DNA from: Nanobdellota archaeon
Lineage (GTDB): Archaea; Nanobdellota; Nanobdellia; Woesearchaeales; JACJVW01
Assembly: GCA_051819765.1 (NCBI GenBank)
Contig: JBNJGT010000001.1
Span: 42,716 to 106,715, forward strand
Length of the DNA: 64,000 nt
Reading direction: 5' to 3'
Below, one piece after another: positions 1 through 64,000 of the stretch (positions within the stretch are counted from its first letter, which is position 1; the number at the start of each line of letters is the position of its first letter). A model generated the notes under the pieces. The model was not told the DNA's origin. It did not search any database and worked only from the letters and a program-made list of their open reading frames with translations. The position numbers were made by a program, and so were the translations under genes.

Positions 1-1632
1 ATTCCTCGCATTTGGAGCGATGAGCTCGTCAGATTCCTGCGTTCGCTTTAGTGCTGCCTTCACCAGGTCAAAGAACATGGGTGATGGTTGTTCAAGCCGG
101 GATGTGAGTTCCGGGTGGAACTGAGCCCCCATGAAGAAGGGGTGGTTGTCAAGCTCAACTACCTGCATGATTTTCTCGTCAGGGGTCATGCCGCTGAAGA
201 CCAGGCCTTTTTTCTCAAGTTGTTCTCTGTATTCTGGGTTGACCTCAAAGCGGTGCCTGAAGCGGCGCCTGATTGTGGTATCCTCAAATATCCTGTGGGC
301 TCTTGTGTGCTCCTTGATTTTCACATCATGGCCTCCCAACCGCATGGTACCACCTTTCTCGGTTACTTCCTTTTGCTCGGGCAGGATGTCAACAACTGGG
401 TGGGGTGTTTTCTTGTCGAACTCTGTTGAATTCGCATCTTTGAGGCCGCAGACGTTTCGGGCAAATTCAATGACTGCAATCTGCAGCCCTAAGCAGATAC
501 CGAGGAACGGGATCTTATTTTCCCTGATGTATTGGATGACTTTGATCTTTCCCTCGCTACCGCGGGAGCCGAATCCGCCTGGGACAATGACCCCATCTAT
601 TCCCTGGAGAGCCTGTTCCACTGAAGTGGTGCCTTCTTCAATCTCAGTTGTCTCGATCCAGCGGAGCTCCACGGCAGTATCCAGGTGGGCACCTGCATGC
701 TTGAGGGCTTCCATTATGCTGATGTATGAATCGTGCAGTTTAGTGTACTTGCCGCAGATCGCGATTGATACTTTCTTACGGGACCCCTTTATGTTTTTCA
801 CCAGCTTTTCCCAGTTTGCAAGGTCGCTAGTCTGCAGTGAAAGCTTGTCCTCCAGGATCTTGTCAAGGCGTTCCTGCTTGAAGATGAGGGGCAATTCATA
901 GACCTGGTCGAAGTCCGGGTCAGAGATCACATTCTCCTGGTCGACATTACAGAAGAGGGCAATCTTTTTCTTGGAGTCATTATCGAGTGTCCGGGGTGTT
1001 CTTCCTACTATGATGTCCGGCTGAATGCCGATCTCGCGGAGTTTCTGGACACTTTGCTGGGTGGGTTTTGTTTTCTGTTCACCCACGCACTCAAGTTCAG
1101 GGAGATAGGTCACATGGATGTAGAGAATGTTATCCCTGCCGACCTCGCTTCGTAGCTGGCGGGCTGCCTCATTAAAGAGCATCATCTCAATGTCTCCGAC
1201 AGTGCCTCCCATCTCGATGAGGACCACATCGGCGTTCTCTTTTTGGGCAATCTCGAAGAACCTATCTTTGATGGCGTTTGTCACGTGGGGAATCATCTGC
1301 ACTGTCTTTCCCAGGTAATCTCCTTTTCTTTCCTTTTCAATCACGTGTTGGAAGATTTTCCCTGAGGTCAGATTCCATGAGAATTTGCAGTCGATGTTGA
1401 GGAACCGCTCATAATGGCCAAAGTCCAGGTCAACTTCTCCTCCATCATCAAGCACAAATACCTCTCCATGCTCGAAGGGGTTCATGGTGCCGGGATCGAT
1501 GTTGAGATAGCCGTCGCATTTTATGCTTACAACCCTGTTTTTGGTTGAGAGCAATCTTCCGACGGATGCACTTACGATTCCTTTTCCTAGGCCAGATAGA
1601 ACTCCTCCTGTTGTGACAATGAATTTTGGCAT
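1..1632 (-). CDS. pyrG: CTP synthase (PyrG), 3' end runs off the window edge
   Basis: Minus-strand translation from the ATG at 1632..1630 starts MPKFIVTTGGVLSGLGKGI and contains GGTVGDIE, GICLGLQ and RHRFEVN-type motifs with the glutamine amidotransferase Cys. About 544 codons with no stop before position 1. Not in the ORF track because it is truncated at the window edge. Confidence 0.9.
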   Translation of the reverse strand, partial: MPKFIVTTGGVLSGLGKGIVSASVGRLLSTKNRVVSIKCDGYLNIDPGTMNPFEHGEVFVLDDGGEVDLDFGHYERFLNIDCKFSWNLTSGKIFQHVIEKERKGDYLGKTVQMIPHVTNAIKDRFFEIAQKENADVVLIEMGGTVGDIEMMLFNEAARQLRSEVGRDNILYIHVTYLPELECVGEQKTKPTQQSVQKLREIGIQPDIIVGRTPRTLDNDSKKKIALFCNVDQENVISDPDFDQVYELPLIFKQERLDKILEDKLSLQTSDLANWEKLVKNIKGSRKKVSIAICGKYTKLHDSYISIMEALKHAGAHLDTAVELRWIETTEIEEGTTSVEQALQGIDGVIVPGGFGSRGSEGKIKVIQYIRENKIPFLGICLGLQIAVIEFARNVCGLKDANSTEFDKKTPHPVVDILPEQKEVTEKGGTMRLGGHDVKIKEHTRAHRIFEDTTIRRRFRHRFEVNPEYREQLEKKGLVFSGMTPDEKIMQVVELDNHPFFMGAQFHPELTSRLEQPSPMFFDLVKAALKRTQESDELIAPNARN

Positions 1633-1650
1633 GGGGGTGATGTTCTCTAG

Positions 1651-2625
1651 GTGTTTTTAAATGTTTCTTCCTGCGAGAGTACAAAAATATTTAAGAATGG
1701 CCTGATTCACCACCGCCTGATGGTTGATGTTTCCACATATCTGCAAAACAGCAAACGGATTGTCATAAAGCTGGGGTCTGAACTGATCAATGAACGGCAA
1801 GTCATTGATTTTGCCGGGGATATCAGTGATCTTATCCAAAAGGACCAACGTGAGGTATTCTTGGTGTCAAGCGGCGCAATCAAACGTGGTAAACAGCGCT
1901 GCACTGCCCCTGGGCCTGATGATATCGTGAGAAAGCAGGTCAATGCGTCTGTTGGGCAGGGGGATCTCATTGACTTGTATCGGGATGCGTTCCAGTTTTA
2001 TGGGCTTGAACCTGCGCAGGTCTTGGTGTGCCGGAATGACATCGATCTGGATCTCTTTTTTGCGGATCCTTACTTCAAAGAGAACCCGGATATGCGGGAT
2101 TACCTTGAGGGACTGGGTCCTGTGCCAGGGGGTATGAACGGGGTGACTGGGCTCTTGTATAGGGAATATACGCGTAAGTACGAGCGCAGGCAAAACTTTG
2201 TTTCCATGACCCGACGGGTGATGCACCCTGATTCGGGGATAATCGCTATCGGGAATGAGAATGATACGATCGCAACGCAGGATATCACGTTCGGTGATAA
2301 TGATCTGCTTGCCGCACATTCAGCCAAGGCCCTTGAGGCAGATCTCCTTTTGATCATGACCCGGGTTGATGGCATTTATCCGAGGGAGGCATTCCATACG
2401 GGATGCTATGAGCCAATCCCGTACACCTGCGACATTGAGGGTTTGCGCCGCGAGTGCACCACTGAGCTGACAGCCCATGGTACGGGAGGTGGAATCTCTA
2501 AGGTGAAAGCGGCAGAGATCGCAACCCCCTATGGAACCAATGTGTTTGTTGCGGGTGGTATGCGGGATCATGCGATCAAGCGGATATTTGAGGGAGATAC
2601 TACCGGCACGTTCATATATCGATAG
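1651..2625 (+). CDS. Amino-acid kinase family protein, glutamate 5-kinase-like (no PUA domain); true start probably at the internal Met near 1720
   Basis: Contains IVIKLGSEL...FLVSSGAIKRG, ASVGQGDLIDLYRDAFQFYGL, IIAIGNENDTIATQDITFGDND and GTGGGISKVKAAEIA, which match ProB signatures. A TATA-like 'aaaaatattta' lies about 30 nt upstream of 1720, in a divergent promoter shared with pyrG. Confidence 0.6.
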   Translation: MFLNVSSCESTKIFKNGLIHHRLMVDVSTYLQNSKRIVIKLGSELINERQVIDFAGDISDLIQKDQREVFLVSSGAIKRGKQRCTAPGPDDIVRKQVNASVGQGDLIDLYRDAFQFYGLEPAQVLVCRNDIDLDLFFADPYFKENPDMRDYLEGLGPVPGGMNGVTGLLYREYTRKYERRQNFVSMTRRVMHPDSGIIAIGNENDTIATQDITFGDNDLLAAHSAKALEADLLLIMTRVDGIYPREAFHTGCYEPIPYTCDIEGLRRECTTELTAHGTGGGISKVKAAEIATPYGTNVFVAGGMRDHAIKRIFEGDTTGTFIYR

Positions 2626-2633
2626 GAATCGGT

Positions 2634-3221
2634 TCATTTGTGGGGGTTGCCCAATCTTAGTAATTTGCACGAACCAACGTACAAAGGGCCCATGGCGATG
2701 TATGCCAACTGCATCCAGGGTGGGGCGTGCAGGCAGTTACATCCGGGCAGTCCGGCATGTGCCGCGGTTGCCAGGTTTTGTATGTCCAGAACGTGATACC
2801 CTAACGATTCGGCCATGAGTAGCATTGTCCAATAGAACAGGATAAACCCTGCGATTTGCATATATGGGTTTGACAGGCGATGCTCCCAGGATGCGTGGAT
2901 GAAGTATACGAGGAAGAGGCCTGAGGCCCAGGCGAAAAGCGGAAAGAGGTTGAGTCCCAGGAGGTAGACATTTTCATGATTGTAGCTATACTGGGTATTG
3001 GCAATCATGACCCATCCCAGTGCAAATACCGAAGAGAGCAACAGGTAGTACAGGGCTACTGTCCGGCGCGTTTGCAACAGGTGGGCTGCGATGAGCAGGT
3101 ATATCGTGAGCGCAAGGATGGAGGGGTTTATGCGTGCCGCTATTATGAGTGCCAGGGCATAGACTGCGAACCTCTGGAGATTGGTATTGCTGTCCATCAT
3201 CAGTCTGAATACTGAGTTCAT
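2634..3221 (-). CDS. Polytopic integral membrane protein, unknown function
   Basis: 195-aa ORF with 5 to 6 hydrophobic helices. No recognisable motif. Confidence 0.4.
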   Translation of the reverse strand: MNSVFRLMMDSNTNLQRFAVYALALIIAARINPSILALTIYLLIAAHLLQTRRTVALYYLLLSSVFALGWVMIANTQYSYNHENVYLLGLNLFPLFAWASGLFLVYFIHASWEHRLSNPYMQIAGFILFYWTMLLMAESLGYHVLDIQNLATAAHAGLPGCNCLHAPPWMQLAYIAMGPLYVGSCKLLRLGNPHK

Positions 3222-3443
3222 TTTGGCTTGCCAGGCAGTGTCATATATAAATTATTCTTTTTGCGACGTGGATTTTGCTCCTCTTGTGATGCAGATTTGC
3301 CTTTTGAGGCTACTGACGGGGCCTTGTTTCTTACCTCTTTTTAAAGGACCCGGTCGAAGAGCATGCAATGGGATTGATGTGGCTATAGAAACTTTTAAAT
3401 AAATCATGGGATTCGGATAATCCAAAGAAGTATTTATTCAAGG

Positions 3444-4931
3444 GTGGTAAATGTGAGTGATGAAGATCCTGAAAATCTTAAGGAAACAAAAAAGAAATCT
3501 GCTAAGCCTAAGCGCGTCAAGGTAAACCGTAAGAAGACAAAGCGGCGCAAGACTGAGGTACAAAAGCCAAAAGACAATACCTTGCTCTATGTCCTTGCTG
3601 CTGTCGTGGTGGTTGCACTTGTTGTGTGGGCAGTTACCCTGACCAGTCCTGGAGGGGATCAAACGGATGATACGGATGATACGGATAGTTCTGGAATCGT
3701 TGCAACAGTCAATGGTGAGGAGATCACCATGGAAGAGATCAATCGGCAGTATGCCTTGCTCCCACCACAGATGAAGCAATCAATCACCAAGGAGACCCTT
3801 TTGAACCGAACCATCGATGAGTTGGCTTTGATACAGGAAGCAGAACAAAAGGGCATTACAGTCTCCAATACAGAAGTCCAGGAGTACATTAACCAGCTGA
3901 TGGCTCAGAGTGGTATCACTGAGGAAGCTTTGGACCAACAACTTAAGCAAACCAATATGACTCGTGATGACCTTGAGGAGATTTATAAGAAACAGCTGAT
4001 GATCACAAAACTGTTCAATCAGACCGATTTAGGAATCAGTGTAACAGATGAGGAAGTGGAAGAGTATTACAATGAGAACACCAATACAAGCCTCATCACC
4101 GTAGCACCACAGGTCCGGGCGCGTCATATCCTTGTGCAAAACGAGAGCACGGCAGAAGAATTGCTTGTCCGGCTTGAAGAGGGTGAAAGCTTTGCTGAGC
4201 TTGCACAGAACTATTCCCAGGATCCTGGTTCAGCCGAGAATGGTGGAGACCTCGGTTATTTCCCAGAGGGTGCTATGGTACCTGCCTTCAATGATGCAGT
4301 GTTCAATATGACGGTCAATGATAGTCCGCGGATTGTTCAGAGTTCATTCGGATATCATATCGTGGATGTCACAGGGACCAAGGAGGGACAGGTAAAATCC
4401 CTTGAAGAAGTAGAACCGGAAATCCGACAGGTGCTTGAACAACAGAAACAGCAAGTTGCACTGGCTGATTATATAGAATCCGTGCGGGAAGCGGCAACTG
4501 TAACTGTCAATAAGGAGGTTCTTACTGGTGGTGCAACACCTACCAACGATGAGATTGAGACCTTCTCCAAGACTGGTTCAGAGGTCTGCACTGAGGATGG
4601 AAAACCCGTGGTCCGGGTATATACATCTTCAACCTGTCCACATTGTACATGGGTCAACCCTGCTGTGGATGAGGTTCTGCGGGAATACTCTGGAGAGATT
4701 GTCGCACGACATTGGGAAGTTGACACAAAGGATGACCTTCTGACTCCGGAAGAGGAGGGGGCAATCCCTGCTCAGGACATGCAAGTGTACCAGGCAAACA
4801 ATCCGCAGGGGTATGTGCCGTACTTTGATTTCGGTTGCGTCTATACCCGTGTCGGGACCGGTTATGAACGGACCGATGACCTGGAACAGGAAAAGGCAGA
4901 ATTCCGGACAATCATTGAAGAGTTAATTTAA
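3444..4931 (+). CDS. Membrane-anchored SurA/PrsA-like parvulin peptidyl-prolyl isomerase fused to a C-terminal thioredoxin-like CxxC module
   Basis: GTG start. Polybasic N-tail (KKKSAKPKRVKVNRKKTKRRK), one TM helix, an acidic DDTDDTD linker and a SurA-N-like region. The parvulin core reads ARHILV...SQDPGSAENGGDLGYFPEGAMVPAFNDAVF...FGYHIV. The C-terminus carries VYTSSTCPHCTW. Confidence 0.7.
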   Translation: MVNVSDEDPENLKETKKKSAKPKRVKVNRKKTKRRKTEVQKPKDNTLLYVLAAVVVVALVVWAVTLTSPGGDQTDDTDDTDSSGIVATVNGEEITMEEINRQYALLPPQMKQSITKETLLNRTIDELALIQEAEQKGITVSNTEVQEYINQLMAQSGITEEALDQQLKQTNMTRDDLEEIYKKQLMITKLFNQTDLGISVTDEEVEEYYNENTNTSLITVAPQVRARHILVQNESTAEELLVRLEEGESFAELAQNYSQDPGSAENGGDLGYFPEGAMVPAFNDAVFNMTVNDSPRIVQSSFGYHIVDVTGTKEGQVKSLEEVEPEIRQVLEQQKQQVALADYIESVREAATVTVNKEVLTGGATPTNDEIETFSKTGSEVCTEDGKPVVRVYTSSTCPHCTWVNPAVDEVLREYSGEIVARHWEVDTKDDLLTPEEEGAIPAQDMQVYQANNPQGYVPYFDFGCVYTRVGTGYERTDDLEQEKAEFRTIIEELI

Positions 4932-5230
4932 TTTCATTCTAATTTTTCTTTCTTAAGATCGTAGGAGTCGATTGGCGCGTAGGTCATAGAGATGAGTGAT
5001 GCCACAAACATCAGTGTGAATACGATCATGAATGCGAACCCCCATGAAGGATAGCTTGCAAATACGTTGAATGATATAATAAGCCCGATAATACTTGTTA
5101 TCATGAAGGAACCGTTTAGTGGGGCAATTCCCATCTGCATCACCTCTTTTTTTGTTATATGTGGCCCATGTTTAAAAACTTTTTGAGTGAGAACTTTTAT
5201 AAATGAGGACCTTTTCCTCATCATAGTCGC

Positions 5231-5353
5231 GGGGGTGCCGGAGTGGCCAAACGGGATGGACTCAAGGGTATTGAGTGAAGAGCTCCCTGGAGCTATGACT
5301 GAGCAATCCATTGGCTTAGTGCCTACGAGGGTTCAAATCCCTTCCCCCGCATT
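5231..5353 (+). tRNA. tRNA-Leu(CAA) with a canonical-position intron of about 38 nt
   Basis: Acceptor GCGGGGG/CCCCCGC with discriminator A. D-arm CCG-GAGTGGCCAAA-CGG. Anticodon stem ATGGA/TCCAT with loop CTCAAG(G) interrupted by an insert after position 37. Long variable arm TGGCTTAGTGCC. T-arm GAGGG-TTCAAAT-CCCTT. CCA is not encoded. Confidence 0.8.
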
Positions 5354-5499
5354 TCTACTATAGGGTTTAATTCTGGACTCATTTGAGCTTAACTTCCCGG
5401 ATTTTCCTGTTTCTCTTTGCAGTTCTTCAAATCCTTCCAAATGTCTAATCCCTGATTGATTTGGCTATCAATGAAAAGGCTGGTTTCAGATCTTGTTTC

Positions 5500-5640
5500 G
5501 GGTTATTTTGTTTGGGGCTCTCGAGGAGATTCGTTATGGGCAACATCTCTTTGGGTGTGATTTTGATACCTCAGGCTTTAATCCTCATAATGAGACTAAT
5601 CTTCACAATGTTTCGGTCATCGCTTATTTTGAGGTTGAGG
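5500..5640 (+). pseudogene. Degenerate duplicated fragment of the downstream membrane-protein gene (5864..6505)
   Basis: 5508..5625 (ttgtttggggctctcgaggagattcgttatgggcaacatctctttgggtgtgattttgatacctcag...aatgagactaat) aligns at roughly 75% identity with 6100..6215 of the intact gene (FGALEEISYGQHFFGYDVDTS..NETN). No complete ORF is present. Confidence 0.45.
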
Positions 5641-5863
5641 CTTTTATTTGAGTACTGCGGCTATTGTAGCTTTTTTTCCTCTCTTCAGAGGTTTTTACCG
5701 TAAAATAAACTATCCCAGTGAGCAACCTAGGGGATTGATACTTGTGGTTTATTATGTCTGAAATCATATTTTCTTTTATTTTCTTAGATAGGTCTTGTAT
5801 TTTAGAGGAGCCTTTTGAGTTTTTGATATCTTTTTTGTTCTTTAGATGTAGCCAGAGAGGTAA

Positions 5864-6505
5864 TTGGTGATAAAGGGTATGTATTTTTTATATGAGTTTG
5901 CGTCAATACTTTTGATGAAAACCTTATACTGGGTAGCTTTTGCCATATTTTTTCTTAGTCTGTTTGGATTTATTGGTTGTGCAGAGACAGGCCTGATAGA
6001 GCTCTTGACGTTTGTGTTTTTCCTGCTTGCAGCATATTGGCAGTTTCGGATTTTCAGGTCTGGGAAGTATAGGCTATTCTCTTTGCTCTTTATGCTACTG
6101 TTTTTGTTCGGGGCTCTCGAGGAGATTAGCTATGGGCAGCATTTCTTTGGGTATGATGTGGATACGTCAGCCGTGAACAAACAGAATGAGACCAATGTGC
6201 ACAATATCGATTTTTATAGGATTGGTTGTCCTGAGATCATTCAAACTAGCATTGGGTGTGAAGGTGATGACTTCATCTATTTTGGGGTTCTTTTGTTCGG
6301 GGTGGCTTTATTGATGTCTCTCATTCCTGTGATTGCCCGTTTCTATAGGCGGATTGGATTTCCTGGCCATTATCCTTTGTATGGTTTGGCTTTTGGTTTG
6401 GTGATACTTTTGTCATATAACCTGTATTTTGGTTGTATCCAGGAATTTTTTGACTTCCTCATTGCCTTACTCTTTTATGGGTATAGTCATGATTTAAATA
6501 GATGA
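5864..6505 (+). CDS. Integral membrane protein, unknown family (conserved 'FGALEEISYGQHFFG' motif)
   Basis: 213 aa, multiple TM helices. A partial paralogous fragment lies upstream. Confidence 0.5.
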   Translation: MVIKGMYFLYEFASILLMKTLYWVAFAIFFLSLFGFIGCAETGLIELLTFVFFLLAAYWQFRIFRSGKYRLFSLLFMLLFLFGALEEISYGQHFFGYDVDTSAVNKQNETNVHNIDFYRIGCPEIIQTSIGCEGDDFIYFGVLLFGVALLMSLIPVIARFYRRIGFPGHYPLYGLAFGLVILLSYNLYFGCIQEFFDFLIALLFYGYSHDLNR

Positions 6506-7317
6506 GTGGATTCTTCTGGGGCATGTTTGATTATCATGTCCATACCAACTATACGTTTGATGCCCGGAGTACGGTGGATGAGTATTGTCAGGCGACATCG
6601 GCTGCAGGCATTGATGAGATCTGTTTCACGAATCATCAGGAAGCGAATCTGACACGTGGTCGCTACAAACTGGCTTTGACACGCCGCGAATGGGGGCGGC
6701 ATTTCAAGGAGGTCGAACTGGCCAGACAACAATATCCTGAATTAACCCTTCGGGTAGGGGTTGAGCTTGGCTATTATCCTGGTATGGAAGCGACGCTTGA
6801 GGCTTTCACCGCGAAGTATCCCTTTGACTATGTCCTGGGGAGTGTGCATTCAGTGAATGAGCAGATGATAAGTGCGCCTATGACCCGTGCAGTCTCAATT
6901 GACGAAGCTAATGAGGTCGCCCATGATTATTTCTCATTGGTCAAGCAGGCCATATCCTCGGAGCTTTTTGATGCTATCGGACATATAGAACTTCCCAGGA
7001 AACAGCTGCCGGGACTTCCCTTTCAAGTCTATCGGGATGAGTTGCTCGAATGTGGGGAGTTGATGCTTCGTCATGATGTGGGCTTTGAAGTCAACACTGG
7101 TGGATACCGCCATCAGGCCGGTGAAACGTATCCCCAGCCTGCTGCGTTGGAAATGCTATGTGAACTTGGCGTCACAAAGGTGAGTATGGGGTCTGATGCC
7201 CATATGACCCCAGAGTTAGGGCATGAGTTTCCTACTGCGGTTGCACTTTTAAAGCGGTGTGGGTATGGTTCTCTTTGTCGCTATGAGAACCGGGTAGCAT
7301 TATCCCAAAAACTATAA
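6502..7317 (+). CDS. PHP-domain metal-dependent phosphoesterase (histidinol-phosphatase family)
   Basis: FDYHVHTNYTFDA, GSVHSV, GHIELP and GSDAH motifs match the PHP fold metal ligands. The start overlaps the upstream stop (ATGA). Confidence 0.7.
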   Translation: MSGFFWGMFDYHVHTNYTFDARSTVDEYCQATSAAGIDEICFTNHQEANLTRGRYKLALTRREWGRHFKEVELARQQYPELTLRVGVELGYYPGMEATLEAFTAKYPFDYVLGSVHSVNEQMISAPMTRAVSIDEANEVAHDYFSLVKQAISSELFDAIGHIELPRKQLPGLPFQVYRDELLECGELMLRHDVGFEVNTGGYRHQAGETYPQPAALEMLCELGVTKVSMGSDAHMTPELGHEFPTAVALLKRCGYGSLCRYENRVALSQKL

Positions 7318-7342
7318 AAACACTGTCCTTCCTATAGTGTGA

Positions 7343-8680
7343 ATGGTCTTAGAGATACGAAGTGTTGGCGGATATAACGAGGTTGGCAAGAACATGACTG
7401 CCATCCGGGTTGATAACGAGGTCATTATCCTTGATATGGGGCTTCATCTGGAAAATTACATACGGGTCACCCAAGAGGAAGATGTGGTCAAGTTCGGAGT
7501 CAAGGATCTGACTGAGGCTGGTGCTATCCCTGACATCTCGCAGCTGAAGGAATGGAGAAGCCTGGTGTCGGCCATCATACCGACGCACGCGCATCTTGAT
7601 CACGTGGGAGCAATCCCGTATCTTGGCAACAAGTTTGCAGCGCCCATCCTGTGCACGCCTTTTACTGCTGAAGTCATTGAGTCAATCCTGCGGGATGAGA
7701 GAATAACCCTTAAGAACCCAATTAAGAAATTGAATGTCAATTCGCGATATACTCTCTCTGAATCAATCACTATTGAATTCCTGAACGGTACTCATTCAAC
7801 GCCGCATACGGTTATTGTCGCTATCCATACCCCGTATGGGGTCATTCTCTATGCAAATGATTTCAAATTCGACTTGTATCCGACTTTCGGAAAAAAACCG
7901 AATCTGGCGCGCCTCGAAGAGCTTGGGAAAGAAGGGAAGGTCCATTCACTTATTGTTGATTCCACGTATGCTCCCCACCGGAAGAAGACGCCGTCAGAGT
8001 CTGTTGCACAACTCATGTTACGGGATGTGCTCTTGGGTACTGATAGCTCCAAAAAGCTGGTGGTTGTCAGCACGTTTTCGTCGCATATTGCCCGGTTGAA
8101 GTCGATCGTCGAGTATGCGCGTAAACTGCACAGAAAGCCAATCTTCCTGGGGCGAAGCCTTGCCAAATACGCTGAGGCTGCGGAGCGGGCCAATCTCATC
8201 AATTTCAGTGAGGATGCGGAGGTCATCAAATACGCGCGCAAGATCAAGAAAAAATTGCGTGATGTGAACAAGAACAAAGAGGAGCGCCGCAAGCATCTTC
8301 TGGTTGTGACAGGTCATCAGGGAGAACCCCGGTCAGTATTATCCCGGATGATCAGCGGTGAGCTTGACTTTGAATTTGAGCCTGAGGATCATGTGGTCTT
8401 TTCCTGCACTGTCATCCCTACTGAGACAAACCTGAAGAACCGGCAGGACATGGAGGATAAACTGGCTCAGCGGGATGTGCGGATCTTTCGGGATATCCAT
8501 GTGAGCGGTCATGCTGCGCGTGAGGACCTGCGGGACCTTATCCACCTGGTGAAACCACAGCATATCATCCCTGCGCACGGTGATTTCAATATGACGTCTG
8601 CACTGGTTGATTTGTGCCGGGATATCGGCTATAAGTCTGTCTTATTGCTTCAGAATGGGGATAGTGTGGATCTCACATAG
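7343..8680 (+). CDS. Beta-CASP metallo-beta-lactamase ribonuclease (archaeal RNase J / aCPSF2-like)
   Basis: HAHLDHVGAIP (HxHxDH) plus downstream beta-CASP Asp/His motifs (HVSGHAAREDL). The 445-aa size fits archaeal RNase J. Confidence 0.8.
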   Translation: MVLEIRSVGGYNEVGKNMTAIRVDNEVIILDMGLHLENYIRVTQEEDVVKFGVKDLTEAGAIPDISQLKEWRSLVSAIIPTHAHLDHVGAIPYLGNKFAAPILCTPFTAEVIESILRDERITLKNPIKKLNVNSRYTLSESITIEFLNGTHSTPHTVIVAIHTPYGVILYANDFKFDLYPTFGKKPNLARLEELGKEGKVHSLIVDSTYAPHRKKTPSESVAQLMLRDVLLGTDSSKKLVVVSTFSSHIARLKSIVEYARKLHRKPIFLGRSLAKYAEAAERANLINFSEDAEVIKYARKIKKKLRDVNKNKEERRKHLLVVTGHQGEPRSVLSRMISGELDFEFEPEDHVVFSCTVIPTETNLKNRQDMEDKLAQRDVRIFRDIHVSGHAAREDLRDLIHLVKPQHIIPAHGDFNMTSALVDLCRDIGYKSVLLLQNGDSVDLT

Positions 8681-8683
8681 AAA

Positions 8684-8693
8684 TCTTTAAAAA
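8684..8693 (+). promoter_or_regulatory. TATA box (tctttaaaaa) about 36 to 45 nt upstream of the PCNA ATG; SD-like GGAGAGGGGG follows
   Basis: AT-rich hexamer in the archaeal promoter position. The purine-rich tract lies 5 to 14 nt before the ATG. Confidence 0.45.
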
Positions 8694-8728
8694 GATAGTA
8701 TCTCTCCAAAAGGGAGAGGGGGTTAATC

Positions 8729-9475
8729 ATGAAACTTACACTTGCAGAACCAAAATACCTGAAGGACAGTATTTCGATTATCTCTGAGTTAATCACAGAG
8801 GCACGCTTCACCGTAACCAGCCAGTCGATGAAACTGGTTGCCATGGACCCTGCGAATGTGGCCATGGTCATATTTGAGTTGTTCTCAAGCAGCTTCACTG
8901 AATATTCTCTTGAGAATGATACTGAATTTTCCATCAATCTGAATTATTTCAAGCAGATCCTCAAGCGGGCAGGCTCAAGCGATACGCTTACACTGGAGCT
9001 CAAGGAGAATAAGCTCAATATTATCCTGAAAGGATCCTCAAAGCGGAGGTTCAGCATGTCTGTGCTTGAGACAGAGGATAAGGAGCAAAAGGTTCCTACC
9101 CTTCAGTTTGCGGCAAGCATCACAGTGCCCTGTTCAATGCTTACCAATGTGGTTGAGGATGCGGCAGTCATCAACGCTGATTCCATCAGTTTCGTGTCTG
9201 ATGATAAAAAGGCATCTTTCCTTGCTGAGAGTGATCTTAACAAGGTTGATATAGACCTTGAGCCCAGTGATGAGGTGACCATCAAGAATGAGGCGGGGGA
9301 AACTGTAAAGGCAAAGTATTCTATCGAGTACCTCAAGAAGATGGTCTCGGGGGCGAAACTTTCTGAGACTGTGCGTATCAACTTCGGGAAGGATTATCCG
9401 CTGAAGCTTGAGTATGTATCAGTTGATAAGGTCAAACTCGAATTCGTGCTCGCACCTCGTGTCGAAAACGATTAG
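8729..9475 (+). CDS. pcn: DNA polymerase sliding clamp PCNA
   Basis: 248 aa. MKLTLAEPKYLKDSISIISELITEARFTVTSQSMKLVAMDPANVAMV shows the typical PCNA N-domain and duplicated fold length. Confidence 0.85.
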   Translation: MKLTLAEPKYLKDSISIISELITEARFTVTSQSMKLVAMDPANVAMVIFELFSSSFTEYSLENDTEFSINLNYFKQILKRAGSSDTLTLELKENKLNIILKGSSKRRFSMSVLETEDKEQKVPTLQFAASITVPCSMLTNVVEDAAVINADSISFVSDDKKASFLAESDLNKVDIDLEPSDEVTIKNEAGETVKAKYSIEYLKKMVSGAKLSETVRINFGKDYPLKLEYVSVDKVKLEFVLAPRVEND

Positions 9476-9477
9476 CC

Positions 9478-10014
9478 ATGAGATTGCTCGCTGGGATACT
9501 GGGTACTTTCTTATTTTGTTCTGCTTCTTATGCAGGGGATTTGCAGGTTTTTCTTTCTCGGGTGGATACCAATATGCGGAAGCAGGCGCAGGAGACTTCA
9601 GCGCGGGATGATGATACAGTCAGGGATGCGACGCTTGATGCAGTGGTTGAAGCGGTGAATGCAACCTCTCTTGGCGAGAAGGTTCGATGGGTGGAAGAGA
9701 AGATTGACCGGTTTTCAGGTGTGGGCATTGTCGGTACGGGCGAGGGTGCCAGCGTATATCATGGTAAAGGGTCTGATGCTCCAGAGAAGGAATATGAGAT
9801 CTCTCTGAGCGCGCGTATACAGGATTATAGGCCGGTGCCCTCACTCATGGTAGAATATAAAGGCCTGGATTTTGAGGCCGATTACACGGATGTGATCGGG
9901 TCGCGGCTGAGCTATAAGCCTTTAAACAAGTTTGTTCCCGGTGAGATGTCACTTCGCTCTGAATATGCTTCTGATAAGGCATCACTTGCGCTTGAATTTG
10001 AGTTTTCCTTTTGA
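9478..10014 (+). CDS. Secreted protein with OMP-like beta-barrel character (C-terminal ...LALEFEFSF)
   Basis: Signal peptide MRLLAGILGTFLFCSASYAG. About 158 mature residues with alternating hydrophobic beta-strand patterning (YEISLSARI, LMVEYKGL, SLALEFEFSF) and a terminal Phe. Confidence 0.45.
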   Translation: MRLLAGILGTFLFCSASYAGDLQVFLSRVDTNMRKQAQETSARDDDTVRDATLDAVVEAVNATSLGEKVRWVEEKIDRFSGVGIVGTGEGASVYHGKGSDAPEKEYEISLSARIQDYRPVPSLMVEYKGLDFEADYTDVIGSRLSYKPLNKFVPGEMSLRSEYASDKASLALEFEFSF

Positions 10015-10935
10015 TTTCTCAAGGGTGCTGTATGTGATTGCGCCAATGCCTGTTATCCAGCCCAAGGGGGTGATAAGCCAGGGCATGTAGGGCACTTGGT
10101 TCAAAAGCAGGAGGGTAAGCCAGCCTGCTGTGAATGCCAGGTATTTGTTCTTGATGAATATACTTCCCAGGGCAGTTGCCAAAAAGAACTTTGCGATGTA
10201 GAGCATTCCCACAAATATCCCCAAAGCCATGATTGCTGCCGGGATCCCGATGATTGTAACCATGGCAAGGGCTATTGTTGCTGGTATCACAAGAAGGGTG
10301 ATGAGTCCTGTGCCAAGAACTTTTTTAGGGTGTCTTCTGACCAAGTGTATCCGGTGTTCAGCCTGGATCCAGGGCAGATTAAAGAGGAGGAACCCCACTA
10401 GAAGGAATGAGACGAAATTGAAGGCTGTCCAGGAGATATTGAATGTGGGCTTGTGATATGTTCCGGTGATGTTAAGCCTTTTTTGTGAGGTGTAGTTGAG
10501 GTTCTGGATCTCTATGGTGGGGGCGATATAGATGTCTTTTGAATTTATGGTGGCTTTTGTGATGTTTGCTTGGATACGGGTTCTGGATGCGCCAATGGTA
10601 GCCCTTTTGATGGGGCCGCTTAGGGTTATGGTATTTGCGTAGGCGGTAAGGTTTGTTATGGGTGCATCCGTTTCAATCATATTTCCAAAGAGCAGGGCCT
10701 GGTCTACCTTCTTGTGGATGATAATCTCCTCCGCTGCAACCCTGAGGTGCTCTATGGGTGCGTTTATAATGACCTTGGATGCCACACCGTTGATTGTTTT
10801 GACAGGTGCCTCGATACGCAGTTGATTTGCTGCAACGGTTACTGAGTCCTGGGTCTCATTGAGAATGATCGTGTTCCCGCTGAGAAACTCGGCGTGGATA
10901 AGGGGAAGCAAAAGCAAGAGCAGGAGCAGTCTCAT
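9982..10935 (-). CDS. Membrane protein with N-terminal signal (MRLLLLLLLLPLIHA), an extracellular domain and C-terminal multi-TM region
   Basis: 317-aa ORF with a poly-Leu signal and 4 to 5 C-terminal hydrophobic helices. Its 3' end overlaps the convergent 9478..10014 by 33 nt. Confidence 0.5.
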   Translation of the reverse strand: MRLLLLLLLLPLIHAEFLSGNTIILNETQDSVTVAANQLRIEAPVKTINGVASKVIINAPIEHLRVAAEEIIIHKKVDQALLFGNMIETDAPITNLTAYANTITLSGPIKRATIGASRTRIQANITKATINSKDIYIAPTIEIQNLNYTSQKRLNITGTYHKPTFNISWTAFNFVSFLLVGFLLFNLPWIQAEHRIHLVRRHPKKVLGTGLITLLVIPATIALAMVTIIGIPAAIMALGIFVGMLYIAKFFLATALGSIFIKNKYLAFTAGWLTLLLLNQVPYMPWLITPLGWITGIGAITYSTLEKSKGKLKFKRK

Positions 10936-11303
10936 GCTATCACGATCTTTCTCTTTCTGGGTCCGTCAAATTCGCAGAAAAAAATGCCTTGCCAGGTGCC
11001 AAGGGCAAGTTTGCCGTCGATGATTGGAATCGTGACACTTGCGCCCATGAGGGATGCCTTGATATGACCGTCACTGTTGCCTTCAGCATGCTTGTAGTTG
11101 TCATGTTCCGGGACCAGCTCGCGTAATTTTCGCAGGATGTCCGCCTTGACCGTGGGGTCCGCGTTCTCGTTGATGGTTACCCCTGCTGTGGTATGCGGGA
11201 CGTAGACGGTGACGCTGGATGCGGAGGGGTCCATGTGCTGCTGTACTTGGTCGCTAATGTCAATAAGCTCGTTTTTTGTATTGCTTTGGATTGGAAGAAT
11301 CAT
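10932..11303 (-). CDS. YjbQ/UPF0047 family protein (secondary thiamine-phosphate synthase-like)
   Basis: VPHTTAGVTINENADPTV...HAEGNSDGHIKASLMGASVTIPIIDGKLALGTWQGIFFCEFDGPR matches the YjbQ signature. Confidence 0.75.
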   Translation of the reverse strand: MILPIQSNTKNELIDISDQVQQHMDPSASSVTVYVPHTTAGVTINENADPTVKADILRKLRELVPEHDNYKHAEGNSDGHIKASLMGASVTIPIIDGKLALGTWQGIFFCEFDGPRKRKIVIA

Positions 11304-11339
11304 AGGTAGTGCATAAATAAAAGAAGTATAAAAATATTG

Positions 11340-12284
11340 TTACGCTTCCTTGAAGCCGTGCTCCTCGACGCGGAAGGTGCACTCGCCGTCGGCAAGGTTT
11401 GGGGCGTCGATAAGCTTTGCGACCCGGGAGCCTTTCTTCCCTTTCCGCAGGTAAATCCGGAAGGTTGAGGCGTGGGCTACCACGTGGCCACCGATCGCCT
11501 GGGTGGGGTCGCCAAAGAACATGTCAGGCTTTGCCATGACCTGGTTGGTGACATAGACGCAGGCATTGTAGGTGTCAGCGATCTTCAAGAGCTGGTGCAT
11601 GTGACGGTTCAGCTTCTGCTGACGCTCTGCAAGGGTGCCTCGTCCCACGAATTCTGCCCGAAAGTGTGCGGTCAAGGAGTCCACGATGAGGGCCTTCACT
11701 TTGAGGTTTTCCTTGGTTATGAGGTCCTCAGCCTTCTCTGCCAGGAGGATCTGGTGGTCTGAGTTATAGGCGCGGGCCACCTTGATGTTTTTGAGGACCC
11801 GCTCGGGCTCCAGGCCTGCTCCTTCAGCCAGCTGGATGATCCGTTCAGGACGGAAGGTGTTCTCGGTATCGATGTAGACTGCTACACATTCTGGGTCATC
11901 CACCTGGCAGCGTACTGCCAGCATGTGGCCGATCTGGGTCTTTCCTGAACCGAACTCACCGAAGCACTCGGTGATCGCGCCGGTCTCAAGGCCTCCGCCG
12001 AGGAGCTCGTTGAGTGCCTCTGAACCGGTTGAGATCTTCTTGATGGTTGCTCGGCGGTTCAGGATATCCTCTCCTGACTCAAAACCCATGTCAAGGCTGT
12101 TTCGCGCGGCATTGATCATCTTCCTGGAGGCGGATTCGGTGATGCCTGCCGCATCCATCATCTCTCCGGGGCTTGAGACCGCAATGCTCATGAGGTTCTG
12201 GTATCCAGCCTCACGCAGCTTGTCTGCTGTTGCAGCTCCAACTCCTGGTAGGTCTTCGATTGACATTTCACTCATCATAATCAC
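11340..12284 (-). CDS. radA: DNA repair and recombination protein RadA
   Basis: N-terminal HhH ([17 protein letters not shown]), Walker [10 protein letters not shown], Walker B LIVDS, and full RecA-fold length of 314 aa. Confidence 0.95.
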
Positions 12285-12562
12285 CTGATATTTACTTCCT
12301 CAATAGATTCGGTGTCCTTAAGAATAAGGTACTCATACGCCTTCTGAAGTGCGAGAATCGCTTTGGGGATGTCGTTCACCCGCAAAGAATTTGCGTTCTG
12401 CCAGTTGCCATCCTTATCCTGATATCGTCGTTGGAGGTTGATGGTACTGAAGGAGACGTTTTCGCCCTTCTTATTGGTGGTATCGTTTTTCCAAATGCTT
12501 GCGGACACTGCGCCCGCATCGAATTTCTTTTCCGGTCTTTTTCCATCTGTCACACATTTCAC
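12281..12562 (-). CDS. Small PC4/Sub1-like ssDNA-binding protein (tentative); stop overlaps the radA start
   Basis: 93 aa. ...[43 protein letters not shown] resembles the PC4 C-terminal domain pattern (R.Y.D.DG.W...SL...D....L..A...L). 4-nt overlap with radA. Confidence 0.4.
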
Positions 12563-12646
12563 CTCTTGCTTGTCGCATCTTGTTTCACTTCCGCTTGGAA
12601 GGAGGTATATGGTGAGATGTGCTTGTCTTTTATATAGCTTACCTGC

Positions 12647-13081
12647 CTATGTCCAGTGCTTGAGGAGGAATCCTGTGGTGAGGGCTGCGAGGAGCAGGTA
12701 TTCCATGATGGAGCCGTTTCTGATGAATCCTTTGAGCTTGTATCTGAAGGGCCAGAACAGAGTGGTGCCTTTTGGATTGAGGCTGTCCAGGATGAGGTGG
12801 CTTGCATATCCTACTATGAAGGGGAGTGTGAATGCTGGTGCGTAGAGGAAGATGACGGCTGCACAGATTCCCATGACGAGGATTGAATGGATTGGGCCAC
12901 GATGGGTAAGCCCGATTCTCAGAAGCCAGGAGAGGGGTTTGAAGCGTTTTCCCAGCCAGGATTCAGCGGTGTCGATGTCTGGGAGGAGTGATGCGAGGAT
13001 GGCAACAACTCCCTGGAGAAGGGTAAAATTGAATAGGAAGGAAAGAATGAGTGCGGTTATCGCGTGGGTCTCATATCTCAT
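12647..13081 (-). CDS. Membrane-bound metal-dependent hydrolase, YdjM/DUF457-like
   Basis: 144 aa, 3 to 4 TM helices, with GLTHRGPIHS and ASHLILDSL His-rich motifs. 4-nt overlap with the upstream RPA gene. Confidence 0.55.
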   Translation of the reverse strand: MRYETHAITALILSFLFNFTLLQGVVAILASLLPDIDTAESWLGKRFKPLSWLLRIGLTHRGPIHSILVMGICAAVIFLYAPAFTLPFIVGYASHLILDSLNPKGTTLFWPFRYKLKGFIRNGSIMEYLLLAALTTGFLLKHWT

Positions 13082-14070
13082 GCTTGTTTGAGTTCCTCAT
13101 CAGGGTCAGGATTGCGATTCACGGTGAATGCCACAAATTCCAGGCGATCGAACATCTGGTTTTGCTGGGTCTTGCCCTGGACCTTGATGAGTTCTCCCAG
13201 GAGGTCGTTCTTGATCTGGGTGAACTTTTCGGGATCTGTCCTGAACTGCTGCATCTCATCCTCGGTCTTGTCAAGAAGGGCTGCGGCGGTGTTCCTGAAA
13301 CAGACTGTCCGGATCGTCTCTGTTCCATCGTCGAGGACAAAGTTGAGCAGGTAGGCATAGGCAGGATCGATTGAGCCATGTTGGGGGCAGTTGAATTGTC
13401 CGTCCTGGGGTTTGGTGCGTTTTCCGCATTCCGGGCAGACCTCATAGAACTTGGGGTCAAAGAGCTGGACGATGTGGCCAAGGAGCTCTACACCATCCTC
13501 ATTGTCCTGCAGTTCATTGATGTGCTTTCGTTTTCTTGAGGAAGTCTTGACCTCGATCTCTTCGCCTTCGGGATTGATCTCGATTGTGGAGGAGTCGTTG
13601 AGGTGGATCTCCTTGAAATCAGGATTGCGCTGGTTCTGCTTGGCAAACCCGTTGGTGACTTTGAGGATATTGTCCTGTTCCAGCTTTTTGAGGGTATCGG
13701 CCTTGTCATTCCACATGACGATGCGGATTGTGCCGGTCTCATCAGCGATCATGCAGGATCCAACTTTTCCAGAGCGTTGCTCGTTCTTGAATTCCCGGAT
13801 GTCATAGACTGCGGTGACCTTCCCTGTCACCTCTACGTTCCTGTTGCCGGCAGCGATATCTTGTATCTTCTGTTTGCCGCTTTCCTCAATAAGTTTGACA
13901 CCGAGCTCGTTTGCGATGATGTGTGCCGCTCCTTCTTTAGAGATGAGGCCTGTGAGTTGCGTGAGTTTTTCCTGGATCTTTCCTTCTATCTCTGATTGGC
14001 TTTTGCCAGACTGTTCTGATATCATTGTGACTGCTTTGTCATACGAAATGTTCATCATATCACCTATCAA
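13078..14070 (-). CDS. Replication protein A-like ssDNA-binding protein (OB folds plus C4 zinc ribbon)
   Basis: 330 aa. OB-fold segments with the VTGKVTAVYDIREF pattern. Zn ribbon CPECGKRTKPQDGQFNCPQHG. Confidence 0.8.
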   Translation of the reverse strand: MIGDMMNISYDKAVTMISEQSGKSQSEIEGKIQEKLTQLTGLISKEGAAHIIANELGVKLIEESGKQKIQDIAAGNRNVEVTGKVTAVYDIREFKNEQRSGKVGSCMIADETGTIRIVMWNDKADTLKKLEQDNILKVTNGFAKQNQRNPDFKEIHLNDSSTIEINPEGEEIEVKTSSRKRKHINELQDNEDGVELLGHIVQLFDPKFYEVCPECGKRTKPQDGQFNCPQHGSIDPAYAYLLNFVLDDGTETIRTVCFRNTAAALLDKTEDEMQQFRTDPEKFTQIKNDLLGELIKVQGKTQQNQMFDRLEFVAFTVNRNPDPDEELKQA

Positions 14071-14339
14071 ATCGGTATCTGAAGGAGTTTATAAGTTTTT
14101 ATGTCTTTTGGAGTCTTTCGAAAAAGTAACTTGCATCATTGTTGCGAAGGTATCCTTATAGAAGGTGAAAGGTGTTGTGCATAACGTTCGGAGCGCGACA
14201 TCACTCCAGAATCCCTTGCAGGGGGTCACTTTAAAAAAGAAACCGAAGTCGATCTTAACGGAATCATTCGAGAACTCTGCTTTTGGCCAAAACCTTTATA
14301 TATGACACTGTCTGGTTTTTTATAAAAGAGGTGTCGATT

Positions 14340-16751
14340 ATGCAGAAGGAAAGTAAGTTCATTCTATGGTTTAATGAAATAGGTATTTCTGATGTTCATC
14401 TGGTAGGTGGGAAAAACGCCTCATTGGGAGAGATGCATCGTACATTGACAAAAAAGGGTGTTGCTGTACCCAATGGGTTTGCAATCACTGCGTATGCCTA
14501 TCGGTATTTCGTCGAGAGTGCGGGTCTGACCCAAAAGATTCGCAAAATCCTTAAGGGCCTTGATACCGGTAACATGAAGAACCTGAGCAGTAAGGGCCAT
14601 CAGGTCAGGGAGCTTATCCGTAACACGCCGTTTCCAAAAGAGCTTGAGCACGAAATCCTGCAGGCCTATGACAAGATGTGTGGCCAGTACCGGGAGAAGG
14701 ACACTGATGTTGCTGTCCGAAGCAGTGCCACTGCTGAAGACCTGCCTGATGCAAGCTTTGCCGGACAACAGGAGACATATCTGAATATCAAGGGAAAGCA
14801 TACGCTGCTTGAATCCTGTAAGAAGTGCTTTGCTTCCCTTTTCACCAACCGGGCAATCTCGTATCGGAATGACAAGCAGTTTGACCACTTCAACGTGTAT
14901 CTGTCCATCGCTGTACAGAAGATGGTAAGAAGCGATCTGGCGTGTTCAGGGGTCATGTTCTCTATTGATACTGAAAGCGGGTTCGAAAACTCTGTCTTTA
15001 TAACCGGTGCATATGGACTGGGTGAGAACGTGGTCCAGGGTGCAGTCAATCCGGATGAGTACTATGTGTTCAAGCCTACGCTCAGGCAGGGACATAATGC
15101 GATAATCTCAAAGAATGTGGGCCGGAAAAAGATCAAGATGGTCTATAGTCATGGCGGCAATACCTATACAAAGAATGTGAATGTGCCTGAAGAAGACCGA
15201 AAGGCGTTCGTATTGACTGATAAGGAAGTCCTCAAACTTGCTCGGTGGGCTGTGGAGATCGAGGAGCATTATTCCAAGAAGCGTGGTAAGTTCACACCGA
15301 TGGACATGGAGTGGGCAAAGGATGGCAAGAGCGGGAAGCTCTTTGTTGTGCAGGCACGCCCTGAAACTGTCCAGAGCCAGGTTGACCGGACAAAATACGA
15401 AGAGTATGTGATGAAAGGTACGGGAAAGGTCATCAGTAAAGGGAAAAGCGTCGGCAATCGCATCGGTTCGGGTGTGACAAATGTCATCAAGGATGTCAAA
15501 GACATCGGTAAGTTCAAGAAAGGGGAAGTGCTTGTTACAGACATGACCGATCCTGATTGGGAACCGATCATGAAGATTGCAAGCGCGATTGTCACCAATC
15601 GTGGCGGGCGGACTTGTCATGCGGCAATCATCTCCCGGGAACTGGGTATCCCTTGTGTTGTGGGGACGCTTGATGCGACGGAGAAGGTCAGAAACAAGCA
15701 GAAGGTCACAGTCTCCTGTGCAGAAGGGAATGATGGCTATGTGTATGATGGTATCCTCAAGTATGAGGTCAATACTGTGGACCTGAAGAAGATGCCGCAT
15801 ACGAAGACAAAGATCATGATGAATGTTGGAAGCCCTGAACAGGCATTCAACCTGAGCTTTGTTCCCAACAGTGGTGTTGGTCTTGCGCGTGAGGAGTTCA
15901 TCATCAATTCCTATGTCAAGATTCATCCTAACGCGTTGATCGACTACAACAAGTTGACTGACAAGAAACTCAAAAAACGCATTGATGAGTTGACGTACGG
16001 GTATAAGGACAAGAAGGAGTTTTATGTAGAGAAGCTTGCTTTTGGTATCGGAAGCATCGCTGCCGGGTTCTATCCCCATGATGTCATTGTGCGCTTGTCT
16101 GATTTCAAGACCAACGAGTATGCGAATCTGATTGGTGGCAAGCACTATGAGCCGGTGGAGGATAACCCCATGATAGGATGGCGTGGCGCATCCCGATACT
16201 ATAACCCTAACTTCAGGAAAGCCTTCGGCCTTGAATGCCAGGCACTCAAACGAGTGCGGGATGAGATGGGTCTTACCAATGTGAAGGTCATGGTTCCGTT
16301 CTGCCGGACTGTGGACGAGGGAAAGAAGGTCATAAAGGAGATGGAGAAGCATGGTCTCAAGCAGGGAAAGAATAAGCTTGAGGTTTATGTGATGTGTGAG
16401 ATTCCAGCGAATGTCATCCTGGTTGATGAGTTCTCCAAGATCTTTGATGGCTTCTCAATCGGAACCAATGATCTGACGCAGCTTGTGCTGGGCCTTGATC
16501 GGGATTCAGAGATTGTTGCTGATATCTATGATGAACGAAACGAGGCAGTGAAGAACTTCGTGAGCCAGGTTATTGCGGGGGCTAAGCGGAACAAGCGAAA
16601 GATCGGTATCTGCGGGCAGGCACCAAGCGATTACCCTGAATTTGCTGAGTTTCTGGTAAAGTGTGGTATAGATTCTATCTCACTGAATCCGGATACGGTT
16701 GTCCCGACCACTTTGCGCATCGCTGCGATGGAAAAGAAAGTCCGAAAATGA
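14340..16751 (+). CDS. ppsA: Phosphoenolpyruvate synthase (pyruvate, water dikinase)
   Basis: ATG at 14340 preceded by AAAGAGGTG. ATP-grasp N-domain, phosphohistidine region GGRTCHAAIISRELGIPCVVG, and C-terminal PEP-utilising domain. About 803 aa. Confidence 0.95.
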   Translation: MQKESKFILWFNEIGISDVHLVGGKNASLGEMHRTLTKKGVAVPNGFAITAYAYRYFVESAGLTQKIRKILKGLDTGNMKNLSSKGHQVRELIRNTPFPKELEHEILQAYDKMCGQYREKDTDVAVRSSATAEDLPDASFAGQQETYLNIKGKHTLLESCKKCFASLFTNRAISYRNDKQFDHFNVYLSIAVQKMVRSDLACSGVMFSIDTESGFENSVFITGAYGLGENVVQGAVNPDEYYVFKPTLRQGHNAIISKNVGRKKIKMVYSHGGNTYTKNVNVPEEDRKAFVLTDKEVLKLARWAVEIEEHYSKKRGKFTPMDMEWAKDGKSGKLFVVQARPETVQSQVDRTKYEEYVMKGTGKVISKGKSVGNRIGSGVTNVIKDVKDIGKFKKGEVLVTDMTDPDWEPIMKIASAIVTNRGGRTCHAAIISRELGIPCVVGTLDATEKVRNKQKVTVSCAEGNDGYVYDGILKYEVNTVDLKKMPHTKTKIMMNVGSPEQAFNLSFVPNSGVGLAREEFIINSYVKIHPNALIDYNKLTDKKLKKRIDELTYGYKDKKEFYVEKLAFGIGSIAAGFYPHDVIVRLSDFKTNEYANLIGGKHYEPVEDNPMIGWRGASRYYNPNFRKAFGLECQALKRVRDEMGLTNVKVMVPFCRTVDEGKKVIKEMEKHGLKQGKNKLEVYVMCEIPANVILVDEFSKIFDGFSIGTNDLTQLVLGLDRDSEIVADIYDERNEAVKNFVSQVIAGAKRNKRKIGICGQAPSDYPEFAEFLVKCGIDSISLNPDTVVPTTLRIAAMEKKVRK

Positions 16752-16785
16752 TTTTTTAGTTCTTTTATCTCTTTTTCTTGAATGT
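16752..16785 (+). terminator. Oligo-T tracts immediately after the ppsA stop (archaeal-type terminator signal)
   Basis: tgattttttagttcttttatctctttttcttg. Confidence 0.4.
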
Positions 16786-17498
16786 TCTTTGGGTACGTAT
16801 CCTGAGTTAGATAGGGATCGGATTGCAGATGAGATATTGTTTGATCTTGACGATCAATTCAGGCTTGGCGTATCACTGGAATTTATATCAATTACGCGAT
16901 GCAAATTGGGATTCTCTCGGTGATGAATATGAAGCACTGTATTCCAAAAATTTCACCTTAGTGGACGCTTGTGGTGATCCTATGTACTGGAAGCAAAGCA
17001 TTACCCAGGGTTTTAATCCGTCTCATGGCCCCATCTTTCTTCAGGAACCTTAGATAAAACGATAGTCTTGGTTGAAGACGGGTATGAGCATAATGCAACG
17101 TTTTTTGTTTCTGTGTCCATTGGATATAAGAGCATTTCTCACTCTCGAAAAATGTAAGGAACGCTATGGAAGTCTTATTATTGGCTGCTACGGATCAATG
17201 CGAGGTCCGTATATGTGATAGCATACAGAATGAGTCTTTTCGGATGCATCTATGATGTTATCAAAAAGAAGCCTGGACGATTCGCAGCAGATGATTGTGA
17301 ATCCATCCGTGATGAGCGTATTCACAAGCATTATATTGGTTAATCTTGCAAAAATTACCTCACGTGATTTCTATAACAGCATTTCCGGATCTTTCCCGGT
17401 GGCTTCCCAGTCGAAAGTTGGGCATCTCTCCTGGGCTACTATTGATGCGGTCCATTGATGGAAACTCTTTTATACCAGTAGACCTGTTGAATGCAAAT

Positions 17499-18701
17499 AT
17501 GAAAGGGCAGATTGCTGTTTTTTTGATTCTTGGTCTGATAATTATCGCCTCTTTCATACTCGTTTATGCCTTAAATAAAACAAGCATGTTAGAGGAAAAC
17601 GTGCATGCCATCCGGACCACCCCTGAGATGAATGTTATGCAGATACGTGCAAATATCTCCAGCTGTCTCCAGCAGCAATTCGATACTGTCCTTGAAACCG
17701 CTCTGCATCAAGGTGGTGTCTATTATACAGATGTGGATTCAAAGGAGTATGCTGTGCAGTCACAAGGGGATCATGTGGTCCCATTCTTCTATCAGTATGG
17801 GAGGCGGGATATCCCTACCACACAGCAGATCATCAATAATCTCTCTGCTGCTCTTGTGATTGAGAGCAGGCACTGTTCTAATGTCTCTGATGTTGCTGTA
17901 TTTCCTTCAGTCGGTGAGCGTGTGAGTGCACGAATCAATTTCCCGGTTCAGGTCTCAACAGAAAATAAGATTGTCACTCTCGAGGATTTTCATGTGCAGT
18001 CGCATCTTAACGTATCCAACTTCATCAATATCAGCCACCAAGTGGACCAATTCCAAAAAAGAGGATTTTGCGTCAGTTGTCTCAATGAGCTCCCAGAGGT
18101 GAGTTACAGGGAATGGGTCTATGAGGACCGGGTGGATCGGCTTTATAGCGTCAATGATACGTTCTATTTTGCGCATCGTATCAATCGCTCCCTTGGTGTT
18201 GCCCAGAGTGCGGTGTTGTTGGAAGATGTCCCTGATCAGTATGCAACCGCCAATTATCCTTTTGTGTATAATCTGACATTAAGCGGTCGGGGGGTTGAGA
18301 TGCGGGACAATACAGACTTGTTTGAAGTCGAAGAAGGTAAGATCAATTTTACTCCCGGTCTCGAGGATGTGGGGAGACACCTTATCGCCATCACTGCGGA
18401 GAACTCTCAAGGTTCCAAGACTGTATTTTTCAATCTTACAGTCGATACTCTGGTATGCGTGCCAACTATCCACTATATCGGAGGACATAGTGTTGGTGTG
18501 GGTGAGCCATTCATCTATAATGTCACGGCAACATGTGATGAACCTGTCTTCTTTTTTGATGATACTGAGTTATTCAATATCTCAGATGATGGAATGATCA
18601 ATTTCACACCAGAGGTCAAAGGGGAGTATGTGTTTAACATATCTGTCTTAAGTAATAGCGGTGGTACTGATAGCCAGGATATGCAGTTGAGGGTAGAATG
18701 A
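17499..18701 (+). CDS. Type-II membrane-anchored extracellular protein with cadherin-like/Ig-like repeats and many N-glycosylation sequons
   Basis: Start MKGQIAVFLILGLIIIASFILVYAL (signal anchor). Two C-terminal repeats: DLFEVEEGKINFTPGLEDVGRHLIAITAENSQG and ELFNISDDGMINFTPEVKGEYVFNISVLSNSGG. Stop overlaps the next gene. Confidence 0.5.
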   Translation: MKGQIAVFLILGLIIIASFILVYALNKTSMLEENVHAIRTTPEMNVMQIRANISSCLQQQFDTVLETALHQGGVYYTDVDSKEYAVQSQGDHVVPFFYQYGRRDIPTTQQIINNLSAALVIESRHCSNVSDVAVFPSVGERVSARINFPVQVSTENKIVTLEDFHVQSHLNVSNFINISHQVDQFQKRGFCVSCLNELPEVSYREWVYEDRVDRLYSVNDTFYFAHRINRSLGVAQSAVLLEDVPDQYATANYPFVYNLTLSGRGVEMRDNTDLFEVEEGKINFTPGLEDVGRHLIAITAENSQGSKTVFFNLTVDTLVCVPTIHYIGGHSVGVGEPFIYNVTATCDEPVFFFDDTELFNISDDGMINFTPEVKGEYVFNISVLSNSGGTDSQDMQLRVE

Positions 18702-20992
18702 GAGGCTTCATATTATTGTTAGGCATTTTAAGTGTGATCTTCAGTATCGGGATTGCTGAGGAGCAAGGGTTTGATACAGATGACCCTGCTACATATGCGC
18801 AAAATCCTGAAGAGGTCATTGAAAATTTTGATACGATTGTTGATTCGAAGCCTGATATGCTTATCCAAAAGATGGATGAGAATCCTGGACTGCGCAGCAG
18901 GATTCTTGAGGATAAAGAGACCCGTGATACTCTTTTCTTGAAGGACAATTCGCTTCTCAATAGGGACGGGTATAGGACCGCTGCAAAAGACATGTTCAAT
19001 GATAAGTTTACCGGGTGCACCTTTACTGAAATTGATGGAGATATCGAATCCTTCTCTGAGGATCCTTTGGAGATAACGACTGCTAAAGGCTCATTGGCTT
19101 TGGGAGACCTTCAGGGTGGGGACTATGATGTCAGTATCGAGGAAGATGGTAGGATTAACCTCAATGGCCGTTCCTTTGAGGGTCAGATAACCGGTAATGG
19201 TGATACTCTTGCGGTCGATGGGAGCTATATGGTGGATGGGGAGTCATATAGCATTGCCGGGGACATCCGTGATGTTGGGGAGGGTCGCCTAGAAGGGACC
19301 TTCACGGAATTCAATGGGATTTCGGGTGAAGATCTGGATCTTACTTATCAGGATGGGATTGTTACACTTGGTGGTGGGAGAGTGGATTCTATCGATGAAC
19401 CTGTACGCATCGCAGGGCGCTTTACGTGCGCCAAGGAAGATATCGGGAGTTTTATGTCTGACGGGGCACAGATCACGGTCCTGGACAATGGAGATTTCGA
19501 TCGGCGGTATACTCTGCCAAAGGATACCACTGTCAATCTTCTCATGGATACTCCGGTGGACGAGGACTATCCTGAAGATGCCATCTCTTTATATGCTGAC
19601 GGCTATGCGGCAGATTACGAGAGTGGCGGGGCAACGGGTGACCTTTATGATATGGATCTTCCTCCACGGGGATATCTTGATGTAGGTGATTCCGGGGTGG
19701 AACAGTTGCAGCGGCAGATAAATGCTGAGTTGCGAGATCAACCGGGGTTTGAACCGATCAGCGTTGATGGGATATATGGCCCTGAGACCAAAAATGCTGT
19801 AAGAGAACTACAAAGGAAATATGGGTTGACTCAAGACGGATTATTCGGTTCCAATACTAAGGATGCTCTTATGCAAACCACGAATATGTTTGAAGTGCAA
19901 CGCTATGACCCTAATCTTGGTTCTCGTGGATTTCTATCACCTGGTAATAGAGGTGTTGAGGATGTTCAGCGGATTCTTAATGAGGAATTAATGATGCATG
20001 AGGATTTCGAGCCACTGCAGGTGGATGGAGTCTATGGTCCGAAGACTGAGGCCGCTGTCAAGATGTTGCAGAGGCAGTATGGTCTCACTGTGGATGGCAA
20101 ATTCGGAAGCCAAACTACGCAGGTACTTTCTGAGGCTTATCAGTTGACCGGTGAGGGGGGGTTTCGGGTGGTAGAGACTGAGTCTACCATGGAGTATTCT
20201 GAGGGAGCGTATCAGAATGGGGATCCTCTGCAAACCACTACCTACTTTAAGGGGGATTTTAATTACGGACGCTTTATCGCAGGTAATGATGGTGGGTATC
20301 AACCCATAATATATACGCAAGATGGCAAGGTCATGAATGAACCTGGGTACAGTTATGTATTAGATGATTTTGAGTATTTTGATGGCAATACTTACCAGGA
20401 ACTGGGTGATGTTGTTTCCCGCACTGACGGTTCAGAGGTCAATGGTCCCCCTCATGTCCAGAGTGGGGTTGATACTGAAGGCACTTCTGGCCTTACAACC
20501 AGAACAGTAGGATTGAATCCCCAGGAGATGGATCCTGAGATGAAGCAGTATGTGATGGAGAAGGCGCAGGGTGCAGGATTGGATCCAAAACGATTATTGC
20601 AGCAGATGAAACTTGAATCTCAGTTCGATCCATATGCTTTAAGTCCTGATAATTGCGTGGGTTATGGGCAGATCTCTGAAATTGCAGTTGATGATATAAA
20701 TGCTAACTATGGAACGTCATATGGGTATGATGATAGATGGCACCCCAAAAAAAATGTGGATATGGCTGTGGCTTACCTAGGCCTTCTGGATAGACGTGTA
20801 CGAAACAAGTACCCTAATGGAAAAACAACTCCTGATGGGAGGCATTATACACCTTTGGAAATTCGTGATCTGTATTATGTTGCAGGATCAGGGAACACTG
20901 ATAAATTTTTGAATGGCGAAAAATCAGGTGTCGGTGATGTCTCTGAAAGCTATTCTGAGAATGTTGAAAGGCAGCCGGTGTCTCTTCCCTAA
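18698..20992 (+). CDS. Secreted peptidoglycan-binding protein with a C-terminal lytic transglycosylase (SLT/lysozyme-like) domain
   Basis: Signal peptide MRGFILLLGILSVIFSIGIA. Two PG_binding_1-type repeats: ...VDGIYGPETKNAVRELQRKYGLTQDGLFGSNTKDAL and ...VDGVYGPKTEAAVKMLQRQYGLTVDGKFGSQTTQVL. SLT core MKLESQFDPYALSPDNCVGYGQISE...NVDMAVAYLGLL. Confidence 0.75.
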   Translation: MRGFILLLGILSVIFSIGIAEEQGFDTDDPATYAQNPEEVIENFDTIVDSKPDMLIQKMDENPGLRSRILEDKETRDTLFLKDNSLLNRDGYRTAAKDMFNDKFTGCTFTEIDGDIESFSEDPLEITTAKGSLALGDLQGGDYDVSIEEDGRINLNGRSFEGQITGNGDTLAVDGSYMVDGESYSIAGDIRDVGEGRLEGTFTEFNGISGEDLDLTYQDGIVTLGGGRVDSIDEPVRIAGRFTCAKEDIGSFMSDGAQITVLDNGDFDRRYTLPKDTTVNLLMDTPVDEDYPEDAISLYADGYAADYESGGATGDLYDMDLPPRGYLDVGDSGVEQLQRQINAELRDQPGFEPISVDGIYGPETKNAVRELQRKYGLTQDGLFGSNTKDALMQTTNMFEVQRYDPNLGSRGFLSPGNRGVEDVQRILNEELMMHEDFEPLQVDGVYGPKTEAAVKMLQRQYGLTVDGKFGSQTTQVLSEAYQLTGEGGFRVVETESTMEYSEGAYQNGDPLQTTTYFKGDFNYGRFIAGNDGGYQPIIYTQDGKVMNEPGYSYVLDDFEYFDGNTYQELGDVVSRTDGSEVNGPPHVQSGVDTEGTSGLTTRTVGLNPQEMDPEMKQYVMEKAQGAGLDPKRLLQQMKLESQFDPYALSPDNCVGYGQISEIAVDDINANYGTSYGYDDRWHPKKNVDMAVAYLGLLDRRVRNKYPNGKTTPDGRHYTPLEIRDLYYVAGSGNTDKFLNGEKSGVGDVSESYSENVERQPVSLP

Positions 20993-21023
20993 TAGGATAA
21001 TCCTTATAAAGTTGGGGTGATTT

Positions 21024-21773
21024 GTGTATTGTATGAATATCCTAGATATCGATGAGCTTCAGGTGTCTGTGGGTGATACGCAGATCCTCAAAGGGCTTTC
21101 GCTCTCTATCAAACAATCAAATGTCTATGTGTTGTTCGGACCAAATGGCTCTGGGAAGACAACACTCATGAAGGCGCTTGTGGGGTTCCCAAACCTTACT
21201 GTCAGTGGCCAGATGTCCTTTAACGGAGAGGATATCACAGGGAAGACTATCGATGAACGGGCCAGACTTGGATTGAATATCTCATTCCAGGACCCTCCTG
21301 CTGTCAAGGGTGTTACCTTGCGCAACATCCTAAATATCTGTCTGAAAAAGAGTCCTGATGACCAACTTTCTGAGGATGTTTTGAATCTGGTGCAGCGATT
21401 CGGGCTTGAGCATCTCCTGGAGCGGGACATCAACGCGGATTTCTCAGGCGGCGAGCGAAAGCGGGCTGATATCCTGCAGCTTATCCTGTTGAAACCTAAA
21501 CTGCTGTTATTGGATGAGCCGGATTCTGGGGTCGATGTTGAAAGCCTGAAGGTCATCGCGCGTGAGATCGCGCGATACGTACGGGAGCATGACGCATCAG
21601 CGCTCGTGATCACCCATCATGGAGAGGTCCTTGATTATATCTCATCTACAACTGCTTGTGTGCTTTTGGAGGGGCAGATCAGGTGTTACCAGGATCCGAT
21701 AAAGATACTTGCGGAGATCAAAGAGAAAGGATACATCGAATGCATCAATTGTCATGAAAAATGGAAGAACTGA
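21024..21773 (+). CDS. sufC: Fe-S cluster assembly ATPase SufC
   Basis: Walker A GPNGSGKTTL, ABC signature FSGGERKRADI, Walker B LLLDEPDSGVD, H-loop ITHH. Length about 246 aa. Confidence 0.85.
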   Translation: MYCMNILDIDELQVSVGDTQILKGLSLSIKQSNVYVLFGPNGSGKTTLMKALVGFPNLTVSGQMSFNGEDITGKTIDERARLGLNISFQDPPAVKGVTLRNILNICLKKSPDDQLSEDVLNLVQRFGLEHLLERDINADFSGGERKRADILQLILLKPKLLLLDEPDSGVDVESLKVIAREIARYVREHDASALVITHHGEVLDYISSTTACVLLEGQIRCYQDPIKILAEIKEKGYIECINCHEKWKN

Positions 21774-22822
21774 ATCGTGTTGGAATCGAAGACCCGAAGA
21801 ATCGGTCAGGGACCTATCTATATGAGGATGATTCTGCGAGGCTTTCCGAATCACGGGATGACAATATCGAGATCATGGATATCCGTGAGGCCCTCAAGAA
21901 GTATGACTGGCTCGCCAATTACATGTGGAAAGCCCTTGACCCTGAAAAGGATGAATACACAAAGATGGCGCGTAACCACTACCGTGGTGGGTATTTCATC
22001 TGGGTTAAGAAGGGGGCCCATATCTCCCTTCCTATCCAATCCTGTATGTTCATAAAGGAAGATCATTTCACCCAGGTAGTCCATAACATCGTGATCGTGG
22101 ATGAGGGTGCATCAGTTGATATCATGACAGGATGCCTAACTCATCCGAATGTGCATACGGCTGAGCATGTGGGTATGTCTGAATTCTATGTGAAGAAGAA
22201 CGGGCGCCTGAATTTCACGATGATCCATGACTGGAATGACAAGTCATTTGTCAGGCCACGAAGCGCGACCATCGTCGAGGAGGGAGGCTCATTCATCAAT
22301 AATTATGTGCTTCTTGAGCCAGTGAAGGATATTCAGGCTGCGCCAATCACGTATCTGAAAGGTGCTAACAGCAGGGCAACTCTCACGAGCCTGTTGCAGG
22401 GGGTTGGAACATCCAGTATCGATATGGGTGGGACTGTTGTGCTCCAGGGAAAGGGTTCACAGGGTGATATCATCTCCCGGGCGATCGCAAAAGATTCTTC
22501 AACTATCTATGCCCGGGGCATCATCCAGGGTGAACATGAGGAATCACGGGCGCATCTGGAATGCAATGGTCTGTTGCTTTCGCCGCACGCGAAGATCCAT
22601 GCCATCCCTGAGCTTGTTGCTACGACAGAGGGTGCGGATCTGTCCCATGAAGCAGCAGTCGGGAAGATCGCTGAGGAGGAGATAATCTATCTCATGTCCC
22701 GGGGAATGACAAAGGAAGAGGCTGAGGCCATGATCATCCGTGGCTTTCTGGATGTCAATATGCTGTCCCTGCCTGATGCCTTCAGGGAACGAGTCAAGGA
22801 TCTCATCAATCAGCTTAACTGA
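21761..22822 (+). CDS. Fe-S cluster assembly protein of the SufB/SufD family
   Basis: 353 aa immediately overlapping sufC. C-terminal beta-helix region (..GANSRATLTSLLQG..IISRAIAKDSSTIYARGIIQGEHEESRAHLECNGLLLS..). Confidence 0.7.
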   Translation: MEELNRVGIEDPKNRSGTYLYEDDSARLSESRDDNIEIMDIREALKKYDWLANYMWKALDPEKDEYTKMARNHYRGGYFIWVKKGAHISLPIQSCMFIKEDHFTQVVHNIVIVDEGASVDIMTGCLTHPNVHTAEHVGMSEFYVKKNGRLNFTMIHDWNDKSFVRPRSATIVEEGGSFINNYVLLEPVKDIQAAPITYLKGANSRATLTSLLQGVGTSSIDMGGTVVLQGKGSQGDIISRAIAKDSSTIYARGIIQGEHEESRAHLECNGLLLSPHAKIHAIPELVATTEGADLSHEAAVGKIAEEEIIYLMSRGMTKEEAEAMIIRGFLDVNMLSLPDAFRERVKDLINQLN

Positions 22823-25800
22823 ATTCTCTCCGGTTGTAATAGTTTGCAGCAATCACGATACCGATGAGAATCAGGATAAGGGTCGCAAGGATTATGCCAA
22901 TGATTGTAAGCGGTACCTTGTTCCTGTTCAGGTACCCTCTCCATTCGCTCATCTCCTGGGGCTGCTCTATCTGCTGCTCTTTACCGCTGATAAGATACCG
23001 ACAGGTGTCGATGGTCTTTTGCAAGAGTTCCTTTGACTGCTCGGTCTTGCCCTGTTCAATCAGGTCTCGTGCACGGGCTATCTGCTCGTTGAGTTCCAGG
23101 CATTCAGGGTTTGAGGTAAGCAGGTCACGGACAAACTTCACTTCATTCTCCAGACTCTCCCCTTCAAGAGGCGTGATTGATACAAATGCATAGTCCATGA
23201 GTTCAGGGTTCAGGGAATGGGCACTGATATTGATATTGACTGCCTCTGCGTTTTGCCAGGATGCTTCTACCTGGGTCTCCAGGGTTTCCTGGGGGCTGAG
23301 TGTTGCAATGACCTTGTCCTGAAAATTGAATGTGACGTCTTCATTGCTCTGGGCATCAAGGGTGATCTGGTTGAGGGTGATATTCCCTTGGTTCTTCAGT
23401 GTAAGGGGAATTATTACTGAATCGTTATCTGTCTGTATAAGGGGTTGCGGGGTGATGAGCTGGAGGAACTCTGGCTGTGTGACGTTTTCTGTCTCAGGGA
23501 ACGGGACAATGACCCGTCTTATGTCTCCACCTCCTCCTCCTGAGCTTTCGGGAGGTGGCTGGTCATAGGTGTCGAGGACTGTTATGGTTATGTTGTTTGA
23601 TTGGATGCTTGCGTTTTTTGGATCTTGTGCCTCTACCCTGAAACGCGCGATGCCGTACCAGTCTGTTGCCGGAGAAAGGCTGAGCTGGTTTTGCTGGTTG
23701 ATTGATATGCCTAGATTGTCGCTGTTTTGTATGTCTATTATGGAGAAATTGAGGGTGTCTTTGTCCTTGTCTGAGAAATAGTGGTCAAGGTCAATCCAGG
23801 GAGAGATGTCGTATTCCTCTTTCATTATGAAATCCGGGATTCGCATATTGAGGAGAGGTTCGTTGACTGTCGCATTGCTTATGGTGAGTGCGTACTGGAT
23901 GTAACGGTTTTCCCAATGGTACGTCATATTCTGGGTGCGGTTTTCGTCATGGAACAGGCTTTGGTTTGATAGTGGGTCGGACCATGATGACCAGGCATTC
24001 GCGTTGTATGATGTGCGTGCCTGGAGTGTTGCAGCGCTGACCTTGTGGAGCCTTAGTTCGTTCACTTGTATCTGACCTGTGAAATCCAGTTTCATTCGAT
24101 CCATAGGGGTTGGAGGGATGGTAAGGGTCTGGTTGCCGTTGCAGTCTGATGAAAGGAGATGATTGGAAGTGCCATTGAAGGTGTATGTGATGTTGATGGT
24201 TGTAGGTTGTCTTGTTGAGAGTGAAATGTTCCGGATGAAGGTTGGGGTATTGAATGCGATCGAGAGGGTTGCGGGTGAGTCAGCCTCCCAGTAGGTAAGG
24301 TAATTGTCATCATATGTTCTTGAGATGTTGTGGAATGAACTTGTTGTATGTGATGCGGTGCGTTCTCCTATGATCTCAGAGGTGTGGTTCCCTCTGACAC
24401 GGTACTTGATGTTTCGAAAATCCGGCTTTAAAAGATGGGTTGTGTCGTCCAGGGTGTCCTTTGGCTCTGAGATGAATCTTCCTTGCCCCCTGAATGAGTC
24501 GGTATAGGAGGTATTGTAGAAGGTACCATCAATGCCGAGGGGGACCTCTCCGAAAGAGGGTGGGCGGTTTACATCAATGACGGTGATATTCCATAGTACG
24601 TGGTTTGCTGTGACATTGTCAGATACGGTCAGATTGAGGGTGTGTGTGCCTGAGCTGGAATGATTAAAGTATATGGTGAGGTTCTTTGTTGTATGGGAAT
24701 GGTTATCATATATCCAGGTGGTGAGGATGGTGTCATTCTCATTGTCTGAGCTGTTGTGCATGAAGGTTATTGTCGTGTCCTCGGCGGTTGTAAGATTTAT
24801 CCGGGTCTTGTTTGTCCAATTCCCATGATAGACCTCATGGATGATTGGGGGGGTGTTGTTTTCTACCTCTATTGTTATCAGGTTTGAGCTTGTTGTCGCA
24901 ATGGAGTCGTTTGCGACGAATGCGACGGACAGGTTTCCCACGAAGTCGGTTGCAGGAGCGGCTGTGACACGTGATCCATTGAACCAGAGGGTCATGTCTG
25001 TGGTTGGGCTGTGGGTGAAGTTCATTGACTGGTTGCATGCGTCAATCTGGTAGAAATAATCTGTGAGGTCAAGTATCTCTTTGACCTGGTTCTTTTTTAT
25101 TGTGATATTGGGTATGGGCCTGTCAAGTATTGGTGGTATATTATTATTCTGGACTGTGAGGTTCCATGTGAGGCCTGTGGAGAGATTGCCGTCGGAAACG
25201 TTGACGCTTATGTTATACTGGCCTGCTGCGCAGAAATCGGGAGTGAATGACCAGTTCTGCGTTGTTGCTATAGGTTGGTTGTTGATTGTCCAATTGTAGA
25301 AAAGCAGGTCACTATCTGGGTCATGGATCGTAATGTTGAAGTCCTGTGTGGTGTTCTCCTGAATCGTGTGGTTCAGGGGAGGGATGAAGCTTGTTATCTC
25401 AGGCGGCTTACTTACGTTTATTATATGGTACAATGCTTGCTTGTAGGTGGTGTTGATGCCATCGGTCACGCTAAAGTTGAGGGTCAGGTTTCCCGGCTGT
25501 TTGGGTGTGAAGTTGAATGTTCCTATGGTGGTGGCGCCGATCGGCTCTGTTTGTATGGATGAGGAAATGTTGAAAAGCAAAGGTGATACATTGAGTGCGA
25601 GAAGATCTGCGTCCTCGTCATAGGCTTTGATTGTTATCTCATAGGTATGGTCTTCTCGTAATGAATTGCCGCCGGTCTTGTTCTCCAGCAGTGTAAAATA
25701 CGGGATATCGTTCGTGTCGGTGATGTTTATCACAAGCGTTGATGAGTTGATGCCTCCGTAGGGGTCTGAGACGGTGATGTTGAATGGGTGTACACCTACC

Positions 25801-27797
25801 TCTGATTGGTTGGCTGTGAGGTTTATCATGAGGGTGTTGTTTTGTATCCATGAGGATAGGTTGTGAAAGGAAAGGTTGGTTGAGTAGTTGAGTGTGTCAT
25901 CATCTGGGTCGGTTGCCTGTATTGTGAAGTTGCAGGGGTAATCCTCGCGGCAGGTGACTGATTTGTTGCTTATTTGTGGGTTGTGGTTGCTTGTGATATT
26001 GAATATTGCGATTGTTGAATCATTGAATTCACCATCAGAGACGGTGAGGTTAACCTGTACAAGGCTGACATTGTCAGGGGTGAACTGGACGAGCCCCGTG
26101 GACTGGATGTCGAAGAGGGAGGTGTTGTCCCAGTACATGTGGGTGTCATCGATGTCACGGTCTTCTACATATGAGGAAAGGTCACGGCTGAAGCTCGTGT
26201 TCACCCGTGGGTTGAATGTGGGCAAGGGTTGCCATTGGGGGCGGTTATTGATGTCTATTACTTCAAGGTGGAAGGCCTGGTTGTCTCGTGCTCCTTTTGA
26301 ATCTTCGACAGTCACCTGTACTGTATGATTGCCTGTATGGTTGTCCATCAGTTGCACTTCCAAGCGGGCACTGGCGTTTTCTTTATCATCTATCGGTATG
26401 ACATTGATCCATGAGATGTTTGTTGAGAAGGTGAGGTTGTCTTCAGGGTCAAGGTCTGTTGCGTTGACTATGAGCTGGAACAGGTTGCCTTCAGTATCTG
26501 TCTGGTTGTCTATTGGTGAGAGTACAGGGATATTATTCTTTTTGACTTCTATAGACACATTTGTGCAGGTAGTATTGATTGAATCGCTTGCGCAAATGTT
26601 TACAGTGTGGTTCTTTACTTGTGAGGGAGTCGTATTGATGATGCCGTCGGTCGTATTGAATACACTGCTGTTTGAGGTGAATGTATGAGAGTCATGGGGG
26701 TCATTGTCTGTGAGGTAGTCATTGAGATTTAATGTGAAATAGGCGCCTTGCGCTGTTGTCTGGTTGGGAATGGGAAGGAAAACCGGCGGGTTGTTGACGT
26801 TATTTACAGTTATGGTTATGTTGTTTGAATCAGTGGTGGTGTAACTGTCATTTGCCCTGAACCGTATGGTGACATTACCGAACCAGTAATCCTCAGGATT
26901 GATTGAGACTGTGTGGTTTCCCTCTATCGCTATGGTGACATTCACTTCAGGTATTGCGTTGATTACTGAGTAGGTAAGATTATCCTTGTTTGCCCCTGAG
27001 CAGGTAGTATCCGGGTCATTAAAGTAATCCTCCAATACCAAAAAGTCTTCGAGCTGTTCTCCTTCATTAAGAGTGATGTTTGCGATTGGACCATTGAACT
27101 CGGGCTGGCGGTTGCTATTGTTCACTGTTATATCCCAGGTGTAGGTGTCTGACTCGTTTTGGTCGGTTATGTCCACTTCTACTGTGTGGGTTCCTGCGGT
27201 GCAGTGGCCAAAGCCTATGCTGTATAGTCCAGAGGTTGAATTTGTCTTGTTTACGAGAATGTTATTGTGGTACCAGGTAGTCTCAAGGCTGTCCCCCCAG
27301 GGGATGTCAGGGTCTGATAGGGAATAGTTGTATCTGAATTCCTGGGTTGTACCCTCTGTGATGCTGATTGGGGAAAGGGGAGTTACGCCTTTCAGGGCCG
27401 GCGGGTCGTTTACGTTTTGGATCCTAAAGTAGAGCCGTACGGTCTCATACTCTGATGAGGGTCCTGAATCTTCGGCAATAATGTAAATTGTGTAATTTTG
27501 TGGTCCACTTTCGGTTCCGACATCCTCGTTTGTAGGTGTGAAATTCATGATGGCGCTGGTATCATTGTAGCTTTCCAGTTGGAAGGATGGGAATAGTTCG
27601 CTTGCCAGTGCCCCGGCTTCAGTTGTTTTGAAAGTGATAGGGTAATCCTCATCAGGGTCGATCGCCTTGATAAAATAGGGCGGCGTGGGTTGATCTTCAG
27701 TCAGGATGAACCAGTCGTCATCTGCTACGTTCGTGAATTGAGGGGTTGCCCCATAGGCCAATGTTACCAGTAGCAGTATCAGTAGCAGTCGTTTCAT
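22815..27797 (-). CDS. Giant (1660 aa) surface adhesin-like glycoprotein: signal peptide, many cadherin/Ig-like repeats, C-terminal TM anchor
   Basis: N-terminal MKRLLLILLLVTLAYG. Dozens of NxS/T sequons. Repeated '...FTP..V......NLTVSDG' units. C-terminal IIGIILATLILILIGIVIAANYY followed by a short tail. Confidence 0.7.
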   Translation of the reverse strand: MKRLLLILLLVTLAYGATPQFTNVADDDWFILTEDQPTPPYFIKAIDPDEDYPITFKTTEAGALASELFPSFQLESYNDTSAIMNFTPTNEDVGTESGPQNYTIYIIAEDSGPSSEYETVRLYFRIQNVNDPPALKGVTPLSPISITEGTTQEFRYNYSLSDPDIPWGDSLETTWYHNNILVNKTNSTSGLYSIGFGHCTAGTHTVEVDITDQNESDTYTWDITVNNSNRQPEFNGPIANITLNEGEQLEDFLVLEDYFNDPDTTCSGANKDNLTYSVINAIPEVNVTIAIEGNHTVSINPEDYWFGNVTIRFRANDSYTTTDSNNITITVNNVNNPPVFLPIPNQTTAQGAYFTLNLNDYLTDNDPHDSHTFTSNSSVFNTTDGIINTTPSQVKNHTVNICASDSINTTCTNVSIEVKKNNIPVLSPIDNQTDTEGNLFQLIVNATDLDPEDNLTFSTNISWINVIPIDDKENASARLEVQLMDNHTGNHTVQVTVEDSKGARDNQAFHLEVIDINNRPQWQPLPTFNPRVNTSFSRDLSSYVEDRDIDDTHMYWDNTSLFDIQSTGLVQFTPDNVSLVQVNLTVSDGEFNDSTIAIFNITSNHNPQISNKSVTCREDYPCNFTIQATDPDDDTLNYSTNLSFHNLSSWIQNNTLMINLTANQSEVGVHPFNITVSDPYGGINSSTLVINITDTNDIPYFTLLENKTGGNSLREDHTYEITIKAYDEDADLLALNVSPLLFNISSSIQTEPIGATTIGTFNFTPKQPGNLTLNFSVTDGINTTYKQALYHIINVSKPPEITSFIPPLNHTIQENTTQDFNITIHDPDSDLLFYNWTINNQPIATTQNWSFTPDFCAAGQYNISVNVSDGNLSTGLTWNLTVQNNNIPPILDRPIPNITIKKNQVKEILDLTDYFYQIDACNQSMNFTHSPTTDMTLWFNGSRVTAAPATDFVGNLSVAFVANDSIATTSSNLITIEVENNTPPIIHEVYHGNWTNKTRINLTTAEDTTITFMHNSSDNENDTILTTWIYDNHSHTTKNLTIYFNHSSSGTHTLNLTVSDNVTANHVLWNITVIDVNRPPSFGEVPLGIDGTFYNTSYTDSFRGQGRFISEPKDTLDDTTHLLKPDFRNIKYRVRGNHTSEIIGERTASHTTSSFHNISRTYDDNYLTYWEADSPATLSIAFNTPTFIRNISLSTRQPTTINITYTFNGTSNHLLSSDCNGNQTLTIPPTPMDRMKLDFTGQIQVNELRLHKVSAATLQARTSYNANAWSSWSDPLSNQSLFHDENRTQNMTYHWENRYIQYALTISNATVNEPLLNMRIPDFIMKEEYDISPWIDLDHYFSDKDKDTLNFSIIDIQNSDNLGISINQQNQLSLSPATDWYGIARFRVEAQDPKNASIQSNNITITVLDTYDQPPPESSGGGGGDIRRVIVPFPETENVTQPEFLQLITPQPLIQTDNDSVIIPLTLKNQGNITLNQITLDAQSNEDVTFNFQDKVIATLSPQETLETQVEASWQNAEAVNINISAHSLNPELMDYAFVSITPLEGESLENEVKFVRDLLTSNPECLELNEQIARARDLIEQGKTEQSKELLQKTIDTCRYLISGKEQQIEQPQEMSEWRGYLNRNKVPLTIIGIILATLILILIGIVIAANYYNRREFS

Positions 27798-30322
27798 TTT
27801 AGCTGTTCGAACAGGTCACCTATCTTTTTGAAGTATCTCTTTTTCTTCTCAATGTCAGCCTTCTCATATAATGCTGAGAGTTCTTTGTAAAGTTTTCGCG
27901 CCTCATCGAGATGATCGGTTTTCAGGAGTACCTCGATGTGTTCGGCGAGTGTTTCCATCTCATCCTTATCTTTTGCAGTGAGAGCAAGGGTGAGCTCGTG
28001 GTGGAGGTGATCGATGTGTGATTGGTCAATCTCTTTGCCAGCATATTCTATCTCAGACAACTGCTCAAGAAGCCGTTTGATGTGTGTCTGTTTTTCTGGA
28101 GGGAGATCCTTGATCCTTTCTTCCATCTCTTCGTATGTCAGTTGTTCATCTGTGTCAAGCGCTTCCTGGATATGGTCCTTAAAGGTCTTTGAGACATGAT
28201 CAATACTGGGCTGTTTCTTCTCAGGCACGGGCACTTCCTTTATGATTGTCTTTTTGTGGGATATGATCACTGTTCCGATAAGACCTAGAATCATGATTCC
28301 GATCACTGTTGCGATGAGTATCGCGTATTCCTCAATATTGGCTTTGATGACGACTGCGGGTTCTTCCGTGATGCTGCATTTGGGGCAGGGCCCTCCACAG
28401 TCAACTCCTTCTTCTCCCTGGTTTTGCCTGCCATCATCGCATGTTTCACACGGGTCGCATGGCCCTCCGCAATCAACTCCTTCTTCTTCCTGATTTTGCA
28501 TGCCATCATCGCATGTGGGGCATGGTTCGCATGGTCCTCCGCAATCGATACCTTCTTCACCCTGGTTCTTCACCCGGTCATAGCAGGTATAGCATGGCTT
28601 GCATGGCCCTCCGCAATCAATCTCTGTCTCTGCCTGGTCAAGTCGGCCATTCTGGCAGGCAGGGATGTAGGTGCAGCGACGGAATTCAAGCGGTTTTCCT
28701 TCATCGGTTCCACATTCTGCCAGGTCGTAGCAGATTCTGCTGGAGACATTTGACCTGTTACAGTGGCTCCAGTCGCCGCAGAACCACACCGGCTCACAAT
28801 CACCGGACCCGGTTTGGGGCATTGCTCCTCCACCGCCGCCTGCGCCTTCACCAGAGTCTTCACCATCTGAGCCTTCAGTCTGGCCTTGTTCACCTTCAGC
28901 GACTTCAAGGGTTATCCAGTTGCTGGTATCTCTTGCTCCTGCCTGGTCTTGCACATGGAAGCGCACCTCTTCTGTGCCGATCCAGTCACGGGGTTGGGAG
29001 AAGATTGCTTGTGTGTTCTCTTCATCAATAGTGACATCAATGGCATGGAAGGGTGAGGCGTACTCCACTGAGTATGTGAGTGAATCATCCAGGTCTGGGT
29101 CTTCGGTGTAGTCATCGAGTATGAAACCGGCTCGTATCCTGTTCCTTTGCCAGGTCTGATTCGGGAGGGGTCTTGTGAATAGGGGAGGCCTGTTCCTGTC
29201 GAGTACTAGCACCTGCCATCGGTGGATTGCACTATAATGGCCATCACTGACGTTTGCGGTTATGGTATGATTCCCAGCTGAATAATGATTAGTCTCCCAT
29301 ACATATGTGCTTGAGCGGTCTGTATACTCTGAGTCTGTATATGTGGAGAGAAGGCTCGCGCCATCGTACCAGGTGATTGTAAGGTCTTTATCATCCGTGG
29401 GGTCGGCGTTCTCCAGCTCGAAATCACGGTACCGGATGAAAAAGGTCTGGTTGTCGGTCTCATTCACTGTGATATTTGTCTGAGGGGATGCGATCGTGAT
29501 CTCTGGGGGATGGTTCCTGATGGATACATTCACCTCGCCGGGCTTGATCGTCAGGTGGTTCTGGCATTCGCTTCCATCAGTACCATACCATTGCACTGTA
29601 TAAGGGTTGTTGCGGGTGAATGTGTCATCAGTTGTGAGTGGAAGGGTGAAGTTCACAAAGCCGGTGTCCGGTTCTATGGAAAGCTCTGAGTCAAGGGGTT
29701 CAATTGAATAGACGTTGAAGGTGTAATTTGTGGGGCAGTCTTGGATCTGTCTGGTTACGGTCTTGTTAGGGTAGCGTTCGATTATGATTGTGCGGTTAGA
29801 GTCCTGCACCTGTATTATACTCTGGAAGCGTGAGATGTTTTCAGAGAAATGGAAGGTGAGGTTGGCGTGCAGGAGTTTTTTATCAACGGTTACTGGTGTC
29901 TGTTTTGGCACGTTGGTGTCTAGCACAGTCTGGTTTAGACGAATCTCTCGGAGGTTCGCGCTGGTGTCCCAGGAAGGAGTGATGGTGTTGATGCGTGGAG
30001 TCCGTGCGCAGGTGTTTTCTATGGTGAGGTTGACATCTCTTTCATCCATGGTGGTGTTTATCCGCAGGCAGCTTTCCCTGCAATCGGGATCGATAATGTT
30101 CAGGTCGCATTGGTATGATTCTCCCTGGTAGATCATGCCTGGGCAATCGTGCACTATGAGTGGGGGGTGGTTGTAGCAGAGTGAGACTGTGCCAGTGGAG
30201 ACAGCCTTACCAGTAATCAGATGATCCCTGGTGCTTATGATAGTCCAGTTCAGGGTAATGGATGATATCATAAGCGCGATTGCCAGGGCTGCAATCATGT
30301 TGTTTGATATGCGTACTTTCAT
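27794..30322 (-). CDS. Type-I membrane surface protein (842 aa) with Ig-like ectodomain, four tandem Cys-rich 'DCGGPCxPCxTC' repeats, TM helix and cytoplasmic coiled-coil tail
   Basis: Signal/anchor at the N-terminus. Repeats EIDCGGPCKPCYTC / GIDCGGPCEPCPTC / GVDCGGPCDPCETC / GVDCGGPCPKC. TM YAILIATVIGIMILGLIGTVII. K/E-rich C-terminal tail. 4-nt overlap with the giant gene downstream (operon). Confidence 0.7.
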   Translation of the reverse strand: MKVRISNNMIAALAIALMISSITLNWTIISTRDHLITGKAVSTGTVSLCYNHPPLIVHDCPGMIYQGESYQCDLNIIDPDCRESCLRINTTMDERDVNLTIENTCARTPRINTITPSWDTSANLREIRLNQTVLDTNVPKQTPVTVDKKLLHANLTFHFSENISRFQSIIQVQDSNRTIIIERYPNKTVTRQIQDCPTNYTFNVYSIEPLDSELSIEPDTGFVNFTLPLTTDDTFTRNNPYTVQWYGTDGSECQNHLTIKPGEVNVSIRNHPPEITIASPQTNITVNETDNQTFFIRYRDFELENADPTDDKDLTITWYDGASLLSTYTDSEYTDRSSTYVWETNHYSAGNHTITANVSDGHYSAIHRWQVLVLDRNRPPLFTRPLPNQTWQRNRIRAGFILDDYTEDPDLDDSLTYSVEYASPFHAIDVTIDEENTQAIFSQPRDWIGTEEVRFHVQDQAGARDTSNWITLEVAEGEQGQTEGSDGEDSGEGAGGGGGAMPQTGSGDCEPVWFCGDWSHCNRSNVSSRICYDLAECGTDEGKPLEFRRCTYIPACQNGRLDQAETEIDCGGPCKPCYTCYDRVKNQGEEGIDCGGPCEPCPTCDDGMQNQEEEGVDCGGPCDPCETCDDGRQNQGEEGVDCGGPCPKCSITEEPAVVIKANIEEYAILIATVIGIMILGLIGTVIISHKKTIIKEVPVPEKKQPSIDHVSKTFKDHIQEALDTDEQLTYEEMEERIKDLPPEKQTHIKRLLEQLSEIEYAGKEIDQSHIDHLHHELTLALTAKDKDEMETLAEHIEVLLKTDHLDEARKLYKELSALYEKADIEKKKRYFKKIGDLFEQLK
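28380..28650 (-). repeat. Tandem ~75-bp coding repeats (4 units) encoding the Cys-rich DCGGPC motif
   Basis: + strand shows reiterated 'ggccctccgcaatc(a/g)a(c/t)(t/a)cc...catcatcgcatgt' units. Confidence 0.6.
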
Positions 30323-30439
30323 TTCTTGTAGCGCAGTAGTATCTGGCGGATGCCTTCCCTGGCAATCTCAGCTTGGTTGCTGAACAGACCTGAATCTATC
30401 AGTTCTTCCATCTGTTTCTTCATTTCTTTTCCGACACGG

Positions 30440-30598
30440 ATATGGAGGAGGTCTGCCATGTATATAATGTATATCAATATGATATATTTATAATACTTTC
30501 TGTGAGGGATTTATCTGTTATACTATATCGTATATATATCAAAATGATATACTTTATTACTCAGAAGTTTTTTAAATCAAGAACTGTTAATAGGCAGT
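30440..30598. promoter_or_regulatory. AT-rich divergent promoter region with reiterated TATA-like elements (tatatca / gatatat / tatatat)
   Basis: More than 80% AT. Lies between the surface-protein operon start (30322, -) and the DUF116-like gene (30599, +). Confidence 0.4.
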
Positions 30599-31192
30599 AT
30601 GGAAGTATACCTGCTCATGTTGCTTGCTATCAGCTTTTTGTTGATGTTGCTGGTGGGGGTGGGATACATCTTATATCGTTTGGAGAAACCAGTGCTTTCT
30701 CAGTTGTATGTTCCATTATTCTCATTTTTGGGTGGGCCGCTTCGCCGCATCTTTGGGCAGACATTGTACAATAAGATATTTGTTCTCTTTGGGAATCAAT
30801 ACTCACGAAAAAAGTTCAAGGCCACTCCATTCTCTAATCGGGCGGTCTTTTTGCCCCAGTGCCTGCGTCATACCGATTGTCCGGCCCGACTTGGGACTGA
30901 AGGGATCCAATGCGTCAAGTGCGGGCGCTGCGGCATCGGATCTTATGTTAAAAAGGCTGAGAACTATGTGTATGTGTTTGTTGTGCCTGGAAGTTCATTC
31001 ATCAAGCGTATGGTACGAAAATATAATCCCCATGCTATTCTTGGGGTCGGGTGTCTTATGGAGGTGCGGGAAGGATTAGAGTTGATGGCATCACTCAAGA
31101 TACCTGGTCAGGGGGTTGTGCTTGCTGATGATGGGTGTGTGGGGACCCATGTGGCATGGGATGATGTGCTTGATGCAACCTTTCGGTCCTAG
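30599..31192 (+). CDS. Membrane protein with a Cys cluster, DUF116-like
   Basis: N-terminal TM helices then LPQCLRHTDCPARLGTEGIQCVKCGRCGI...VVPGSSFIKRMV...AILGVGCLMEVREG...GVVLADDGCVGTH. Confidence 0.45.
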   Translation: MEVYLLMLLAISFLLMLLVGVGYILYRLEKPVLSQLYVPLFSFLGGPLRRIFGQTLYNKIFVLFGNQYSRKKFKATPFSNRAVFLPQCLRHTDCPARLGTEGIQCVKCGRCGIGSYVKKAENYVYVFVVPGSSFIKRMVRKYNPHAILGVGCLMEVREGLELMASLKIPGQGVVLADDGCVGTHVAWDDVLDATFRS

Positions 31193-32571
31193 TTCTTCTT
31201 GGCGCGCAGATATATTATTTGACCGGGTTGGAGCTCTTCTCCAACGTATTCTTTAGAGTCTGGGGCATTCACCAAGTTCATGTACGTCTTTTCTTTGAAG
31301 AGACGAGGGGTCATGTCCTTGTAGAAATCGCCACTACTGTTGTCGTCCCTGTCAAATTTCCTGATGATCTCTGCGGGATGGTCCCCACTGTTTACTATGT
31401 AGCGGAATATTGTGTGTGTTCCATCCTGTACCTTTTCAAAGCCGCCAAATTGCGAGGAGGGTATAGTCCCGCTGGGGATGTATGGATTTGGTCTCGTGGT
31501 AATGCCTGAGAGTGCTGCCAGATTCTCGCTGGTCTTGTGGATATAGGGGAGTAGTCTCTCTGAGCATGAGACACGCAGGTCATGCTGTGCATCATTTTCA
31601 GCCCAGTATTGAAATGCCTTATGTGCATCCTTTGGGTGGTGGTTTGCGACAGCAATGTAGCGTGCCAGGTCACCAATGTGGTTTTCCCAATTGTCTGAGA
31701 GGGTTTGCAGGTGCTGGTCATCAACCTTACGCAGGGCGTCTGCGATATTGTTGATTGCAAGCAGGTATGCTACGCGGTGATGTTCTTCACCAGTCACTTC
31801 CTCCAGGGAGGTGGGGGGTTTCAGGTGCTCTGGAAGGGCTTTTCCGATGATGGATGCGCCGGTGGCATCGTATTTGCCGCTTTCTCCGACCACTGGTGGG
31901 GTGAGTTGGTAGGGGCCAAAGGAGAAGTGATTGTCACCTTGGGAGGCTATGTTGTAGATAAATTCAGGCCCTGCTTTTTCTACCAGGAATTCAAACACTG
32001 CTAGATTCTTTTCGCCGTGGGAGGAAGGCATGGTTTCAGTGCAGGCATAGCTTGTCATGTGATCTGCGGTGATTACTCCTGCCATCCCTTTCAAGATGTC
32101 AAGGCGGGTATCATCGAGGGGGATTGCTTTGCGTACATCATCCACTTTCTTGAAGCCGATGGGTTTGCGACGTCTCACTTTTTCCCAATCAATGTGTTGG
32201 TATGTATTATCAATAATCTGGTCGATCGAGTCAAGATATTCCTGGAATGAAACCTTTTCTGTTGTGGTATGGTCATATTGGAGCACTTCGTTCTGGTAGA
32301 AGTTCTTGATAGTGTCAGAATCATTGGCCTTCATCTTTTCGTGCCAGGTTGATCGGATTTGCGCGGTAAAATCAATGGTGGCTTTTTCCGGGACGAGGCC
32401 TTCGATGCCCGTGTAGTCAGTGAAAAGATTTGCAAAGCGTGAGCCTGCCAGTTCTCCCATCTCCACGACGGTGGGTTTTGGTGTATCTGGGATTTGGGAT
32501 TTTCCAGCTGCCGCTGAGCCGCAGAGAGCCAGGATGAGTGTGGAGGCGATGGCGGATTTGAATCTTTTCAT
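31189..32571 (-). CDS. Secreted protein of unknown function with a possible C-terminal LysM-like module
   Basis: Signal peptide MKRFKSAIASTLILALCGSAAAG. The C-terminus ...YIVNSGDHPAEIIRKF...LVNAPDSKEYVGEELQPGQIIYL loosely fits the LysM pattern. Confidence 0.45.
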   Translation of the reverse strand: MKRFKSAIASTLILALCGSAAAGKSQIPDTPKPTVVEMGELAGSRFANLFTDYTGIEGLVPEKATIDFTAQIRSTWHEKMKANDSDTIKNFYQNEVLQYDHTTTEKVSFQEYLDSIDQIIDNTYQHIDWEKVRRRKPIGFKKVDDVRKAIPLDDTRLDILKGMAGVITADHMTSYACTETMPSSHGEKNLAVFEFLVEKAGPEFIYNIASQGDNHFSFGPYQLTPPVVGESGKYDATGASIIGKALPEHLKPPTSLEEVTGEEHHRVAYLLAINNIADALRKVDDQHLQTLSDNWENHIGDLARYIAVANHHPKDAHKAFQYWAENDAQHDLRVSCSERLLPYIHKTSENLAALSGITTRPNPYIPSGTIPSSQFGGFEKVQDGTHTIFRYIVNSGDHPAEIIRKFDRDDNSSGDFYKDMTPRLFKEKTYMNLVNAPDSKEYVGEELQPGQIIYLRAKKN

Positions 32572-32620
32572 GCTTTGGGGGGGCTTTGTGGTATTATTTA
32601 AATCTTCCTCTTTTTAACCA

Positions 32621-33895
32621 CTAACCAGTGATGAATTTATAGCGTGCCCGGCTTGTTTCTACCTCATTCTCATGGACAACCATTGGGGGTTCATAGCCTT
32701 GGATTGGGTTTTGTTTGTGGTTCTTGATCTCTTTTGGGCTTTTGTTTTTCAACTCGGGAACGAAGCGCTTGATATAGGTGCCTTCGGGGTCAAAGCGTTC
32801 CTGTTGGCGCCAGGGGTTGAAGATGCGAAAATAGGGCTGTGCATCACAGCCGGTTGATGCGGCCCATTGCCAGTTGCCGTTATTGACTGCGGGATCATAA
32901 TCGATGAGTCTGGTCGCAAAGTACTGTTCTCCCCAGCGCCAGTCTATGTGCAGGTCTTTTGTGAGAAACGAGGCTGTTATCATGCGTGCCCTGTTGTGCA
33001 TGTAGCCGGTGGTGTTGAGCTCTCGCATGCCGGCATCCACGATGGGCACACCGGTCCTTCCTTCACACCAGCGTCGGAAGGCGGTCTTGTTGTTCTTCCA
33101 TTTGATGTGGCGGAACTTTGGCTGGAAGGCCTGACCGAATACAGGGGGGAAGTGGTATGCGATGTGGGTGAAGAAGTCACGCCAGTAGAGCTCTGCTGTG
33201 AAGGTTGCAGGGGTGGGATGCCAATAGCTCTCCCTTATTGAGATGGTCCCGAATTTATGGTGTGCCGAAAGACCACTCGTATGCTCACTGAGCCTGTCAC
33301 GATTCCTCTCATAGTCATCCGGGATGTTTTTGAGCAGGTGTAGACCTGTGCGTCTGCCGCCTTTGGTATACAATTTCTTGTATGGTCTGCTTGGAAGCTT
33401 TGGGGTACCTGAGGTCAAGTTCTTTGGTGTGTGGGTATCAGGCTTTTTTACGGGAATTTTTGCGGCATTGCGGTGGAAGGGAGTGAATATGGTGTAGGGA
33501 GTGTTGTTTTTCTTGAGGGCCATTTCCGGCTCCAGGAGGAGGTAATCTGCGTATGAATGGAAGGCGAGCCCTTGTTTTTCACAGATGTCCTGGATTCGTT
33601 TATCACGCTTGCTGCTGAAAGAGGTATAGTCCCTGTTCACGAATACGGCGTCAATCCCTTTCAGGGTGGGGATTATCCTTTCGGGCTGACCTTGATAGGT
33701 GGTGACCGGCAGCTCTTTCAGGGATTCGAGCATGAACTGGAAGGCGTGGGGGCTGAAATACGCATGATCCCTTTGGCGTGGATCGAAGAAGAACGCGCAG
33801 GTCACCTTCTTTGAGAGGCGTGAGGCTTCATTCAAGGCTGTGTTGTCGACTGTCCGCAGGTCTCTCCTGAATATGAAAAGGGCGTGGTTGTACAT
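32621..33895 (-). CDS. phr: Deoxyribodipyrimidine photolyase (CPD photolyase/cryptochrome family)
   Basis: N-terminal alpha/beta domain ALFIFRRDLRTVDNTAL. FAD-binding region WREF.., DAGMRELNTTGYMHNRARMITASFLTKDL, WQWAASTG. Confidence 0.9.
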   Translation of the reverse strand: MYNHALFIFRRDLRTVDNTALNEASRLSKKVTCAFFFDPRQRDHAYFSPHAFQFMLESLKELPVTTYQGQPERIIPTLKGIDAVFVNRDYTSFSSKRDKRIQDICEKQGLAFHSYADYLLLEPEMALKKNNTPYTIFTPFHRNAAKIPVKKPDTHTPKNLTSGTPKLPSRPYKKLYTKGGRRTGLHLLKNIPDDYERNRDRLSEHTSGLSAHHKFGTISIRESYWHPTPATFTAELYWRDFFTHIAYHFPPVFGQAFQPKFRHIKWKNNKTAFRRWCEGRTGVPIVDAGMRELNTTGYMHNRARMITASFLTKDLHIDWRWGEQYFATRLIDYDPAVNNGNWQWAASTGCDAQPYFRIFNPWRQQERFDPEGTYIKRFVPELKNKSPKEIKNHKQNPIQGYEPPMVVHENEVETSRARYKFITG

Positions 33896-33936
33896 TTGCA
33901 GAAATGTTATAAAAGTAGCGATCCTTTTTTAGAGTT

Positions 33937-34506
33937 ATGAATATCCTCGTGATACTAGGGCATCCAGATGAAGAGACGTTATGTGGTACGCTTATGCAGC
34001 GGTATGCTGCCGGTGCACGAAAGGGCGGAGCCCGGGTGAAGACCCTGAACCTGGGAGAGCTCTCCTTTGATCCCATCTTGCATAAGGGCTATAAGGAAAT
34101 CCAGGAGCTTGAGCCTGATCTCGTGCATGCCCAGAAGTTGATCACTTGGGCTGATCACCTGGTGTTTGTATATCCTAACTGGTGGGCGTCGTTTCCGGCG
34201 CTCCTCAGTGGGTTCTTTGATCGGGTCATATTGCCGGGCTTTGCGTTCAACTACACTGGAAAATACGCCTGGAAGAAATACCTGAAAGGAAAGACAGCCC
34301 GTCTGATCGTTACCATGGGTGGGCCAGCCTTATTCTATCGTTTCATATTGGGCGCTCCTGGGCATAAGGTCATGCGGGCGAGCCTTCATTTCTGTGGGGT
34401 CAAGCCGGTGCGTTCAACGGTGTTCGGGCTTGCAGCAGATGTCTCAGCAAAGCGGGCAAAGAAGATGAAAGAGCGCGTCTACCGTGTAGGGATACGGGAT
34501 GCCTAA
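33937..34506 (+). CDS. Flavodoxin-like NAD(P)H dehydrogenase (quinone), KefF/MdaB-like
   Basis: MNILVILGHPDEETLCGTLMQRY... with conserved ...FVYPNWWASFPALLSGFFDRV. Confidence 0.7.
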   Translation: MNILVILGHPDEETLCGTLMQRYAAGARKGGARVKTLNLGELSFDPILHKGYKEIQELEPDLVHAQKLITWADHLVFVYPNWWASFPALLSGFFDRVILPGFAFNYTGKYAWKKYLKGKTARLIVTMGGPALFYRFILGAPGHKVMRASLHFCGVKPVRSTVFGLAADVSAKRAKKMKERVYRVGIRDA

Positions 34507-34787
34507 TTTCGGTAGATCTCCACTGTCCGGTTGGCGGCTTCGATGTTTTTCCTGAGTTCTTCAACCCGCTGATCCCGATACTTCTGGCAGACCAATTGGC
34601 CTGTCTGTTCATTGTTGATGCTCAGTCTTGGGTCAAGTTCCTGGAACATTTGTCCGTTGTGTCCGTAGAGTTTGTAGTGTGCTCCACATGGCTGGCAGCT
34701 GTATGCGAGGTGTGCCATTGGGATTCCGTCAATGCTATGCACCATCCCTGTGGTGAAACCGTTTGAATATACTTTTATCTGTTCCAT
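34503..34787 (-). CDS. Small hypothetical protein (94 aa if started at the internal Met, avoiding overlap with the upstream DAHP synthase)
   Basis: MEQIKVYSNGFTTGMVHSIDGIPMAHLAYSCQPCGAHYKLYGH.... The longer ORF 34503..34889 would overlap aroG-like by 50 nt. Confidence 0.3.
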   Translation of the reverse strand: MEQIKVYSNGFTTGMVHSIDGIPMAHLAYSCQPCGAHYKLYGHNGQMFQELDPRLSINNEQTGQLVCQKYRDQRVEELRKNIEAANRTVEIYRN

Positions 34788-34839
34788 GCAGATTGTGTGG
34801 ATGATCTTTCTTTTCTCGTTTATGAAAGAAAAAAAGAAT

Positions 34840-35919
34840 TTACTGTTCCGTGATCCTCCGTCGCAGGTCGTAAAACTGGCGGCAGTCATCGATGACCCGG
34901 GCTAACCCGTCTTTGTCCCCGTTTTTGTGGGAGTACAGGCTTTGGGGGCCGTCGCTTAATGCATCCTCGGGAGAGGGATGGGCTTCAATTATCAGGCCAT
35001 GGGCTCCGTGTCCGATAGCTCCTAATCCTGTGGAGTAGACCAAATCCCTGTGTCCTGGCGCGTGGCTCACATCGTAGACGATGGGCAGGTTGCATTCCTT
35101 TGTAAGGACACTGACATCACCGGTATCGATGGTATTTCTGGTGTATTTCTGGTCGATCCCTTTAATTCCCCGGAGGCAGAGGATGACATTTTGCATGTCA
35201 CCTGACAGCAGGTATTCGGCGCCCTGGATGTATTCTTCCAGAGGAGTCGCAAAGCCACGCTTGTAGAGGACCGCTTTGTCTGTGCCTTTGAGATCTTCTG
35301 CCAGAGCATTGAGAAGGTCATAGTTCTGGCAGTTCCTGGTTCCCACTTGGAAGACGTCGACATCGTAGTCCAGGTAGAGCCCGATATTTCGCTGGTCAGT
35401 TATTTCAGTTACTATGGGAAGGCCCGACTCTTGCTTTGCCTGCTTTAGCAGCTTGAGTCCTTCCTCTTTTAGGCCCTGGAATGAGTAAGGGCTCGTCCGT
35501 GGCTTGTAGGCCCCGCCTCTCAGCATGTCTGCGCCCGCATCCCGGGCATCACGTGCGGACCTGACTATCTGTTCCTCACTCTCAACTGCGCAGGGGCCTG
35601 CGATGGTGCACAGCCTGCCATTACCGATCTCTATGCCATTGACAGTGACAATCCGGGTGTTGTCGCGGTACTTGCGGGAGGCAAGCTTGAAACTGTCAGC
35701 GATGGCAATAATCTCCTGGACTGGTTCGAGTTGTTCCAGGCGCTCTTTTGAATGGATCAAGTTCCTGGTGTTTCCTTTGACCGCAATCACCGGCAACTCC
35801 TCGCCAAAAACTGTGCGGTAGTGTATCTTTGCGTTGACTTCATCTGCCAGTTCTGTCAGTCTGGTAACTGTCTTGTACATATCTTCATCATTCACATCAT
35901 GTTTCAATCGGATTATCAT
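34840..35919 (-). CDS. 3-deoxy-7-phosphoheptulonate (DAHP) synthase, type I-beta with an N-terminal regulatory domain
   Basis: About 100-aa ferredoxin-like/ACT-like N-domain, then LCTIAGPCAVESEEQ, KPRTSPYSFQGL, GTRNCQN and HAPGHRD, typical of the KDO8PS/DAHPS I-beta family. Confidence 0.8.
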   Translation of the reverse strand: MIIRLKHDVNDEDMYKTVTRLTELADEVNAKIHYRTVFGEELPVIAVKGNTRNLIHSKERLEQLEPVQEIIAIADSFKLASRKYRDNTRIVTVNGIEIGNGRLCTIAGPCAVESEEQIVRSARDARDAGADMLRGGAYKPRTSPYSFQGLKEEGLKLLKQAKQESGLPIVTEITDQRNIGLYLDYDVDVFQVGTRNCQNYDLLNALAEDLKGTDKAVLYKRGFATPLEEYIQGAEYLLSGDMQNVILCLRGIKGIDQKYTRNTIDTGDVSVLTKECNLPIVYDVSHAPGHRDLVYSTGLGAIGHGAHGLIIEAHPSPEDALSDGPQSLYSHKNGDKDGLARVIDDCRQFYDLRRRITEQ

Positions 35920-36242
35920 ACTATCACCTTGTATTAATTGTTAGTGTTGGAATCAATACCAAAACTGATAAAAGCGATAGCTAAACTGATAGAAAGAGCA
36001 CTGTTCATGTTGACAACTATCTCGACCGATGCCGTCCATTGGTTTATCTGTTGGTTCCATTTTTTTCACCTGAGAACATGATGTGGGTGCCAACGGCACA
36101 AACTAATAAAAGAATACAGTTGTGGAATAAGCGGTTATCTGCATGAATAGTGGTAGGTGTTTTTGATTTATAATTTTTTTGGTTTGCCTGTCCAGGTGCT
36201 CGTCAGAAATCTTTATTAAGCATTTATTTTTTCCTCGAGGGC

Positions 36243-36563
36243 ATGAGTCAACTCTATGAATTGAGGGATGGGAGTTTGGGCCATGCGTGTGATATAGCCC
36301 GGGAGTCCCGTATTATCAGATATGAAACACTTGGAGATTTGATGTATGATTATATCTCTGAGATGCAGGCAGCGCCGTACCTTTCAGAACAGGATCAGAC
36401 TCTGCTTGGAACAATTGATAAGCTTACGCCTGGCTCTTTGGATTCTGTGGCACGTATCGAGCAGTCTATGTTGTATAGTGGAAATGAGGCGGTGCGGGAT
36501 CATATGCGGCAGGTTGCTGCAAAGTATACTGGGCTGAAGAATGCTGCTGGGAATCGTCTCTGA
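36243..36563 (+). CDS. Small hypothetical protein (106 aa)
   Basis: ORF with a plausible globular composition. 3' end overlaps the phosphoesterase gene by 23 nt (possible operon). Confidence 0.35.
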   Translation: MSQLYELRDGSLGHACDIARESRIIRYETLGDLMYDYISEMQAAPYLSEQDQTLLGTIDKLTPGSLDSVARIEQSMLYSGNEAVRDHMRQVAAKYTGLKNAAGNRL

Positions 36564-36990
36564 TACGCATAGCAATGAAACTCGTTTTCGTCGGGTCCTT
36601 GAGCTTCTTGCGGAGTGTGACTTGATCATACATTGCGGAGACTGGACTTCCTCTTCCATGGTTGAGTTGTGCCGGGGTCTTCCCGTCCACGGGGTGCGGG
36701 GCAACTGCGACTTTGAGGTTGATGGGCCAATCAAGTTTCATGAGCCCTATCTTGCTATGACACTTGATGGTATCCGGGTCGGGGCATGCCATGGGCATGA
36801 CCTGTGGCTTTCAGAACTCTTATCGGGTGGCTTTGATGTGGTCCTTTCTGGGCATACCCATCGGTCGAAGATAGAGTGGGTGCAAGATACCTTACATATC
36901 AATCCTGGCTCTCCTGCAAAGCCGCGAAATGGAGCAAGCTGTGCATTATGTGATACAGAAAAAAGGGAAGGAAAAATACTTCTTTTATGA
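36541..36990 (+). CDS. Metallophosphoesterase, MJ0936/YfcE family
   Basis: GIVSDTHSN, HCGDW, GVRGNCD, ACHGHD and LSGHTHR metal-ligand motifs. Confidence 0.8.
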   Translation: MLLGIVSDTHSNETRFRRVLELLAECDLIIHCGDWTSSSMVELCRGLPVHGVRGNCDFEVDGPIKFHEPYLAMTLDGIRVGACHGHDLWLSELLSGGFDVVLSGHTHRSKIEWVQDTLHINPGSPAKPRNGASCALCDTEKREGKILLL

Positions 36991-37920
36991 GGCTCCGTGT
37001 TTTACCAGGACTTTTGCGGTCTGTTCCTGCTCGTAGTCGTATGTTGCCTTAATTTTGATCGGTGTCTGGTAATCGCTTTGCGTGCTTACTTCTTGTGTGC
37101 AACTTACCTGGTGGGACCTGTCGTAAAGCCGTACATATCCGCTGGTATCGTCTCCTTCACTGAGGCCTGAGCATTTAAGTCCTGATCCAAGTTCGCTGCT
37201 CACTTCGAGCCAAACCTTATCCTCATCAACTTCGTTTTGTTTTGAGCACTCGGTCTCTTTCTTGAAGATCTCACCTGATCCAACATGTGTCACCTTGAAG
37301 GTGAAGCCTACCTTGTCTTGGGCGCGTGGGTATTCCTTGAAATCTGTAATATGGACTGGGGCTCCTGAGTTATAGACCACTTTTGGTTCATTTACATTAC
37401 ACACTCCTTCCTTTGTTGTGTCCAGGTTGTTTTCTCGTACACAGATATCGGCGATAGCGGTTGTCTGATAAAGGTAACATACATCAGCCCGAATGGGATA
37501 TTCCTTGTTGCCTTCGAGTTTTTCGTGGCGGTTGAGGCCATCAAAGGTGACGTATACCTGTGGTCCTTCAATTACTCCTCCCTCTGCATTCTTTTCAGTC
37601 GTGATGAGGTCTTCTTCAGGATGTTTTTTGAGGTCGGATTCACTGACTGAAAATTCAGATGGTAGGATTCCGCTGAGGGTGACTAGCACATTGTTGCTTT
37701 CAACAGTGTGTTCTCCTTTGTTCTGGAGTATAACTGAGACTTCAAAGGGATTGCTTCCTCCGTCATAGACCTCCTGGGGAGGGCTTCCTTCCGCAAAATT
37801 GACATCAATTCCGTTGACGCCTCCGATGAATGGGTCGCTTTTTGTACCGGTTTGGTTCTCACCGTCGGTGCACCCGGTTATTGCAATCATCAAAAGTAAG
37901 AGCATCAGTACCTTTTTCAT
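36985..37920 (-). CDS. Secreted lipoprotein-like protein, paralog of 37973..38893
   Basis: Start MKKVLMLLLLMIAITGCTDG preceded by GGAGGT. Shares the CYLYQTTAIADICV...CN...SGAP core with its neighbour. Confidence 0.55.
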   Translation of the reverse strand: MKKVLMLLLLMIAITGCTDGENQTGTKSDPFIGGVNGIDVNFAEGSPPQEVYDGGSNPFEVSVILQNKGEHTVESNNVLVTLSGILPSEFSVSESDLKKHPEEDLITTEKNAEGGVIEGPQVYVTFDGLNRHEKLEGNKEYPIRADVCYLYQTTAIADICVRENNLDTTKEGVCNVNEPKVVYNSGAPVHITDFKEYPRAQDKVGFTFKVTHVGSGEIFKKETECSKQNEVDEDKVWLEVSSELGSGLKCSGLSEGDDTSGYVRLYDRSHQVSCTQEVSTQSDYQTPIKIKATYDYEQEQTAKVLVKHGAS

Positions 37921-37972
37921 TATCGTAACCTCCAGGTCTCTCAATGGAATAATCCTTATATAAACTTTTTGA

Positions 37973-38893
37973 TTAGGGAGTGGCAATTATCTTTACTGGA
38001 CGGGATGTTGTGGTCCTGTAGCCGTATTCGAGTTCAATCCTTAGGGGGGTGGTGTATGCGGGTCCACTCAGGCCGGTAACATCGCAGACGAAATAGCCAT
38101 GTCCATCAATCAGTTTCAATTGGCCATCGTCCAGGGGCCTGCAGGTGCCCCGGATATCTGTGCTTGCGATCTCAACTGCATTGACTGTCACGTAATCCAC
38201 ATCTTTGTATTCAAGGCCTTCAGGACTGTAAGGGCTGCAATCTGTAAGATGGGAATACCCTGATTTGAATACTGTGCCTGGCCCTGCGTTATCGACGTGG
38301 ATCTTGAACTTGGTCTTCCCTTTCATAGGCTCCATCTCAATCGCACTTACGGTTATGGGCGCGCCTTGTGAGCCGACAGAAGGGTTGAGTTGGGCGTTGC
38401 ATGCCTTATTCTTTGATGTTGTGGAGTAGGGGTCAGGGTCAATGCAGACGGTTGGTTCAGCTATTGTCTTGTATAGGTAGCAGGCAGTGGCCATGAGGTT
38501 GAATTCGTATTTGTCTCTCTTTTGGGCGTCCAAGCTACGGATAGAACCGTCGAATTCAAGGCTCGTGAATTCTCCCTGGTGATTATACATGCTTTTTCCT
38601 TCAAGGTCCTTAATCGTGTTCCCTTCGCTGACTCCTGTGATTATGTTCTTGTCATAACCGCTCAGGTAGACCTTGCTGTTGGAGCCTGTCTCAATGTCTG
38701 TTGCGCCCCTGTTGTGTACCTTGAGCATCGCAGTGAAGGGTTCATCATCATATATCTTCATTGGGGGCATGTTTGACATGAACTCCAGTGTGAGTCCTTG
38801 CGTGCCTGTGCGGTAATTCTCATCCTGGTTCTGGGATGGTTCAGAACTACAGGCTATCAGAAACAGGATGGAAAGGATAAGGATTTTTTTCAT
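37973..38893 (-). CDS. Secreted lipoprotein-like protein, paralog of 36985..37920
   Basis: MKKILILSILFLIACSSEP signal/lipobox-like. ...ATACYLYKTIAEPTVCIDPDP...CNAQLNPSVGSQGAP... is shared with the paralog. Confidence 0.55.
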   Translation of the reverse strand: MKKILILSILFLIACSSEPSQNQDENYRTGTQGLTLEFMSNMPPMKIYDDEPFTAMLKVHNRGATDIETGSNSKVYLSGYDKNIITGVSEGNTIKDLEGKSMYNHQGEFTSLEFDGSIRSLDAQKRDKYEFNLMATACYLYKTIAEPTVCIDPDPYSTTSKNKACNAQLNPSVGSQGAPITVSAIEMEPMKGKTKFKIHVDNAGPGTVFKSGYSHLTDCSPYSPEGLEYKDVDYVTVNAVEIASTDIRGTCRPLDDGQLKLIDGHGYFVCDVTGLSGPAYTTPLRIELEYGYRTTTSRPVKIIATP

Positions 38894-38931
38894 GAATAAA
38901 ATTTAAGAAAAAGAGTTTAAATATTTTTCGA

Positions 38932-39345
38932 CTAAATCCCAGTGAGTTTGCTCTCAATCATCTGAAGCTCGTTCTCAAGCTTTTCAAGCTCAGAAGGCAT
39001 CGGCTTCTTTTTCTTGGTCTCCTTGGGTTTTTCCTTTTTCTCTTTTTTCTCTTCTTTTGGAGCCTGTTTCTTTGGTTCCTTTTGTGAGAGATGCCTTATC
39101 TTGGTCTCTGGCATGAGTGTATTGAGCTTTCCCAGGAGATGGTTTATCTGCTGCACATCCTGTTTTAATTTGCTGAAGAGTTCCACCTTCTCCTTTCGTC
39201 CCTGCTTGAGTTTCTCATAGTTCTTTAGAGTTACAATGGTTCCTTTTGCAGCACTCAGTACTTCTCTTTGAAGGTCCTTTGGGTCTTCTATCCCAATATA
39301 GTAGATGTGCTTCTCGTTTTTACTCCTATCTTCTGGGGCCATCAT
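38932..39345 (-). CDS. K/E-rich coiled-coil protein of unknown function (start at the internal Met pair to avoid overlap)
   Basis: MMAPEDRSKNEKHIYYIGIEDPKDLQREVL... with the C-terminal KEPKKQAPKEEKKEKKEKPKETKKKKP low-complexity tail. 7-nt gap to the upstream gene. Confidence 0.4.
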   Translation of the reverse strand: MMAPEDRSKNEKHIYYIGIEDPKDLQREVLSAAKGTIVTLKNYEKLKQGRKEKVELFSKLKQDVQQINHLLGKLNTLMPETKIRHLSQKEPKKQAPKEEKKEKKEKPKETKKKKPMPSELEKLENELQMIESKLTGI

Positions 39346-39352
39346 CACCACT

Positions 39353-39586
39353 CTAAAATGCCTCTGGTTCGAAAAGTGTCCGGTCGACAAATTCAATCTT
39401 CCTTTCCACTTCATCCAGTTCGTTTGTCCATGTCTCAATCTCGGTATCTTCCGTGTTCTTCAGTTCGTTGATTCGAGCAAGGGTCGTTTTTGATTCTTTG
39501 ATCTTAGCCTTGACGAGTTCAATCACGTCAAGTACATCCTTGTATTCATCAATCTTTACGAAAACTGGTGCATCTTTTTGAGCCAT
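39353..39586 (-). CDS. Small acidic protein (77 aa), 'KIDEYK' domain family, paralogous to the C-terminus of 39597..40223
   Basis: PVFVKIDEYKDVLDVIELVKAKIKESKTTLARINELKNTEDTEIETWTNELDEVERKIEFVDRTLFEPE. Confidence 0.45.
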   Translation of the reverse strand: MAQKDAPVFVKIDEYKDVLDVIELVKAKIKESKTTLARINELKNTEDTEIETWTNELDEVERKIEFVDRTLFEPEAF

Positions 39587-39596
39587 TTAACATCAC

Positions 39597-40223
39597 CTAT
39601 TGTTTTTCTTCAAAGAAAGTCCTATCAATATAATGGATCTTCCTGTAAACGTCTAAAAGCATCTTTTTCCATTTCTCATACTCTTTGTCTTCCTCAACCT
39701 TAATTTCGTTGAGGCGTTTGAGTATCTCGTCACAGTCCTTCAGTGACCCTTTCATGTGGTCTGATGCTTCCAGTATTGCCTTATAATCCTCAATCTTAGT
39801 GAAAAGCGGTTCGTCGGAAAGCTTAATCTCCTCGCGCTTCTTCTTTACCTCCTGTGCGCCCATCTTCTGGCGGTCAATCGGGTCAATCTGTGACTCCATC
39901 TGAACCTCTTTTTGTGGCTCTGTTGATTGAGCCTCTTGTGGTGGTTCTGGTTGAGAAGTCTCCTGGACAGCCTGCTGTTGATAAGGCGCCTCAGGCTGGG
40001 CCGATTGATTGAATTGCTGGTTAAAATCAAAAGATGGTTGCGCCTGGGTCGACTCTGCTGGTTGCTGTTCCTGTACAGGGTTTTGAAAAAATTGATCCTG
40101 TTGTGGTTCTTGTGGGGGTTGGTCAAGATTGGGAGGCGGTGGAATCTCCATTCCACTGTTCTGAGGTTGTTCCTCTTTTTTTCCGAAAAGTTTACTCATT
40201 AGTCCCATACTGCACCTCTGCAT
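39597..40223 (-). CDS. Protein with a long Q/P-rich intrinsically disordered N-region and a C-terminal 'KIEDYK' domain (paralog of 39353..39586)
   Basis: ...PPPPNLDQPPQEPQQDQFFQNPVQEQQPAESTQAQP... then PLFTKIEDYKAILEASDHMKGSLKDCDEILKRLNEIKVEEDKEYEKWKKMLLDVYRKIHYIDRTFFEEK. Confidence 0.45.
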   Translation of the reverse strand: MQRCSMGLMSKLFGKKEEQPQNSGMEIPPPPNLDQPPQEPQQDQFFQNPVQEQQPAESTQAQPSFDFNQQFNQSAQPEAPYQQQAVQETSQPEPPQEAQSTEPQKEVQMESQIDPIDRQKMGAQEVKKKREEIKLSDEPLFTKIEDYKAILEASDHMKGSLKDCDEILKRLNEIKVEEDKEYEKWKKMLLDVYRKIHYIDRTFFEEKQ

Positions 40224-40581
40224 ATATCTTACTATTTAACTTTTTAATACTTTTCGAGCACTCAAAAATAGCAACACAATCTCCCGTCTGTTTTGTTTTT
40301 GCACTGATAGTGACTCCTTGAGGGTACTCTTAGGGTTTTCTCTCAACCAGTCAGGTTGCGGCCTCACTTTTTTAGATCTCCAGGATGATCCTTACATGCC
40401 GTATTCGGCAAAGTGTTGCTGATATACCTCTGGATGGACTTTGAGATAGGGGTTGGGCTGTAAGCGATTTGATGGGCAAGGGGCTGTTGGCTTCTTTAAA
40501 GCGGGGTGCTTCGGTGATGTATCGGCGATATCTCTTAGTAACATTTTTATATACGATGGGCACAAACATTTTTGAAAAAAG

Positions 40582-41163
40582 ATGGTTACGGCAGGTCGCG
40601 AGCGAGAGGTTTGTTCTCGGGTATTCAAGATTATACTTGAGTATGTCCGGGAAGTAAAGCAGGATGATGGTCTGGTTGCGGACCTTCTTAAACAGGTCTC
40701 CCTTTCCAAAGATGATTATGAAAATGCTAATCATTGGGAGTCCCGGAATCAGCTTGTTGCCCTTTTTGAATGTGTCAAACGCCTTTTCCATGAACCGTCT
40801 CCCTTTTTGACAATCGGGAGGCATTCGGTGGATTTCAAGAAAATTGGGCTTCTCCTGTCAATTGTGCGTCCGATGAGTGGGCCTGAGAAACTTTATCAAC
40901 TGGTGCCTCAGTATGATAAGAAGTTTGTGCGGTATACCACCTTCAAAATCATTCACTCCGGGGATTGTTTTGTAACGTTTCAGCTCTCATTTCAGGAAGG
41001 ATATTCGCTCTTAAAGGAGGATCTAGATCTTATCAGTGGGATGTTGAGTGCAATCCCAACCATATGGGGATTTGAGTTCGCGGAAGTGACGCAGATAGAA
41101 TCTCACTTTGACGAGAGGTGGGCTATTCTCAGATGTGATTGGATTGAACAGCAAAATTTATAA
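40582..41163 (+). CDS. Hypothetical protein (193 aa); possible frameshift with the overlapping ORF 40469..40657
   Basis: Two ORFs in different frames overlap at 40582..40657. Neither has a recognisable motif. Confidence 0.3.
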   Translation: MVTAGREREVCSRVFKIILEYVREVKQDDGLVADLLKQVSLSKDDYENANHWESRNQLVALFECVKRLFHEPSPFLTIGRHSVDFKKIGLLLSIVRPMSGPEKLYQLVPQYDKKFVRYTTFKIIHSGDCFVTFQLSFQEGYSLLKEDLDLISGMLSAIPTIWGFEFAEVTQIESHFDERWAILRCDWIEQQNL

Positions 41164-41188
41164 GTGTACCATCAGTCTCGCTTAGGAT

Positions 41189-41262
41189 GGCGGCCGTGGT
41201 GTAGCCTGGCAGCACAAAGGACTGTGGATCCTTTAGGGCGAGTTCAAATCTCGCCGGTCGCC
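41189..41262 (+). tRNA. tRNA-His(GUG) with a genomically encoded G-1
   Basis: G-1 pairs with discriminator C73. Acceptor GCGGCCG/CGGTCGC. D-arm GTGT-AGCCTGGCA-GCAC. Anticodon stem AAGGA/TCCTT with loop CTGTGGA. T-arm GCGAG-TTCAAAT-CTCGC. Confidence 0.85.
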
Positions 41263-41264
41263 CT

Positions 41265-41717
41265 TTACGCTAATATCCCTTTTTCTTCAAGGACCTCGAG
41301 CAGTTCGAGCACTTGTTTGTAGTAGGCCATCACAGAATCTATCGTGGCTTGGACTGTCTCATCGTCAAGCTCGAATGTGGTGGTAACGTTACGCCTGTAT
41401 TCGTTGATGCTTGTGTATTCAGAGAGGTTGAGGCGTCTGAGAAACAGATAAAGGTCCATGCCTTCGGTAATGATCCTGCTTTCGGGATACTGCTCTTTTA
41501 TTATCTGTGCTTGCCTAAGTGGTACTTTTGTCTCGTCGATCTCCTCTTTTGCAACCAGGTGGTCTATTACTCCCTGGCTTATGTACTCAAAAGAGCTTAC
41601 CAGCCGATTGATGACGCTTTTGATGACATCGCCTGTCCGGGTATATTTGAGGCTGACATAGATTAGATGATCGACTCGTTTCAGTTCTTCCTTTGCATAG
41701 TATAGGTTCTCATTCAT
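41265..41717 (-). CDS. Hypothetical alpha-helical protein (150 aa), tandem paralog of 41710..42168
   Basis: Shares the 'L..V(D/E)HL.....Y.......L......F..F..' architecture with its upstream neighbour. Confidence 0.4.
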   Translation of the reverse strand: MNENLYYAKEELKRVDHLIYVSLKYTRTGDVIKSVINRLVSSFEYISQGVIDHLVAKEEIDETKVPLRQAQIIKEQYPESRIITEGMDLYLFLRRLNLSEYTSINEYRRNVTTTFELDDETVQATIDSVMAYYKQVLELLEVLEEKGILA

Positions 41718-42168
41718 GTGTTACCCTCCTGATCTCTTTAATGAAGTCCTTTGCTTTATAGAGGTGTTTTTTTATTGTGGCGTCTGTAACGATGTTTAGG
41801 CTGTAGTCATCAGAGCAGATGACCAGGCGGTCTTTCTTGGTGAATTCAACCGCGCTTTTTTGGTGTGCGACCAAAACCTCCCGTAATTCGCGTATGGTAT
41901 TTAAATATTCCTCTAGTTTGTATCGTTTCGCGCTTTCATGGAACATGGTGAGTTTTCCTTCCAAAGTCTCGGGAAACTTAGGGATGCGCTTGTATTTTCG
42001 CTCAAAATACAGAAGGGCTGAAATCGCTTTGGTGAACCCGAGGAATGTGTTTTCAAGGCCTGAAAGAAGGAGCCGGGAATCACCTATCATCTGATAGGTT
42101 CTATTTACCAGATGCTCTGCAACAGTGATGTTTTGAAGGGCCTCTTCAAGTAGCTTATTGGGTTCCAT
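41710..42168 (-). CDS. Hypothetical alpha-helical protein (152 aa), tandem paralog of 41265..41717
   Basis: 8-nt overlap with the downstream paralog and 14-nt overlap with the NAC ORF upstream (operon). Confidence 0.4.
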   Translation of the reverse strand: MEPNKLLEEALQNITVAEHLVNRTYQMIGDSRLLLSGLENTFLGFTKAISALLYFERKYKRIPKFPETLEGKLTMFHESAKRYKLEEYLNTIRELREVLVAHQKSAVEFTKKDRLVICSDDYSLNIVTDATIKKHLYKAKDFIKEIRRVTHE

Positions 42169-42496
42169 TCGTCAGGTCTAGTATGGCTTGGGCAAGGTCC
42201 CCCTCGGTTCTTTTGAGAGCTTCTTGGGCTTGCGCCTTCTCTACCTGAGCCTGTTCCATGACTGTCTGTATATCTTCCTCTGAAATCTCTGTCTCAAGTG
42301 GCCTTTCCAGGGGTTGTCCTACAATCTGGTAGGTCTCCTGGCCCATCATGTTCACCTTGCTGACCTGGGGATTTTGGAACACCAGTTCCTTGTCCGCGGT
42401 CCTAATAATCACTTCTGTTGCTTCTAACTCATTCTGAGAAACGCCCATGCGCTTCATCATCTGATTCATCTTTTTTTGATTCATTCCGGGTATCAT
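42155..42496 (-). CDS. nac: Nascent polypeptide-associated complex protein (archaeal NAC alpha) with UBA domain
   Basis: MIPGMNQKKMNQMMKRMG...EVIIRTADKELVFQNPQVSKVNMMGQETYQIVG...ISEEDIQTVMEQAQ...ALKRTEGDLAQAILDL. Start chosen at the Met giving the canonical N-terminus (track ORF 42155..42511). Confidence 0.85.
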   Translation of the reverse strand: MIPGMNQKKMNQMMKRMGVSQNELEATEVIIRTADKELVFQNPQVSKVNMMGQETYQIVGQPLERPLETEISEEDIQTVMEQAQVEKAQAQEALKRTEGDLAQAILDLTNGTQ

Positions 42497-42672
42497 CCTA
42501 ATCCCAACCAACTGTTTCCGAAGGTGTGCAGCGCAGCAAGTATGATCATGACAAGCAGGCAGAGCACGATCACGTGCCCTGGAGAAAGCTCAATCTTGCT
42601 TTTATAATCGTCAAAATATCTGGTGATACCTGCTGTGCTCGAGGGCATGTTTACTTTGTTGTTTTTTGCCAT
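42493..42672 (-). CDS. Preprotein translocase subunit Sec61-beta (SecG-type, archaeal), 59 aa
   Basis: MAKNNKVNMPSSTAGITRYFDDYKSKIELSPGHVIVLCLLVMIILAAL matches the Sec61-beta 'SSAGLxRYxDE..KIxLxP' motif plus a C-terminal TM. The longer track ORF (to 42825) is rejected because it overlaps the RNase P RNA. Confidence 0.7.
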   Translation of the reverse strand: MAKNNKVNMPSSTAGITRYFDDYKSKIELSPGHVIVLCLLVMIILAALHTFGNSWLGLG

Positions 42673-42679
42673 TTTGATC

Positions 42680-42990
42680 AAATGTGGTAAGGTAGCAGTA
42701 AGCCGCCTTCTGTCAGGCCCAAACATCTTCTTGGGGATGCGATGGCCTGTCTTAGCATTTAACTGAGCGCATACTGCTTGCACAAGCCAAGGGTGGCTTT
42801 TCACCTGTTCCTCATACGATGTCAACGGGTTAACTCCCAGGCCGTTGCCGGCTGGTTCACCGCATCATCCCTATATGAGGGAGTGTTTTTTCTGAGCCAT
42901 TGCCATCCTTCTCAGGATCTCCTCAGAGTGGCATTTCCTGTGGGCGGACTTTCCTCACGGGTGCGATAGCTAAGTTGCTACCTTACCTTG
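42680..42990 (-). ncRNA. rnpB: RNase P RNA (archaeal type-A-like), about 310 nt
   Basis: Minus strand contains CR-I GAGGAAAGUCCGCCCACAG and CR-V ACAGAAGGCGGCUUA, with covarying P4 pairing (GCC/GGC in place of the E. coli GGG/CCC). P1 is formed by 5' GGUAAGGUAGCA (42976..42987 region) and 3' UGCUACCUUACC (42686..42698). It includes the J11/12-like CAGGUGAAAAGCCACC. Confidence 0.8.
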
Positions 42991-43012
42991 ATGGAGAAGT
43001 ATTTTTCCTTTT

Positions 43013-44116
43013 TTAAGCTTTTTGTATGATGACTGCGAAAAACTCTTCTTGGCCCTGGTTTATAGGAATCTCTTCAATAATGGAGAATTGGTCATTCTGG
43101 AGAAGGTCATCAGGAGTCCTGGTCAGCAGTACAGCCTTTCCCTGTTGGTTGAGCACGTATTTAAGCTGGTGGAAAAACTCGGTGTAGATCTTCTGGATGT
43201 CTCTTGGGTTCTTGTGGCGTGACAGTTGTGGCGGGGCGGTCACCACGCAATCGACTTCCTTTTCCTTGTGCTTTGTATCAAGCCAGGAGATGTCTATGCG
43301 GGAGAACCTGAGTGCTTTATGGATCCCGGCAATCTTTGCGTTCTTGTTTGCGGCTTTAACATTCTTTAGCATGCTGTCATAGCCGATGATTGTGGCTTCC
43401 GGTTCCTTTTTCGTGTCCAATCCTGTAAACCAGGCATCAGGATCTTGTGTGAATTGGGGAAAATATTGGAATGCCAGCTGATCCTTGTTGAAGAAATGGG
43501 GTGAGAGGCCTCGTGCACGGAGGGCTGCCTCAATCGGTATGATGCCACTTCTTGAGAAGGGGTCGATAAGAGTCTGGTTACTGGTGAACCCAGCAAGCCG
43601 GGTAAGGGCATAGGCTATCGTGCCTTTGAGGCTCAGGCGGGTGGTGAAGAGCATGAAGCTGCGTTTGCTCAAATCAATCCCTGCAAGGTCGATGCCTATG
43701 ATGCAGGTATCATCCTGGATATGGATCTGGACTGTGTAGGTGGGGTGATCAAGGTCTACGGGTGCCTTGTATTGCTGCTTGACCTTTGCACCAATGCGTT
43801 CTTCCACATCTTTGCTGGAAAAAGGATGATCTCCATGCCTGTCACAGCGTGCGGCAAAAGGTGTCTGTTCAGTGATCCAGTCTGTCGTGAGGCAGGCTTT
43901 TTCGAGGTGCTCCAGGGTCTGGAATCTGAAGCTGTCAAGGACATAGAGGATCTTATGGATTGACTGGGCCTGATAGGTTACCCTGCAGGCAGATTCAAAA
44001 TCAGTCTCAAAGAATACTGCTGTCTCTGAGAGTTTGCCCTCAACTCCGATGAGCTCTTCTATCTCCTCTTTTGTTACTCTTTCGATCCCTTTGCTCGTGA
44101 TGGCTGCGAATCTCAT
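43013..44116 (-). CDS. THUMP-domain SAM-dependent N2-guanine tRNA methyltransferase (Trm11/TrmG10-like)
   Basis: N-terminal THUMP-like region. MTase motif I DPFSRSGIIPIEAAL. Motif IV variant VVTAPPQ (degenerate D/NPPY). 367 aa. 4-nt overlap with gyrA. Confidence 0.65.
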   Translation of the reverse strand: MRFAAITSKGIERVTKEEIEELIGVEGKLSETAVFFETDFESACRVTYQAQSIHKILYVLDSFRFQTLEHLEKACLTTDWITEQTPFAARCDRHGDHPFSSKDVEERIGAKVKQQYKAPVDLDHPTYTVQIHIQDDTCIIGIDLAGIDLSKRSFMLFTTRLSLKGTIAYALTRLAGFTSNQTLIDPFSRSGIIPIEAALRARGLSPHFFNKDQLAFQYFPQFTQDPDAWFTGLDTKKEPEATIIGYDSMLKNVKAANKNAKIAGIHKALRFSRIDISWLDTKHKEKEVDCVVTAPPQLSRHKNPRDIQKIYTEFFHQLKYVLNQQGKAVLLTRTPDDLLQNDQFSIIEEIPINQGQEEFFAVIIQKA

Positions 44117-46533
44117 TTTGCAACCTTCGCTGTTGTCGCTATGCGGTCTTCAGGGTTTAGTCTCATCAGGCGTACCCCTTGGGTGTTCCTCCCTATGACT
44201 GAGATATGTTCCATTGAAGTCCGGATGGCTTGTCCCTGTTGGCTGATCAGTACAATGCTGTCGTCTTGGGTGACTGAGGTGATGCTTACCACTTTCCCGG
44301 TCTTTGCAGTGATAAGCATGTTCCTGACACCTGAGCCTCCTCGTTTTATCAGGCGGTATTCGGCAAGCTCGGTGCGTTTTCCATACCCTTTCTCTGTGAC
44401 AGTGAGGATTGTTTTTGTTTCATCTGCTATGATCATGCCGACCACTTCATCCTTTATCAATCGGATTGCGCTCACTCCACGGGCTGTCCGTCCAACAGGG
44501 CGTACGTCGGTTTCCTTGAATCGCACTGCTTTTCCATTGCGGGTCGCAATCACCACTTCCTGTTCTCCGTCGGTGATTTTTGCGCTAATGAGTTCGTCAC
44601 CCTCCTCCAGGTTGATTGCGATGATGCCTGTACGGCGTGGTCGGGAGAATAGTCCTGCATCCACCTTCTTGATAATCCCTTTGCGGGTGCACATGAGGAC
44701 ATATTTATCCTCGAATGAACTGATGGGGAGAATGGCATTCACCCGTTCATCTTTTGCAAGGTTAACCAAATTGACGATCGCAGTCCCCTTTGACTGGCGG
44801 TTGGCAAGGGGGAGGCGGTATACCTTGAGCCAAAAGAGATTACCTTTATTGGTGAAAAAGAGAAGGTAGTCATGGGTGTTTGCCATGAATATGTCCTCAA
44901 CAAAGTCCTCTTCTTTCTTCCCTGTTGCGATCACGCCTTTGCCCCCCCGTTTCTGTTCACGGTAGGTGTCGGTCTGAAGCCTTTTGATATATCCGTGATG
45001 CGTGATGCTGACCATCATATCTTCCTTTTCTATGAGGTCTTCTATGTCTGGATTGTAATTGTCAACAACGTCCATTATCTCTGTCCGTCGGTCGTCCCCG
45101 TACTTTTTCTTCATCTCCTGGGTCTCTTCCTTGACGATTGTGTAAATCTTTTGTTCATCAGCCAGGATCGCTTCCAACTCTTCAATCAGTCTGATCGTCT
45201 CGTCATAGTCTGTCTGGATCTTCTGGCGCTCCATGGACGAGAGCTTTTGCAGGCGCATCTCAAGTATGACTTTTGCCTGTTTGTCAGATAGCTCGTAATC
45301 CTGCATCAGGATTTCTGCGGCTTCTTTCGGGTCACGGGATTTCTTGATCTTATCAATGATCTCATCAATATGCTTTAGCGCGATGAGGAGCCCTTCGAGG
45401 ATGTGGGCTTTTTCTTTTGCCTTCCTGAGGTTGAATTCCGTGCGTTTTGTGACCACAACTTTGCGGTGCTGAATAAAGTTATGGATGAGCTCCTTAAGGT
45501 TGAGGGTCTTTGGTTCGTTGTCCACAAGGGCCAGCATGTTGATTGCGAAGCTGTCCTGAAGCCGGGTATGCTTGTAGAGTTGGTTAAGAATCACGTCCTC
45601 GTTTGCGCCGCTCTTTATCTCAAGGACTATGCGCATGCCTGTGCGGTCTGATTCATCACGAATGTCGGTAATGCCCTCAATCTTTTTTTCCTTTACAAGA
45701 TGGGCGATATTCTCCAGAAGTTGCGCCTTGTTGACCTGGAAAGGTATTTCGGTTATGACAATCTGCTGGGCGCCTTTCTTACGATCTTCCATGTGGTGCC
45801 TGCATCGGACAATTGCTCTACCACGGCCGCTCATGTAAGCTGCTCTCACACCGCTTGTTCCTTGGAGGATGCCGCCAGTGGGAAAGTCCGGAGCCTTCAC
45901 ATGTTCCATAAGTCTTTCTATGGTGATTTCAGGGTCGTCAATCATTGCCTCAATGGCATCTGACACCTCTTTGAGATTGTGTGGCGGCATGTTGGTCGCC
46001 ATGCCTACTGCAATACCTGCTGTGCCATTGACCAGCAATTGCGGTATCTTGGCTGGAAGCACGCTCGGTTCTTTGGCGCTGTTGTCAAAATTGTCCATGA
46101 AGGCAACAGTCTCTTTGTCGATATCCTCGAGCATCTCTTCTGCAAGCGGGGCCATGCGTGCTTCAGTGTAACGCATTGCTGCGGCATTGTCCCCATCGAT
46201 GCTTCCAAAATTACCTTGGCCGTCAACCAAGATGTAGCGAAGAGAGAACGGTTGTGTCATCCGTACCAGGGTATCATAGATTGATGCATCCCCGTGGGGG
46301 TGAAACTTTGCCATACAGTTACCAACCACGTTTGCGGATTTACGGTATGGTTTGTTGGAAAGCACCCCTGTGGTGTGCATTGTGTAGAGAACACGTCGAT
46401 GAACAGGTTTCAGGCCGTCCCTTACATCAGGAAGGGCCCGCCCTACGATGACACTCATTGCGTAGTCCATGTAGGACTGTTTCATTTCCTCTTCAATCTC
46501 TTGTGAGATAATCCTGTCACTTTGTTCTTCCAT
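44113..46533 (-). CDS. gyrA: DNA gyrase subunit A
   Basis: 806 aa. Active-site region ...RYTEARM..., N-terminal [30 protein letters not shown], and C-terminal beta-pinwheel repeats. Confidence 0.95.
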
Positions 46534-46730
46534 GGTTGAGAAATCTCCTTGTCTATTATGAATTTTGGGGCCTTTATAAAGTTTTTGATGGGTGCTGTAG
46601 CGTCTCTCTCTGTTGTTTTTGGCGTTTTCAGGTGGTGGAATCGGATGGGGGTCCGGCCTAGGTGGTATAGGAAAGAGGATACTAATCTATAAAACAATAA
46701 CATTTATATACTAGTTCACTCTATTTCTTT

Positions 46731-47141
46731 TTGATGGTTATCCTCTATGACCGGTTCAATTTTCCAGAGAATATCTTTGAGATAATCTTTGCCACAAAGC
46801 AACAGATTATAGTGGGAAAGACACTCATAGAGTTCATGAAGCAGAACGGGAATGAACTGAACAAATCACAGATGTCATTCTTTGCCACTTCCCTGCATGA
46901 TGGAGAATTGCAGACTCAGGTGGATGACCCTGAATATAAGGGCAAGACAGTCAAGCTGACCTATAATAAGCGCCAGTTCTATGACCGTATCCTTACCCCG
47001 TTCAAGACTATGGGCATGATCGACTATGATATGTACAAGAAGGTTTATACCCTGTCAGATAAGTTCAATAAAGACATGATCAAGATTGGCCTTATGTGGG
47101 TCAATGAACTGAAGAAAACACCAAAAGGACTACTCCACTAA
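46731..47141 (+). CDS. Hypothetical protein (136 aa)
   Basis: ORF with balanced composition, followed by two strong hairpins. Confidence 0.4.
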   Translation: MMVILYDRFNFPENIFEIIFATKQQIIVGKTLIEFMKQNGNELNKSQMSFFATSLHDGELQTQVDDPEYKGKTVKLTYNKRQFYDRILTPFKTMGMIDYDMYKKVYTLSDKFNKDMIKIGLMWVNELKKTPKGLLH

Positions 47142-47228
47142 TGGCTCCCCACATCCATTCTTAACCACCCAACCCACTCGCCAAACCGGGGAGCCATTTC
47201 CCTCTCGCGTAGCACACCACAGGACCTT

Positions 47229-47254
47229 CGGGCGAGTCCGACTCGCCCGTTTTT
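47229..47254 (+). terminator. Perfect 9-bp hairpin (CGGGCGAGT-ccg-ACTCGCCCG) followed by TTTTT
   Basis: Directly read: cgggcgagtccgactcgcccgttttt. Preceded at 47141..47197 by a 10-bp inverted repeat (ATGGCTCCCC...GGGGAGCCAT) with a 37-nt C/A-rich loop. Confidence 0.5.
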
Positions 47255-47259
47255 CACCC

Positions 47260-47601
47260 TTAAAAAAAAGTTATGAAGGGTATGGTGATTCCTACCAAGA
47301 ACAAGATTGTTACGATAATTGCCAATACGATGAACTGGGTCACCCAGATGAGGAGGGCAGCGATCCACCCCACATTGAATGCTATCTTGTAGATGATGAT
47401 GAGGAGTATGAAGAGCAACAGGGGGGATAGAGGACCAAACATCCCGCCTAAGAATGCTGAAATCACCCAGAACAGTATGTGTATGACAATGACCTTGAGA
47501 ATGGATGATCTGCCACCAAGGAGGGATGCTGCGATGTGCAGAGGCAGCGCTGAAAGGATTGCTACGCCGATTGCGATGAGGATGAGATAGAGGAGTTCCA
47601 T
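47260..47601 (-). CDS. Small integral membrane protein (113 aa, 3 to 4 TM helices)
   Basis: Highly hydrophobic ORF: MELLYLILIAIGVAILSALPLHIAASLL.... Confidence 0.4.
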   Translation of the reverse strand: MELLYLILIAIGVAILSALPLHIAASLLGGRSSILKVIVIHILFWVISAFLGGMFGPLSPLLLFILLIIIYKIAFNVGWIAALLIWVTQFIVLAIIVTILFLVGITIPFITFF

Positions 47602-47806
47602 ACGTGTAAGAATGTTTCAGAGTATAAGAAAGTTGTGTTCAGATGGGTCACGAAACTTTTTCCGTGATGGACATTTCTTTTTGTAGGTATATTTCTGAGG
47701 GATCTATCCTTTAGTTCCATTGCAACCCTTCGACAATATTTGATTTTTAATTCCACTAGAAATTTTTTGAAAATATTCTCATCACGAAGCGATTTGGGTG
47801 ACCCGT

Positions 47807-49585
47807 TCAGACTCCCCAGACTGGGTTGTTCTTCCGCTTTATTTCTGCAATCTCTTTTAAGAGGTCCTTTTCCTCCTGGCTAAGCAGTTTCTTGAATTGC
47901 TTGAAACTCTTGAACTCATCTTCGCTGAGTGCTGTATAGAGGATGTCATTTTCCTTGATCTGTCTTCCGACTATCACTCCTTCCATGGCCACTGCCACTT
48001 CCTTATTCTTTTCTGCTGCCTCGATGTTCTTTTGCTCAAGCTGGATCCCTTTGACCCGGGTGATGCGTTTTCCTTCCAGGTTCATGAGTGGAGAGTTTGA
48101 TTTGAGGGTGCCTTCAAGAACGTCCACTCCGACGACGGCAGGGTTGCACTGGCGGAATGTGTAGCCTTCCATGATGCGGATCTTTGCCGGTTTTGTGAGC
48201 TTCTTGTATTCTTCTGTCTCTTGTTCGAGCTGCTTTTGTTTTTGCCATTCGAACAGGTCGTCGATGAGCTTGTAGATAACGTCGTTTGTGATGATCTTGA
48301 CATCGGAGGGTGGTTGGTCTGATTTCACGTTGAAACCAAGGATTACTGTGTAGAGGGGCTCCTTTTCCCTGTTTGATTGTGCCTCAATGACATCCTTCTT
48401 GGAGATGTCTCCTATGGAGGCACGCCTGATTGGCACATCATGCTCATGAAGCAGGTTCATGAGGGCTTCCAGGCTTCCGATGCTGTCAGCCTTTATGACA
48501 ATGCCTTCCTCGTCCTTTTCGGTTATGACCTCATCAATCTCTTCCTGGAGCTCCTGGAATACCTCCTCTTGGGTCTCCTGGGTGTAGACTGCGAGGGGCA
48601 TGCCTGCTATGACCTGATCAAGGTTGGGTCCTGAGATCTTGACTCCGCAGGCGGCGGTTATCTGCTTGACTGACTTGAACTTGGCTTTCTTGTCGCGGAT
48701 CTCAGCCAATGGGGCTGGCTCCAAGAGTGCTTTTACCCGGGCAGGGATCGGCTCATCCAGACTACCGATTGCGATGAGATCGTTTGTGCGGATGGTACCG
48801 TCGTAGATGATGACATCTATCGTCTTTCCAAGGCCCTTCTCTTCCTTCACTTCAAGGACTACCCCTCTTGCAGGGCCTTTGAGGTCGCACTGGAGACAGT
48901 TCTCCAGGAACCGCTGGGCGAGGCCTGAGATCAGCATGAGAATCTCGGGCATACCGATGCCCTGTTTTGCTGAGGTTGGGATGATTGCGATCTGCTGGGT
49001 GAAGTCTTCCACCTTGTCGTAGCGCTCTGAATTGAAGCCGTACTGGCTCAACTTCCCGACAAGCTCGTAGTGTTTTGTGTCAAGTTCACGTTGAACTTGC
49101 TCTGATTGTTTCTTTATGTTTTCTAGAAGTGGTCCTTTGAAATCATGAAAGCCTGTAATGAGGTCGATCTTGTTTGCAGCAACCACGAATGGTGTTTTGC
49201 TGCTCTTAAGGATCTCTAAGGCCTCGATTGTCTGCGGTTTGAAACCTTCATTGATGTCAACGACCAGGATTGCGATGTCTGCCAGGTTGCCACCTCTTTT
49301 TCGGAGCGAAGTGAAGGCTGCATGGCCAGGGGTGTCAATGAACAGCAGGCCTGGTATGGTGAATTTCATGCCGAGTGTGTCGAGGAGTTTGCCGCAGATC
49401 TTCTTGATAGTATCCAGGGGGACGATGGATGCGCCGATGGACTGGGTGATCTTTCCAGCCTCAGTATTGACAATAGAGGAGCCTCTGATCGAGTCGAGAA
49501 GGGTTGATTTTCCATGGTCCACGTGGCCCAGGGTAGTGCAGATTGGGCTTCTGATTTCCGGGCCACACCCTTTCTTTTTTGCCAT
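47807..49585 (-). CDS. infB: Translation initiation factor aIF5B (IF-2 homolog)
   Basis: G domain GHVDHGKSTLLD, DTPGH, NKID. 592 aa with the C-terminal beta-barrel domains. Confidence 0.95.
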   Translation of the reverse strand: MAKKKGCGPEIRSPICTTLGHVDHGKSTLLDSIRGSSIVNTEAGKITQSIGASIVPLDTIKKICGKLLDTLGMKFTIPGLLFIDTPGHAAFTSLRKRGGNLADIAILVVDINEGFKPQTIEALEILKSSKTPFVVAANKIDLITGFHDFKGPLLENIKKQSEQVQRELDTKHYELVGKLSQYGFNSERYDKVEDFTQQIAIIPTSAKQGIGMPEILMLISGLAQRFLENCLQCDLKGPARGVVLEVKEEKGLGKTIDVIIYDGTIRTNDLIAIGSLDEPIPARVKALLEPAPLAEIRDKKAKFKSVKQITAACGVKISGPNLDQVIAGMPLAVYTQETQEEVFQELQEEIDEVITEKDEEGIVIKADSIGSLEALMNLLHEHDVPIRRASIGDISKKDVIEAQSNREKEPLYTVILGFNVKSDQPPSDVKIITNDVIYKLIDDLFEWQKQKQLEQETEEYKKLTKPAKIRIMEGYTFRQCNPAVVGVDVLEGTLKSNSPLMNLEGKRITRVKGIQLEQKNIEAAEKNKEVAVAMEGVIVGRQIKENDILYTALSEDEFKSFKQFKKLLSQEEKDLLKEIAEIKRKNNPVWGV

Positions 49586-49931
49586 GCTTGGCAGGGATAT
49601 AGGTATCCTTTTAAATGTTTTCGGTGCTGGACAGGAATGTGCGGCTTTATTCTGACACTAAAGGTGATGGGAGAACTGTCCTTTTGGGGCCCTTGCTTTA
49701 TTGAGGGTGCTATACAAGGATGGCGGTCTTGAGTAGATTTGGCCTCTTGGTAGTGGGAAAAGAAAAAAAATTGGGGGAATGAAGGACTCAGGATGTAGGG
49801 GGAGGGAGGGGTTGTTCGAGAAGAACTATCCCGAGTCCTCATTAACTAGTGGTAACGACACCGTCTTTATAAATATTTCTCTTTTAGTTGTCCCTGGGAG
49901 GGTAAAACAGTTAGGGCCAAGGGTTAAATAG

Positions 49932-50429
49932 GTGGAGAAATTGATGGATTGCATGAAACTAGTGTATGGGTTCAGGCCCTTCCTGCATTACCCTGAGAAT
50001 ATCACTGAGGGGATATTGAGACGTCTTCGGGGTAAGGATATCGCCACTGTGGCTTTTGATGTTCGCTTCAATAAGCGGCAGTTCATTGATGAGGTCAGGC
50101 GGGTGGATCCTGAGGTGATTGTGGGTCTTGGGCAATACCCACGGGGGAAGAAACTTCGTATCGAGCGGAAAGCGGTGAATGCTAAGCGGTTGAGGAAGGG
50201 GGACGAGGCGCAGCCTATCCTGAAGGGCCCTCCTGCCTATTTTCTCACCTGGCGGGTGCAGCCGGATGGACGGAGTTGGCGGTCCTATGATGCGTCCGAC
50301 TATGTGTGCAATTATTTCCTGTATATTATTTCTCATTATTTTAATAATAAGAAATTAGCTTCTATCCATATCCCTGTTGGCTATGATATTGGTGCGGCAA
50401 CCCGGTATGTCAGGGAGTTGTTGGGGTAA
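49932..50429 (+). CDS. Pyroglutamyl-peptidase I-like (peptidase C15), short form
   Basis: KLVYGFRPF, the N-terminal region, and DASDYVCNYFLY resembling the Pcp catalytic-Cys motif (GTFVCN). Start site uncertain. Confidence 0.5.
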   Translation: MEKLMDCMKLVYGFRPFLHYPENITEGILRRLRGKDIATVAFDVRFNKRQFIDEVRRVDPEVIVGLGQYPRGKKLRIERKAVNAKRLRKGDEAQPILKGPPAYFLTWRVQPDGRSWRSYDASDYVCNYFLYIISHYFNNKKLASIHIPVGYDIGAATRYVRELLG

Positions 50430-50489
50430 TTCAGTCTCTGTCATTGCGTTTGGATTAGTTTATTAAACAAGCTGGTATCCCTCTGTTGC

Positions 50490-51530
50490 ATGGAGCATAT
50501 TGAGGAAGGGCTGGCACGTGTGAAGGTCTATGACGGGAAGGTCTCAAAGGATCTGCCGGTATTCTATAACCCTGATATGAGACTGAACCGGGACATCACG
50601 ATTGAGATCTTGCAGGCAGTTGGTCGGCCGCTTGAGGTGGGTCTGCCACTTGCAGGCTCTGGTATCAGGGGGATTCGCATCCTCAGAGAGGTGCCCGGCA
50701 TGACTGTGTATATGAATGACAATAACCCTGAAGCTGTTCGGCTCATCAGGGAAAATCTGGAGTCTAACAGCTGCAGTGCCGCAGTCTTTGAGCAAGAGGC
50801 AAATGATTTTCTTGGGGCGCGGTATTATGATTATATTGATGTGGATCCATTCGGGAGCCCGAATCCCTTCCTTGACACAGCCTGTCGACGCATCCGGCGT
50901 AAGGGAATCCTGGCGGTGACTGCTACTGATACAGGCTGCCTGTGCGGAACGTATCCCAAGGCGTGCCAGCGCAAATACTGGGCGCGGCCGCTTCGCAATC
51001 CGCTGATGAAAGAGCTGGGGCTTCGCATCCTGATCCGTAAGGTGCAGCTTGTTGCCATGCAATACGACAAGGCGTTGATCCCTCTGGTGTCCTATGCGAA
51101 GGATCATTATTTTCGAGTATTCTTTTTGGTGCGTAAGGGGAAGCAGGTATGTGATTCACTGATCAGCCAGCATGGGTACTACATCTCCCGTGACGTCGGG
51201 TGGGCAATGAGTCGGCATGTTTTCAATGAGGGTGATGACTATGCAGGGCTCATGTGGCTGGGGCCTCTTGCGACAGAATTCCTGTGGGACCTTTCTGGTG
51301 GCTTCATGCGGGAATTGCAGGGGGACTACTCGGTTGATGTACCCTTCTTCTATGATCTGCCGACGATTGCAAAGAAAACAGGGCATGTTTTGCCTATGGA
51401 TGCTCTATTTGACAAGGTCCAAGAGCGGGGCTATGCTATCAGCCGCACGCATTTTGCAAAGCAGGGGGTGCGTACTGATATTCCAGAAAAAGAATTGATG
51501 GAAATCTTAGCCGAGGGCTCGGCTGACTGA
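50490..51530 (+). CDS. trm1: tRNA (guanine26-N2)-dimethyltransferase Trm1
   Basis: VFYNPDMRLNRDITIEIL, LAGSGIRGIR, VYMNDNNPEA, DYIDVDPFGSPNPFLDTA, ILAVTATDTGCLCG. Confidence 0.8.
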   Translation: MEHIEEGLARVKVYDGKVSKDLPVFYNPDMRLNRDITIEILQAVGRPLEVGLPLAGSGIRGIRILREVPGMTVYMNDNNPEAVRLIRENLESNSCSAAVFEQEANDFLGARYYDYIDVDPFGSPNPFLDTACRRIRRKGILAVTATDTGCLCGTYPKACQRKYWARPLRNPLMKELGLRILIRKVQLVAMQYDKALIPLVSYAKDHYFRVFFLVRKGKQVCDSLISQHGYYISRDVGWAMSRHVFNEGDDYAGLMWLGPLATEFLWDLSGGFMRELQGDYSVDVPFFYDLPTIAKKTGHVLPMDALFDKVQERGYAISRTHFAKQGVRTDIPEKELMEILAEGSAD

Positions 51531-51782
51531 TGCGACCTGAACAGAATTGACGTCTTGTACTTGCGCGATGTCCTGTTCAAGTTGTTCTGTATCCCCGAGG
51601 TCTTCATCCATGCTGAAAGTGATGTTGACTGATTTGAGTCCGAAGGCAACAGGTTCAGTCTCTGATTTCTGGACGGTACCCCCAAATTCTTCGATCTTTA
51701 GCTTTGCTGCTTCCTCAATCTGTTCTAGGTCCTTTTCAGGGCCTTCTGGCATGATCTTTAATCCAACTATTACCTGTGCCAT
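51507..51782 (-). CDS. Elongation factor 1-beta (aEF-1B)
   Basis: MAQVIVGLKIMPEGPEKDLEQIEEAAK...EPVAFGLKSVNITFSMDEDLGDTEQLEQDI...VQVASVSR, 91 aa. Confidence 0.85.
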   Translation of the reverse strand: MAQVIVGLKIMPEGPEKDLEQIEEAAKLKIEEFGGTVQKSETEPVAFGLKSVNITFSMDEDLGDTEQLEQDIAQVQDVNSVQVASVSRALG

Positions 51783-51791
51783 CTTGTCACC

Positions 51792-51959
51792 TCAGTTTGG
51801 TCCGATGAATCCGCATTCCGGACATTCGTATTTTGCCACGATCTGTCGGCAGTGCTTGCACCGGACAATCTCGTAGTTGTTGCATCCTGGACACATGAAA
51901 ATCACACTGCCTTCGTCATTTGTGATATCCTTTTTGCATGAAATACATGTTTTCTTCAT
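51792..51959 (-). CDS. Zn-ribbon protein (55 aa, four CxxC pairs) of the family conserved upstream of aEF-1beta
   Basis: Minus-strand translation MKKTCISCKKDITNDEGSVIFMCPGCNNYEIVRCKHCRQIVAKYECPECGFIGPN. Below the 60-aa ORF-track cutoff. 9-nt gap to the EF-1beta start. Confidence 0.6.
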   Translation of the reverse strand: MKKTCISCKKDITNDEGSVIFMCPGCNNYEIVRCKHCRQIVAKYECPECGFIGPN

Positions 51960-52010
51960 TATGATTCCTCCAATCCAAAAAAATAAAGGTTATTTTATAA
52001 ATCTTTCTTA

Positions 52011-53624
52011 TCAGTACATGCCCTGCTGCTGGTTCTCTGAGTCAGAGCTTGCGATGACATCGTCGATCCTGAGAATCATCTCTGCAACTTCTGACGCAGA
52101 GGAGATGGCTTGCTTCTTGACCTTCATGGGCTCGATGACGCCGCCCTTGAAGGCGTCAACCACCTTGCCGGTGAAGACATCGATACCGCCCCACTTCATG
52201 CCATTCTCATGGGCTGCCTTGAGTTCGGTAAGGATATCAATAGGGTCAATCCCTGCGTTCTCGGCAAGGGTCTTTGGGATGATTTCCATCGCATCCGCGA
52301 AGGATTCCACTGCCAGCTGTTCCCTCCCTGAAAGGCTTTCTGCGAATTTTCGAAGGTTGCGGGCGATCTCGATCTCTGGGGCGCCGGCGCCGGCAACAAA
52401 AAATCCTGTGGTGAGTGTTGCGGCCACATCACCGATAGCGTCTTCCATTGCGCGCTTGATCTCATCGACGACATGGTTGGTCGCTCCCTTGATGAGGATA
52501 GTCACGGAGCGCGGGTTCTTACAGTCTTTGACAAAGACCATGTCATCGTCACCCACTTTCACTTCCTCAATTATGCCGGACTGGCCGAGGTCATCAGCTG
52601 AGAGTTCATTGAGATTTGTGACGATCTTTGCGCCGGTAGCTTTGGCAAGAGATATCATGTCACTCTTCTTGACGCGGCGAATGGCGAAAATGCCTCGCTT
52701 TGCAAGGAAATGCTGGGCAATATCGTCGATACCCTTTTGGCAGAGGACAACGTTTGCGCCGGATTCTGCGATGCGCTCAACCATATCCTTTATCATCTTC
52801 TCTTCCTGGTTGACAAAAGCCTCGAGCTGGGAGGGGTCATTGATCTGGATCCGCGTATCGGTCTCAGGGCCCCGCACTTCTATTGGGGTGTCAATCAAGG
52901 CAAGCTTTGCATTCTTTATGACGCGAGGCATGCCTGAATGAACCCGCTCCTTGTCAAGCACAATACCTTCAATAAGGTTTGACTCTTCGATGGACCCGCC
53001 AACCTTTGTCACGACGTTGATGTCGTTTTTTGAATAGTAGATTGATTCATCAGTTTTCTCGATGACGCTTTGGACTGCTTTTACCGCAATGTCTGCCAGG
53101 ATGTCCTTTGAGGCTTCGGCGCCTTTTCCGGTCATGGCAGTTGTTGCGATCTGCCGCAGGATTGTGGAATCCTTTTCCTTCACCGGTTCAGAGATATCTT
53201 TAAGGACCCTCAGGGCCTTTTCTGTTGCCATGCGGTAGCCTTTTGCAATGATTGTCGGATGGACGTTCGAATCAAGCAGTTTCTCGGCATTCTTGAGGAG
53301 CTCGCCTGCGAGGACCACTGCAGTGGTTGTGCCATCCCCTATCTCTGATTCCTGTGTCTTTGCCACTTCAACAATCATTTTTGCGCTGGGCTGCTCGATT
53401 GACATCTCGTTTAAGATAGTGACTCCGTCGTTTGTAATGGTGATGTCGCCGATGTTGTCAACAAGCATCTTGTCCATCCCCTTGGGCCCAAGGGTGGTGC
53501 GGACGGTCTCTGCTACCATCTTTGCAGCTTCGATGTTCGTCTTTTGGGCATTCTTGCCCTGTGTTCGTTGTGTTCCTTCCGGAAGAATGAATATTGGTTG
53601 TTGATTGTTAGACACTTCCCTCAC
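52011..53624 (-). CDS. ths: Thermosome subunit (group II chaperonin)
   Basis: 537 aa. ...[14 protein letters not shown]..., [15 protein letters not shown], the apical domain, and the C-terminal ...IDDVIAS.. tail. Confidence 0.95.
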
Positions 53625-53650
53625 CTCACAGAGCGAGTGTTGGCCTTAGA

Positions 53651-53660
53651 TATTTAAATC
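53651..53660 (-). promoter_or_regulatory. TATA box (minus strand gatttaaata) about 27 to 36 nt upstream of the thermosome ATG
   Basis: AT-rich element in the canonical archaeal position. Confidence 0.4.
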
Positions 53661-53811
53661 TTTATTCCATACAGTCCTCTCGTAGCTGAAGTCCTTTGCA
53701 TTTTGGTGCCTTGTTCTTTAAGGATACGTTCTGACCATGCAAATCTATGACACAGGGTGGTGTTGTCCATTTTTGGCACTCGGTTTGGCATTAGACTCAA
53801 ATCCACCATAA

Positions 53812-53822
53812 CTTTTATAAAG
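53812..53822 (+). promoter_or_regulatory. TATA box (cttttataaag) about 35 to 44 nt upstream of the aIF5A start
   Basis: Canonical TTTATA core. Confidence 0.45.
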
Positions 53823-53855
53823 CAACCCAATTTCTTTTGTGAAAGGTGTCGCACT

Positions 53856-54257
53856 ATGAGTGGAGAGAAAACATTAAAATCCGTCGGATCACTAAAAGAA
53901 GGAAATTATGTAGTCATTGATGAGGCAGCTTGCACAGTCAGCAGCACTCAGACCTCTCGGCCCGGAAAACATGGGCACGCAAAGGTGCGTCTTGAAGGTG
54001 TCGGCTTGATAGACGGTAAGAAGCGTGTTGTTGTCATGCCGGGACATGATAAAATTGAGGTTCCCATCATCGATAAACGAAATGCGCAGGTACTCTCGGT
54101 CACAGATGGTATGGCCAATGTGATGGACTCTGAGACCTACGAAACCTTTGATCTTGAAATCCCTGAAGAACTCAAGGGCCAGTGCAAGGAAGGGTCAACT
54201 GTTCTTTACTGGATCATTCTTGATGATAAGGTCATGAAACAAGTAAAAAGTGAATAA
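53856..54257 (+). CDS. Translation initiation factor 5A (aIF5A; hypusine-site GKHGHAK)
   Basis: MSGEKTLKSVGSLKEGNYVVIDEAACTVSSTQTSRPGKHGHAKVRLEGVGLIDGKKRV.... The track ORF 53757 start is extended; this start is the conserved N-terminus. Confidence 0.9.
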   Translation: MSGEKTLKSVGSLKEGNYVVIDEAACTVSSTQTSRPGKHGHAKVRLEGVGLIDGKKRVVVMPGHDKIEVPIIDKRNAQVLSVTDGMANVMDSETYETFDLEIPEELKGQCKEGSTVLYWIILDDKVMKQVKSE

Positions 54258-54260
54258 CCA

Positions 54261-54422
54261 TGGCAAAATTCCCAGAAGCAGAAGCGCGAAAGTTCAAGCG
54301 AAAGTTTGTGTGCAAGAGTTGTAAACGCTCTCTGATGACATCCAATATGCTTGTATTGCAGGAGAAGGTTAAATGCAGAAAATGTCATTCAACTTCATTG
54401 CGACCTGCACGGAAGAAGTAAG
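54261..54422 (+). CDS. rpl40e: Ribosomal protein L40e
   Basis: MAKFPEAEARKFKRKFVCKSCKRSLMTSNMLVLQEKVKCRKCHSTSLRPARKK (53 aa). Below the ORF-track cutoff. 3 nt after the aIF5A stop. Confidence 0.75.
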
Positions 54423-54468
54423 CTTTAAATATTACTTTACTTTATTCTTTGTATAGGAGGGTTTTACA

Positions 54469-54744
54469 ATGCTAAAGATGAAAAATATTACTGATACCTT
54501 TGATATGAAGGTTTTTACTGATAGTGGTGAGTACTTCGGTGACATTGAGGAATCAATACTCACCCAGACCAAAGTCTTTGGATGGCGGGTCAAGGCGACC
54601 AAGAATTCCTATCTTTCCAAGGTACTTGGGAATGCGAAGGGAGTTATCGTTCCCCACCAGCTTGTAAAAGCCATCGGCGATATCATGCTCATAAGCAAGG
54701 CTGCGGTTCCGTCGTATAACCCGGAATCGAATGATTACGAATAA
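54469..54744 (+). CDS. PRC-barrel domain protein
   Basis: 91 aa of beta-rich sequence (...VFTDSGEYFGDIEESILTQTKVFGWRVKA...KGVIVPHQLVKAIGDIMLI). Overlaps the queH start by 14 nt. Confidence 0.45.
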   Translation: MLKMKNITDTFDMKVFTDSGEYFGDIEESILTQTKVFGWRVKATKNSYLSKVLGNAKGVIVPHQLVKAIGDIMLISKAAVPSYNPESNDYE

Positions 54745-55252
54745 GCTATTGCATGTGTGTTGTGCTTCCTGTGCGCTCGTTGCGTTGGAGCGTTGGGATG
54801 GCCTTTCTCTTTTCTTCTATAATCCTTCTATACCTCCTGGGGAGTATGATGCGCGTTTTTCTGATGTGAAACTGGTTGCCCTGCGGTATGGGGTGGAGCT
54901 TGTGCCCGCGCCGTATGATCACCAGGCGTGGCTTGATCGCGTTTTTGGGCTGGAGGGTGAGCCTGAGAATGGCAGGCGCTGCCTTTTGTGTTACCGGGAC
55001 CGGCTGGAGAAGACCTATGAGATGGCGGTGAATAAGTTTGATGCCTTTGCGACGACATTGACTCTAAGCCCCCACAAGAACGCAGAAATCATCAACCGCA
55101 TCGGGAAGGAGGTCGGTGGTGACCTGTACCTTGAGAGTAACTTCAAAAAGCAGGCCGGGTATGATCTCAGTGTACGTCTGAGCAAAGAGATGGGCTTGTA
55201 CCGTCAGAGTTTTTGCGGCTGCGAGATGAGCATGCAGTCTCCCAGTGAATAG
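54731..55252 (+). CDS. queH: Epoxyqueuosine reductase QueH (DUF208)
   Basis: LLHVCCASCA near the N-terminus, FFYNPSIPPGEY, a conserved Cys pattern (..GRRCLLCY.., FCGCE) and about 170-aa length. Confidence 0.7.
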   Translation: MITNKLLHVCCASCALVALERWDGLSLFFYNPSIPPGEYDARFSDVKLVALRYGVELVPAPYDHQAWLDRVFGLEGEPENGRRCLLCYRDRLEKTYEMAVNKFDAFATTLTLSPHKNAEIINRIGKEVGGDLYLESNFKKQAGYDLSVRLSKEMGLYRQSFCGCEMSMQSPSE

Positions 55253-56181
55253 AATCTGTACTTCTTTTGGATGGCATGGTGGTAGGCTTCAAATACTTTC
55301 TCTTTTCCTATGAATGCGCTGATGAGGAGTAGCAGGGTTGATTTTGGAAGGTGGAAGTTGGTGAGGAAGCCCTGGGGATGTACCCTGAACTGGTAGCCTG
55401 GCTTGATGAAGAGGTCTGAGTAGCCTTCATAGGGGTGGATAATCCCATTGCTGTCAGCAGCTGTCTCCAGGGATTTCATGGTGGTGGTCCCGACCACAAA
55501 CAGACGGCCCTTGCGGTTGTTGATCTGGTCAGCGGTCTCTTTGGTGATTGTTATGTATTCGGGTTCCATCTGATGGGTCGCAAGGTCATAGACCTTGTTG
55601 AAGGTGCCATAGCCAACGTGGAGGCAGACGGAGGCGAATTGGATGCCTTTCTGTCTGAGTTCTTGAATGAGGTTCCTTGTGAAATGGAGGCCTGCAGTGG
55701 GGGCGGCAAGGGAGCCGGGGTTGTTGGCATAGACAGTCTGGTATTCGGATTCGTCATGAAGCTCTCCTGTGATATAGGGTGGGGTGGGGAGCAATCCTTC
55801 GAGTGGTTCTTTCCGGAATTCGAGAAGGAAGGTGTCCTTTTCTTTCTTTCTGATGGTTGCCTTTGTATCCGTGAAGATAAGGGTGTTTCCGACCCGTGGT
55901 TTCCCTTTGATGCGGCAACGGTGTAGATTCCCTTCCTGTTGCATGAGCATGACTTCTACTGGGCTTCCAGTCTCTTTTTTGCCGAGAAGGCGCGCTCTTT
56001 TGACTTTGGTGTCGTTGATGACGATGAGGTCATCCTTTCTCAGATAGTCTTTTATCTGATAGAACCGTTTGTCTGTGAGCCTTTTAGAGAGTACCAACAT
56101 GCGTGAGTAGCTTTTGGGCTTTGCTGGTTCTTGGGCAATGAGTGCCGGGGGCAGGTGGTAGTCAAACTCCTCAAGCTTCAT
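55204..56181 (-). CDS. queA: S-adenosylmethionine:tRNA ribosyltransferase-isomerase QueA
   Basis: MKLEEFDYHLPPALIAQEPAKP..., RLFVVGTTTMKSLE, GYSDLFIKPGYQFRVHPQGFLTNFHLPKSTLLLLISAF, 325 aa. Confidence 0.85.
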   Translation of the reverse strand: MKLEEFDYHLPPALIAQEPAKPKSYSRMLVLSKRLTDKRFYQIKDYLRKDDLIVINDTKVKRARLLGKKETGSPVEVMLMQQEGNLHRCRIKGKPRVGNTLIFTDTKATIRKKEKDTFLLEFRKEPLEGLLPTPPYITGELHDESEYQTVYANNPGSLAAPTAGLHFTRNLIQELRQKGIQFASVCLHVGYGTFNKVYDLATHQMEPEYITITKETADQINNRKGRLFVVGTTTMKSLETAADSNGIIHPYEGYSDLFIKPGYQFRVHPQGFLTNFHLPKSTLLLLISAFIGKEKVFEAYHHAIQKKYRFYSLGDCMLISQPQKL

Positions 56182-56202
56182 GGGGATGAGAAATCAGGTG
56201 TT

Positions 56203-56210
56203 GTATATAA
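56203..56210 (-). promoter_or_regulatory. TATA-like element (minus strand tttatata) about 22 to 30 nt upstream of the queA start
   Basis: gtatataa on the + strand. Confidence 0.35.
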
Positions 56211-56214
56211 AGGA

Positions 56215-56297
56215 TTATGCGGTTACGCTAAGGTGATAATAATAGTTTTGGACACAGTCCTTTGGTTTTATTGAGCACCCTTTTGGTAACCGCATAA
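56215..56297. promoter_or_regulatory. Perfect 12-bp inverted repeat (TTATGCGGTTAC ... GTAACCGCATAA) with a ~59-nt spacer, upstream of queA
   Basis: Read directly at 56215..56226 and 56286..56297. Lies between the stop of 56308..56763 and the queA promoter. Confidence 0.45.
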
Positions 56298-56307
56298 CCC
56301 ATTCAGA

Positions 56308-56763
56308 TTAAAATTGATTTTTCTTTATAACTTTTTTTATTTCGGGGGAGGTTATTTGGCTCACTGAATCGAACATAGCTTTCAATCCGGTCTTAAGTGT
56401 CTTCTTATCAGCAATCTTATCGTGGACATAGGGTGAGATGATCCATTTCTGGTCCCTCACACTGTTAGGGTTGATAAAGTAGATGAAGAGGTGCTTGAAT
56501 TTGATGAGCTCTTTCCAGAGACTCTGGAGGCTTTTGAGGTTATCTTCAGTGTTGAAAACGATCACAGCGGTGTGCTGGTCTTCCTTGCTTACCTTAAGCA
56601 CTTCTTCCAAGGTCTCAAAACCATAGACATAAAGTGTCTTGTCCTTGTAGTTGATTTCCAGGTGGTGGGATTTTTCATCAATTGCGATGATTTTCTTGTA
56701 GATTATGTCCTTGTTGCGGAAATATTCCTTTGCCCAATGGAGAAGGTAATCCTGACTATTCAT
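56308..56763 (-). CDS. Hypothetical protein (151 aa)
   Basis: ORF with Lys-rich mixed alpha/beta composition. No motif recognised. Confidence 0.4.
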   Translation of the reverse strand: MNSQDYLLHWAKEYFRNKDIIYKKIIAIDEKSHHLEINYKDKTLYVYGFETLEEVLKVSKEDQHTAVIVFNTEDNLKSLQSLWKELIKFKHLFIYFINPNSVRDQKWIISPYVHDKIADKKTLKTGLKAMFDSVSQITSPEIKKVIKKNQF

Positions 56764-56809
56764 CAGGTACTGGCACGTTTTCTCCCTTTAAATATTTTTC
56801 TTAAATAGG

Positions 56810-58312
56810 TTATTCTGTGAAACCTTGTACCATGAACTGGCAGAGCTTTGGCAGGAGTTCCTTTCGGGGGATGCGCACCTGCTTTGTGCTGTCACGGTCA
56901 CGCAGGGTGATGTCATCGTTTTCCACGCTCTCGAAATCGATGGTGATGCAGAACGGTGTTCCGATCTCATCCTGGCGGGCGTAGCGCTTGCCGATGGAGC
57001 CAGATTTATCATATGTGCAGTTGAATTCCCGCTTCAATTCGTCAAAGATGTCCCGGGCCATCCTGGTGAGCGGTTCCTTATTCATGAGCGGAAATACTGC
57101 GCATTTGATCGGTGCAAGCTCAGGTTTTAGTTTGAGGACGATGTTGCCTCGTTCCTTATCATCATTGAATGCGTCAACGAGTGTTGCAAGAAAGACCCGG
57201 TCCATCCCAAAGGTTGGTTCAATGACCCGGGGCACCACTTTCTGTTTGCTGTCCTCGTCGAAAAGGTCCAGTTTCTGCTTACTCTCGTTCATGTGCTGGG
57301 TGAGGTCATACTGGCCACGGTTGGCATTACCGGCCACTTCCTTTGATCCGAACGGGAAACTGTAATCCATGTCGAAGGTTGCTGAAGAGTAATGGGAGAG
57401 CTCGTCCGTCGTGTGTTCGCGCACCTTGAAATTGTTCAGGTCAAGCCCCATGCTTTTGAACCAGTTGATCTGTTCAGCGAGCCAGTAGGCATGCCATTCG
57501 CCAAGGCGCTTTTCCTTGAGAAGCTGCCGTATGGTGGTCTGGGTGAGTTGGTTCTCGTTTTTCTCCTGGCTTTCGGCACTGAGGAAATTGAATTGTGTGT
57601 CCAGGGCCTTATCTGTCAGATTCTCACATTCCTCGACCTCTGGGTGTAGGAAGAACTCGAACTCTCCGATGGTGAATTCTCTGCATCGGAATATGAAATC
57701 CCGGGGAGATATCTCATTCCGGAAGCATTTCCCGATCTGGCCGATGCCGAAGGGTAATTTCATGCGCTGGGACTCGGCGATGAGCTTGAAGTCGGTGAAC
57801 ATCCCTTGTGCGGTCTCTCCTCTGAGATATGCCTCTGAGGCCTTGTCCTCGTCAGCACCGACGTGGGTCTTGAAGAGGAGGTTGAAGTTTTTGAGTTCGC
57901 CGAACTGGCCGCCACAGTCAGGACAGGCAAGGTTGTTTTCCTGGATGATCTGGTTTATCTTTTCAATCTCCATACCTTCCACATTCATGTCCAGCTTGTC
58001 CTCGATGAGGTGGTCAGCCCTATATTTCTTCTTGCATTTGGTGCAGGCGATAAGCAGGTCTCCGAAGGAATCCAAGTGGCCAGAGGCCTTCCAGACTCGA
58101 GGATGGGATATTATGCTTGCGTCAAGGCCTACCATGTTCTCCTGGGAATGGATAAAGGTCTTCCACCAGTGTTGCTTGATATTGTTGAAGAGTTCTACTC
58201 CAAGGGGGCCGTAGTCCCAGAATCCGGCGATGCCGCCATAAATCTCGGAGCTTTGGAAGATAAACCCTTTCTGCTTGCAGAATGTTGATATTTTCTCGAT
58301 TGTCAGGTCCAT
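56810..58312 (-). CDS. glyS: Glycyl-tRNA synthetase (archaeal/eukaryotic alpha2 type)
   Basis: MDLTIEKISTFCKQKGFIFQSSEIYGGIAGFWDYGPLG, class II motifs ...FRNEISPRDF... and ...GQYDL.., and the C-terminal anticodon-binding domain. 500 aa. Confidence 0.95.
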   Translation of the reverse strand: MDLTIEKISTFCKQKGFIFQSSEIYGGIAGFWDYGPLGVELFNNIKQHWWKTFIHSQENMVGLDASIISHPRVWKASGHLDSFGDLLIACTKCKKKYRADHLIEDKLDMNVEGMEIEKINQIIQENNLACPDCGGQFGELKNFNLLFKTHVGADEDKASEAYLRGETAQGMFTDFKLIAESQRMKLPFGIGQIGKCFRNEISPRDFIFRCREFTIGEFEFFLHPEVEECENLTDKALDTQFNFLSAESQEKNENQLTQTTIRQLLKEKRLGEWHAYWLAEQINWFKSMGLDLNNFKVREHTTDELSHYSSATFDMDYSFPFGSKEVAGNANRGQYDLTQHMNESKQKLDLFDEDSKQKVVPRVIEPTFGMDRVFLATLVDAFNDDKERGNIVLKLKPELAPIKCAVFPLMNKEPLTRMARDIFDELKREFNCTYDKSGSIGKRYARQDEIGTPFCITIDFESVENDDITLRDRDSTKQVRIPRKELLPKLCQFMVQGFTE

Positions 58313-58385
58313 TGTGTATCCCTTTTATGTGGTAGTCTTGTACATATATAAATTCTTTGGAGAAGTCGCGTGTCTCCTTGGAGTG

Positions 58386-59990
58386 ATGACTCGCATAAGA
58401 TTTATAAGAACACTGTCGCTCCTTTCGGTCATGGAGCCGTATCGGGTCTTTGTTCATCTTGCAGGGTACAACAAGAAATCCCATGCTCAGGCAGACCAGT
58501 CAGGATTGTTGGGGTTGCTCGATTCAGTCCGGCTGGAGCGGACCAAAGTGTACCTGAAAAGGTGGCTGGTCAAACAGAGTTATGGTGAGAACCTGATAGA
58601 TGAGGAGAACAAGGCACTCAAGCCGATCGATGATTCTGGAAAGCGTGCGATCCACCCTGGCCTTGAGGCAGTGGCAGGTCTTGGTAATAGTCATAGCGTC
58701 ATTGTCGGTGACAGGAGTTCATTGGAATCAGTGATTGATGATGAGGTCATCGAACAAGGTGACCATTTCCTTGAAAACCTGGATTTGGGCTATCAACGTG
58801 CGGTTGCCCGTCGGGAAGAACTCCTCTCCCAAGGAGCTCAGGTATCGGATCATATCTATTTCCTGTTTGGGGATGTGTTTGCTGCAACAACAGATGCTAT
58901 CAAACACTTTGCTGATAGGGTTGAAGAACATGATGCAGATTTGAGTGTGGGCATCTGCCTGCGACAGGAGAACGGGGTGGATGATGGGCGTCGGTATTTC
59001 AATATCCGGCCATGGGTCAAGTTTGCTGACGCAGAATTTCGAAACTCAAACATCGGGGCTCTGAGAGTGCCGACTGAGACACGTGGGATTCCGCGTGAGC
59101 GGTATTTCTTGTTTTCAGCAGGCTATACCCTTCGGAAGCTCAAGAATCCTCTTAATCTGGCATTGCTTGGAAAAAACATGGTCACACCCAACTCCCAGAA
59201 TGTGGGTGACTATCCTATTGATGGGAAAAGTCTCTACATAGCTTCTTCTGGTCTCCTGAAAACCTATGCGCAGGATTTCCTGGGTAAGTTCAATCCTTCG
59301 TGGAAGCCAACTCTTGCGGGCGTTGAAGCGATCCTGAATCGTAGTTTCGAAACAGAGGACAAAGCCCCTACTATCTCTTTTCTCCCGGCTGATTGTTGCC
59401 TGGAGCCGGACATCGATTCGCGGAAGGATGAGGAGCGGGCCCGGAAGCTGGTTGCTGTCTCTCGACTTCAGGATGTGACCTATGAGGATTGCCTGTCCAT
59501 GTATGGGCAATGCGAGGATGTTGGTTGTAAATTTGTGCGGTTGGTGGGGACTGATATGAACCGCCGGGTCTTTGGGATGCGTACCAATAGCTCACGGGGC
59601 AAGAAGGATTATCGTCTGCCGCTCTCTAAAGTGCAGCGGGAACTGGATACAATCGCTCAGGAGCCGACCAAATCGCTGTATTTTCATCCTCATATGCCTC
59701 CGGAGACCAATTATTTGGCTGACTTGTATCATGATATGCAGCGGGCATATGCCATCAGGGTCTCGGACAATCAGTCAATCATCATGAGTGTGCTTCGGGA
59801 AACGACGCAAAAGCTTGGCACTACAGATTTTTCCTCTTTATCTGTCCAACCTCTTACCGGTGCAGAAAGACGTGTGCTTTACCGCTCAGTCGCAAAGATC
59901 AACCAGGTTGAAGGGCTTTCTTTTGGGGGGGCAAAGTATGATTCTGCCCGGGCAGATGCCATAGTGCGGCGCTATTTGGAAAACATTTAA
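58386..59990 (+). CDS. Large hypothetical protein (about 535 aa); start placed after the divergent glyS start
   Basis: The track ORF begins at 58275 but would overlap the glyS 5' end. ATG 58386 (MTRIRFIRTL) follows GGAG. No motif recognised (..FHPHMPPETNY..). Confidence 0.45.
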   Translation: MTRIRFIRTLSLLSVMEPYRVFVHLAGYNKKSHAQADQSGLLGLLDSVRLERTKVYLKRWLVKQSYGENLIDEENKALKPIDDSGKRAIHPGLEAVAGLGNSHSVIVGDRSSLESVIDDEVIEQGDHFLENLDLGYQRAVARREELLSQGAQVSDHIYFLFGDVFAATTDAIKHFADRVEEHDADLSVGICLRQENGVDDGRRYFNIRPWVKFADAEFRNSNIGALRVPTETRGIPRERYFLFSAGYTLRKLKNPLNLALLGKNMVTPNSQNVGDYPIDGKSLYIASSGLLKTYAQDFLGKFNPSWKPTLAGVEAILNRSFETEDKAPTISFLPADCCLEPDIDSRKDEERARKLVAVSRLQDVTYEDCLSMYGQCEDVGCKFVRLVGTDMNRRVFGMRTNSSRGKKDYRLPLSKVQRELDTIAQEPTKSLYFHPHMPPETNYLADLYHDMQRAYAIRVSDNQSIIMSVLRETTQKLGTTDFSSLSVQPLTGAERRVLYRSVAKINQVEGLSFGGAKYDSARADAIVRRYLENI

Positions 59991-60026
59991 ATAGAGTACA
60001 TCCCTTCCGTAGGGGTGGTGAATATA

Positions 60027-60434
60027 ATGACAATAGTGGGTTTCAATTTTACAAAGATGCATGTTGAGCGTAAGTCACAGGTCAGTGGCAAGGTGAATAT
60101 CACAAATAATGTCTCTATCAAGTCAGTTGAGGAATCTCAACTGTCTTTGGGTCCGAACAAGCAGACCGGCCTGAAATTTGGCTTTGAGTTTGTGACCAAG
60201 TATGAGCCAGGTATCGGTGAGATCCTTCTGACTGGTGAGGTACTGACCATTGAGCAGGATGAAAAGCATAAGGCCATTCTTGCGGAGTGGGAAGCTGAAG
60301 AGAAAGTCAACAAGGAGACTATGACCAAGATTCTGAACCACGTGCTCAAAAAGTCCAATCTGGAGGCACTGATACTGAGCCGGGAGATCAATCTGCCGTC
60401 GCCTATACCCCTTCCTAAGGTACAGGACAAGTAG
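60027..60434 (+). CDS. Hypothetical beta-rich protein (135 aa) immediately upstream of cdc48
   Basis: ATG 60027 preceded by GGGGTGGTG. MTIVGFNFTKMHVERKSQVSGKVNITNNVSIKSVEE.... 39-nt gap to cdc48. Confidence 0.45.
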   Translation: MTIVGFNFTKMHVERKSQVSGKVNITNNVSIKSVEESQLSLGPNKQTGLKFGFEFVTKYEPGIGEILLTGEVLTIEQDEKHKAILAEWEAEEKVNKETMTKILNHVLKKSNLEALILSREINLPSPIPLPKVQDK

Positions 60435-60473
60435 TCGAAACTTTTATTAGCTTACCAATATTTTTTCTTACTT

Positions 60474-63400
60474 ATGACTCAGGAAATCAAGTTAAAAGTA
60501 GCCGAAGCGGTTCAGGATGATGTGAATAAGGGGCTTGTGCGGATAGATTCAGCGGTAATGCGAGACCTGGGTCTACGACCGGGGGATCCTATCGAAATCT
60601 ATGGGGAACGTACGACTGTCGCAACTGTTGAGCGTGCGTATCCTGGAGACATTGGCCTGAATATCATCAGGATGGATGGTCTCTTGAGACGGAATGCCAA
60701 GACAGGTATCGGTGAGTATGTCACGTTGAATCCGGCAGATGTGAAGGAAGCAAAGAAGGTAGTGATTGCGCCTGCCCGAAAGGATATCGTTGTCAAGGCT
60801 GATCCTGTCTTTTTCAGGCGGGGACTCCATAATCGTGTTGTCCTGACAGGAGATATCATCTCTATTGGTGGAAGACGCCGGACGCGCAAAGGGACTTATT
60901 CGGGTTCACCATTCTTTGATGATATTGTTGAGCTCTTTGATGAGGGCATGATGAGCAGTTTCGGTTTCTCTGATATCAAGTTCATTGTGGTTGATACCCA
61001 GCCAAAGCAGGCTGTGCGGATCACTGACATGACAGAGATAGTATTCAATCCTGAAGCCAAAGAGGCTGAGGAGGAACATGACGTACCAGAGGTAACCTAT
61101 GAGGATATAGGAGGCCTGCAGGACGAGATCAAAAAGATCCGTGAGATGATTGAGCTTCCGATCAAACATCCTGAGGTTTTTGACCGGTTAGGGATCGAGC
61201 CGCCAAAAGGAGTCCTTTTGCATGGGTCACCTGGTGCGGGTAAGACCCTGCTTGCAAAGGCAGTTGCTAATGAGACCAAGTCCCATTTCATTGTCATCAA
61301 TGGGCCTGAGATCATGTCCAAATTCTATGGGCAGTCAGAAGAGAACCTCCGGAAGAAGTTCGAGGAGGCTGAGGCAAATGCACCTGCGATCATCTTTATC
61401 GATGAGATCGATGCGATCGCTTCCAAGCGTGAAGAGACGCATGGTGAGGTGGAAAAGCGGGTAGTGGCACAGCTTCTTGCGATCATGGACGGGTTGAAGA
61501 GCCGCGGGAAGGTTGTGGTGATCGCGGCAACAAATATCCCGAATTCCATCGATCCGGCGCTTCGCCGGCCTGGTCGGTTTGATCGTGAGATTGAGATAGG
61601 GGTTCCAAAAGAGCATGACAGACTTGAGATTCTCAAGGTCCACACACGGAATATGCCGCTGAATCCGCCTTTTGATAGTTCGATCGCACGAAAAAGCATC
61701 AAGGATTATGTGGACAAACTCAATTCCGATATTGTCGGGTATGATAAAGAGCTCAAGAATATCTCTGAGGAACTTGAGAAGCGTGAGGAAGAACTCAAGA
61801 ATGTTGAGGTGCAGCTAGAACGCCAGGATTACTCTAACACCCAGAACCTCTATCGGGAGAAGAAACGATTGCGTGATCGCATAGAGAATATGAAGGAGCG
61901 GCAGCGTCAGAAATCAGCTGAGCTCAAGACTGCGCAGACCAAGATTGATGAGGTTGAGGCAATCAAAGGAGAGATTGAGGATGCGATCAAATCGTCTGAC
62001 CCTGAACGTGAGTTGTTTGGTCTTAATTATGTTGACCTCAAGAGTCTGGCTGATATCACCCTGAATTATATCCTCTCTGAGGTCAAGAAAAAGTTCCGGG
62101 ACCAGGACCGTCACATCGAGGGCTTGGATGAGGTGCGGGGAATCCGTGACCTTAAGGAGAATGTGTTGAATCAGCTTGAAGCTGATGATCCTCGTTCAAA
62201 ACTGATTCATGAGACTCTCTCTGAGGTCAATTTCGATCTTGACAACTTCAGGTTTTCACGATCCGGTCTTCAAAAGATCGTTCCTTCAATCAAAGATAAG
62301 AAGCTAAAGAGTTTCCTTGAACGCGTCCTCAAATCCAAAGATGATGAGGAAGTGAACTCACGGATCTCTGCAAGCTGGATGAGTGATGAACTCAAAGAGC
62401 GAGTGCGTGTTGAGCTGGTTGAAGATATGCTGACCTGGGTTGCGAAGAAGACTCACGGGTTTGTGGGTGCAGACCTTGCATCGCTTTCCAAAGAATCGGC
62501 TATGATTGTTCTTCGGCGAATCATATCTGATATGGGTTCGCTCGAGGAGGGGGATATCTCAAAGTACCTTGACAAACTGAATATCTCCATCACTGATTTC
62601 AAGGAGGCGCTCAAGTTTGTCCGGCCAAGCGCAATGCGTGAGGTGTTGGTTGAGATCCCCAAGGTCAACTGGAACCTTATTGGGGGGCTTTCTGATGTGA
62701 AGCAGGAACTCAAAGAAGCAGTGGAGTGGCCGCTCAAATATCCAAAGGTCTTCAATAAGATGGGGATTCGTGCACCAAAGGGTGTTCTCATCTATGGTCC
62801 ACCAGGAACAGGTAAGACCTTGCTTGCAAAGGCTGCGGCCAATGAGGCTGAATCAAATTTCATCCTTGTGAAGGGTCCAGAAATGCTTTCCAAATGGGTT
62901 GGAGAGAGCGAGAAGGCTGTTCGCCAGATCTTTGAGAAGGGGCGCCAGACTGCGCCGACTATCATCTTCTTTGATGAGATCGACTCTATCGCGCCACGAC
63001 GTGGAGCTGGTGGTGACTCCAATGTCACCGAGCGGGTGGTCAACCAGCTCTTGACTGAGATTGATGGGCTTGAAGAGCTCAATGATGTGGTTATCATCGC
63101 TGCGACAAATCGGCCTGATATCGTTGATACTGCCTTGCTTCGGCCGGGACGGTTTGATCGGATCATCCTTGCAAGCACTCCTGACAAGGCTGCCAGGGAA
63201 GAGATCTTTAAGGTGCATACGCGGGGGATGCCTCTTGAGAAAGGTGTGAGTCTTTCCACCCTTGCGGGACGGACCCAAGGGTATGCTGGCTCAGATATCG
63301 AGGCGGTCTGCCGTGAAGCTGCAATCTTTGCATTGCGTGAGTCCATCAAGGCAAAGAAAGTGAAACAATCACATTTTGATGAGGCCCTAAAGAAGGTTCC

Positions 63401-63509
63401 ACCCTCTATCACAAAAGAGATTGAGGAATCTTATGAGGGCATGAAGCACCAGTTCTCCAGTGCTCAAGGCAAAGAAATGCGACAACAGAGGCCAGCATAT
63501 TTCGGTTAG
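60474..63509 (+). CDS. Cdc48/VCP-like AAA+ ATPase (N domain plus D1 plus D2) with a ~270-aa coiled-coil insertion in the D1 helical subdomain
   Basis: N-domain ...[19 protein letters not shown].... D1 Walker [16 protein letters not shown] and D2 Walker [19 protein letters not shown] motifs. 1011 aa versus about 740 typical. The insertion lies between HTRNMPL and [12 protein letters not shown] and is rich in E/K/R heptads. Confidence 0.9.
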
Positions 63510-63548
63510 GCAAAACACATAAAAATATTCTTTTTTTATCTCTCTTAT

Positions 63549-64000
63549 ATGATTACAACTTTGAAGTTGTCCCGGTTCTTGAATGCGTATCTTTCAATCA
63601 AACAGATTCCGGATTTTTCCAGGAATGGGTTGCAGGTGCATGGTGCACGACAAGTAACCAAAATCGCTGTTTGTGTGGATGCGTGCATGGATAGTTTTGA
63701 GAGGGCCCGTCATGCAGGATGTGATTGTGTCATTGCTCATCATGGCATATTCTGGAAAGGGGTGCGCGATCACATGGGTACCCGTGCCCATCGGATTGCC
63801 TACCTGGAAAAGCATGGCATGACTCTCTATGGGATCCATCTTCCCTTGGACATGCATGGAGTTGTGGGAAACAATGCGGTCCTTGCCCAAGAGCTTGGCA
63901 TTGAGGATCTGCAGCCTTTCGGGGAATATCACGGGATGCAGATCGGTCTGAAGGGTCGGTTGCTGGCAGATATGCCTACTTTGGTCAAGCGCGTCACTCA
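63549..64000 (+). CDS. NIF3/YqfO/YbgI family dinuclear-metal protein, C-terminus beyond the window
   Basis: + frame from ATG 63549: MITTLKLSRFLNAYLSIKQIPDFSRNGLQVHGARQVTKIAVCVDACMDSFERARHAGCDCVIAHHGIFWKG...LYGIHLPLDMHGVVGNNAVLAQELGI matches NIF3 motifs (HH...LDxH). Confidence 0.7.
   Translation, partial: MITTLKLSRFLNAYLSIKQIPDFSRNGLQVHGARQVTKIAVCVDACMDSFERARHAGCDCVIAHHGIFWKGVRDHMGTRAHRIAYLEKHGMTLYGIHLPLDMHGVVGNNAVLAQELGIEDLQPFGEYHGMQIGLKGRLLADMPTLVKRVT

Follow-up and report, generated by a model that had tools for sequence, protein, structure and literature searches.

RNase P RNA is the RNA subunit of the ribozyme that trims tRNA precursors. Among the described forms, the archaeal type A RNAs (Methanothermobacter, Pyrococcus; Rfam family RF00373) have the conserved regions CR-I to CR-V and the P4 pseudoknot, together with a P15-L15-P16-P17 arm and a P6 pseudoknot (3'-CCA binding loop), and P19 has been listed among their features (table in PMC2858038). 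The type M RNA of Methanocaldococcus jannaschii, studied by cryo-EM, has a short P3 and a short terminal P15 hairpin without a 3'-RCCA recognition loop, and lacks P6, P16 and P17 (PMC6565675); type M is also tabulated as being without P8 and P19 (PMC2858038). When an artificial P19 was placed at the corresponding site in the M. jannaschii RNA, the holoenzyme was monomeric and much less active (PMC6565675). The eukaryal nuclear RNase P RNAs (human H1, yeast RPR1) have a P19 stem between P2 and P4, a reduced P15 region without a CCA-pairing loop, and an extended P3. P19 also occurs in bacterial RNAs of types A and B and in some of archaeal type A. With regard to transcripts, ncRNAs embedded in the 5' regions of archaeal mRNA transcripts are represented by the snoRNAs of Thermococcus kodakarensis (PMC4247193). 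We found no report among open-access papers on the structure of a DPANN RNase P RNA or on a linkage of rnpB with sec61-beta.

The RNA described here is encoded in a 64,000-nucleotide stretch of a Nanobdellota archaeon genome (contig JBNJGT010000001.1), the whole of which we refer to as the window. All coordinates are those of the window, and all features given with coordinates are on its minus strand. The window RNA is like those of type A in having CR-I to CR-V, the P4 pseudoknot and helices P1, P2, P3, P5, P7, P8, P9, P10/11 and P12. Unlike type A, it is without the P15-L15-P16-P17 arm and P6, and its P15 is cut to a 3-bp hairpin and its P3 to 3 bp. It resembles type M in its short terminal P15 hairpin without a recognition loop, the absence of P6, P16 and P17, the short P3, and the tRNA genes without encoded CCA that accompany it; unlike type M, it possesses P8 and a hairpin at the P19 position, both of which covary. 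The stem between P2 and P4 and the reduced P15 region without a CCA-pairing loop are also points of likeness to the eukaryal RNAs, although the window RNA has no extended P3 and its sequence and model affinity are archaeal. The likeness of the P19-position hairpin to the eukaryal P19 is one of position.

The identity of the RNA was established by Rfam cmscan, which matched RF00373 (RNaseP_arch) at 42687..42986 (-) over model positions 1-288 of 288, with 114.3 bits (gathering score, 84). Standard annotation pipelines would ordinarily detect an RNA whose match exceeds this Rfam score. The E value of 3.3e-31 places this match far beyond chance. Related RNAs scored 118-150 bits with the same model, and the MFE z-score of the window RNA was -3.2. 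Based on the RF00373 match and whole-structure covariation, the RNase P RNA gene (rnpB / RPR) extends over 42686..42987 (-), approximately 302 nt as delimited by the two strands of P1, and it is confirmed as a genuine archaeal RNase P RNA gene in a Woesearchaeota-type DPANN archaeon. The initial annotation had proposed an RNase P RNA at this site, to be checked with a covariance model; rather than a sub-threshold score and no P4 pseudoknot, the search gave a score well above threshold and P4 was found to form and covary. The universal RNase P motifs it had recognized on the minus strand are present as GAGGAAAGUCCGCCCACAG at 42956..42938 and ACAGAAGGCGGCUUA at 42713..42699. Together with archaeal RNase P proteins (the set Pop5, Rpp30, Rpp21, Rpp29 and L7Ae), the RNA should remove the 5' leaders from tRNA precursors, as predicted from its sequence. 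The gene is an ordinary one of a well-known kind with a few lineage-specific quirks, and the biological value of the locus is modest. We consider it very probable that the locus as a whole is best explained jointly as an archaeal RNase P RNA, in a compact lineage variant, with probable read-through into the sec61-beta operon.

The structure of the RNA was assessed with relatives that were gathered and aligned by nhmmer plus anchored alignments, whole-structure covariation being computed on 32 full-length RNAs and P4 being surveyed in 58 relatives. On the 32 full-length RNAs, pairing over the whole structure was 87.7%, and both sides had changed in 75 of the 90 pairs; the covariation score was 0.478, compared to 0.177 for shuffled alignments and at most 0.138 for slid ones. 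Compensatory changes in these RNAs support P1, P2, P3, P5, P7-P12 and P15. The window RNA retains all five conserved regions in intact form, and each of its helices pairs. P1 is a perfect 12-bp helix of 42987..42976 with 42697..42686, which was formed in all 58 related RNAs; the helix had been correctly anticipated, but its 3' strand had been drawn one base too long, as 42686..42698. P2 pairs CUUAGC (42974..42969) with GCUAAG (42756..42751) and was 96.9% paired, with 6/6 pairs changed on both sides. CR-I (GAGGAAAGUCCGCC, 42943..42956) contains the 5' strand of P4 and CR-V (ACAGAAGGCGGCUUA, 42699..42713) its 3' strand, such that AAG-CCGCC (42951..42943, with a bulged U) pairs with GGCGGCUU (42707..42700). 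This pseudoknot of CR-I and CR-V would form the catalytic core. P4 was fully paired in 58 of the 58 relatives, in eight sequence combinations, and in the 32 full-length RNAs 100% of cells were paired, with four of the eight pairs changed on both sides. In comparison with the Rfam consensus (CCcCC/GGgGG), the middle pair of P4 in the window is flipped on both strands and the change is therefore compensatory, as had been proposed.

The specificity domain (42786..42932), delimited by the Rfam alignment and per-helix covariation, comprises P7, P8, P9, P10/11, P12 and CR-II/CR-III, and its P7-P12 part would bind the tRNA elbow. P8 is short (CUC-UGAG-GAG, 42928..42919), yet it was 96.8% paired with 3/3 pairs changed on both sides. 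P9, which was 98.8% paired, is capped by a GAGA tetraloop, and P12 is long and branched, its distal hairpin being capped by GCAA. Flanking P12 are the A-rich T-loop motifs of CR-II and CR-III, CAGAAAAAAC and GUGAAAA, which align to ACAGAAACGA and UGAAACG of the model. CR-IV / J15-2 is also present, as AGUUAAAUG followed by the P2 3' strand (42751..42765 in all). Columns A95-A99 and A224-U226/A229-U231 of alignment A6 were invariant, and A187-A189 nearly so.

The association of this RNA with sec61-beta and nac is conserved. In 81 NAC-anchored Woesearchaeota loci, the RNA adjoined sec61-beta–nac, on the upstream side of sec61-beta, in 64, of which 55 had it on the same strand. The closest relative, L081, has the same gene order as the window and an RNA that is 86% identical, with compensatory changes in P3 and P12. 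In the window, the RNA 3' end abuts the sec61-beta start as the initial annotation had noted, although the spacer from the end of P1 to the ATG (ACAUUUGAUCAAA, 42673..42685) is 13 nt rather than about 10 nt. Upstream of the RNA, a TATA-box-like element (CTTAAAAA, 43010..43017) starts 30 nt before P1 and contains the TAA stop of the upstream THUMP methyltransferase gene. The element is identical in L081, and in 51 of the 58 related RNAs a TATA-like 8-mer began 25-32 nt before P1, a count obtained with TATA regular expressions that are permissive in A+T-rich intergenic background. This position would set the transcription start at or beside the first P1 base; the first base of P1 is itself where transcription most likely begins, judging from the sequence. 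Most relatives have an oligo-T run where the RNA ends and a separate TATA for sec61-beta, approximately 30 nt ahead of the ATG, so that the sec61-beta mRNA would be leaderless. Of the 24 loci with spacers of 26-110 nt, 22 carried a T run and 18 had a TATA located 18-45 nt ahead of the ATG.

The window spacer differs from these. It contains neither a TATA-like box nor a run of four or more T, and the window was the only one of the 13 loci with spacers of 25 nt or less to be without such a T run. The spacer of L081 (ACUUGGAAAA) is also without a T run, and both it and the window spacer, at 10-13 nt, lack an oligo-T terminator as well as a second TATA. Based on the lack of both signals in the window, the RNase P RNA is likely co-transcribed with sec61-beta. 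RNA polymerase would read through the end of the RNase P RNA gene, the RNase P RNA transcript would be extended at its 3' end by the sec61-beta-nac-orf152-orf150 operon, and endonucleolytic cleavage would then part the RNase P RNA from the mRNA. Such an arrangement would be similar to that of the T. kodakarensis snoRNAs (PMC4247193), in which a stable ncRNA and a downstream protein gene apparently share a primary transcript, with the difference that those are small C/D-box RNAs whose transcripts were shown by dRNA-seq, whereas here the RNA is a 300-nt ribozyme and the shared transcript is inferred from missing signals. The conserved rnpB-sec61beta-nac neighbourhood, with spacers down to 7-13 nt, is a candidate for a transcript shared by a ribozyme and an mRNA. 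For the short-spacer loci generally, we observed a T run in 12/13 and an own TATA in 1/13; with an oligo-T run in so many, termination rather than read-through may be the norm among them.

The main competitor to co-transcription is that the RNase P RNA is an independent transcription unit whose nearness to sec61-beta is gene packing in a small DPANN genome, sec61-beta being expressed either from a weak promoter of its own lying within the 3' portion of the RNA gene or by unrelated upstream read-through. The T-run terminator and the separate TATA about 30 nt before the ATG in most relatives (spacers >25 nt) indicate that separate transcription units are the ancestral state, or the common one. 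The nine of 64 loci in which the RNA is on the opposite strand, and the 13 in which the spacer exceeds 300 nt, indicate that the linkage does not require co-transcription, and the whole GyrA-THUMP-RNA-sec61b cluster on the minus strand of the window is tightly packed. Against this, the sequence at -30..-23 from the sec61-beta ATG is CTTACTGC, which lies within CR-V/P1 and is not TATA-like. In the short-spacer loci, the ATG lay at distances of 20 to 37 nt from the conserved CUUA, and there is therefore no fixed promoter geometry; in addition, the T run is absent from both the window and L081. We regard independent transcription as a sizeable but lesser probability, and co-transcription as the preferred reading. 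It may be that sec61-beta uses a weak promoter within the RNA gene that has gone unrecognised.

The most distinctive aspects of the RNA are those that make it a compact variant; the initial annotation had remarked on neither the vestigial P3 and P15 nor the additional hairpin at the P19 position. P15 (42769..42777) is a vestigial GCA-GUA-UGC of 3 bp and a 3-nt loop. In the Rfam alignment of this region, 3 nt replace 39 model positions, and neither the alignment nor the helix map had an L15 internal loop, P16, P17 or P6, so there is no base-pairing site for the tRNA 3'-CCA. Both tRNA genes within the window are without encoded CCA, which accords with the argument made for M. jannaschii (PMC6565675). 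P15 is generally short in this lineage, the form in relatives being GUC-short loop-GAC, and on the 32 full-length RNAs its three pairs were 100% paired with changes on both sides.

The second aspect is an extra 36-nt hairpin at the P19 position (42714..42749), between the P2 3' strand and ACAGAA (42713..42708). Relative to the Rfam model it appears as a 33-nt insertion before ACAGAA, and it is built from a basal helix of 6 bp (CAGGCC/GGCCUG) and a distal stem of 5 bp, with a 3x3 internal loop (AUC/UUG) between the two. Essentially all relatives have this hairpin. Its base helix was 93.9% paired with 6/6 pairs changed on both sides, scored 0.755 compared to 0.24 when shuffled and at most 0.16 when slid, and was 91.4% paired on the 32 full-length RNAs. 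As the hairpin is inserted between the P2 3' and P4 3' strands, its placement is that by which a P19 is recognized (PMC6565675). We considered and rejected the P19-position stem as a novelty for Archaea, based on the published listing of P19 in type A (PMC2858038). The window RNA is a compact lineage variant with a type-A-like specificity domain that includes P8, a mini-P15 and a P19-position hairpin. Woesearchaeota RNase P RNAs thereby combine a type-A-like specificity domain with a catalytic domain that is type-M/eukaryote-like in its mini-P15 without a CCA-binding loop and its P19-position stem. The M. jannaschii enzyme with the engineered stem was monomeric and poorly active (PMC6565675), which makes these natural RNAs ready-made material for the question of whether archaeal RNase P has to dimerise. 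We speculate, while thinking it unlikely in its full form, that in the sublineage of the window and L081 rnpB lost its terminator and sec61-beta its promoter, giving one chimeric ribozyme-sec61-beta-nac-HEPN-like transcript that would need cleavage and would couple the supply of the tRNA-processing ribozyme to that of protein-targeting factors, and that the P19-position stem and mini-P15 may lead to a eukaryal-style monomer rather than an M. jannaschii-type dimer.

The reduced form of the RNA could also be taken for that of a decaying pseudogene, with the 5' processing of tRNAs carried out by another enzyme or copy. P3 and P15 have only 3 bp each and the P16/P17/P6 region is missing. Some DPANN archaea, Nanoarchaeum equitans for one, are not known to possess RNase P. 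However, the conserved regions of the window RNA are all intact and its helices all pair, L081 keeps the compact form via compensatory changes, and the promoter is conserved at a fixed distance. Furthermore, HARP has been reported to be absent from DPANN (PMC6380272). On this evidence we consider decay very improbable, and a working RNase P RNA remains our reading of the gene. Its P3 and P15 are unusually small, and its catalytic competence is a prediction from sequence.

Downstream of the RNA, Sec61-beta (the SecG-type translocon subunit) is encoded by 42493..42672 (-), a 59-aa ORF with its ATG at 42672 and an N-terminus that aligns with relatives. The protein is short and has the hydrophobic C-terminal segment of a tail-anchored protein, and its residues 12-52 matched Pfam PF03911 (Sec61_beta) with 41.6 bits compared to a cutoff of 27. 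The mechanical ORF at this locus is longer, 110 aa (42493..42825), as a result of a 5' extension (42673..42825) from a TTG at 42825 that is non-coding and overlaps the RNase P RNA. That the 110-aa ORF might be a real, N-terminally extended Sec61-beta with an incidental RNase P resemblance has in its favor a frame open for 110 codons from the TTG, but this reading is already refuted and has next to no probability, as the overlapping RNA has a covariance-model E of 3e-31, the overlapped nucleotides carry compensatory changes and evolve as RNA helices, PF03911 covers only residues 63-102, the Sec61-beta of relatives begins at the counterpart of Met-52, in most of them with no ATG further upstream in frame, and the gene as called in L081 is shorter still (49 aa). 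The initial annotation had assigned only the last 59 residues of the ORF to Sec61-beta and the part upstream of them to the RNA, and both points are borne out by the PF03911 match, the start shared by relatives and the RNA-type evolution of the overlap; the portion within the RNA is approximately 140 nt (42686..42825) rather than the 150 nt it had given. The annotation conflict is thus settled in favor of a 302-nt RNase P RNA and a 59-aa Sec61-beta. With this correction, a DPANN genome loses a false ORF and gains an essential housekeeping RNA.

The operon expected downstream of rnpB, consisting of sec61-beta, nac and two paralogs, was found with overlaps of ATGA, 14 nt and 8 nt between successive genes. 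NAC (nascent polypeptide-associated complex, 42155..42496) was matched by Pfam PF01849 (63 bits) and PF19026 and has a UBA domain. Its likely start, the ATG at 42496, overlaps the sec61-beta TGA as ATGA (42493..42496), and alignments with NAC relatives begin at residue 3-6 of the ORF as started from TTG. The 14-nt overlap is that of the NAC 3' end with orf152 (41710..42168), and the 8-nt overlap is that of orf152 with orf150 (41265..41717). Both encode conserved, unnamed proteins; orf152 followed NAC in 62 of 80 relatives and orf150 was found in 66 of 80. Searches of Pfam, NCBIfam and PDB gave no sequence match for orf152 and no sequence-profile hits for either protein. The AF2 model of orf150 (pLDDT 92.9) is a HEPN-like helical bundle with a small sheet, whose best Foldseek matches in PDB were HEPN toxins (TM 0.55-0.68, E at least 0.08); the canonical Rx4-6H HEPN motif was not seen among the invariant residues of orf150 and orf152. 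The helical-bundle model, its HEPN toxin matches and the absence of profile hits in Pfam, NCBIfam and PDB led us to reject these proteins as a Pop5/Rpp14-like RNase P protein pair. Their description as paralogs gained no support from BLASTP (E 0.15) but did from profile-profile comparison (hhalign 97.6%, E 3.7e-12, 143 columns), and orf150 and orf152 are probably distant paralogs with a predicted HEPN-like fold. The 608 homologs of orf150 are all unnamed, and Woesearchaeota/Nanobdellota MAGs are the source of both the NAC relatives and the orf150 with 100% identity.

Both strands of the region were read, and the entire window was scanned against Rfam. The sole strong non-tRNA match in the window was to the archaeal RNase P RNA family (RF00373), at 42687..42986 on the minus strand. 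This match covered model positions 1-288 of 288, and its score of 114.3 bits (gathering score 84; E 3.3e-31) passes the covariance-model check proposed in the initial annotation. The RNase P motifs named there were found exactly, GAGGAAAGUCCGCCCACAG at 42956..42938 and ACAGAAGGCGGCUUA at 42713..42699, as was the compensatory change in helix P4, in which AAG(U)CCGCC pairs with GGCGGCUU and the central pair is inverted, both strands differing there from the Rfam consensus. The claimed 12-bp P1 is a perfect helix between 42987..42976 and 42697..42686, the 3' range having been drawn one base too far (to 42698). All features open to testing by sequence place the RNA in the archaeal RNase P RNA family, and both the original observation and its interpretation were correct. 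The gene, rnpB, is ordinary and essential and belongs to a very well-known family; the standard model detects it above the curated threshold.

The helices of the window RNA were taken from the Rfam alignment, and every pair checked was a standard pair. Covariation was assessed on 32 full-length RNAs aligned with MAFFT, P4 being treated as a pseudoknot. Over the whole structure, 87.7% of cells were paired, both sides had changed in 75 of 90 pairs, and the covariation score was 0.478, compared to 0.177 when shuffled and a maximum of 0.138 after sliding of the 3' partners. P4 was 100% paired in this alignment and, in an anchored count, fully paired in 58/58 RNAs, with eight sequence combinations; P1 was formed by 58/58 RNAs despite widely differing sequences. 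From the window to L081, the locus most closely related to it, compensatory changes turn CGC/GUG into CGU/AUG in P3 and CCAG/CUGG into CCAU/AUGG in the distal P12 hairpin; proximal P12 shows such changes as well. The minimum free energy z-score of the window RNA was -3.2.

The mechanical ORF list contained a 110-aa ORF at 42493..42825, of which only the C-terminal 59 residues had been judged Sec61-beta-like. Pfam Sec61_beta bears this out, covering residues 63-102 of the 110-aa ORF and residues 12-52 of a 59-aa ORF whose ATG lies at 42672. A 13-nt spacer separates this ATG from the last P1 pair.

When the adjacent NAC protein was used to scan species-representative genomes, 80 related loci (52-64% identity) were returned, nearly all labelled as Candidatus Woesearchaeota, Nanoarchaeota or Nanoarchaeia MAGs. 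RF00373 scored 119-150 bits in 13 of the 18 relative loci put through Rfam, and an nhmmer profile built from these 13 hits identified the RNA in 64 loci out of a total of 81 that counts the window. The RNA and sec61-beta were on the same strand in 55/81 loci, with a median nhmmer-based gap of 49 nt (30 nt or less in 13). The gene order of L081 is identical to that of the window (GyrA, THUMP methyltransferase, 359-nt gap, Sec61-beta, NAC, orf152, orf149), and its gap contains an RF00373 match (118.4 bits) sharing 86% identity with the RNA of the window. A THUMP/UPF0020 methyltransferase was upstream of the RNA in 35/80 relatives.

In the window, the genes for GyrA (806 aa) and this RNA methyltransferase (367 aa) occupy 43013..46533 (-), overlap by 4 nt and are directly upstream of the RNA. 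The methyltransferase has a Trm14/RlmL-like domain pair, and a tRNA-modification enzyme thus adjoins a tRNA-processing ribozyme. Many clearly Woesearchaeota-type DPANN loci (among L001-L080) carry the record label 'uncultured Methanosarcinales archaeon' and share the gene cluster and RNase P RNA type with the rest; it seems that one MAG series was systematically given the wrong taxonomy. At one locus (L006), RNase P RNA was not found in the flank examined, and an archaeal SRP RNA (RF01857, 132.7 bits), another protein-targeting RNA within the neighbourhood, was present about 900 nt downstream of NAC at 3307..3580 (+). At L055 (about 2950..3050), the spacer after the RNase P RNA contains a run of N (masked or a scaffold gap) and then a repeat of the RNA 3' end, probably an assembly artefact that makes the spacer length there unreliable.

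The window RNA departs from the Rfam consensus in three places. P3 has only 3 bp and a 4-nt loop. P15 is GCA-GUA-UGC, whereas P15 of the Rfam model has 39 interior positions (L15, P16, P17, P6); in the relatives it is GUC-short loop-GAC, 100% paired and covarying. As the window and its relatives have only this short hairpin, the CCA-binding loop is absent lineage-wide. Neither tRNA gene of the window encodes CCA, and the same correlation has been reported for Methanocaldococcus jannaschii (PMC6565675). The third departure is a 33-nt insertion between the P2 3' strand and ACAGAA, which folds as a hairpin (42749..42714, -) common to essentially all relatives. Among 56 sequences, its 6-bp base helix was 93.9% paired, with 6/6 pairs changed on both sides and a covariation score of 0.755, compared with 0.24 for shuffled and no more than 0.16 for slid controls. 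The hairpin occupies the position of helix P19. An M. jannaschii RNA given an artificial P19 at that site formed a monomeric enzyme of substantially reduced activity (PMC6565675). A P19 in an archaeon is not new in kind, since a published table already lists it for archaeal type A RNAs, type M lacking P19, P8, P6, P16 and P17 (PMC2858038). With an S-domain containing a covarying P8, plus P19, as in type A, and a mini-P15 as in type M, the window RNA is a mosaic, not cleanly of either type.

Transcription signals were read from sequence only. A TATA-like octamer began 25-32 nt upstream of P1 in 51/58 RNAs; that of the window, CTTAAAAA at 43017..43010 (-), begins 30 nt upstream and includes the THUMP stop codon. 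In archaea, the centre of the TATA box lies about 26-27 nt upstream of the start site, a spacing that would make the RNA 5' end the primary start of transcription. Spacers were classed using refined RNA ends. Of the 24 spacers of 26-110 nt, 22 had a T run of at least 4 and 18 a TATA-like box, mostly starting 28-32 nt before the ATG, implying a leaderless sec61-beta mRNA from its own promoter. Those of 25 nt or less had a T run in 12/13 and a TATA-like box in only 1/13; the window spacer, ACAUUUGAUCAAA, is the sole one of these 13 with no T run, and the L081 spacer, ACUUGGAAAA, has none either. In the window, sec61-beta might instead be served by an unrecognised internal promoter or be an independent transcription unit, as implied where spacers are longer. 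This is the less probable account: the octamer at -30..-23 from its ATG, CTTACTGC, falls inside CR-V/P1 and is not TATA-like. The best reading, which we hold at somewhat better than even, is that in the window sublineage the sec61-beta operon would be transcribed by read-through from the RNA promoter, the two then being separated by processing. By dRNA-seq, archaeal mRNA transcripts have been shown to carry non-coding RNAs within their 5' regions (PMC4247193).

Sec61-beta, NAC, orf152 (41710..42168, -) and orf150 (41265..41717, -) form a tight operon, because adjacent genes all overlap: by ATGA at 42493..42496 (sec61-beta TGA, NAC ATG), by 14 nt (NAC/orf152) and by 8 nt (orf152/orf150). Sequence searches of Pfam, NCBIfam and PDB gave no match for orf152 or orf150. 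A hypothetical protein from a MAG labelled 'Nanobdellota archaeon' matches orf150 at 100% identity, which, together with the labels of the NAC relatives, places the window in a DPANN archaeon of the Woesearchaeota type. The 608 homologs of the family are all 'hypothetical'. The two had been called paralogs; although BLASTP between them was not significant, alignment of their homolog profiles (hhalign: 97.6% probability, E 3.7e-12, 143 columns) supports distant paralogy. Orf152 followed NAC in 62/80 relatives and orf150 in 66/80. An AF2 model (pLDDT 92.9) showed bundled helices plus a small sheet; its best PDB matches were HEPN-domain toxins (TM 0.55-0.68, weak E-values), and a Pop5/Rpp14-like RNase P protein pair was dropped as a candidate on this basis.

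No account of a linkage between rnpB and sec61beta, or of how DPANN RNase P RNAs are structured, was found in the literature searched. The present analysis adds a corrected gene model for the RNA and Sec61-beta, a lineage-wide view of an RNase P RNA built as a mosaic, and a neighbourhood, rnpB-sec61beta-nac-(HEPN-like pair), that is conserved and whose most extreme case of fusion is the window.

Elsewhere in the window, a tRNA at 5229..5351 (+; 43.8 bits, Rfam), undetected by ARAGORN at default settings, has a long variable arm, no CCA and a 42-nt anticodon-loop insertion that is presumably an intron. Convergent with the operon are a 193-aa ORF (40582..41163, +), which had no Pfam or NCBIfam hit, and, at the operon end, tRNA-His(GUG) (41189..41263, +), with G at -1 encoded (41189) and CCA not encoded. 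L081 has tRNA-His(GUG) at the same place (3952..4024) and a 190-aa gene at the place matching the ORF (4060..4632, opposite strand).

Follow-up and report, generated by a model that had tools for sequence, protein, structure and literature searches.

The inverted repeat beside a bacterial-type queA gene in a DPANN archaeon forms the terminal helix of a small structured RNA (~95 nt) that is conserved in relatives, and the gene arrangements of related loci indicate that this RNA is tied not to queA but to genes of a DPANN protein family that we call orf15x. The DNA analysed here, the window, is a 64-kb stretch of the genome of a tiny, symbiont-like DPANN archaeon of the Woesearchaeota type (Nanobdellota at NCBI). 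It also encodes the two final enzymes of the bacterial queuosine (Q) pathway, QueA and QueH, both apparently intact. In the explanation that we favour, and that we hold as a whole to be reasonably probable, the two bacterial-type Q genes would lie in a gap between a pair of DPANN genes that are conserved and older than they are, a CdpB-like PRC-barrel gene and orf151, and the repeat forms the stem of a small RNA that goes with orf15x. The locus is laid out as follows:

54469-54744, plus strand: PRC-barrel gene, a 91-aa ORF (88 aa from the NCBI start at M4)
54731-55252, plus strand: queH, 173 aa, matching Pfam PF02677
55204-56181, minus strand: queA, 325 aa, matching Pfam PF02547
56204-56211, minus strand: TATA-like box TTTATATA, putative promoter of queA, read from the sequence
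56208-56305, minus strand (the sense strand of queA): structured small RNA, ~95 nt, from fold and covariation
56323-56330, minus strand: TATA-like box TTATAAAG, putative promoter of the small RNA, within the 3′ coding end of orf151
56308-56763, minus strand: orf151, a member of orf15x, matching neither a Pfam nor an NCBIfam model

Every sequence feature of the initial annotation was found in place: the ORFs, the convergence of queA and queH (which share 49 nt at their 3′ ends), the overlap of the PRC-barrel stop with the queH start (14 nt) and the inverted repeat. The same block recurs in four other DPANN lineages (L081/L082, L083/L084, L089 and L108 in our numbering of related loci). Because, in addition, queH overlaps an archaeal core gene and the same contig encodes an archaeal RNase P RNA, thermosome, aIF5A, RadA, RPA, PCNA, aIF5B, Trm1 and CDC48, the host is archaeal and the Q genes are not contamination. 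Their embedding in archaeal core operons with overlapping frames also speaks for a long-standing functional integration rather than an artefact of binning.

Both Q genes had been called bacterial-type; profile and structure matches bear this out and show the genes to be full-length. QueA scores 353 bits against PF02547 (Queuosine_synth; E=2e-105, cut-off 25), exceeds the NCBIfam equivalog cut-offs (NF001140, 364.7 vs 324; TIGR00113, 327.5 vs 267.45) and aligns end to end with PDB 1vky (E=6e-78, residues 1-319); an alignment of 33 QueA sequences contains 47 invariant columns. It is apparently an intact tRNA preQ1(34) S-adenosylmethionine ribosyltransferase-isomerase. QueH, apparently an intact epoxyqueuosine reductase of the DUF208 type, scores 160 bits against PF02677 (E=7.5e-47, cut-off 23.5). 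We take the N-terminal CC, central CxxC and C-terminal CxC of QueH to be its Fe-S and iron sites, and all six cysteines of these motifs align with those of Thermotoga maritima QueH (PDB 7lc5, E=5.6e-26). The two proteins resemble bacterial QueA (PF02547/TIGR00113; PDB 1vky and 1yy3) and QueH (PF02677; 7lc5) in length, in scores above curated cut-offs and in conserved motifs and cysteines. They differ from them in setting: the host is an archaeon, the two reading frames run towards each other and overlap at their 3′ ends, queH follows an archaeal PRC-barrel gene as the second cistron, and queA is probably leaderless.

How complete is the pathway? Salvaged preQ1 or preQ0 would be inserted at G34 of GUN-anticodon tRNAs by a bacterial-type TGT encoded elsewhere, QueA would use SAM to add the epoxy-cyclopentanediol ring, and QueH would then reduce the epoxy form to queuosine. 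A tRNA of this kind, tRNA-His(GUG), is encoded in the window. A Pfam comparison of ~50 window ORFs yielded no queC, queD, queE or queF, no YhhQ/QPTR or QueT transporter and no tgt (PF01702, ~370 aa), and tblastn with Bacillus subtilis Tgt across the 64 kb likewise found no tgt. A complete pathway in this genome is therefore hypothetical. Relatives hold some of these parts: in L109, orf15x adjoins the gene of a bacterial-type TGT whose identity to B. subtilis Tgt is 43%, and in L106 a gene of the Vut_1 (YhhQ/QPTR) precursor-transporter family adjoins queA. Our literature search found no report of chemical detection of queuosine in any DPANN archaeon.

The initial annotation presented Q genes in an archaeon as a surprise. 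This was overstated, because bacterial QueA, QueH and TGT were described in DPANN archaea in 2021 (Castelle et al., Front Microbiol, PMC8204110), and the QueA of the window is 100% identical to a 'Nanobdellota archaeon' protein that NCBI already annotates as QueA. According to that paper, the DPANN Q genes were laterally acquired and Woesearchaeota are their main carrier; a horizontal origin of queA and queH is thus the accepted reading. The Q genes of the window, a bacterial-type QueA and a QueH (DUF208) on a DPANN contig, are one more example of the published observation. They differ in that the paper describes a co-localised tgt, whereas none lies within this 64 kb. Its searchable text mentions neither a PRC-barrel overlap nor an orf15x neighbour nor a small RNA, and the terms PRC and DUF208 are absent from its supplementary text.

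What is the PRC-barrel gene doing in front of queH? The 91-aa protein falls just below the Pfam cut-off for PRC (PF05239; E=1.2e-3, 19.3 bits against 21.2), and the solved PRC-barrel proteins 8onw and 8qzo match its residues 6-76 with E of about 1e-11 (E=7e-12). It has 3620 homologues; among the matches listed (120), identities run from 77 to 100%, those with named sources are mostly from Woesearchaeota, and the annotations are PRC-barrel or YlmC proteins. The protein is 99% identical to its counterpart in L081 and 78% to that in L083, compared with 70% and 42% for QueH. From these comparisons it appears to be a hyper-conserved core DPANN protein of the CdpB kind. It resembles CdpB1 and CdpB2 in consisting of one PRC-barrel domain, ~90 aa long and similar to archaeal PRC-barrel proteins of solved structure, and in its neighbourhood of translation genes, Cdc48 and aIF5B, similar to the translation, Cdc48 and InfB genes that the accessible parts of two preprints place around CdpB (bioRxiv 10.1101/2023.03.28.534520 and 10.1101/2023.03.28.534543). 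The differences are that the window protein can be placed as CdpB type but on no particular branch, that its Pfam score is just under the cut-off, and that an operonic overlap with a tRNA-modification gene is absent from the CdpB neighbourhoods given in those parts of the preprints. Binding of SepF or of a CdpB partner at the division ring is, in the same texts, known only for haloarchaeal and Archaeoglobus fulgidus proteins.

The PRC-barrel gene is the first cistron of a PRC-queH bicistron, and the 47-nt spacer upstream of it contains a TATA-like TTTAAATA and a GGAGG. We envisage that queH became an overlapping second cistron under the promoter of the PRC-barrel gene. The overlap is kept in L081, L083 and L089, but the PRC-barrel gene also occurs without queH (L085-L088), so we read the overlap as genome compaction and not as a functional fusion. 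The PRC-barrel protein is not an accessory of the Q pathway, because it is a core gene also found without queH.

On the other side of queA, the repeat consists of TTATGCGGTTAC (56215-56226) and GTAACCGCATAA (56286-56297), a perfect 12-bp match with a 59-nt spacer. A perfect 12-bp repeat is by itself only weakly improbable: by our own estimate, ~0.6 with arms within 150 nt are expected by chance in 64 kb. The case for it rests on four observations: (i) it is the single repeat of its kind in the window; (ii) its arms are the inner 12 bp of a 15-bp terminal helix, P1 (56286-56300 with 56212-56226), which encloses P2 (AGGGUG/CACCUU), a P2b rich in A and U, and P3, a hairpin of the sequence GGAC-UGU-GUCC; (iii) the element folds with -35.8 kcal/mol in RNAfold (z=-6.1); and (iv) it is conserved and its pairs covary. 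The intergenic region shares 86% identity with that of L081, whereas in the coding sequence on either side the figure is 72-74%, and 11 independent instances of the RNA each fold independently into the same architecture.

Covariation was assessed on an alignment of only 10-11 lineages, seeded from a hand-made structural alignment. MAFFT with RNAalifold on the raw elements recovered the small hairpin alone; because the outer stems were misaligned, the structural alignment was made by hand, with the register forced by N padding, and the final alignment was re-derived with a covariance model on the real sequences. There, 14 of the 19 modelled pairs covary, and 95.1% of the cells are paired, against 68.8% in shuffled alignments, with the observed values reached by none of 500 shuffles. 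The covariance model recovered a held-out instance (L093) and found new ones in L108 and L112. The initial annotation had suggested a fold and covariation analysis of the repeat region and had counted a lack of conservation in related genomes against the repeat; the region folds stably, and the repeat is conserved and covaries in relatives.

Does the repeat act as RNA or as DNA? A palindromic regulator site or the remnant of a mobile element (MITE) would account for arms that match perfectly over 12 bp and for a 3′ arm that abuts the BRE/TATA region of queA. However, the arm sequences are wholly different between lineages and yet still complementary, the element is single-copy in the 64 kb, and 59 nt between the arms is the wrong distance for a dimeric regulator. 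Decisively, the alignment contains 15 G·U pairs and 1 A·C pair, so the pairing holds on one strand only. This strand asymmetry refutes a DNA-level role, to which we give next to no credence. Of the two possibilities put forward for the repeat, a regulator-binding site or a structured RNA, the covariation thus sustains the second, though not in the form of a preQ1-type riboswitch (see below). A MITE was also rejected as a candidate element on its single copy, and replication-origin ORB repeats on the strand-asymmetric pairing.

Among known RNA classes, Rfam gave no match at gathering or permissive thresholds for six instances, and no preQ1 model was hit at E up to 10 in the window element or at E up to 1 in five others; snoRNA matches were sub-threshold, on the opposite strand and had E of at least 0.97. 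Inspection of the 11 instances spoke against a C/D-box or H/ACA sRNA (no conserved boxes, no GA/AG K-turn, and a variable distance from stem to 3′ end), and 5S rRNA and SRP/4.5S RNA were set aside as the element has no three-way junction and no GNRA loop. A mimic of the tRNA-His anticodon arm, serving as a TGT substrate, was rejected because the central loop base varies across lineages (G, A, C). The RNA shares a 12-nt identity with the tRNA-His of the window, and ~0.6 such matches are expected by chance. A DNA-pattern scan for the core of the small RNA returned no match in JGI metagenome contigs and none in viral contigs.

In the window, L081, L089 and L108, the RNA stands immediately upstream of a queA of the same orientation, an arrangement that would suit a cis-regulatory, riboswitch-like leader. 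The window also has no strong T-tract between the hairpin and queA; as no run of five or more T follows the hairpin, read-through into queA, and hence a leader role in this lineage, could occur. Several features point away from such a role. The TATA-like box of queA, TTTATATA, lies 3′ of the hairpin and 22 nt 5′ of the ATG, in the same geometry as in L081 (TTTATAAA) and L108 (TATTTAAA); with the box there, between hairpin and start codon, queA probably has its own promoter and a leaderless mRNA. In L083, L090, L091, L102 and L112, the gene that follows the RNA either has no que function or is encoded on the opposite strand. A search of 1.36 Mb of further queA loci, from bacteria, Methanoperedens, Thermoplasmata and other Woesearchaeota, did not find the RNA, and the Rfam searches, preQ1 classes included, found no riboswitch. 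Taken together, we regard a leader of queA as very improbable.

What the instances share is orf15x. In 9 of the 11, the RNA starts within ~40 nt of an orf15x stop codon or overlaps it, on the same strand. The hairpin might then be the 3′-UTR, terminator or stabiliser of the orf15x transcript (here GlyRS-orf151) and not an independent gene, a reading with which U-rich tracts after the hairpin in L089 and L094 agree. Three observations make this unlikely. An archaeal TATA box stands 21-25 nt 5′ of the outermost helix in 8 of the 11 instances (the window, L081, L083, L089, L091, L102, L108 and L112), and this spacing is fixed although the orf15x stop codon shifts from instance to instance. The copy in L112 (and L113) is free-standing: it has a TATA box to itself, is separated from orf15x by 2 kb and is flanked on both sides by genes of the opposite strand. 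Finally, a simple terminator would not keep its internal-loop sequences across lineages whose proteins are 35-45% identical. The RNA is therefore, on our preferred reading, an independently transcribed small RNA, probably from the putative promoter TTATAAAG, which in the window lies 22 nt before P1 begins.

The orf15x family, to which orf151 belongs, comprises apparently DPANN-specific proteins of about 150 aa (~130-160 aa) in at least 639 clusters at 50% identity. Homologues were gathered with a full HMMER profile search, a word-indexed search having returned 3 proteins; related loci were searched from an alignment of 8 closer sequences. No match to orf151 was found in Pfam, NCBIfam, PADLOC or a PDB sequence profile search, and its fold shows only a remote PD-(D/E)xK-like resemblance that offers no biochemical clue. 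Our best guess is that the small RNA acts with, or regulates, the orf15x protein.

Could orf15x and its RNA belong to the Q pathway? In different genomes, orf15x adjoins queA, queH or a bacterial-type tgt; at least six lineages show this, with differing partners and orientations, and the orf15x-anchored loci L091, L108 and L109, which were not chosen for Q genes, have a Q gene adjacent. The pair might therefore be working parts of a system for queuosine or tRNA modification in DPANN archaea, such as an RNP that handles substrates or has a regulatory role. But no Q gene lies within 4-5 kb of orf15x in L092, L095, L096 and L112, and the first three of these keep orf15x and the PRC-barrel gene as neighbours even so. 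Conversely, L103, L105, L106 and the euryarchaeal loci have queA but no orf15x. This pattern fits a single ancestral island beside orf15x that was later dispersed, and the fold does not help; we think a Q function of orf15x unlikely. The recurrent adjacency to tgt, queA and queH could mean that the genes are functionally linked, or that they share an ancestral gene island. It is likewise doubtful, though conceivable, that orf15x and the ~95-nt RNA encoded at its 3′ end constitute an undescribed ribonucleoprotein or regulatory module functionally tied to the acquired tgt, queA and queH; such a module might, for instance, fit a tRNA-modification pathway of bacterial type to archaeal tRNAs, or control it.

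What is new at this locus is an RNA family that is supported by covariation and matches nothing in Rfam, for which we found no description in the literature and which is coupled to the widespread orf15x; the pair stands beside each of the three Q-pathway genes in several lineages. Hardly any DPANN archaea have, to our knowledge, been brought into culture, and their non-coding RNAs have hardly been explored. A small RNA and a protein that are conserved as a pair give a concrete handle on the biology of these reduced genomes.

How does this RNA compare with known ones? As a structured RNA beside a que gene, it recalls the preQ1 riboswitches of classes I-III. It differs from them in that it matches none of the preQ1-I, -II and -III models in sequence or structure, is much larger (a hairpin of ~95 nt with its own putative promoter), is not consistently 5′ of a que gene and has an archaeal host. 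A second comparison is with Y RNA (with Ro), 4.5S/SRP RNA and 6S RNA, protein-associated small hairpin RNAs whose ends pair in a terminal stem. The window RNA carries none of their sequence or loop signatures and, as stated, has no Rfam match, so that the likeness is one of architecture only: a long, irregular, end-closed hairpin with conserved internal loops, next to the gene of a conserved protein.

The genes around the repeat are arranged as follows (ORF list and Pfam scan; L001 and L081–L113 hereafter denote loci or contigs of relatives):

54469-54744, + strand: PRC-barrel-like gene, 91 aa
54731-55252, + strand: queH (PF02677, E=7.5e-47)
55204-56181, − strand: queA (PF02547, E=2e-105)
between 56181 and 56308: queA-orf151 spacer, 126 nt
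56215-56226 and 56286-56297: inverted repeat arms TTATGCGGTTAC and GTAACCGCATAA, 59-nt spacer
56308-56763, − strand: orf151, an unannotated ORF of 151 aa
56810-58312, − strand: glycyl-tRNA synthetase

All coordinates and motifs of the initial annotation for this block and the repeat were confirmed by the ORF list, Pfam and the repeat positions. The PRC gene runs 14 nt into the start of queH. queA and queH are convergent and their 3' coding ends overlap by 49 nt (55204-55252), so the ends of the two mRNAs must be mutually antisense. This overlap (55 nt in L081, 37 in L083 and L089, 18 in L106 and 30 in L108) is kept across DPANN lineages whose QueA proteins are only ~50% identical.

The contig is archaeal: it carries an archaeal RNase P RNA, encodes thermosome, aIF5A, RadA, RPA, PCNA, aIF5B, Trm1 and CDC48, and also encodes a large PG-binding/SLT protein typical of Woesearchaeota. 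The window QueA is 100% identical to NCBI "QueA [Nanobdellota archaeon]", encoded on a contig of 109,576 bp; the DPANN phylum Nanobdellota was earlier named Nanoarchaeota. The PG-binding/SLT protein (18698-20992, +; 764 aa, lytic transglycosylase-like) is surface-type, as is a 1660-aa protein with Big_9, PKD and cadherin domains (22815-27797, −), and the two agree with an episymbiotic lifestyle, as has been proposed for Woesearchaeota with small genomes. A tRNA-Val(CAC) gene (5229-5351, +), its anticodon loop interrupted by a 39-nt intron, was detected by Rfam and by ARAGORN in intron mode and missed by default ARAGORN. The ~1.7-kb stretch between GlyRS and the CDC48 region holds a 571-aa ORF (58275-59990, +) lacking a Pfam or NCBIfam match; the stretch is missing from the otherwise syntenic L081 and is therefore a lineage-specific insertion.

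Independent minimum free energy folds of all instances of the repeat-containing element gave one shared long hairpin. Its outermost helix, P1 (9–15 bp), differs in sequence in every lineage; a small internal loop separates it from P2, in which (A)GGGKG pairs with CMCCU(U), and an AU-rich P2b leads to P3, a 4–5 bp GC hairpin with a loop of 3–5 nt. When nine sequences were aligned by hand, the 19 pairs of P1, P2 and P3 comprised 148 Watson-Crick and 15 G·U combinations, with 1 A·C and 7 of other kinds. Because G·U so outnumbers A·C, pairing holds on one strand only, which indicates an RNA and not a DNA element. In L081, the closest relative and fully syntenic with the window, the orf151-queA spacer is 86% identical, versus 72–74% for flanking coding DNA, and two arm substitutions exchange A-U for G·U and G·U for A-U on the queA-sense strand only.

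A covariance model made from eight sequences recovered the held-out L093 (E=4e-5) and found new instances in L108 (E=1.7e-6) and L112 (E=1.9e-5). When the model aligned ten real sequences, 95.1% of cells paired versus 68.8% after shuffling, and 14 of the 19 pairs had changed on both sides; these figures are somewhat inflated since the alignment was fitted to the model, a bias from which the independent folds are free. None of 500 shuffles equalled any observed pairing or covariation measure, and slid controls paired at 32–50%. In the window the model found a single copy; across 1.36 Mb of queA loci from bacteria and other archaea it gave no hit at E<0.2. No Rfam 15 family matches the small RNA, and no account of it was found in the literature searched. 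An RNA family without Rfam match is well supported.

What does this RNA accompany? Elements are also found 3' of orf151 homologues in L089, L090, L091, L093, L094, L102 and L108. In L083, the spacer upstream of queA is just 50 nt and has no hairpin; a related element lies just past the orf151 homologue, separated from queA by an opposite-strand PHP gene. In L112 and L113, the element stands alone between two opposite-strand genes, 2 kb from the orf151 homologue. The element therefore goes with the orf151 family (orf15x) and not with queA. In L098, a weak model match (3267-3338, +; 17.7 bits, E=0.04–0.2) ~600 nt downstream of an orf15x gene could represent a diverged copy of the small RNA.

A TATA-like box, TTATAAA(G/A/T) or TTTATATA, lies 21–25 nt upstream of the first base of P1 in the window (56323-56330), L081, L083, L089, L091, L102, L108 and L112, and the orf15x stop codon falls at varying positions with respect to it. 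This is the archaeal promoter-to-start-site spacing, which argues that the small RNA is probably an independent transcript of ~95–105 nt with paired ends. U-tracts follow it in L089 (T7) and L094 (T6); that of the window is weak. A second TATA box (TTTATATA, 56204-56211) precedes the queA ATG by 22 nt, with the same geometry in L081 and L108, which implies that queA mRNA would be leaderless. Since this box falls between hairpin and queA, the hairpin is upstream of the putative queA promoter. Its earlier reading as a queA regulator was wrong. Read-through from the putative small-RNA promoter into queA may occur in the window lineage.

orf151 has no family in Pfam, NCBIfam or PADLOC. A full HMMER profile search returned 639 representatives (E<1e-3), all of 126–203 aa and mostly 130–160 aa; the named members come from Woesearchaeota or archaeon GW2011_AR4 and are annotated as hypothetical proteins. 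Its AlphaFold model is confident (pLDDT 96.9). D19, N71, W83, N98, P99, W107, H114 and G126 are invariant and do not form a canonical PD-(D/E)xK motif. The neighbour of orf15x is queA in the window, L081, L089 and L108, a convergent queA in L001, queA or queH beyond a PHP gene in L083 and L091, respectively, and a divergent bacterial-type tgt in L109–L111. Such neighbours could reflect a functional link of orf15x and the small RNA to the queuosine (Q) pathway, which we consider unlikely: L112 has orf15x but no Q gene close to it, and in L092, L095 and L096 orf15x neighbours the PRC-barrel gene where Q genes are absent. As the two are neighbours even without queA and queH, the Q genes sit in an older conserved synteny slot. 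We favour arrival of tgt, queA and queH as one island beside orf15x in an ancestor, followed by dispersal. The orf15x and PRC-barrel genes of L092, L095 and L096 converge at a distance of 2–3.5 kb; in L096 a 241-aa membrane protein gene lies between them.

The bacterial-type QueA and QueH enzymes and their foreign origin, as initially proposed, are borne out by Pfam, NCBIfam and structural matches and by Castelle et al. QueA passes NCBIfam equivalog cut-offs, aligns over residues 1–319 with T. maritima QueA (PDB 1vky, E=6e-78) and has 47 invariant columns in common with 32 relatives. QueH matches T. maritima QueH (PDB 7lc5, E=5.6e-26) with its N-terminal CC, central CxxC and C-terminal CxC cysteines in register. 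Both genes thus appear intact, without sign of decay. Queuosine genes in such archaea are not new: passages of Castelle et al. 2021 (PMC8204110) already report them in DPANN, and databases hold dozens of Woesearchaeota proteins (45–57% identity) named QueA. What is added here is the RNA family without Rfam match and its associated orf15x family lacking assigned function.

Within the 64-kb window, Pfam on ~50 ORFs and tblastn with B. subtilis Tgt and a Vut_1 (YhhQ) protein found no tgt, queC/D/E/F, YhhQ or QueT. Indirect support for the remaining steps comes from relatives: queA of L106 is directly preceded by a Vut_1 (YhhQ/QPTR) gene, the L109 Woesearchaeota genome encodes a 368-aa TGT that has the Zn-site CxCxxC...H and shares 43% identity with B. 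subtilis Tgt, and tgt comes right after queA in Methanoperedens and in one MAG each of Thermoplasmata and Methanobacteriota. The Q genes most likely serve a salvage-fed pathway, in which TGT, QueA and QueH would act successively on GUN-anticodon tRNAs; one such tRNA, tRNA-His(GUG), is at 41190-41263. On L106/L107 (4007-6494), the Vut_1 precursor transporter, DUF5652, queA and convergent queH form a compact salvage-type cluster on a queA-bearing contig without orf15x or the small RNA. The apical hairpin region of the window RNA (56253-56264, −) and the anticodon arm (41215-41226, +) of tRNA-His(GUG), a queuosine substrate, have 12 bases in common, CAAAGGACTGTG. This is probably coincidence, because ~0.6 such matches would arise by chance and the central loop base is not constant in other lineages.

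The PRC gene, preceded by a TATA-like TTTAAATA and GGAGG, is far more conserved than its neighbours: its protein is 99% identical in L081, versus 74% for QueA and 70% for QueH, and 78% in L083, versus 57% and 42%. It is found both without queH (L085–L088) and with an overlapping queH (L081, L083, L089), and we therefore conclude that queH was captured as a second cistron behind a core PRC gene. The PRC protein is not a Q-pathway subunit, and the initial interpretation of the PRC gene's role was wrong. Among its 3620 database homologues, the best 120 are 77–100% identical, and most of the named ones among these are from Woesearchaeota and annotated as "PRC-barrel domain-containing" or "YlmC"; the solved PRC-barrel proteins 8onw and 8qzo match it at E ~1e-11. 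CdpB1/2/3, which are PRC barrels of a single domain, function in FtsZ/SepF cell division, and CdpB-type barrels occur in DPANN, their genes often near translation genes, Cdc48 and InfB (bioRxiv 10.1101/2023.03.28.534520, 10.1101/2023.03.28.534543). These published surroundings of CdpB-type genes match those in the window.

Follow-up and report, generated by a model that had tools for sequence, protein, structure and literature searches.

A woesearchaeal Cdc48 with a large helical insertion in its D1 lid and a neighbouring gene for a small protein of predicted SecB-like fold

A Cdc48/VAT-type ATPase gene from a woesearchaeon (phylum Nanobdellota, DPANN), a tiny, symbiotic-type archaeon, carries an in-frame insertion of about 251–255 residues in the lid of its first AAA ring. 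As sequence comparison tells us, this large insert is not unique to the genome but is one member of a graded woesearchaeal series. The gene follows a small gene which is conserved next to Cdc48 among relatives and for whose product a SecB-like fold is predicted. We infer, tentatively and with somewhat less than even confidence, that the insert acts as a regulatory or docking arm of the ring and that the small protein works with Cdc48 as a holdase.

By its sequence the ATPase is an intact Cdc48/VAT unfoldase with all catalytic and translocation motifs present, in agreement with a preliminary description of the same DNA that had named it a canonical Cdc48 of 1011 aa. The following features were located, with positions referring to the window, i.e. 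the whole stretch of 64,000 nt that was analysed:

60474..63509, + strand: CDC48/VAT-type double-ring AAA+ ATPase, 1011 aa, ATG start, intact single ORF
60474..61073, + strand: N domain (CDC48_N + CDC48_2), from Pfam
61224..61655, + strand: D1 core motifs, with Walker A GSPGAGKT (aa 251–258), pore loop KFYGQ (aa 283–287), Walker B IIFIDEID (aa 306–313), arginine fingers RRPGRFDRE (aa 364–372) and the end of lid helix alpha5, HTRNM (aa 390–394)
62430..62477, + strand: return into the D1 lid, helix alpha6 and GFVGADL (aa 662–668), from the VAT/p97 alignment and motif positions
62796..63161, + strand: D2 core motifs, with Walker A GPPGTGKT (aa 775–782), pore loop KWVGE (aa 807–811), Walker B IIFFDEID (aa 830–837) and arginine fingers LRPGRFDR (aa 889–896)
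63498..63506, + strand: C-terminal Y-F-G, fitting the HbYX proteasome-docking pattern

The NCBIfam model TIGR01243 (CDC48) recognises the protein with 1021.7 bits at a cutoff of 802.65, and the match is one stretch from protein position 5 to 994 on profile positions 2–729 of 733, leaving ~260 residues surplus. Pfam assigns CDC48_N, CDC48_2, two AAA and two AAA_lid_3 domains. The double-psi barrel and the beta-clam of the N domain are represented by PF02359 (1.2e-24, aa 6–89) and PF02933 (1.2e-06, aa 111–194), and the two AAA modules by PF00004 and PF17862, both found twice, with Walker A, Walker B and arginine fingers in each module. Using phmmer, the comparison with VAT (5g4f) gave E = 4e-219 with high conservation visible in the aligned regions, which pair Cdc48 aa 164–397 with VAT 144–377 and aa 653–988 with VAT 387–721, and aa 7–399 could be aligned with residues 26–393 of p97. 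The domain order of N, D1, D2 and C-terminal tail is the same as in VAT from Thermoplasma (5g4f/5vc7) and in p97/Cdc48. Shared with archaeal VAT/Cdc48 are the aromatic pore loops in both rings (KFYGQ in D1 and KWVGE in D2), which are an archaeal Cdc48 trait (PMC5543420), and the HbYX-type terminus, as the last residues ...PAYFG match the sequence pattern [LVIMGAPFYW][FY]x defined in PMC3493965. From this pattern we predict that the Cdc48 can dock on the 20S proteasome via its HbYX-like tail. The protein differs from VAT and p97 in the Walker A motif of D1, which is GSPGAGKT and not GPPGTGKT, and in an additional N-domain loop of ~25 aa (aa 134–164) that appears as a gap in the VAT alignment and is common to all woesearchaeal orthologues examined.

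The loop connecting helices alpha5 and alpha6 of the D1 lid has 9 residues in VAT (378–386) and is similarly short in p97, whereas ~251 extra residues are present here:

61665..62429, + strand: lineage-specific in-frame insertion, aa 398–652, in the alpha5/alpha6 loop of the D1 lid, from alignments with VAT and orthologues
61677..61988, + strand: predicted antiparallel coiled-coil hairpin, helices aa 402–450 and 457–505 (2 x 49 aa)
61998..62423, + strand: predicted all-helical module, aa ~509–650, with the motifs DPERxLFGLxYVDLK, FxF..GL..I(L)P, LKxYL and SASWxSxELKE

Alignment with VAT and the motif spacing in orthologues place the insertion exactly where the preliminary description had put it, between HTRNMPL (aa 390–396) and ...THGFVGADL (aa 660–668), but reduce its size from ~270 residues to about 251–255 aa, the H-to-G spacing being 272 aa here and 21 aa in insert-free orthologues (+251 aa). 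The insert had also been taken for a heptad-repeat segment as a whole. This holds for aa ~402–505, where AF2 (pLDDT 84.3 for the insert) predicts the two long helices and where 71–79% of the heptad a/d positions are hydrophobic compared to 14% elsewhere, but not for aa ~510–650, where eight short helices follow. According to the model ~100 aa of the insert would form the coiled coil and the remaining ~140 aa (~55%) a conserved globular multi-helix module. The length of the hairpin differs from homologue to homologue. Foldseek aligned it to the tower of LSD1 over 90 positions at 1.6 A, and structure comparison of the helical module revealed no structural analogue hinting at an activity. Against Pfam (E ≤ 10) and with PHROGs and PADLOC, the insert, the small upstream protein and the Cdc48 gave nothing beyond coiled-coil or generic AAA matches below threshold. 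HMMER with the insert gave just two marginal coiled-coil matches among 1.84 billion representatives, which shows that no other protein family contains relatives of the insert; Cdc48s that do carry it are presumably masked by insert-free representatives of clusters at 50% identity. An insert-only query of a word index of 5.8 billion proteins also gave no match, which is a false negative, as the full-length search yielded five proteins with homologous inserts (P0121–P0125). In the literature on archaeal Cdc48 and Woesearchaeota we found no description of such a D1-lid insert.

To place the insert among its relatives, we compared the same loop in other woesearchaeal Cdc48s. Homologous in-frame inserts are present in L001, L002, L003 and P0121–P0125, which come from different studies and represent at least six independent assemblies, with an amino acid identity within the insert of ~79% for L001, ~77% for L002 and 35–46% for L003/P0125, P0122, P0123 and P0124. 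The insert sizes found at this position are 0, ~10, 72–96, 105–178 and 226–267 aa, with 72–265 aa being present in 40 of the 120 closest Cdc48s, and the same graded series is visible in 80 GTDB species loci. These comparisons identify the D1-lid loop between alpha5 and alpha6 as a hot spot for insertions among woesearchaeal Cdc48s, and the gene described here belongs to the largest size class. The inserts split into at least five BLAST-distinct families. In a rough NJ tree of the Cdc48s the large-insert class is monophyletic and its whole clade keeps the insert; insert-bearing orthologues overall are scattered over the tree, and inserts appear to have been gained or lost repeatedly among the relatives. 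Substitutions were expressed as pN and pS instead of dN/dS because synonymous sites are saturated (pS > 0.75). For the insert pN/pS is 0.13/0.79 and for the rest of the protein 0.047/0.76; pN is thus ~6-fold below pS in the insert and ~8-fold in the helical module, and by this measure the insert is under purifying selection. The hairpin contains many indels, has the highest pN and evolves ~4 times faster than the ATPase core, and DPERxLFGLxYVDLK and SASWxSxELKE are retained even where the inserts share just 35–46% identity.

Regarding the position on the ring, the offset of the p97 alignment makes N393 the equivalent of N387 in p97, a residue of the D1 surface at the NTD–D1 interface opposite R155 (PMC5102582), and the insertion point lies 4 residues past N393. 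As it follows so closely on an N-domain-facing residue, the arm is expected to leave the D1 ring at its rim, next to the N domain in its docked state, an orientation in the hexamer that we derive from p97 numbering only. Together with the predicted hairpin this makes the projecting coiled-coil arm of the preliminary description plausible. Most likely the arm is a peripheral regulatory and/or docking element by the N–D1 interface, comparable to the M-domains of Hsp100 proteins: it could modulate the up/down motion of the N domain as well as the ATPase activity of D1, or alternatively it could serve as binding platform for a client or cofactor. In ClpC and ClpB a regulatory coiled coil interrupts AAA-1 where its large subdomain meets the small one and functions in repression and adaptor binding, and Hsp100 M-domains in general sit at the ring periphery, repress the ATPase and bind Hsp70 or MecA (PMC5699869). 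The Cdc48 arm resembles the M-domains of ClpB, Hsp104 and ClpC in that a double-ring unfoldase has a coiled coil built into its first AAA module, which is a positional analogy only. Unlike the M-domains, to which it shows no homology, it is part of a classic AAA clade protein (CDC48, not Hsp100/HCLR) and its hairpin precedes a 140-aa helical module that M-domains do not have; the M-domain family, defined by a Clp/Hsp100 host and sequence homology, therefore does not include it. Inserted elements also recruit partners in the small AAA subdomain of Vps4, where the beta-domain binds the cofactor Vta1, and in LSD1, where the tower, a ~90-aa antiparallel coiled-coil hairpin inserted in the catalytic domain, docks CoREST. 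Both are analogies only, as the beta-domain has a different fold and the tower a different host enzyme.

The same data allow a less specific explanation, namely that the insert decorates a permissive surface loop with little or no selective effect, the loop accreting and losing helical low-complexity sequence without specific function. The length continuum and the unrelated insert families, the scattered occurrence on the tree, the indel-rich hairpin, the orphan sequence outside Cdc48 and +45 aa in the corresponding D2 loop of some orthologues would all fit such a decoration, and the great variation in length and sequence is as compatible with a permissive loop as with a tuned regulator. We nevertheless regard it as rather unlikely, since pN is far below pS in the insert and especially in the helical module, the two motifs survive in distant homologues, the large-insert clade has retained the insert throughout, and AF2 predicts a confident, ordered structure and no disorder. 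Whichever applies, the series from 0 to 267 aa represents a natural experiment in which a classic-clade AAA+ ring gains a peripheral coiled coil at the N–D1 interface, a region that governs activity in human p97 disease mutants, and at a position analogous to that of the regulatory M-domains in Hsp100 disaggregases. If the arm is regulatory, motor control would have evolved convergently here; if it is not, the loop might be a permissive site usable for engineering tagged or scaffolded Cdc48 rings.

Upstream of the Cdc48 gene the preliminary description had noted a 135-aa beta-rich gene ending 39 nt before the Cdc48 ATG, and ORF coordinates as well as four predicted strands bear this out:

60027..60434, + strand: small conserved gene, 135 aa from ATG, with a SecB-like fold in the predicted structure
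60435..60473, + strand: 39-nt spacer with a TATA-like TTTTATTA centred ~28 nt upstream of the Cdc48 ATG

In the predicted structure four long antiparallel beta-strands are followed by two helices, and the proline-rich tail of the protein, LPxPIPLPK, is invariant. The model thus has the four-stranded antiparallel sheet packed on two helices that characterises the SecB fold, for which E. coli SecB (5jtl), Rv1957 from M. tuberculosis (5mtw) and gbs1413 (2o2a) were the comparators. The sequence identity to SecB is 6%, neither PF02556 nor any other Pfam or NCBIfam model matched the protein even at E ≤ 10, which leaves it outside the SecB profile, and a profile built from 28 homologues found no SecB among the PDB sequences. 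The SecB-like assignment is therefore a prediction from structure, unsupported by sequence or profile methods. The protein also differs from SecB in its distinctive tail, its archaeal host and its conserved genomic partner, which is Cdc48 and not SecA or a toxin–antitoxin pair. To our knowledge archaea have no SecA, and we know of no bacterial SecB-like protein that acts with an AAA+ unfoldase instead of SecA or antitoxins.

A conserved gene pair was confirmed among the relatives: of the 75 informative loci, 56 have Cdc48 less than 300 nt downstream of the small gene on the same strand and 63 have it within 4 kb, with spacers of mostly 20–250 nt and across a divergence of the small protein down to ~44% identity. 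In ~10 of the 75 no Cdc48 is found within 1.3–7 kb downstream. On the upstream side no neighbour family is found in more than 13 of 71 loci, and GlyRS, the upstream neighbour in the window, is shared only with L001 and L002 (2/80). We rejected the 571-aa upstream ORF as part of a conserved operon, as none of the 80 related loci contains it. Gene order thus shows that the adjacency to Cdc48 is specifically conserved. Since the pairing is equally present beside insert-free Cdc48s, the small protein is a candidate partner of Cdc48 in general and not of the coiled coil, and of the earlier proposal of an adaptor the link to Cdc48 stands and the link to the insert does not. No description of a SecB–Cdc48 pairing was found in the literature on SecB-like proteins, archaea and DPANN.

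Independent of the insert, the small protein could be a holdase-type partner that hands unfolded or aggregation-prone polypeptides to Cdc48 or takes them from it. Improbable in our view is that it has no functional relation to Cdc48, with the neighbourhood reflecting ancestral synteny and the protein being a general holdase or a toxin–antitoxin-like chaperone as Rv1957. The loci without a nearby Cdc48 and the preference of bacterial SecB-like proteins for SecA or antitoxins would agree with this, as would the TATA-like TTTTATTA, which may give Cdc48 a promoter of its own and a leaderless transcript, so that both genes may be transcribed separately; but the adjacency has persisted despite the divergence of the small protein while the upstream side is scrambled, and no toxin or antitoxin genes were found beside the small gene in the window. 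A holdase partner of Cdc48 would be of interest because substrate selection by archaeal Cdc48/VAT is largely unknown in the field. We know of no archaeal counterparts of the eukaryotic N-domain cofactors and found none in the literature on archaeal Cdc48 cofactors, and a small protein of predicted SecB fold that is fixed beside Cdc48 across a whole archaeal order is a concrete, clonable candidate. Taken to its full extent, the holdase reading would give a holdase–unfoldase relay in Woesearchaeota with the SecB-fold protein as the first dedicated cofactor of an archaeal Cdc48, docking by its LPxPIPLPK tail, and in one clade a convergent Hsp100-style, M-domain-like D1 arm gating the N domain or the ATPase; this joint model has only a limited chance of being correct in all its parts.

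For the arm itself, a role in assembly or localisation, i.e. storing or positioning Cdc48 by coiled-coil contacts between hexamers or with a membrane or cytoskeletal element, might be suggested by the long amphipathic hairpin with its heptad periodicity and by the M-domains of ClpC, which mediate head-to-head assemblies of inactive complexes (PMC5699869). We consider this quite improbable, as no transmembrane or lipid-binding feature was found and no partner gene co-varies with the insert.

An artefact or mobile element as the source of the extra length, be it a frameshift-fused neighbour, an assembly chimera or an intein, is so unlikely that it can be set aside: the reading frame is uninterrupted, one continuous HMM match covers the sequence before and after the insert, the independent assemblies carry homologous inserts at exactly this position and these are under purifying selection, the GC content resembles that of the flanking sequence, no tandem DNA repeats were found beneath the coiled coil, and the insert contains no Pfam domain of another family. 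Frameshift, gene fusion and assembly error are thereby excluded, and the in-frame insertion assumed in the preliminary description is upheld. An intein was rejected because the insert, which starts with NPPFD and ends in ...VEDM before LTW, has neither a Cys/Ser at its N-terminus nor a His-Asn at its C-terminus, because its predicted structure is essentially all-alpha apart from one short beta-hairpin, and because Pfam gave no Hint/intein match. As a separate observation, intein-sized inserts of ~450–500 aa were seen in other woesearchaeal Cdc48s at a different place, in the P-loop region.

The gene downstream of the small ORF unambiguously encodes a CDC48/VAT ATPase. The two genes are co-directional with 39 nt between them:

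60027..60434, forward strand, small protein of 135 aa counted from its ATG
60474..63509, forward strand, Cdc48 ORF of 1011 aa

A GTG four codons upstream of this ATG is unsupported as start of the small protein, since all homologues begin with MTIVGF. In the long protein Pfam finds CDC48_N, CDC48_2, two AAA and two AAA_lid_3 domains, the NCBIfam profile TIGR01243 matches with 1021.7 bits (cutoff 802.65) in one stretch (residues 5–994 on profile positions 2–729), and Thermoplasma VAT is the top Phmmer match among PDB sequences (E 4e-219). D1 carries Walker A (GSPGAGKT), Walker B (IIFIDEID) and the arginine fingers (RRPGRFDRE), and both pore loops are aromatic (KFYG in D1, KWVG in D2), which is the archaeal, translocation-competent pattern (PMC5543420). 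The C-terminus (...PAYFG) fits the HbYX pattern [LVIMGAPFYW][FY]x that serves to predict archaeal AAA proteins docking on the proteasome (PMC3493965). Every defining feature of CDC48/VAT membership that we tested is present, as are all motifs listed in the preliminary description, with D1 and D2 sets and C-terminal tail. The N domain contains a loop of about 25 residues (aa 134–164, window 60873..60965) that is without counterpart in VAT and conserved in every woesearchaeal orthologue examined, a possible lineage-specific docking site.

As Cdc48 residues 164–397 align with VAT 144–377 and residues 653–988 with VAT 387–721 (Phmmer), the 255 residues 398–652 in the α5/α6 loop of the D1 lid occupy the place of nine in VAT. 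The host is a woesearchaeon, and an NCBI entry from a ‘Nanobdellota archaeon’ matches the small protein at 100% identity. Using an alignment of the small protein we fetched 80 species-level loci from GTDB and measured the D1 spacing from HT(R)NM to GFVGADL in the Cdc48 encoded downstream (baseline 21 residues, as in p97). The window protein has 251 extra residues, the loci L001 and L002, whose Cdc48 proteins are about 90% identical to it and come from other studies, have 251 and 250, and L003 has 235; other loci have 120–123, 88–94, 70–80, 10 or none. A full-length protein search added P0121–P0125 and P0183 with 226–265 extra residues, and at least 72 were present in 40 of the 120 closest Cdc48s.

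Nonsynonymous (pN) and synonymous (pS) differences between the window and L001; synonymous sites are saturated and dN/dS is therefore undefined
Whole insert: pN 0.132, pS 0.789
Hairpin: pN 0.184, pS 0.78
Helical module: pN 0.093, pS 0.80
Rest of protein: pN 0.047, pS 0.759

Despite this saturation the comparison points clearly to purifying selection on the insert. Since, in addition, its GC content is similar to that of the flanks and no tandem repeats were found across it, a frameshift-fused neighbour, a chimeric assembly or an intein is excluded as source of the extra length; the insert is also predicted to be essentially all-α and is without intein termini. The in-frame D1 insertion proposed earlier is thus borne out by homologous inserts in other assemblies and by pN far below pS, with its size corrected from about 270 to 251–255 residues by motif spacing and VAT alignment.

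Three parts can be told apart in the alignment of the large insert class. It opens with the conserved motif (L/I)xPPFD, continues with a length-variable region to which all indels are confined, and closes with a well-conserved C-terminal part of about 140 residues (DPERxLFGLxYVDLK, FxF..GL..ILP, LKxYL, SASWxSxELKE). AlphaFold2 of the isolated insert with this alignment (mean pLDDT 84.3, pTM 0.66) predicted two 49-residue helices (402–450 and 457–505) with a short turn between them; eight shorter helices and a very small β-hairpin come after these. In both long helices heptad positions a/d are hydrophobic in 79% and 71% of cases, versus 14% elsewhere. Because of these helices and their periodicity, the coiled coil first assigned to the entire insert is limited to a hairpin of about 100 residues, and the remaining ~140 residues form a globular helical module. 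Outside Cdc48 the insert is an orphan sequence: only two matches, both marginal, came from HMMER against 1.84 billion cluster representatives, and Pfam, PHROGs and PADLOC gave sub-threshold coiled-coil noise. When the 255-aa insert alone was the query, a word-index search of proteins found no match, though P0121 and P0122–P0125, with inserts ~79% and 35–46% identical to it, are in the same database; negatives of this search are unreliable for coiled-coil-rich queries.

The loop is an insertion hot spot. All-against-all BLAST of 58 inserts gave at least five groups without mutual detection (about 74–78, 83–96, 105–178, about 132 and 226–267 aa), the last one joined by the 122-aa insert of L006/P0206 via a common SASW-type C-terminal segment. 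With the insert masked, a rough neighbour-joining tree of the ATPase placed the large-insert proteins (window, P0121–P0125) in one clade and the remaining insert classes at dispersed positions among insert-free proteins. Seven loci (L013, L029, L031, L042, L053, L066, L067) have about 45–47 extra residues in the α5/α6 loop of the D2 lid, and therefore this site is expandable in both rings. Together these data argue for a permissive surface loop with repeated gain, loss and expansion, and also for a large structured module that became fixed and conserved in at least one lineage. The former would suit an insert that is neutral decoration of the loop, the latter and the low pN of the module would not, and we regard neutrality as doubtful. 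Several woesearchaeal orthologues of 960–1900 aa (L008, L023, L032, L054 and L011 in D1, L049 in D2, and L007) have blocks of ~130–950 aa, mostly ~450–500, that break the AAA core, in D1 around residue ~285 and in D2 at the corresponding position; these are probably inteins, separate from the lid insertion. In P0126 from Candidatus Nanopusillus sp. (1081 aa) the entire D1 module is present twice as an exact copy, so that the protein has three AAA modules; this is an artefact of assembly or else a genuine triple-AAA protein.

For gene pairing 75 of the 80 loci were informative, five being too short to judge. In 56 of them the start of Cdc48 is on the same strand and under 300 nt downstream of the small gene; Cdc48 lies within 4 kb in 63 and is the downstream family in 61, versus 13/71 for the commonest family within 3 kb upstream; GlyRS, the upstream neighbour in the window, is common to L001 and L002 only. 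By these gene orders the adjacency is specifically maintained against scrambled synteny. A functionally unrelated neighbour, a reading of the small gene alone that is compatible with any view of the insert, is unlikely. The 39-nt spacer holds TTTTATTA, centred ~28 nt before the Cdc48 ATG, which may be the promoter of a leaderless Cdc48 mRNA, so that co-transcription is not assured. As the small gene pairs equally with insert-free Cdc48s (e.g. L004, L037), the suggested adaptor stands as a conserved Cdc48 neighbour but not as a coiled-coil-specific partner. Between glyRS and the SecB-like gene lies a 1.67-kb segment (58303..59973) with an ORF of ~534–571 aa (58275/58386..59990, +) that has no match in Pfam, NCBIfam, PHROG or PADLOC. 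The segment is missing in all 80 loci, including the two closest genomes, L001 and L002, in which glyRS and the SecB-like gene are only ~85–140 nt apart; it looks like a strain-specific insertion.

All 216 homologues of the small protein are annotated as hypothetical and belong to Woesearchaeota or Nanoarchaeota; they are 44–86% identical, with a nearly invariant tail INLPxPIPLPK. Its predicted structure is SecB-like at the fold level, and in function it would be most like SecB and SecB-like holdases. Membership in the SecB family failed at the sequence level, no relationship being detected with Pfam, NCBIfam or a profile of 28 homologues run against PDB sequences. Archaea are not known to have SecA. 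The small protein might act as a holdase-type partner of Cdc48.

Cdc48 7–399 aligns to human p97 N-D1 26–393, and by this offset N393 (HTRN393M) equals p97 N387, a disease site that faces R155 across the NTD-D1 interface and belongs to the D1 surface; an R155C/N387C disulfide fixes the p97 N domain ‘down’ (PMC5102582). Because the insert begins four residues past N393, we infer that the arm exits the D1 lid at the ring rim, next to the docked N domain. In function the insert may come closest to the middle domains of Hsp100 proteins. ClpC and ClpB carry a coiled coil between the large and small subdomains of AAA-1; it lies at the outer edge of the ring, keeps the ATPase repressed and binds MecA or Hsp70 (PMC5699869). 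The insert is no member of that family, given a different host clade and no homology; the Vps4 β-domain and the LSD1 tower are further analogies as inserted docking elements. An arm serving assembly or localisation seems quite improbable. We tentatively prefer a peripheral arm on the ring, which would be regulatory or serve docking, together with a holdase-type Cdc48 partner.

Neither the insert nor the pairing was described in the literature searched. To a canonical archaeal Cdc48 this lineage has added an arm made of hairpin and helical module, predicted to lie at the N-D1 interface, and the gene forms a conserved pair with that of an unannotated protein of predicted SecB fold. The original observation holds with size and composition corrected and its interpretation is partly supported. 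Through the pairing archaeal Cdc48 gains a candidate cofactor that can be put to the test, while the functions named for arm and small protein are all inferred.

Elsewhere in the window further genes were noted:

18698..20992, forward strand, protein of 764 aa that combines two peptidoglycan-binding domains with an SLT lytic transglycosylase domain, in an archaeal genome
22815..27797, reverse strand, 1660-aa ORF with Big_9, PKD and cadherin-like repeats
27794..30322, reverse strand, 842-aa ORF after the 1660-aa ORF, without Pfam match
52011..53624, reverse strand, thermosome subunit gene near the queuosine genes
54731..55252, forward strand, QueH
55204..56181, reverse strand, QueA

The domains of the 764-aa protein suggest action on bacterial cell walls, the 1660-aa ORF looks like a giant surface protein, and QueH and QueA (54731..56181) are bacterial-type queuosine genes in an archaeon.
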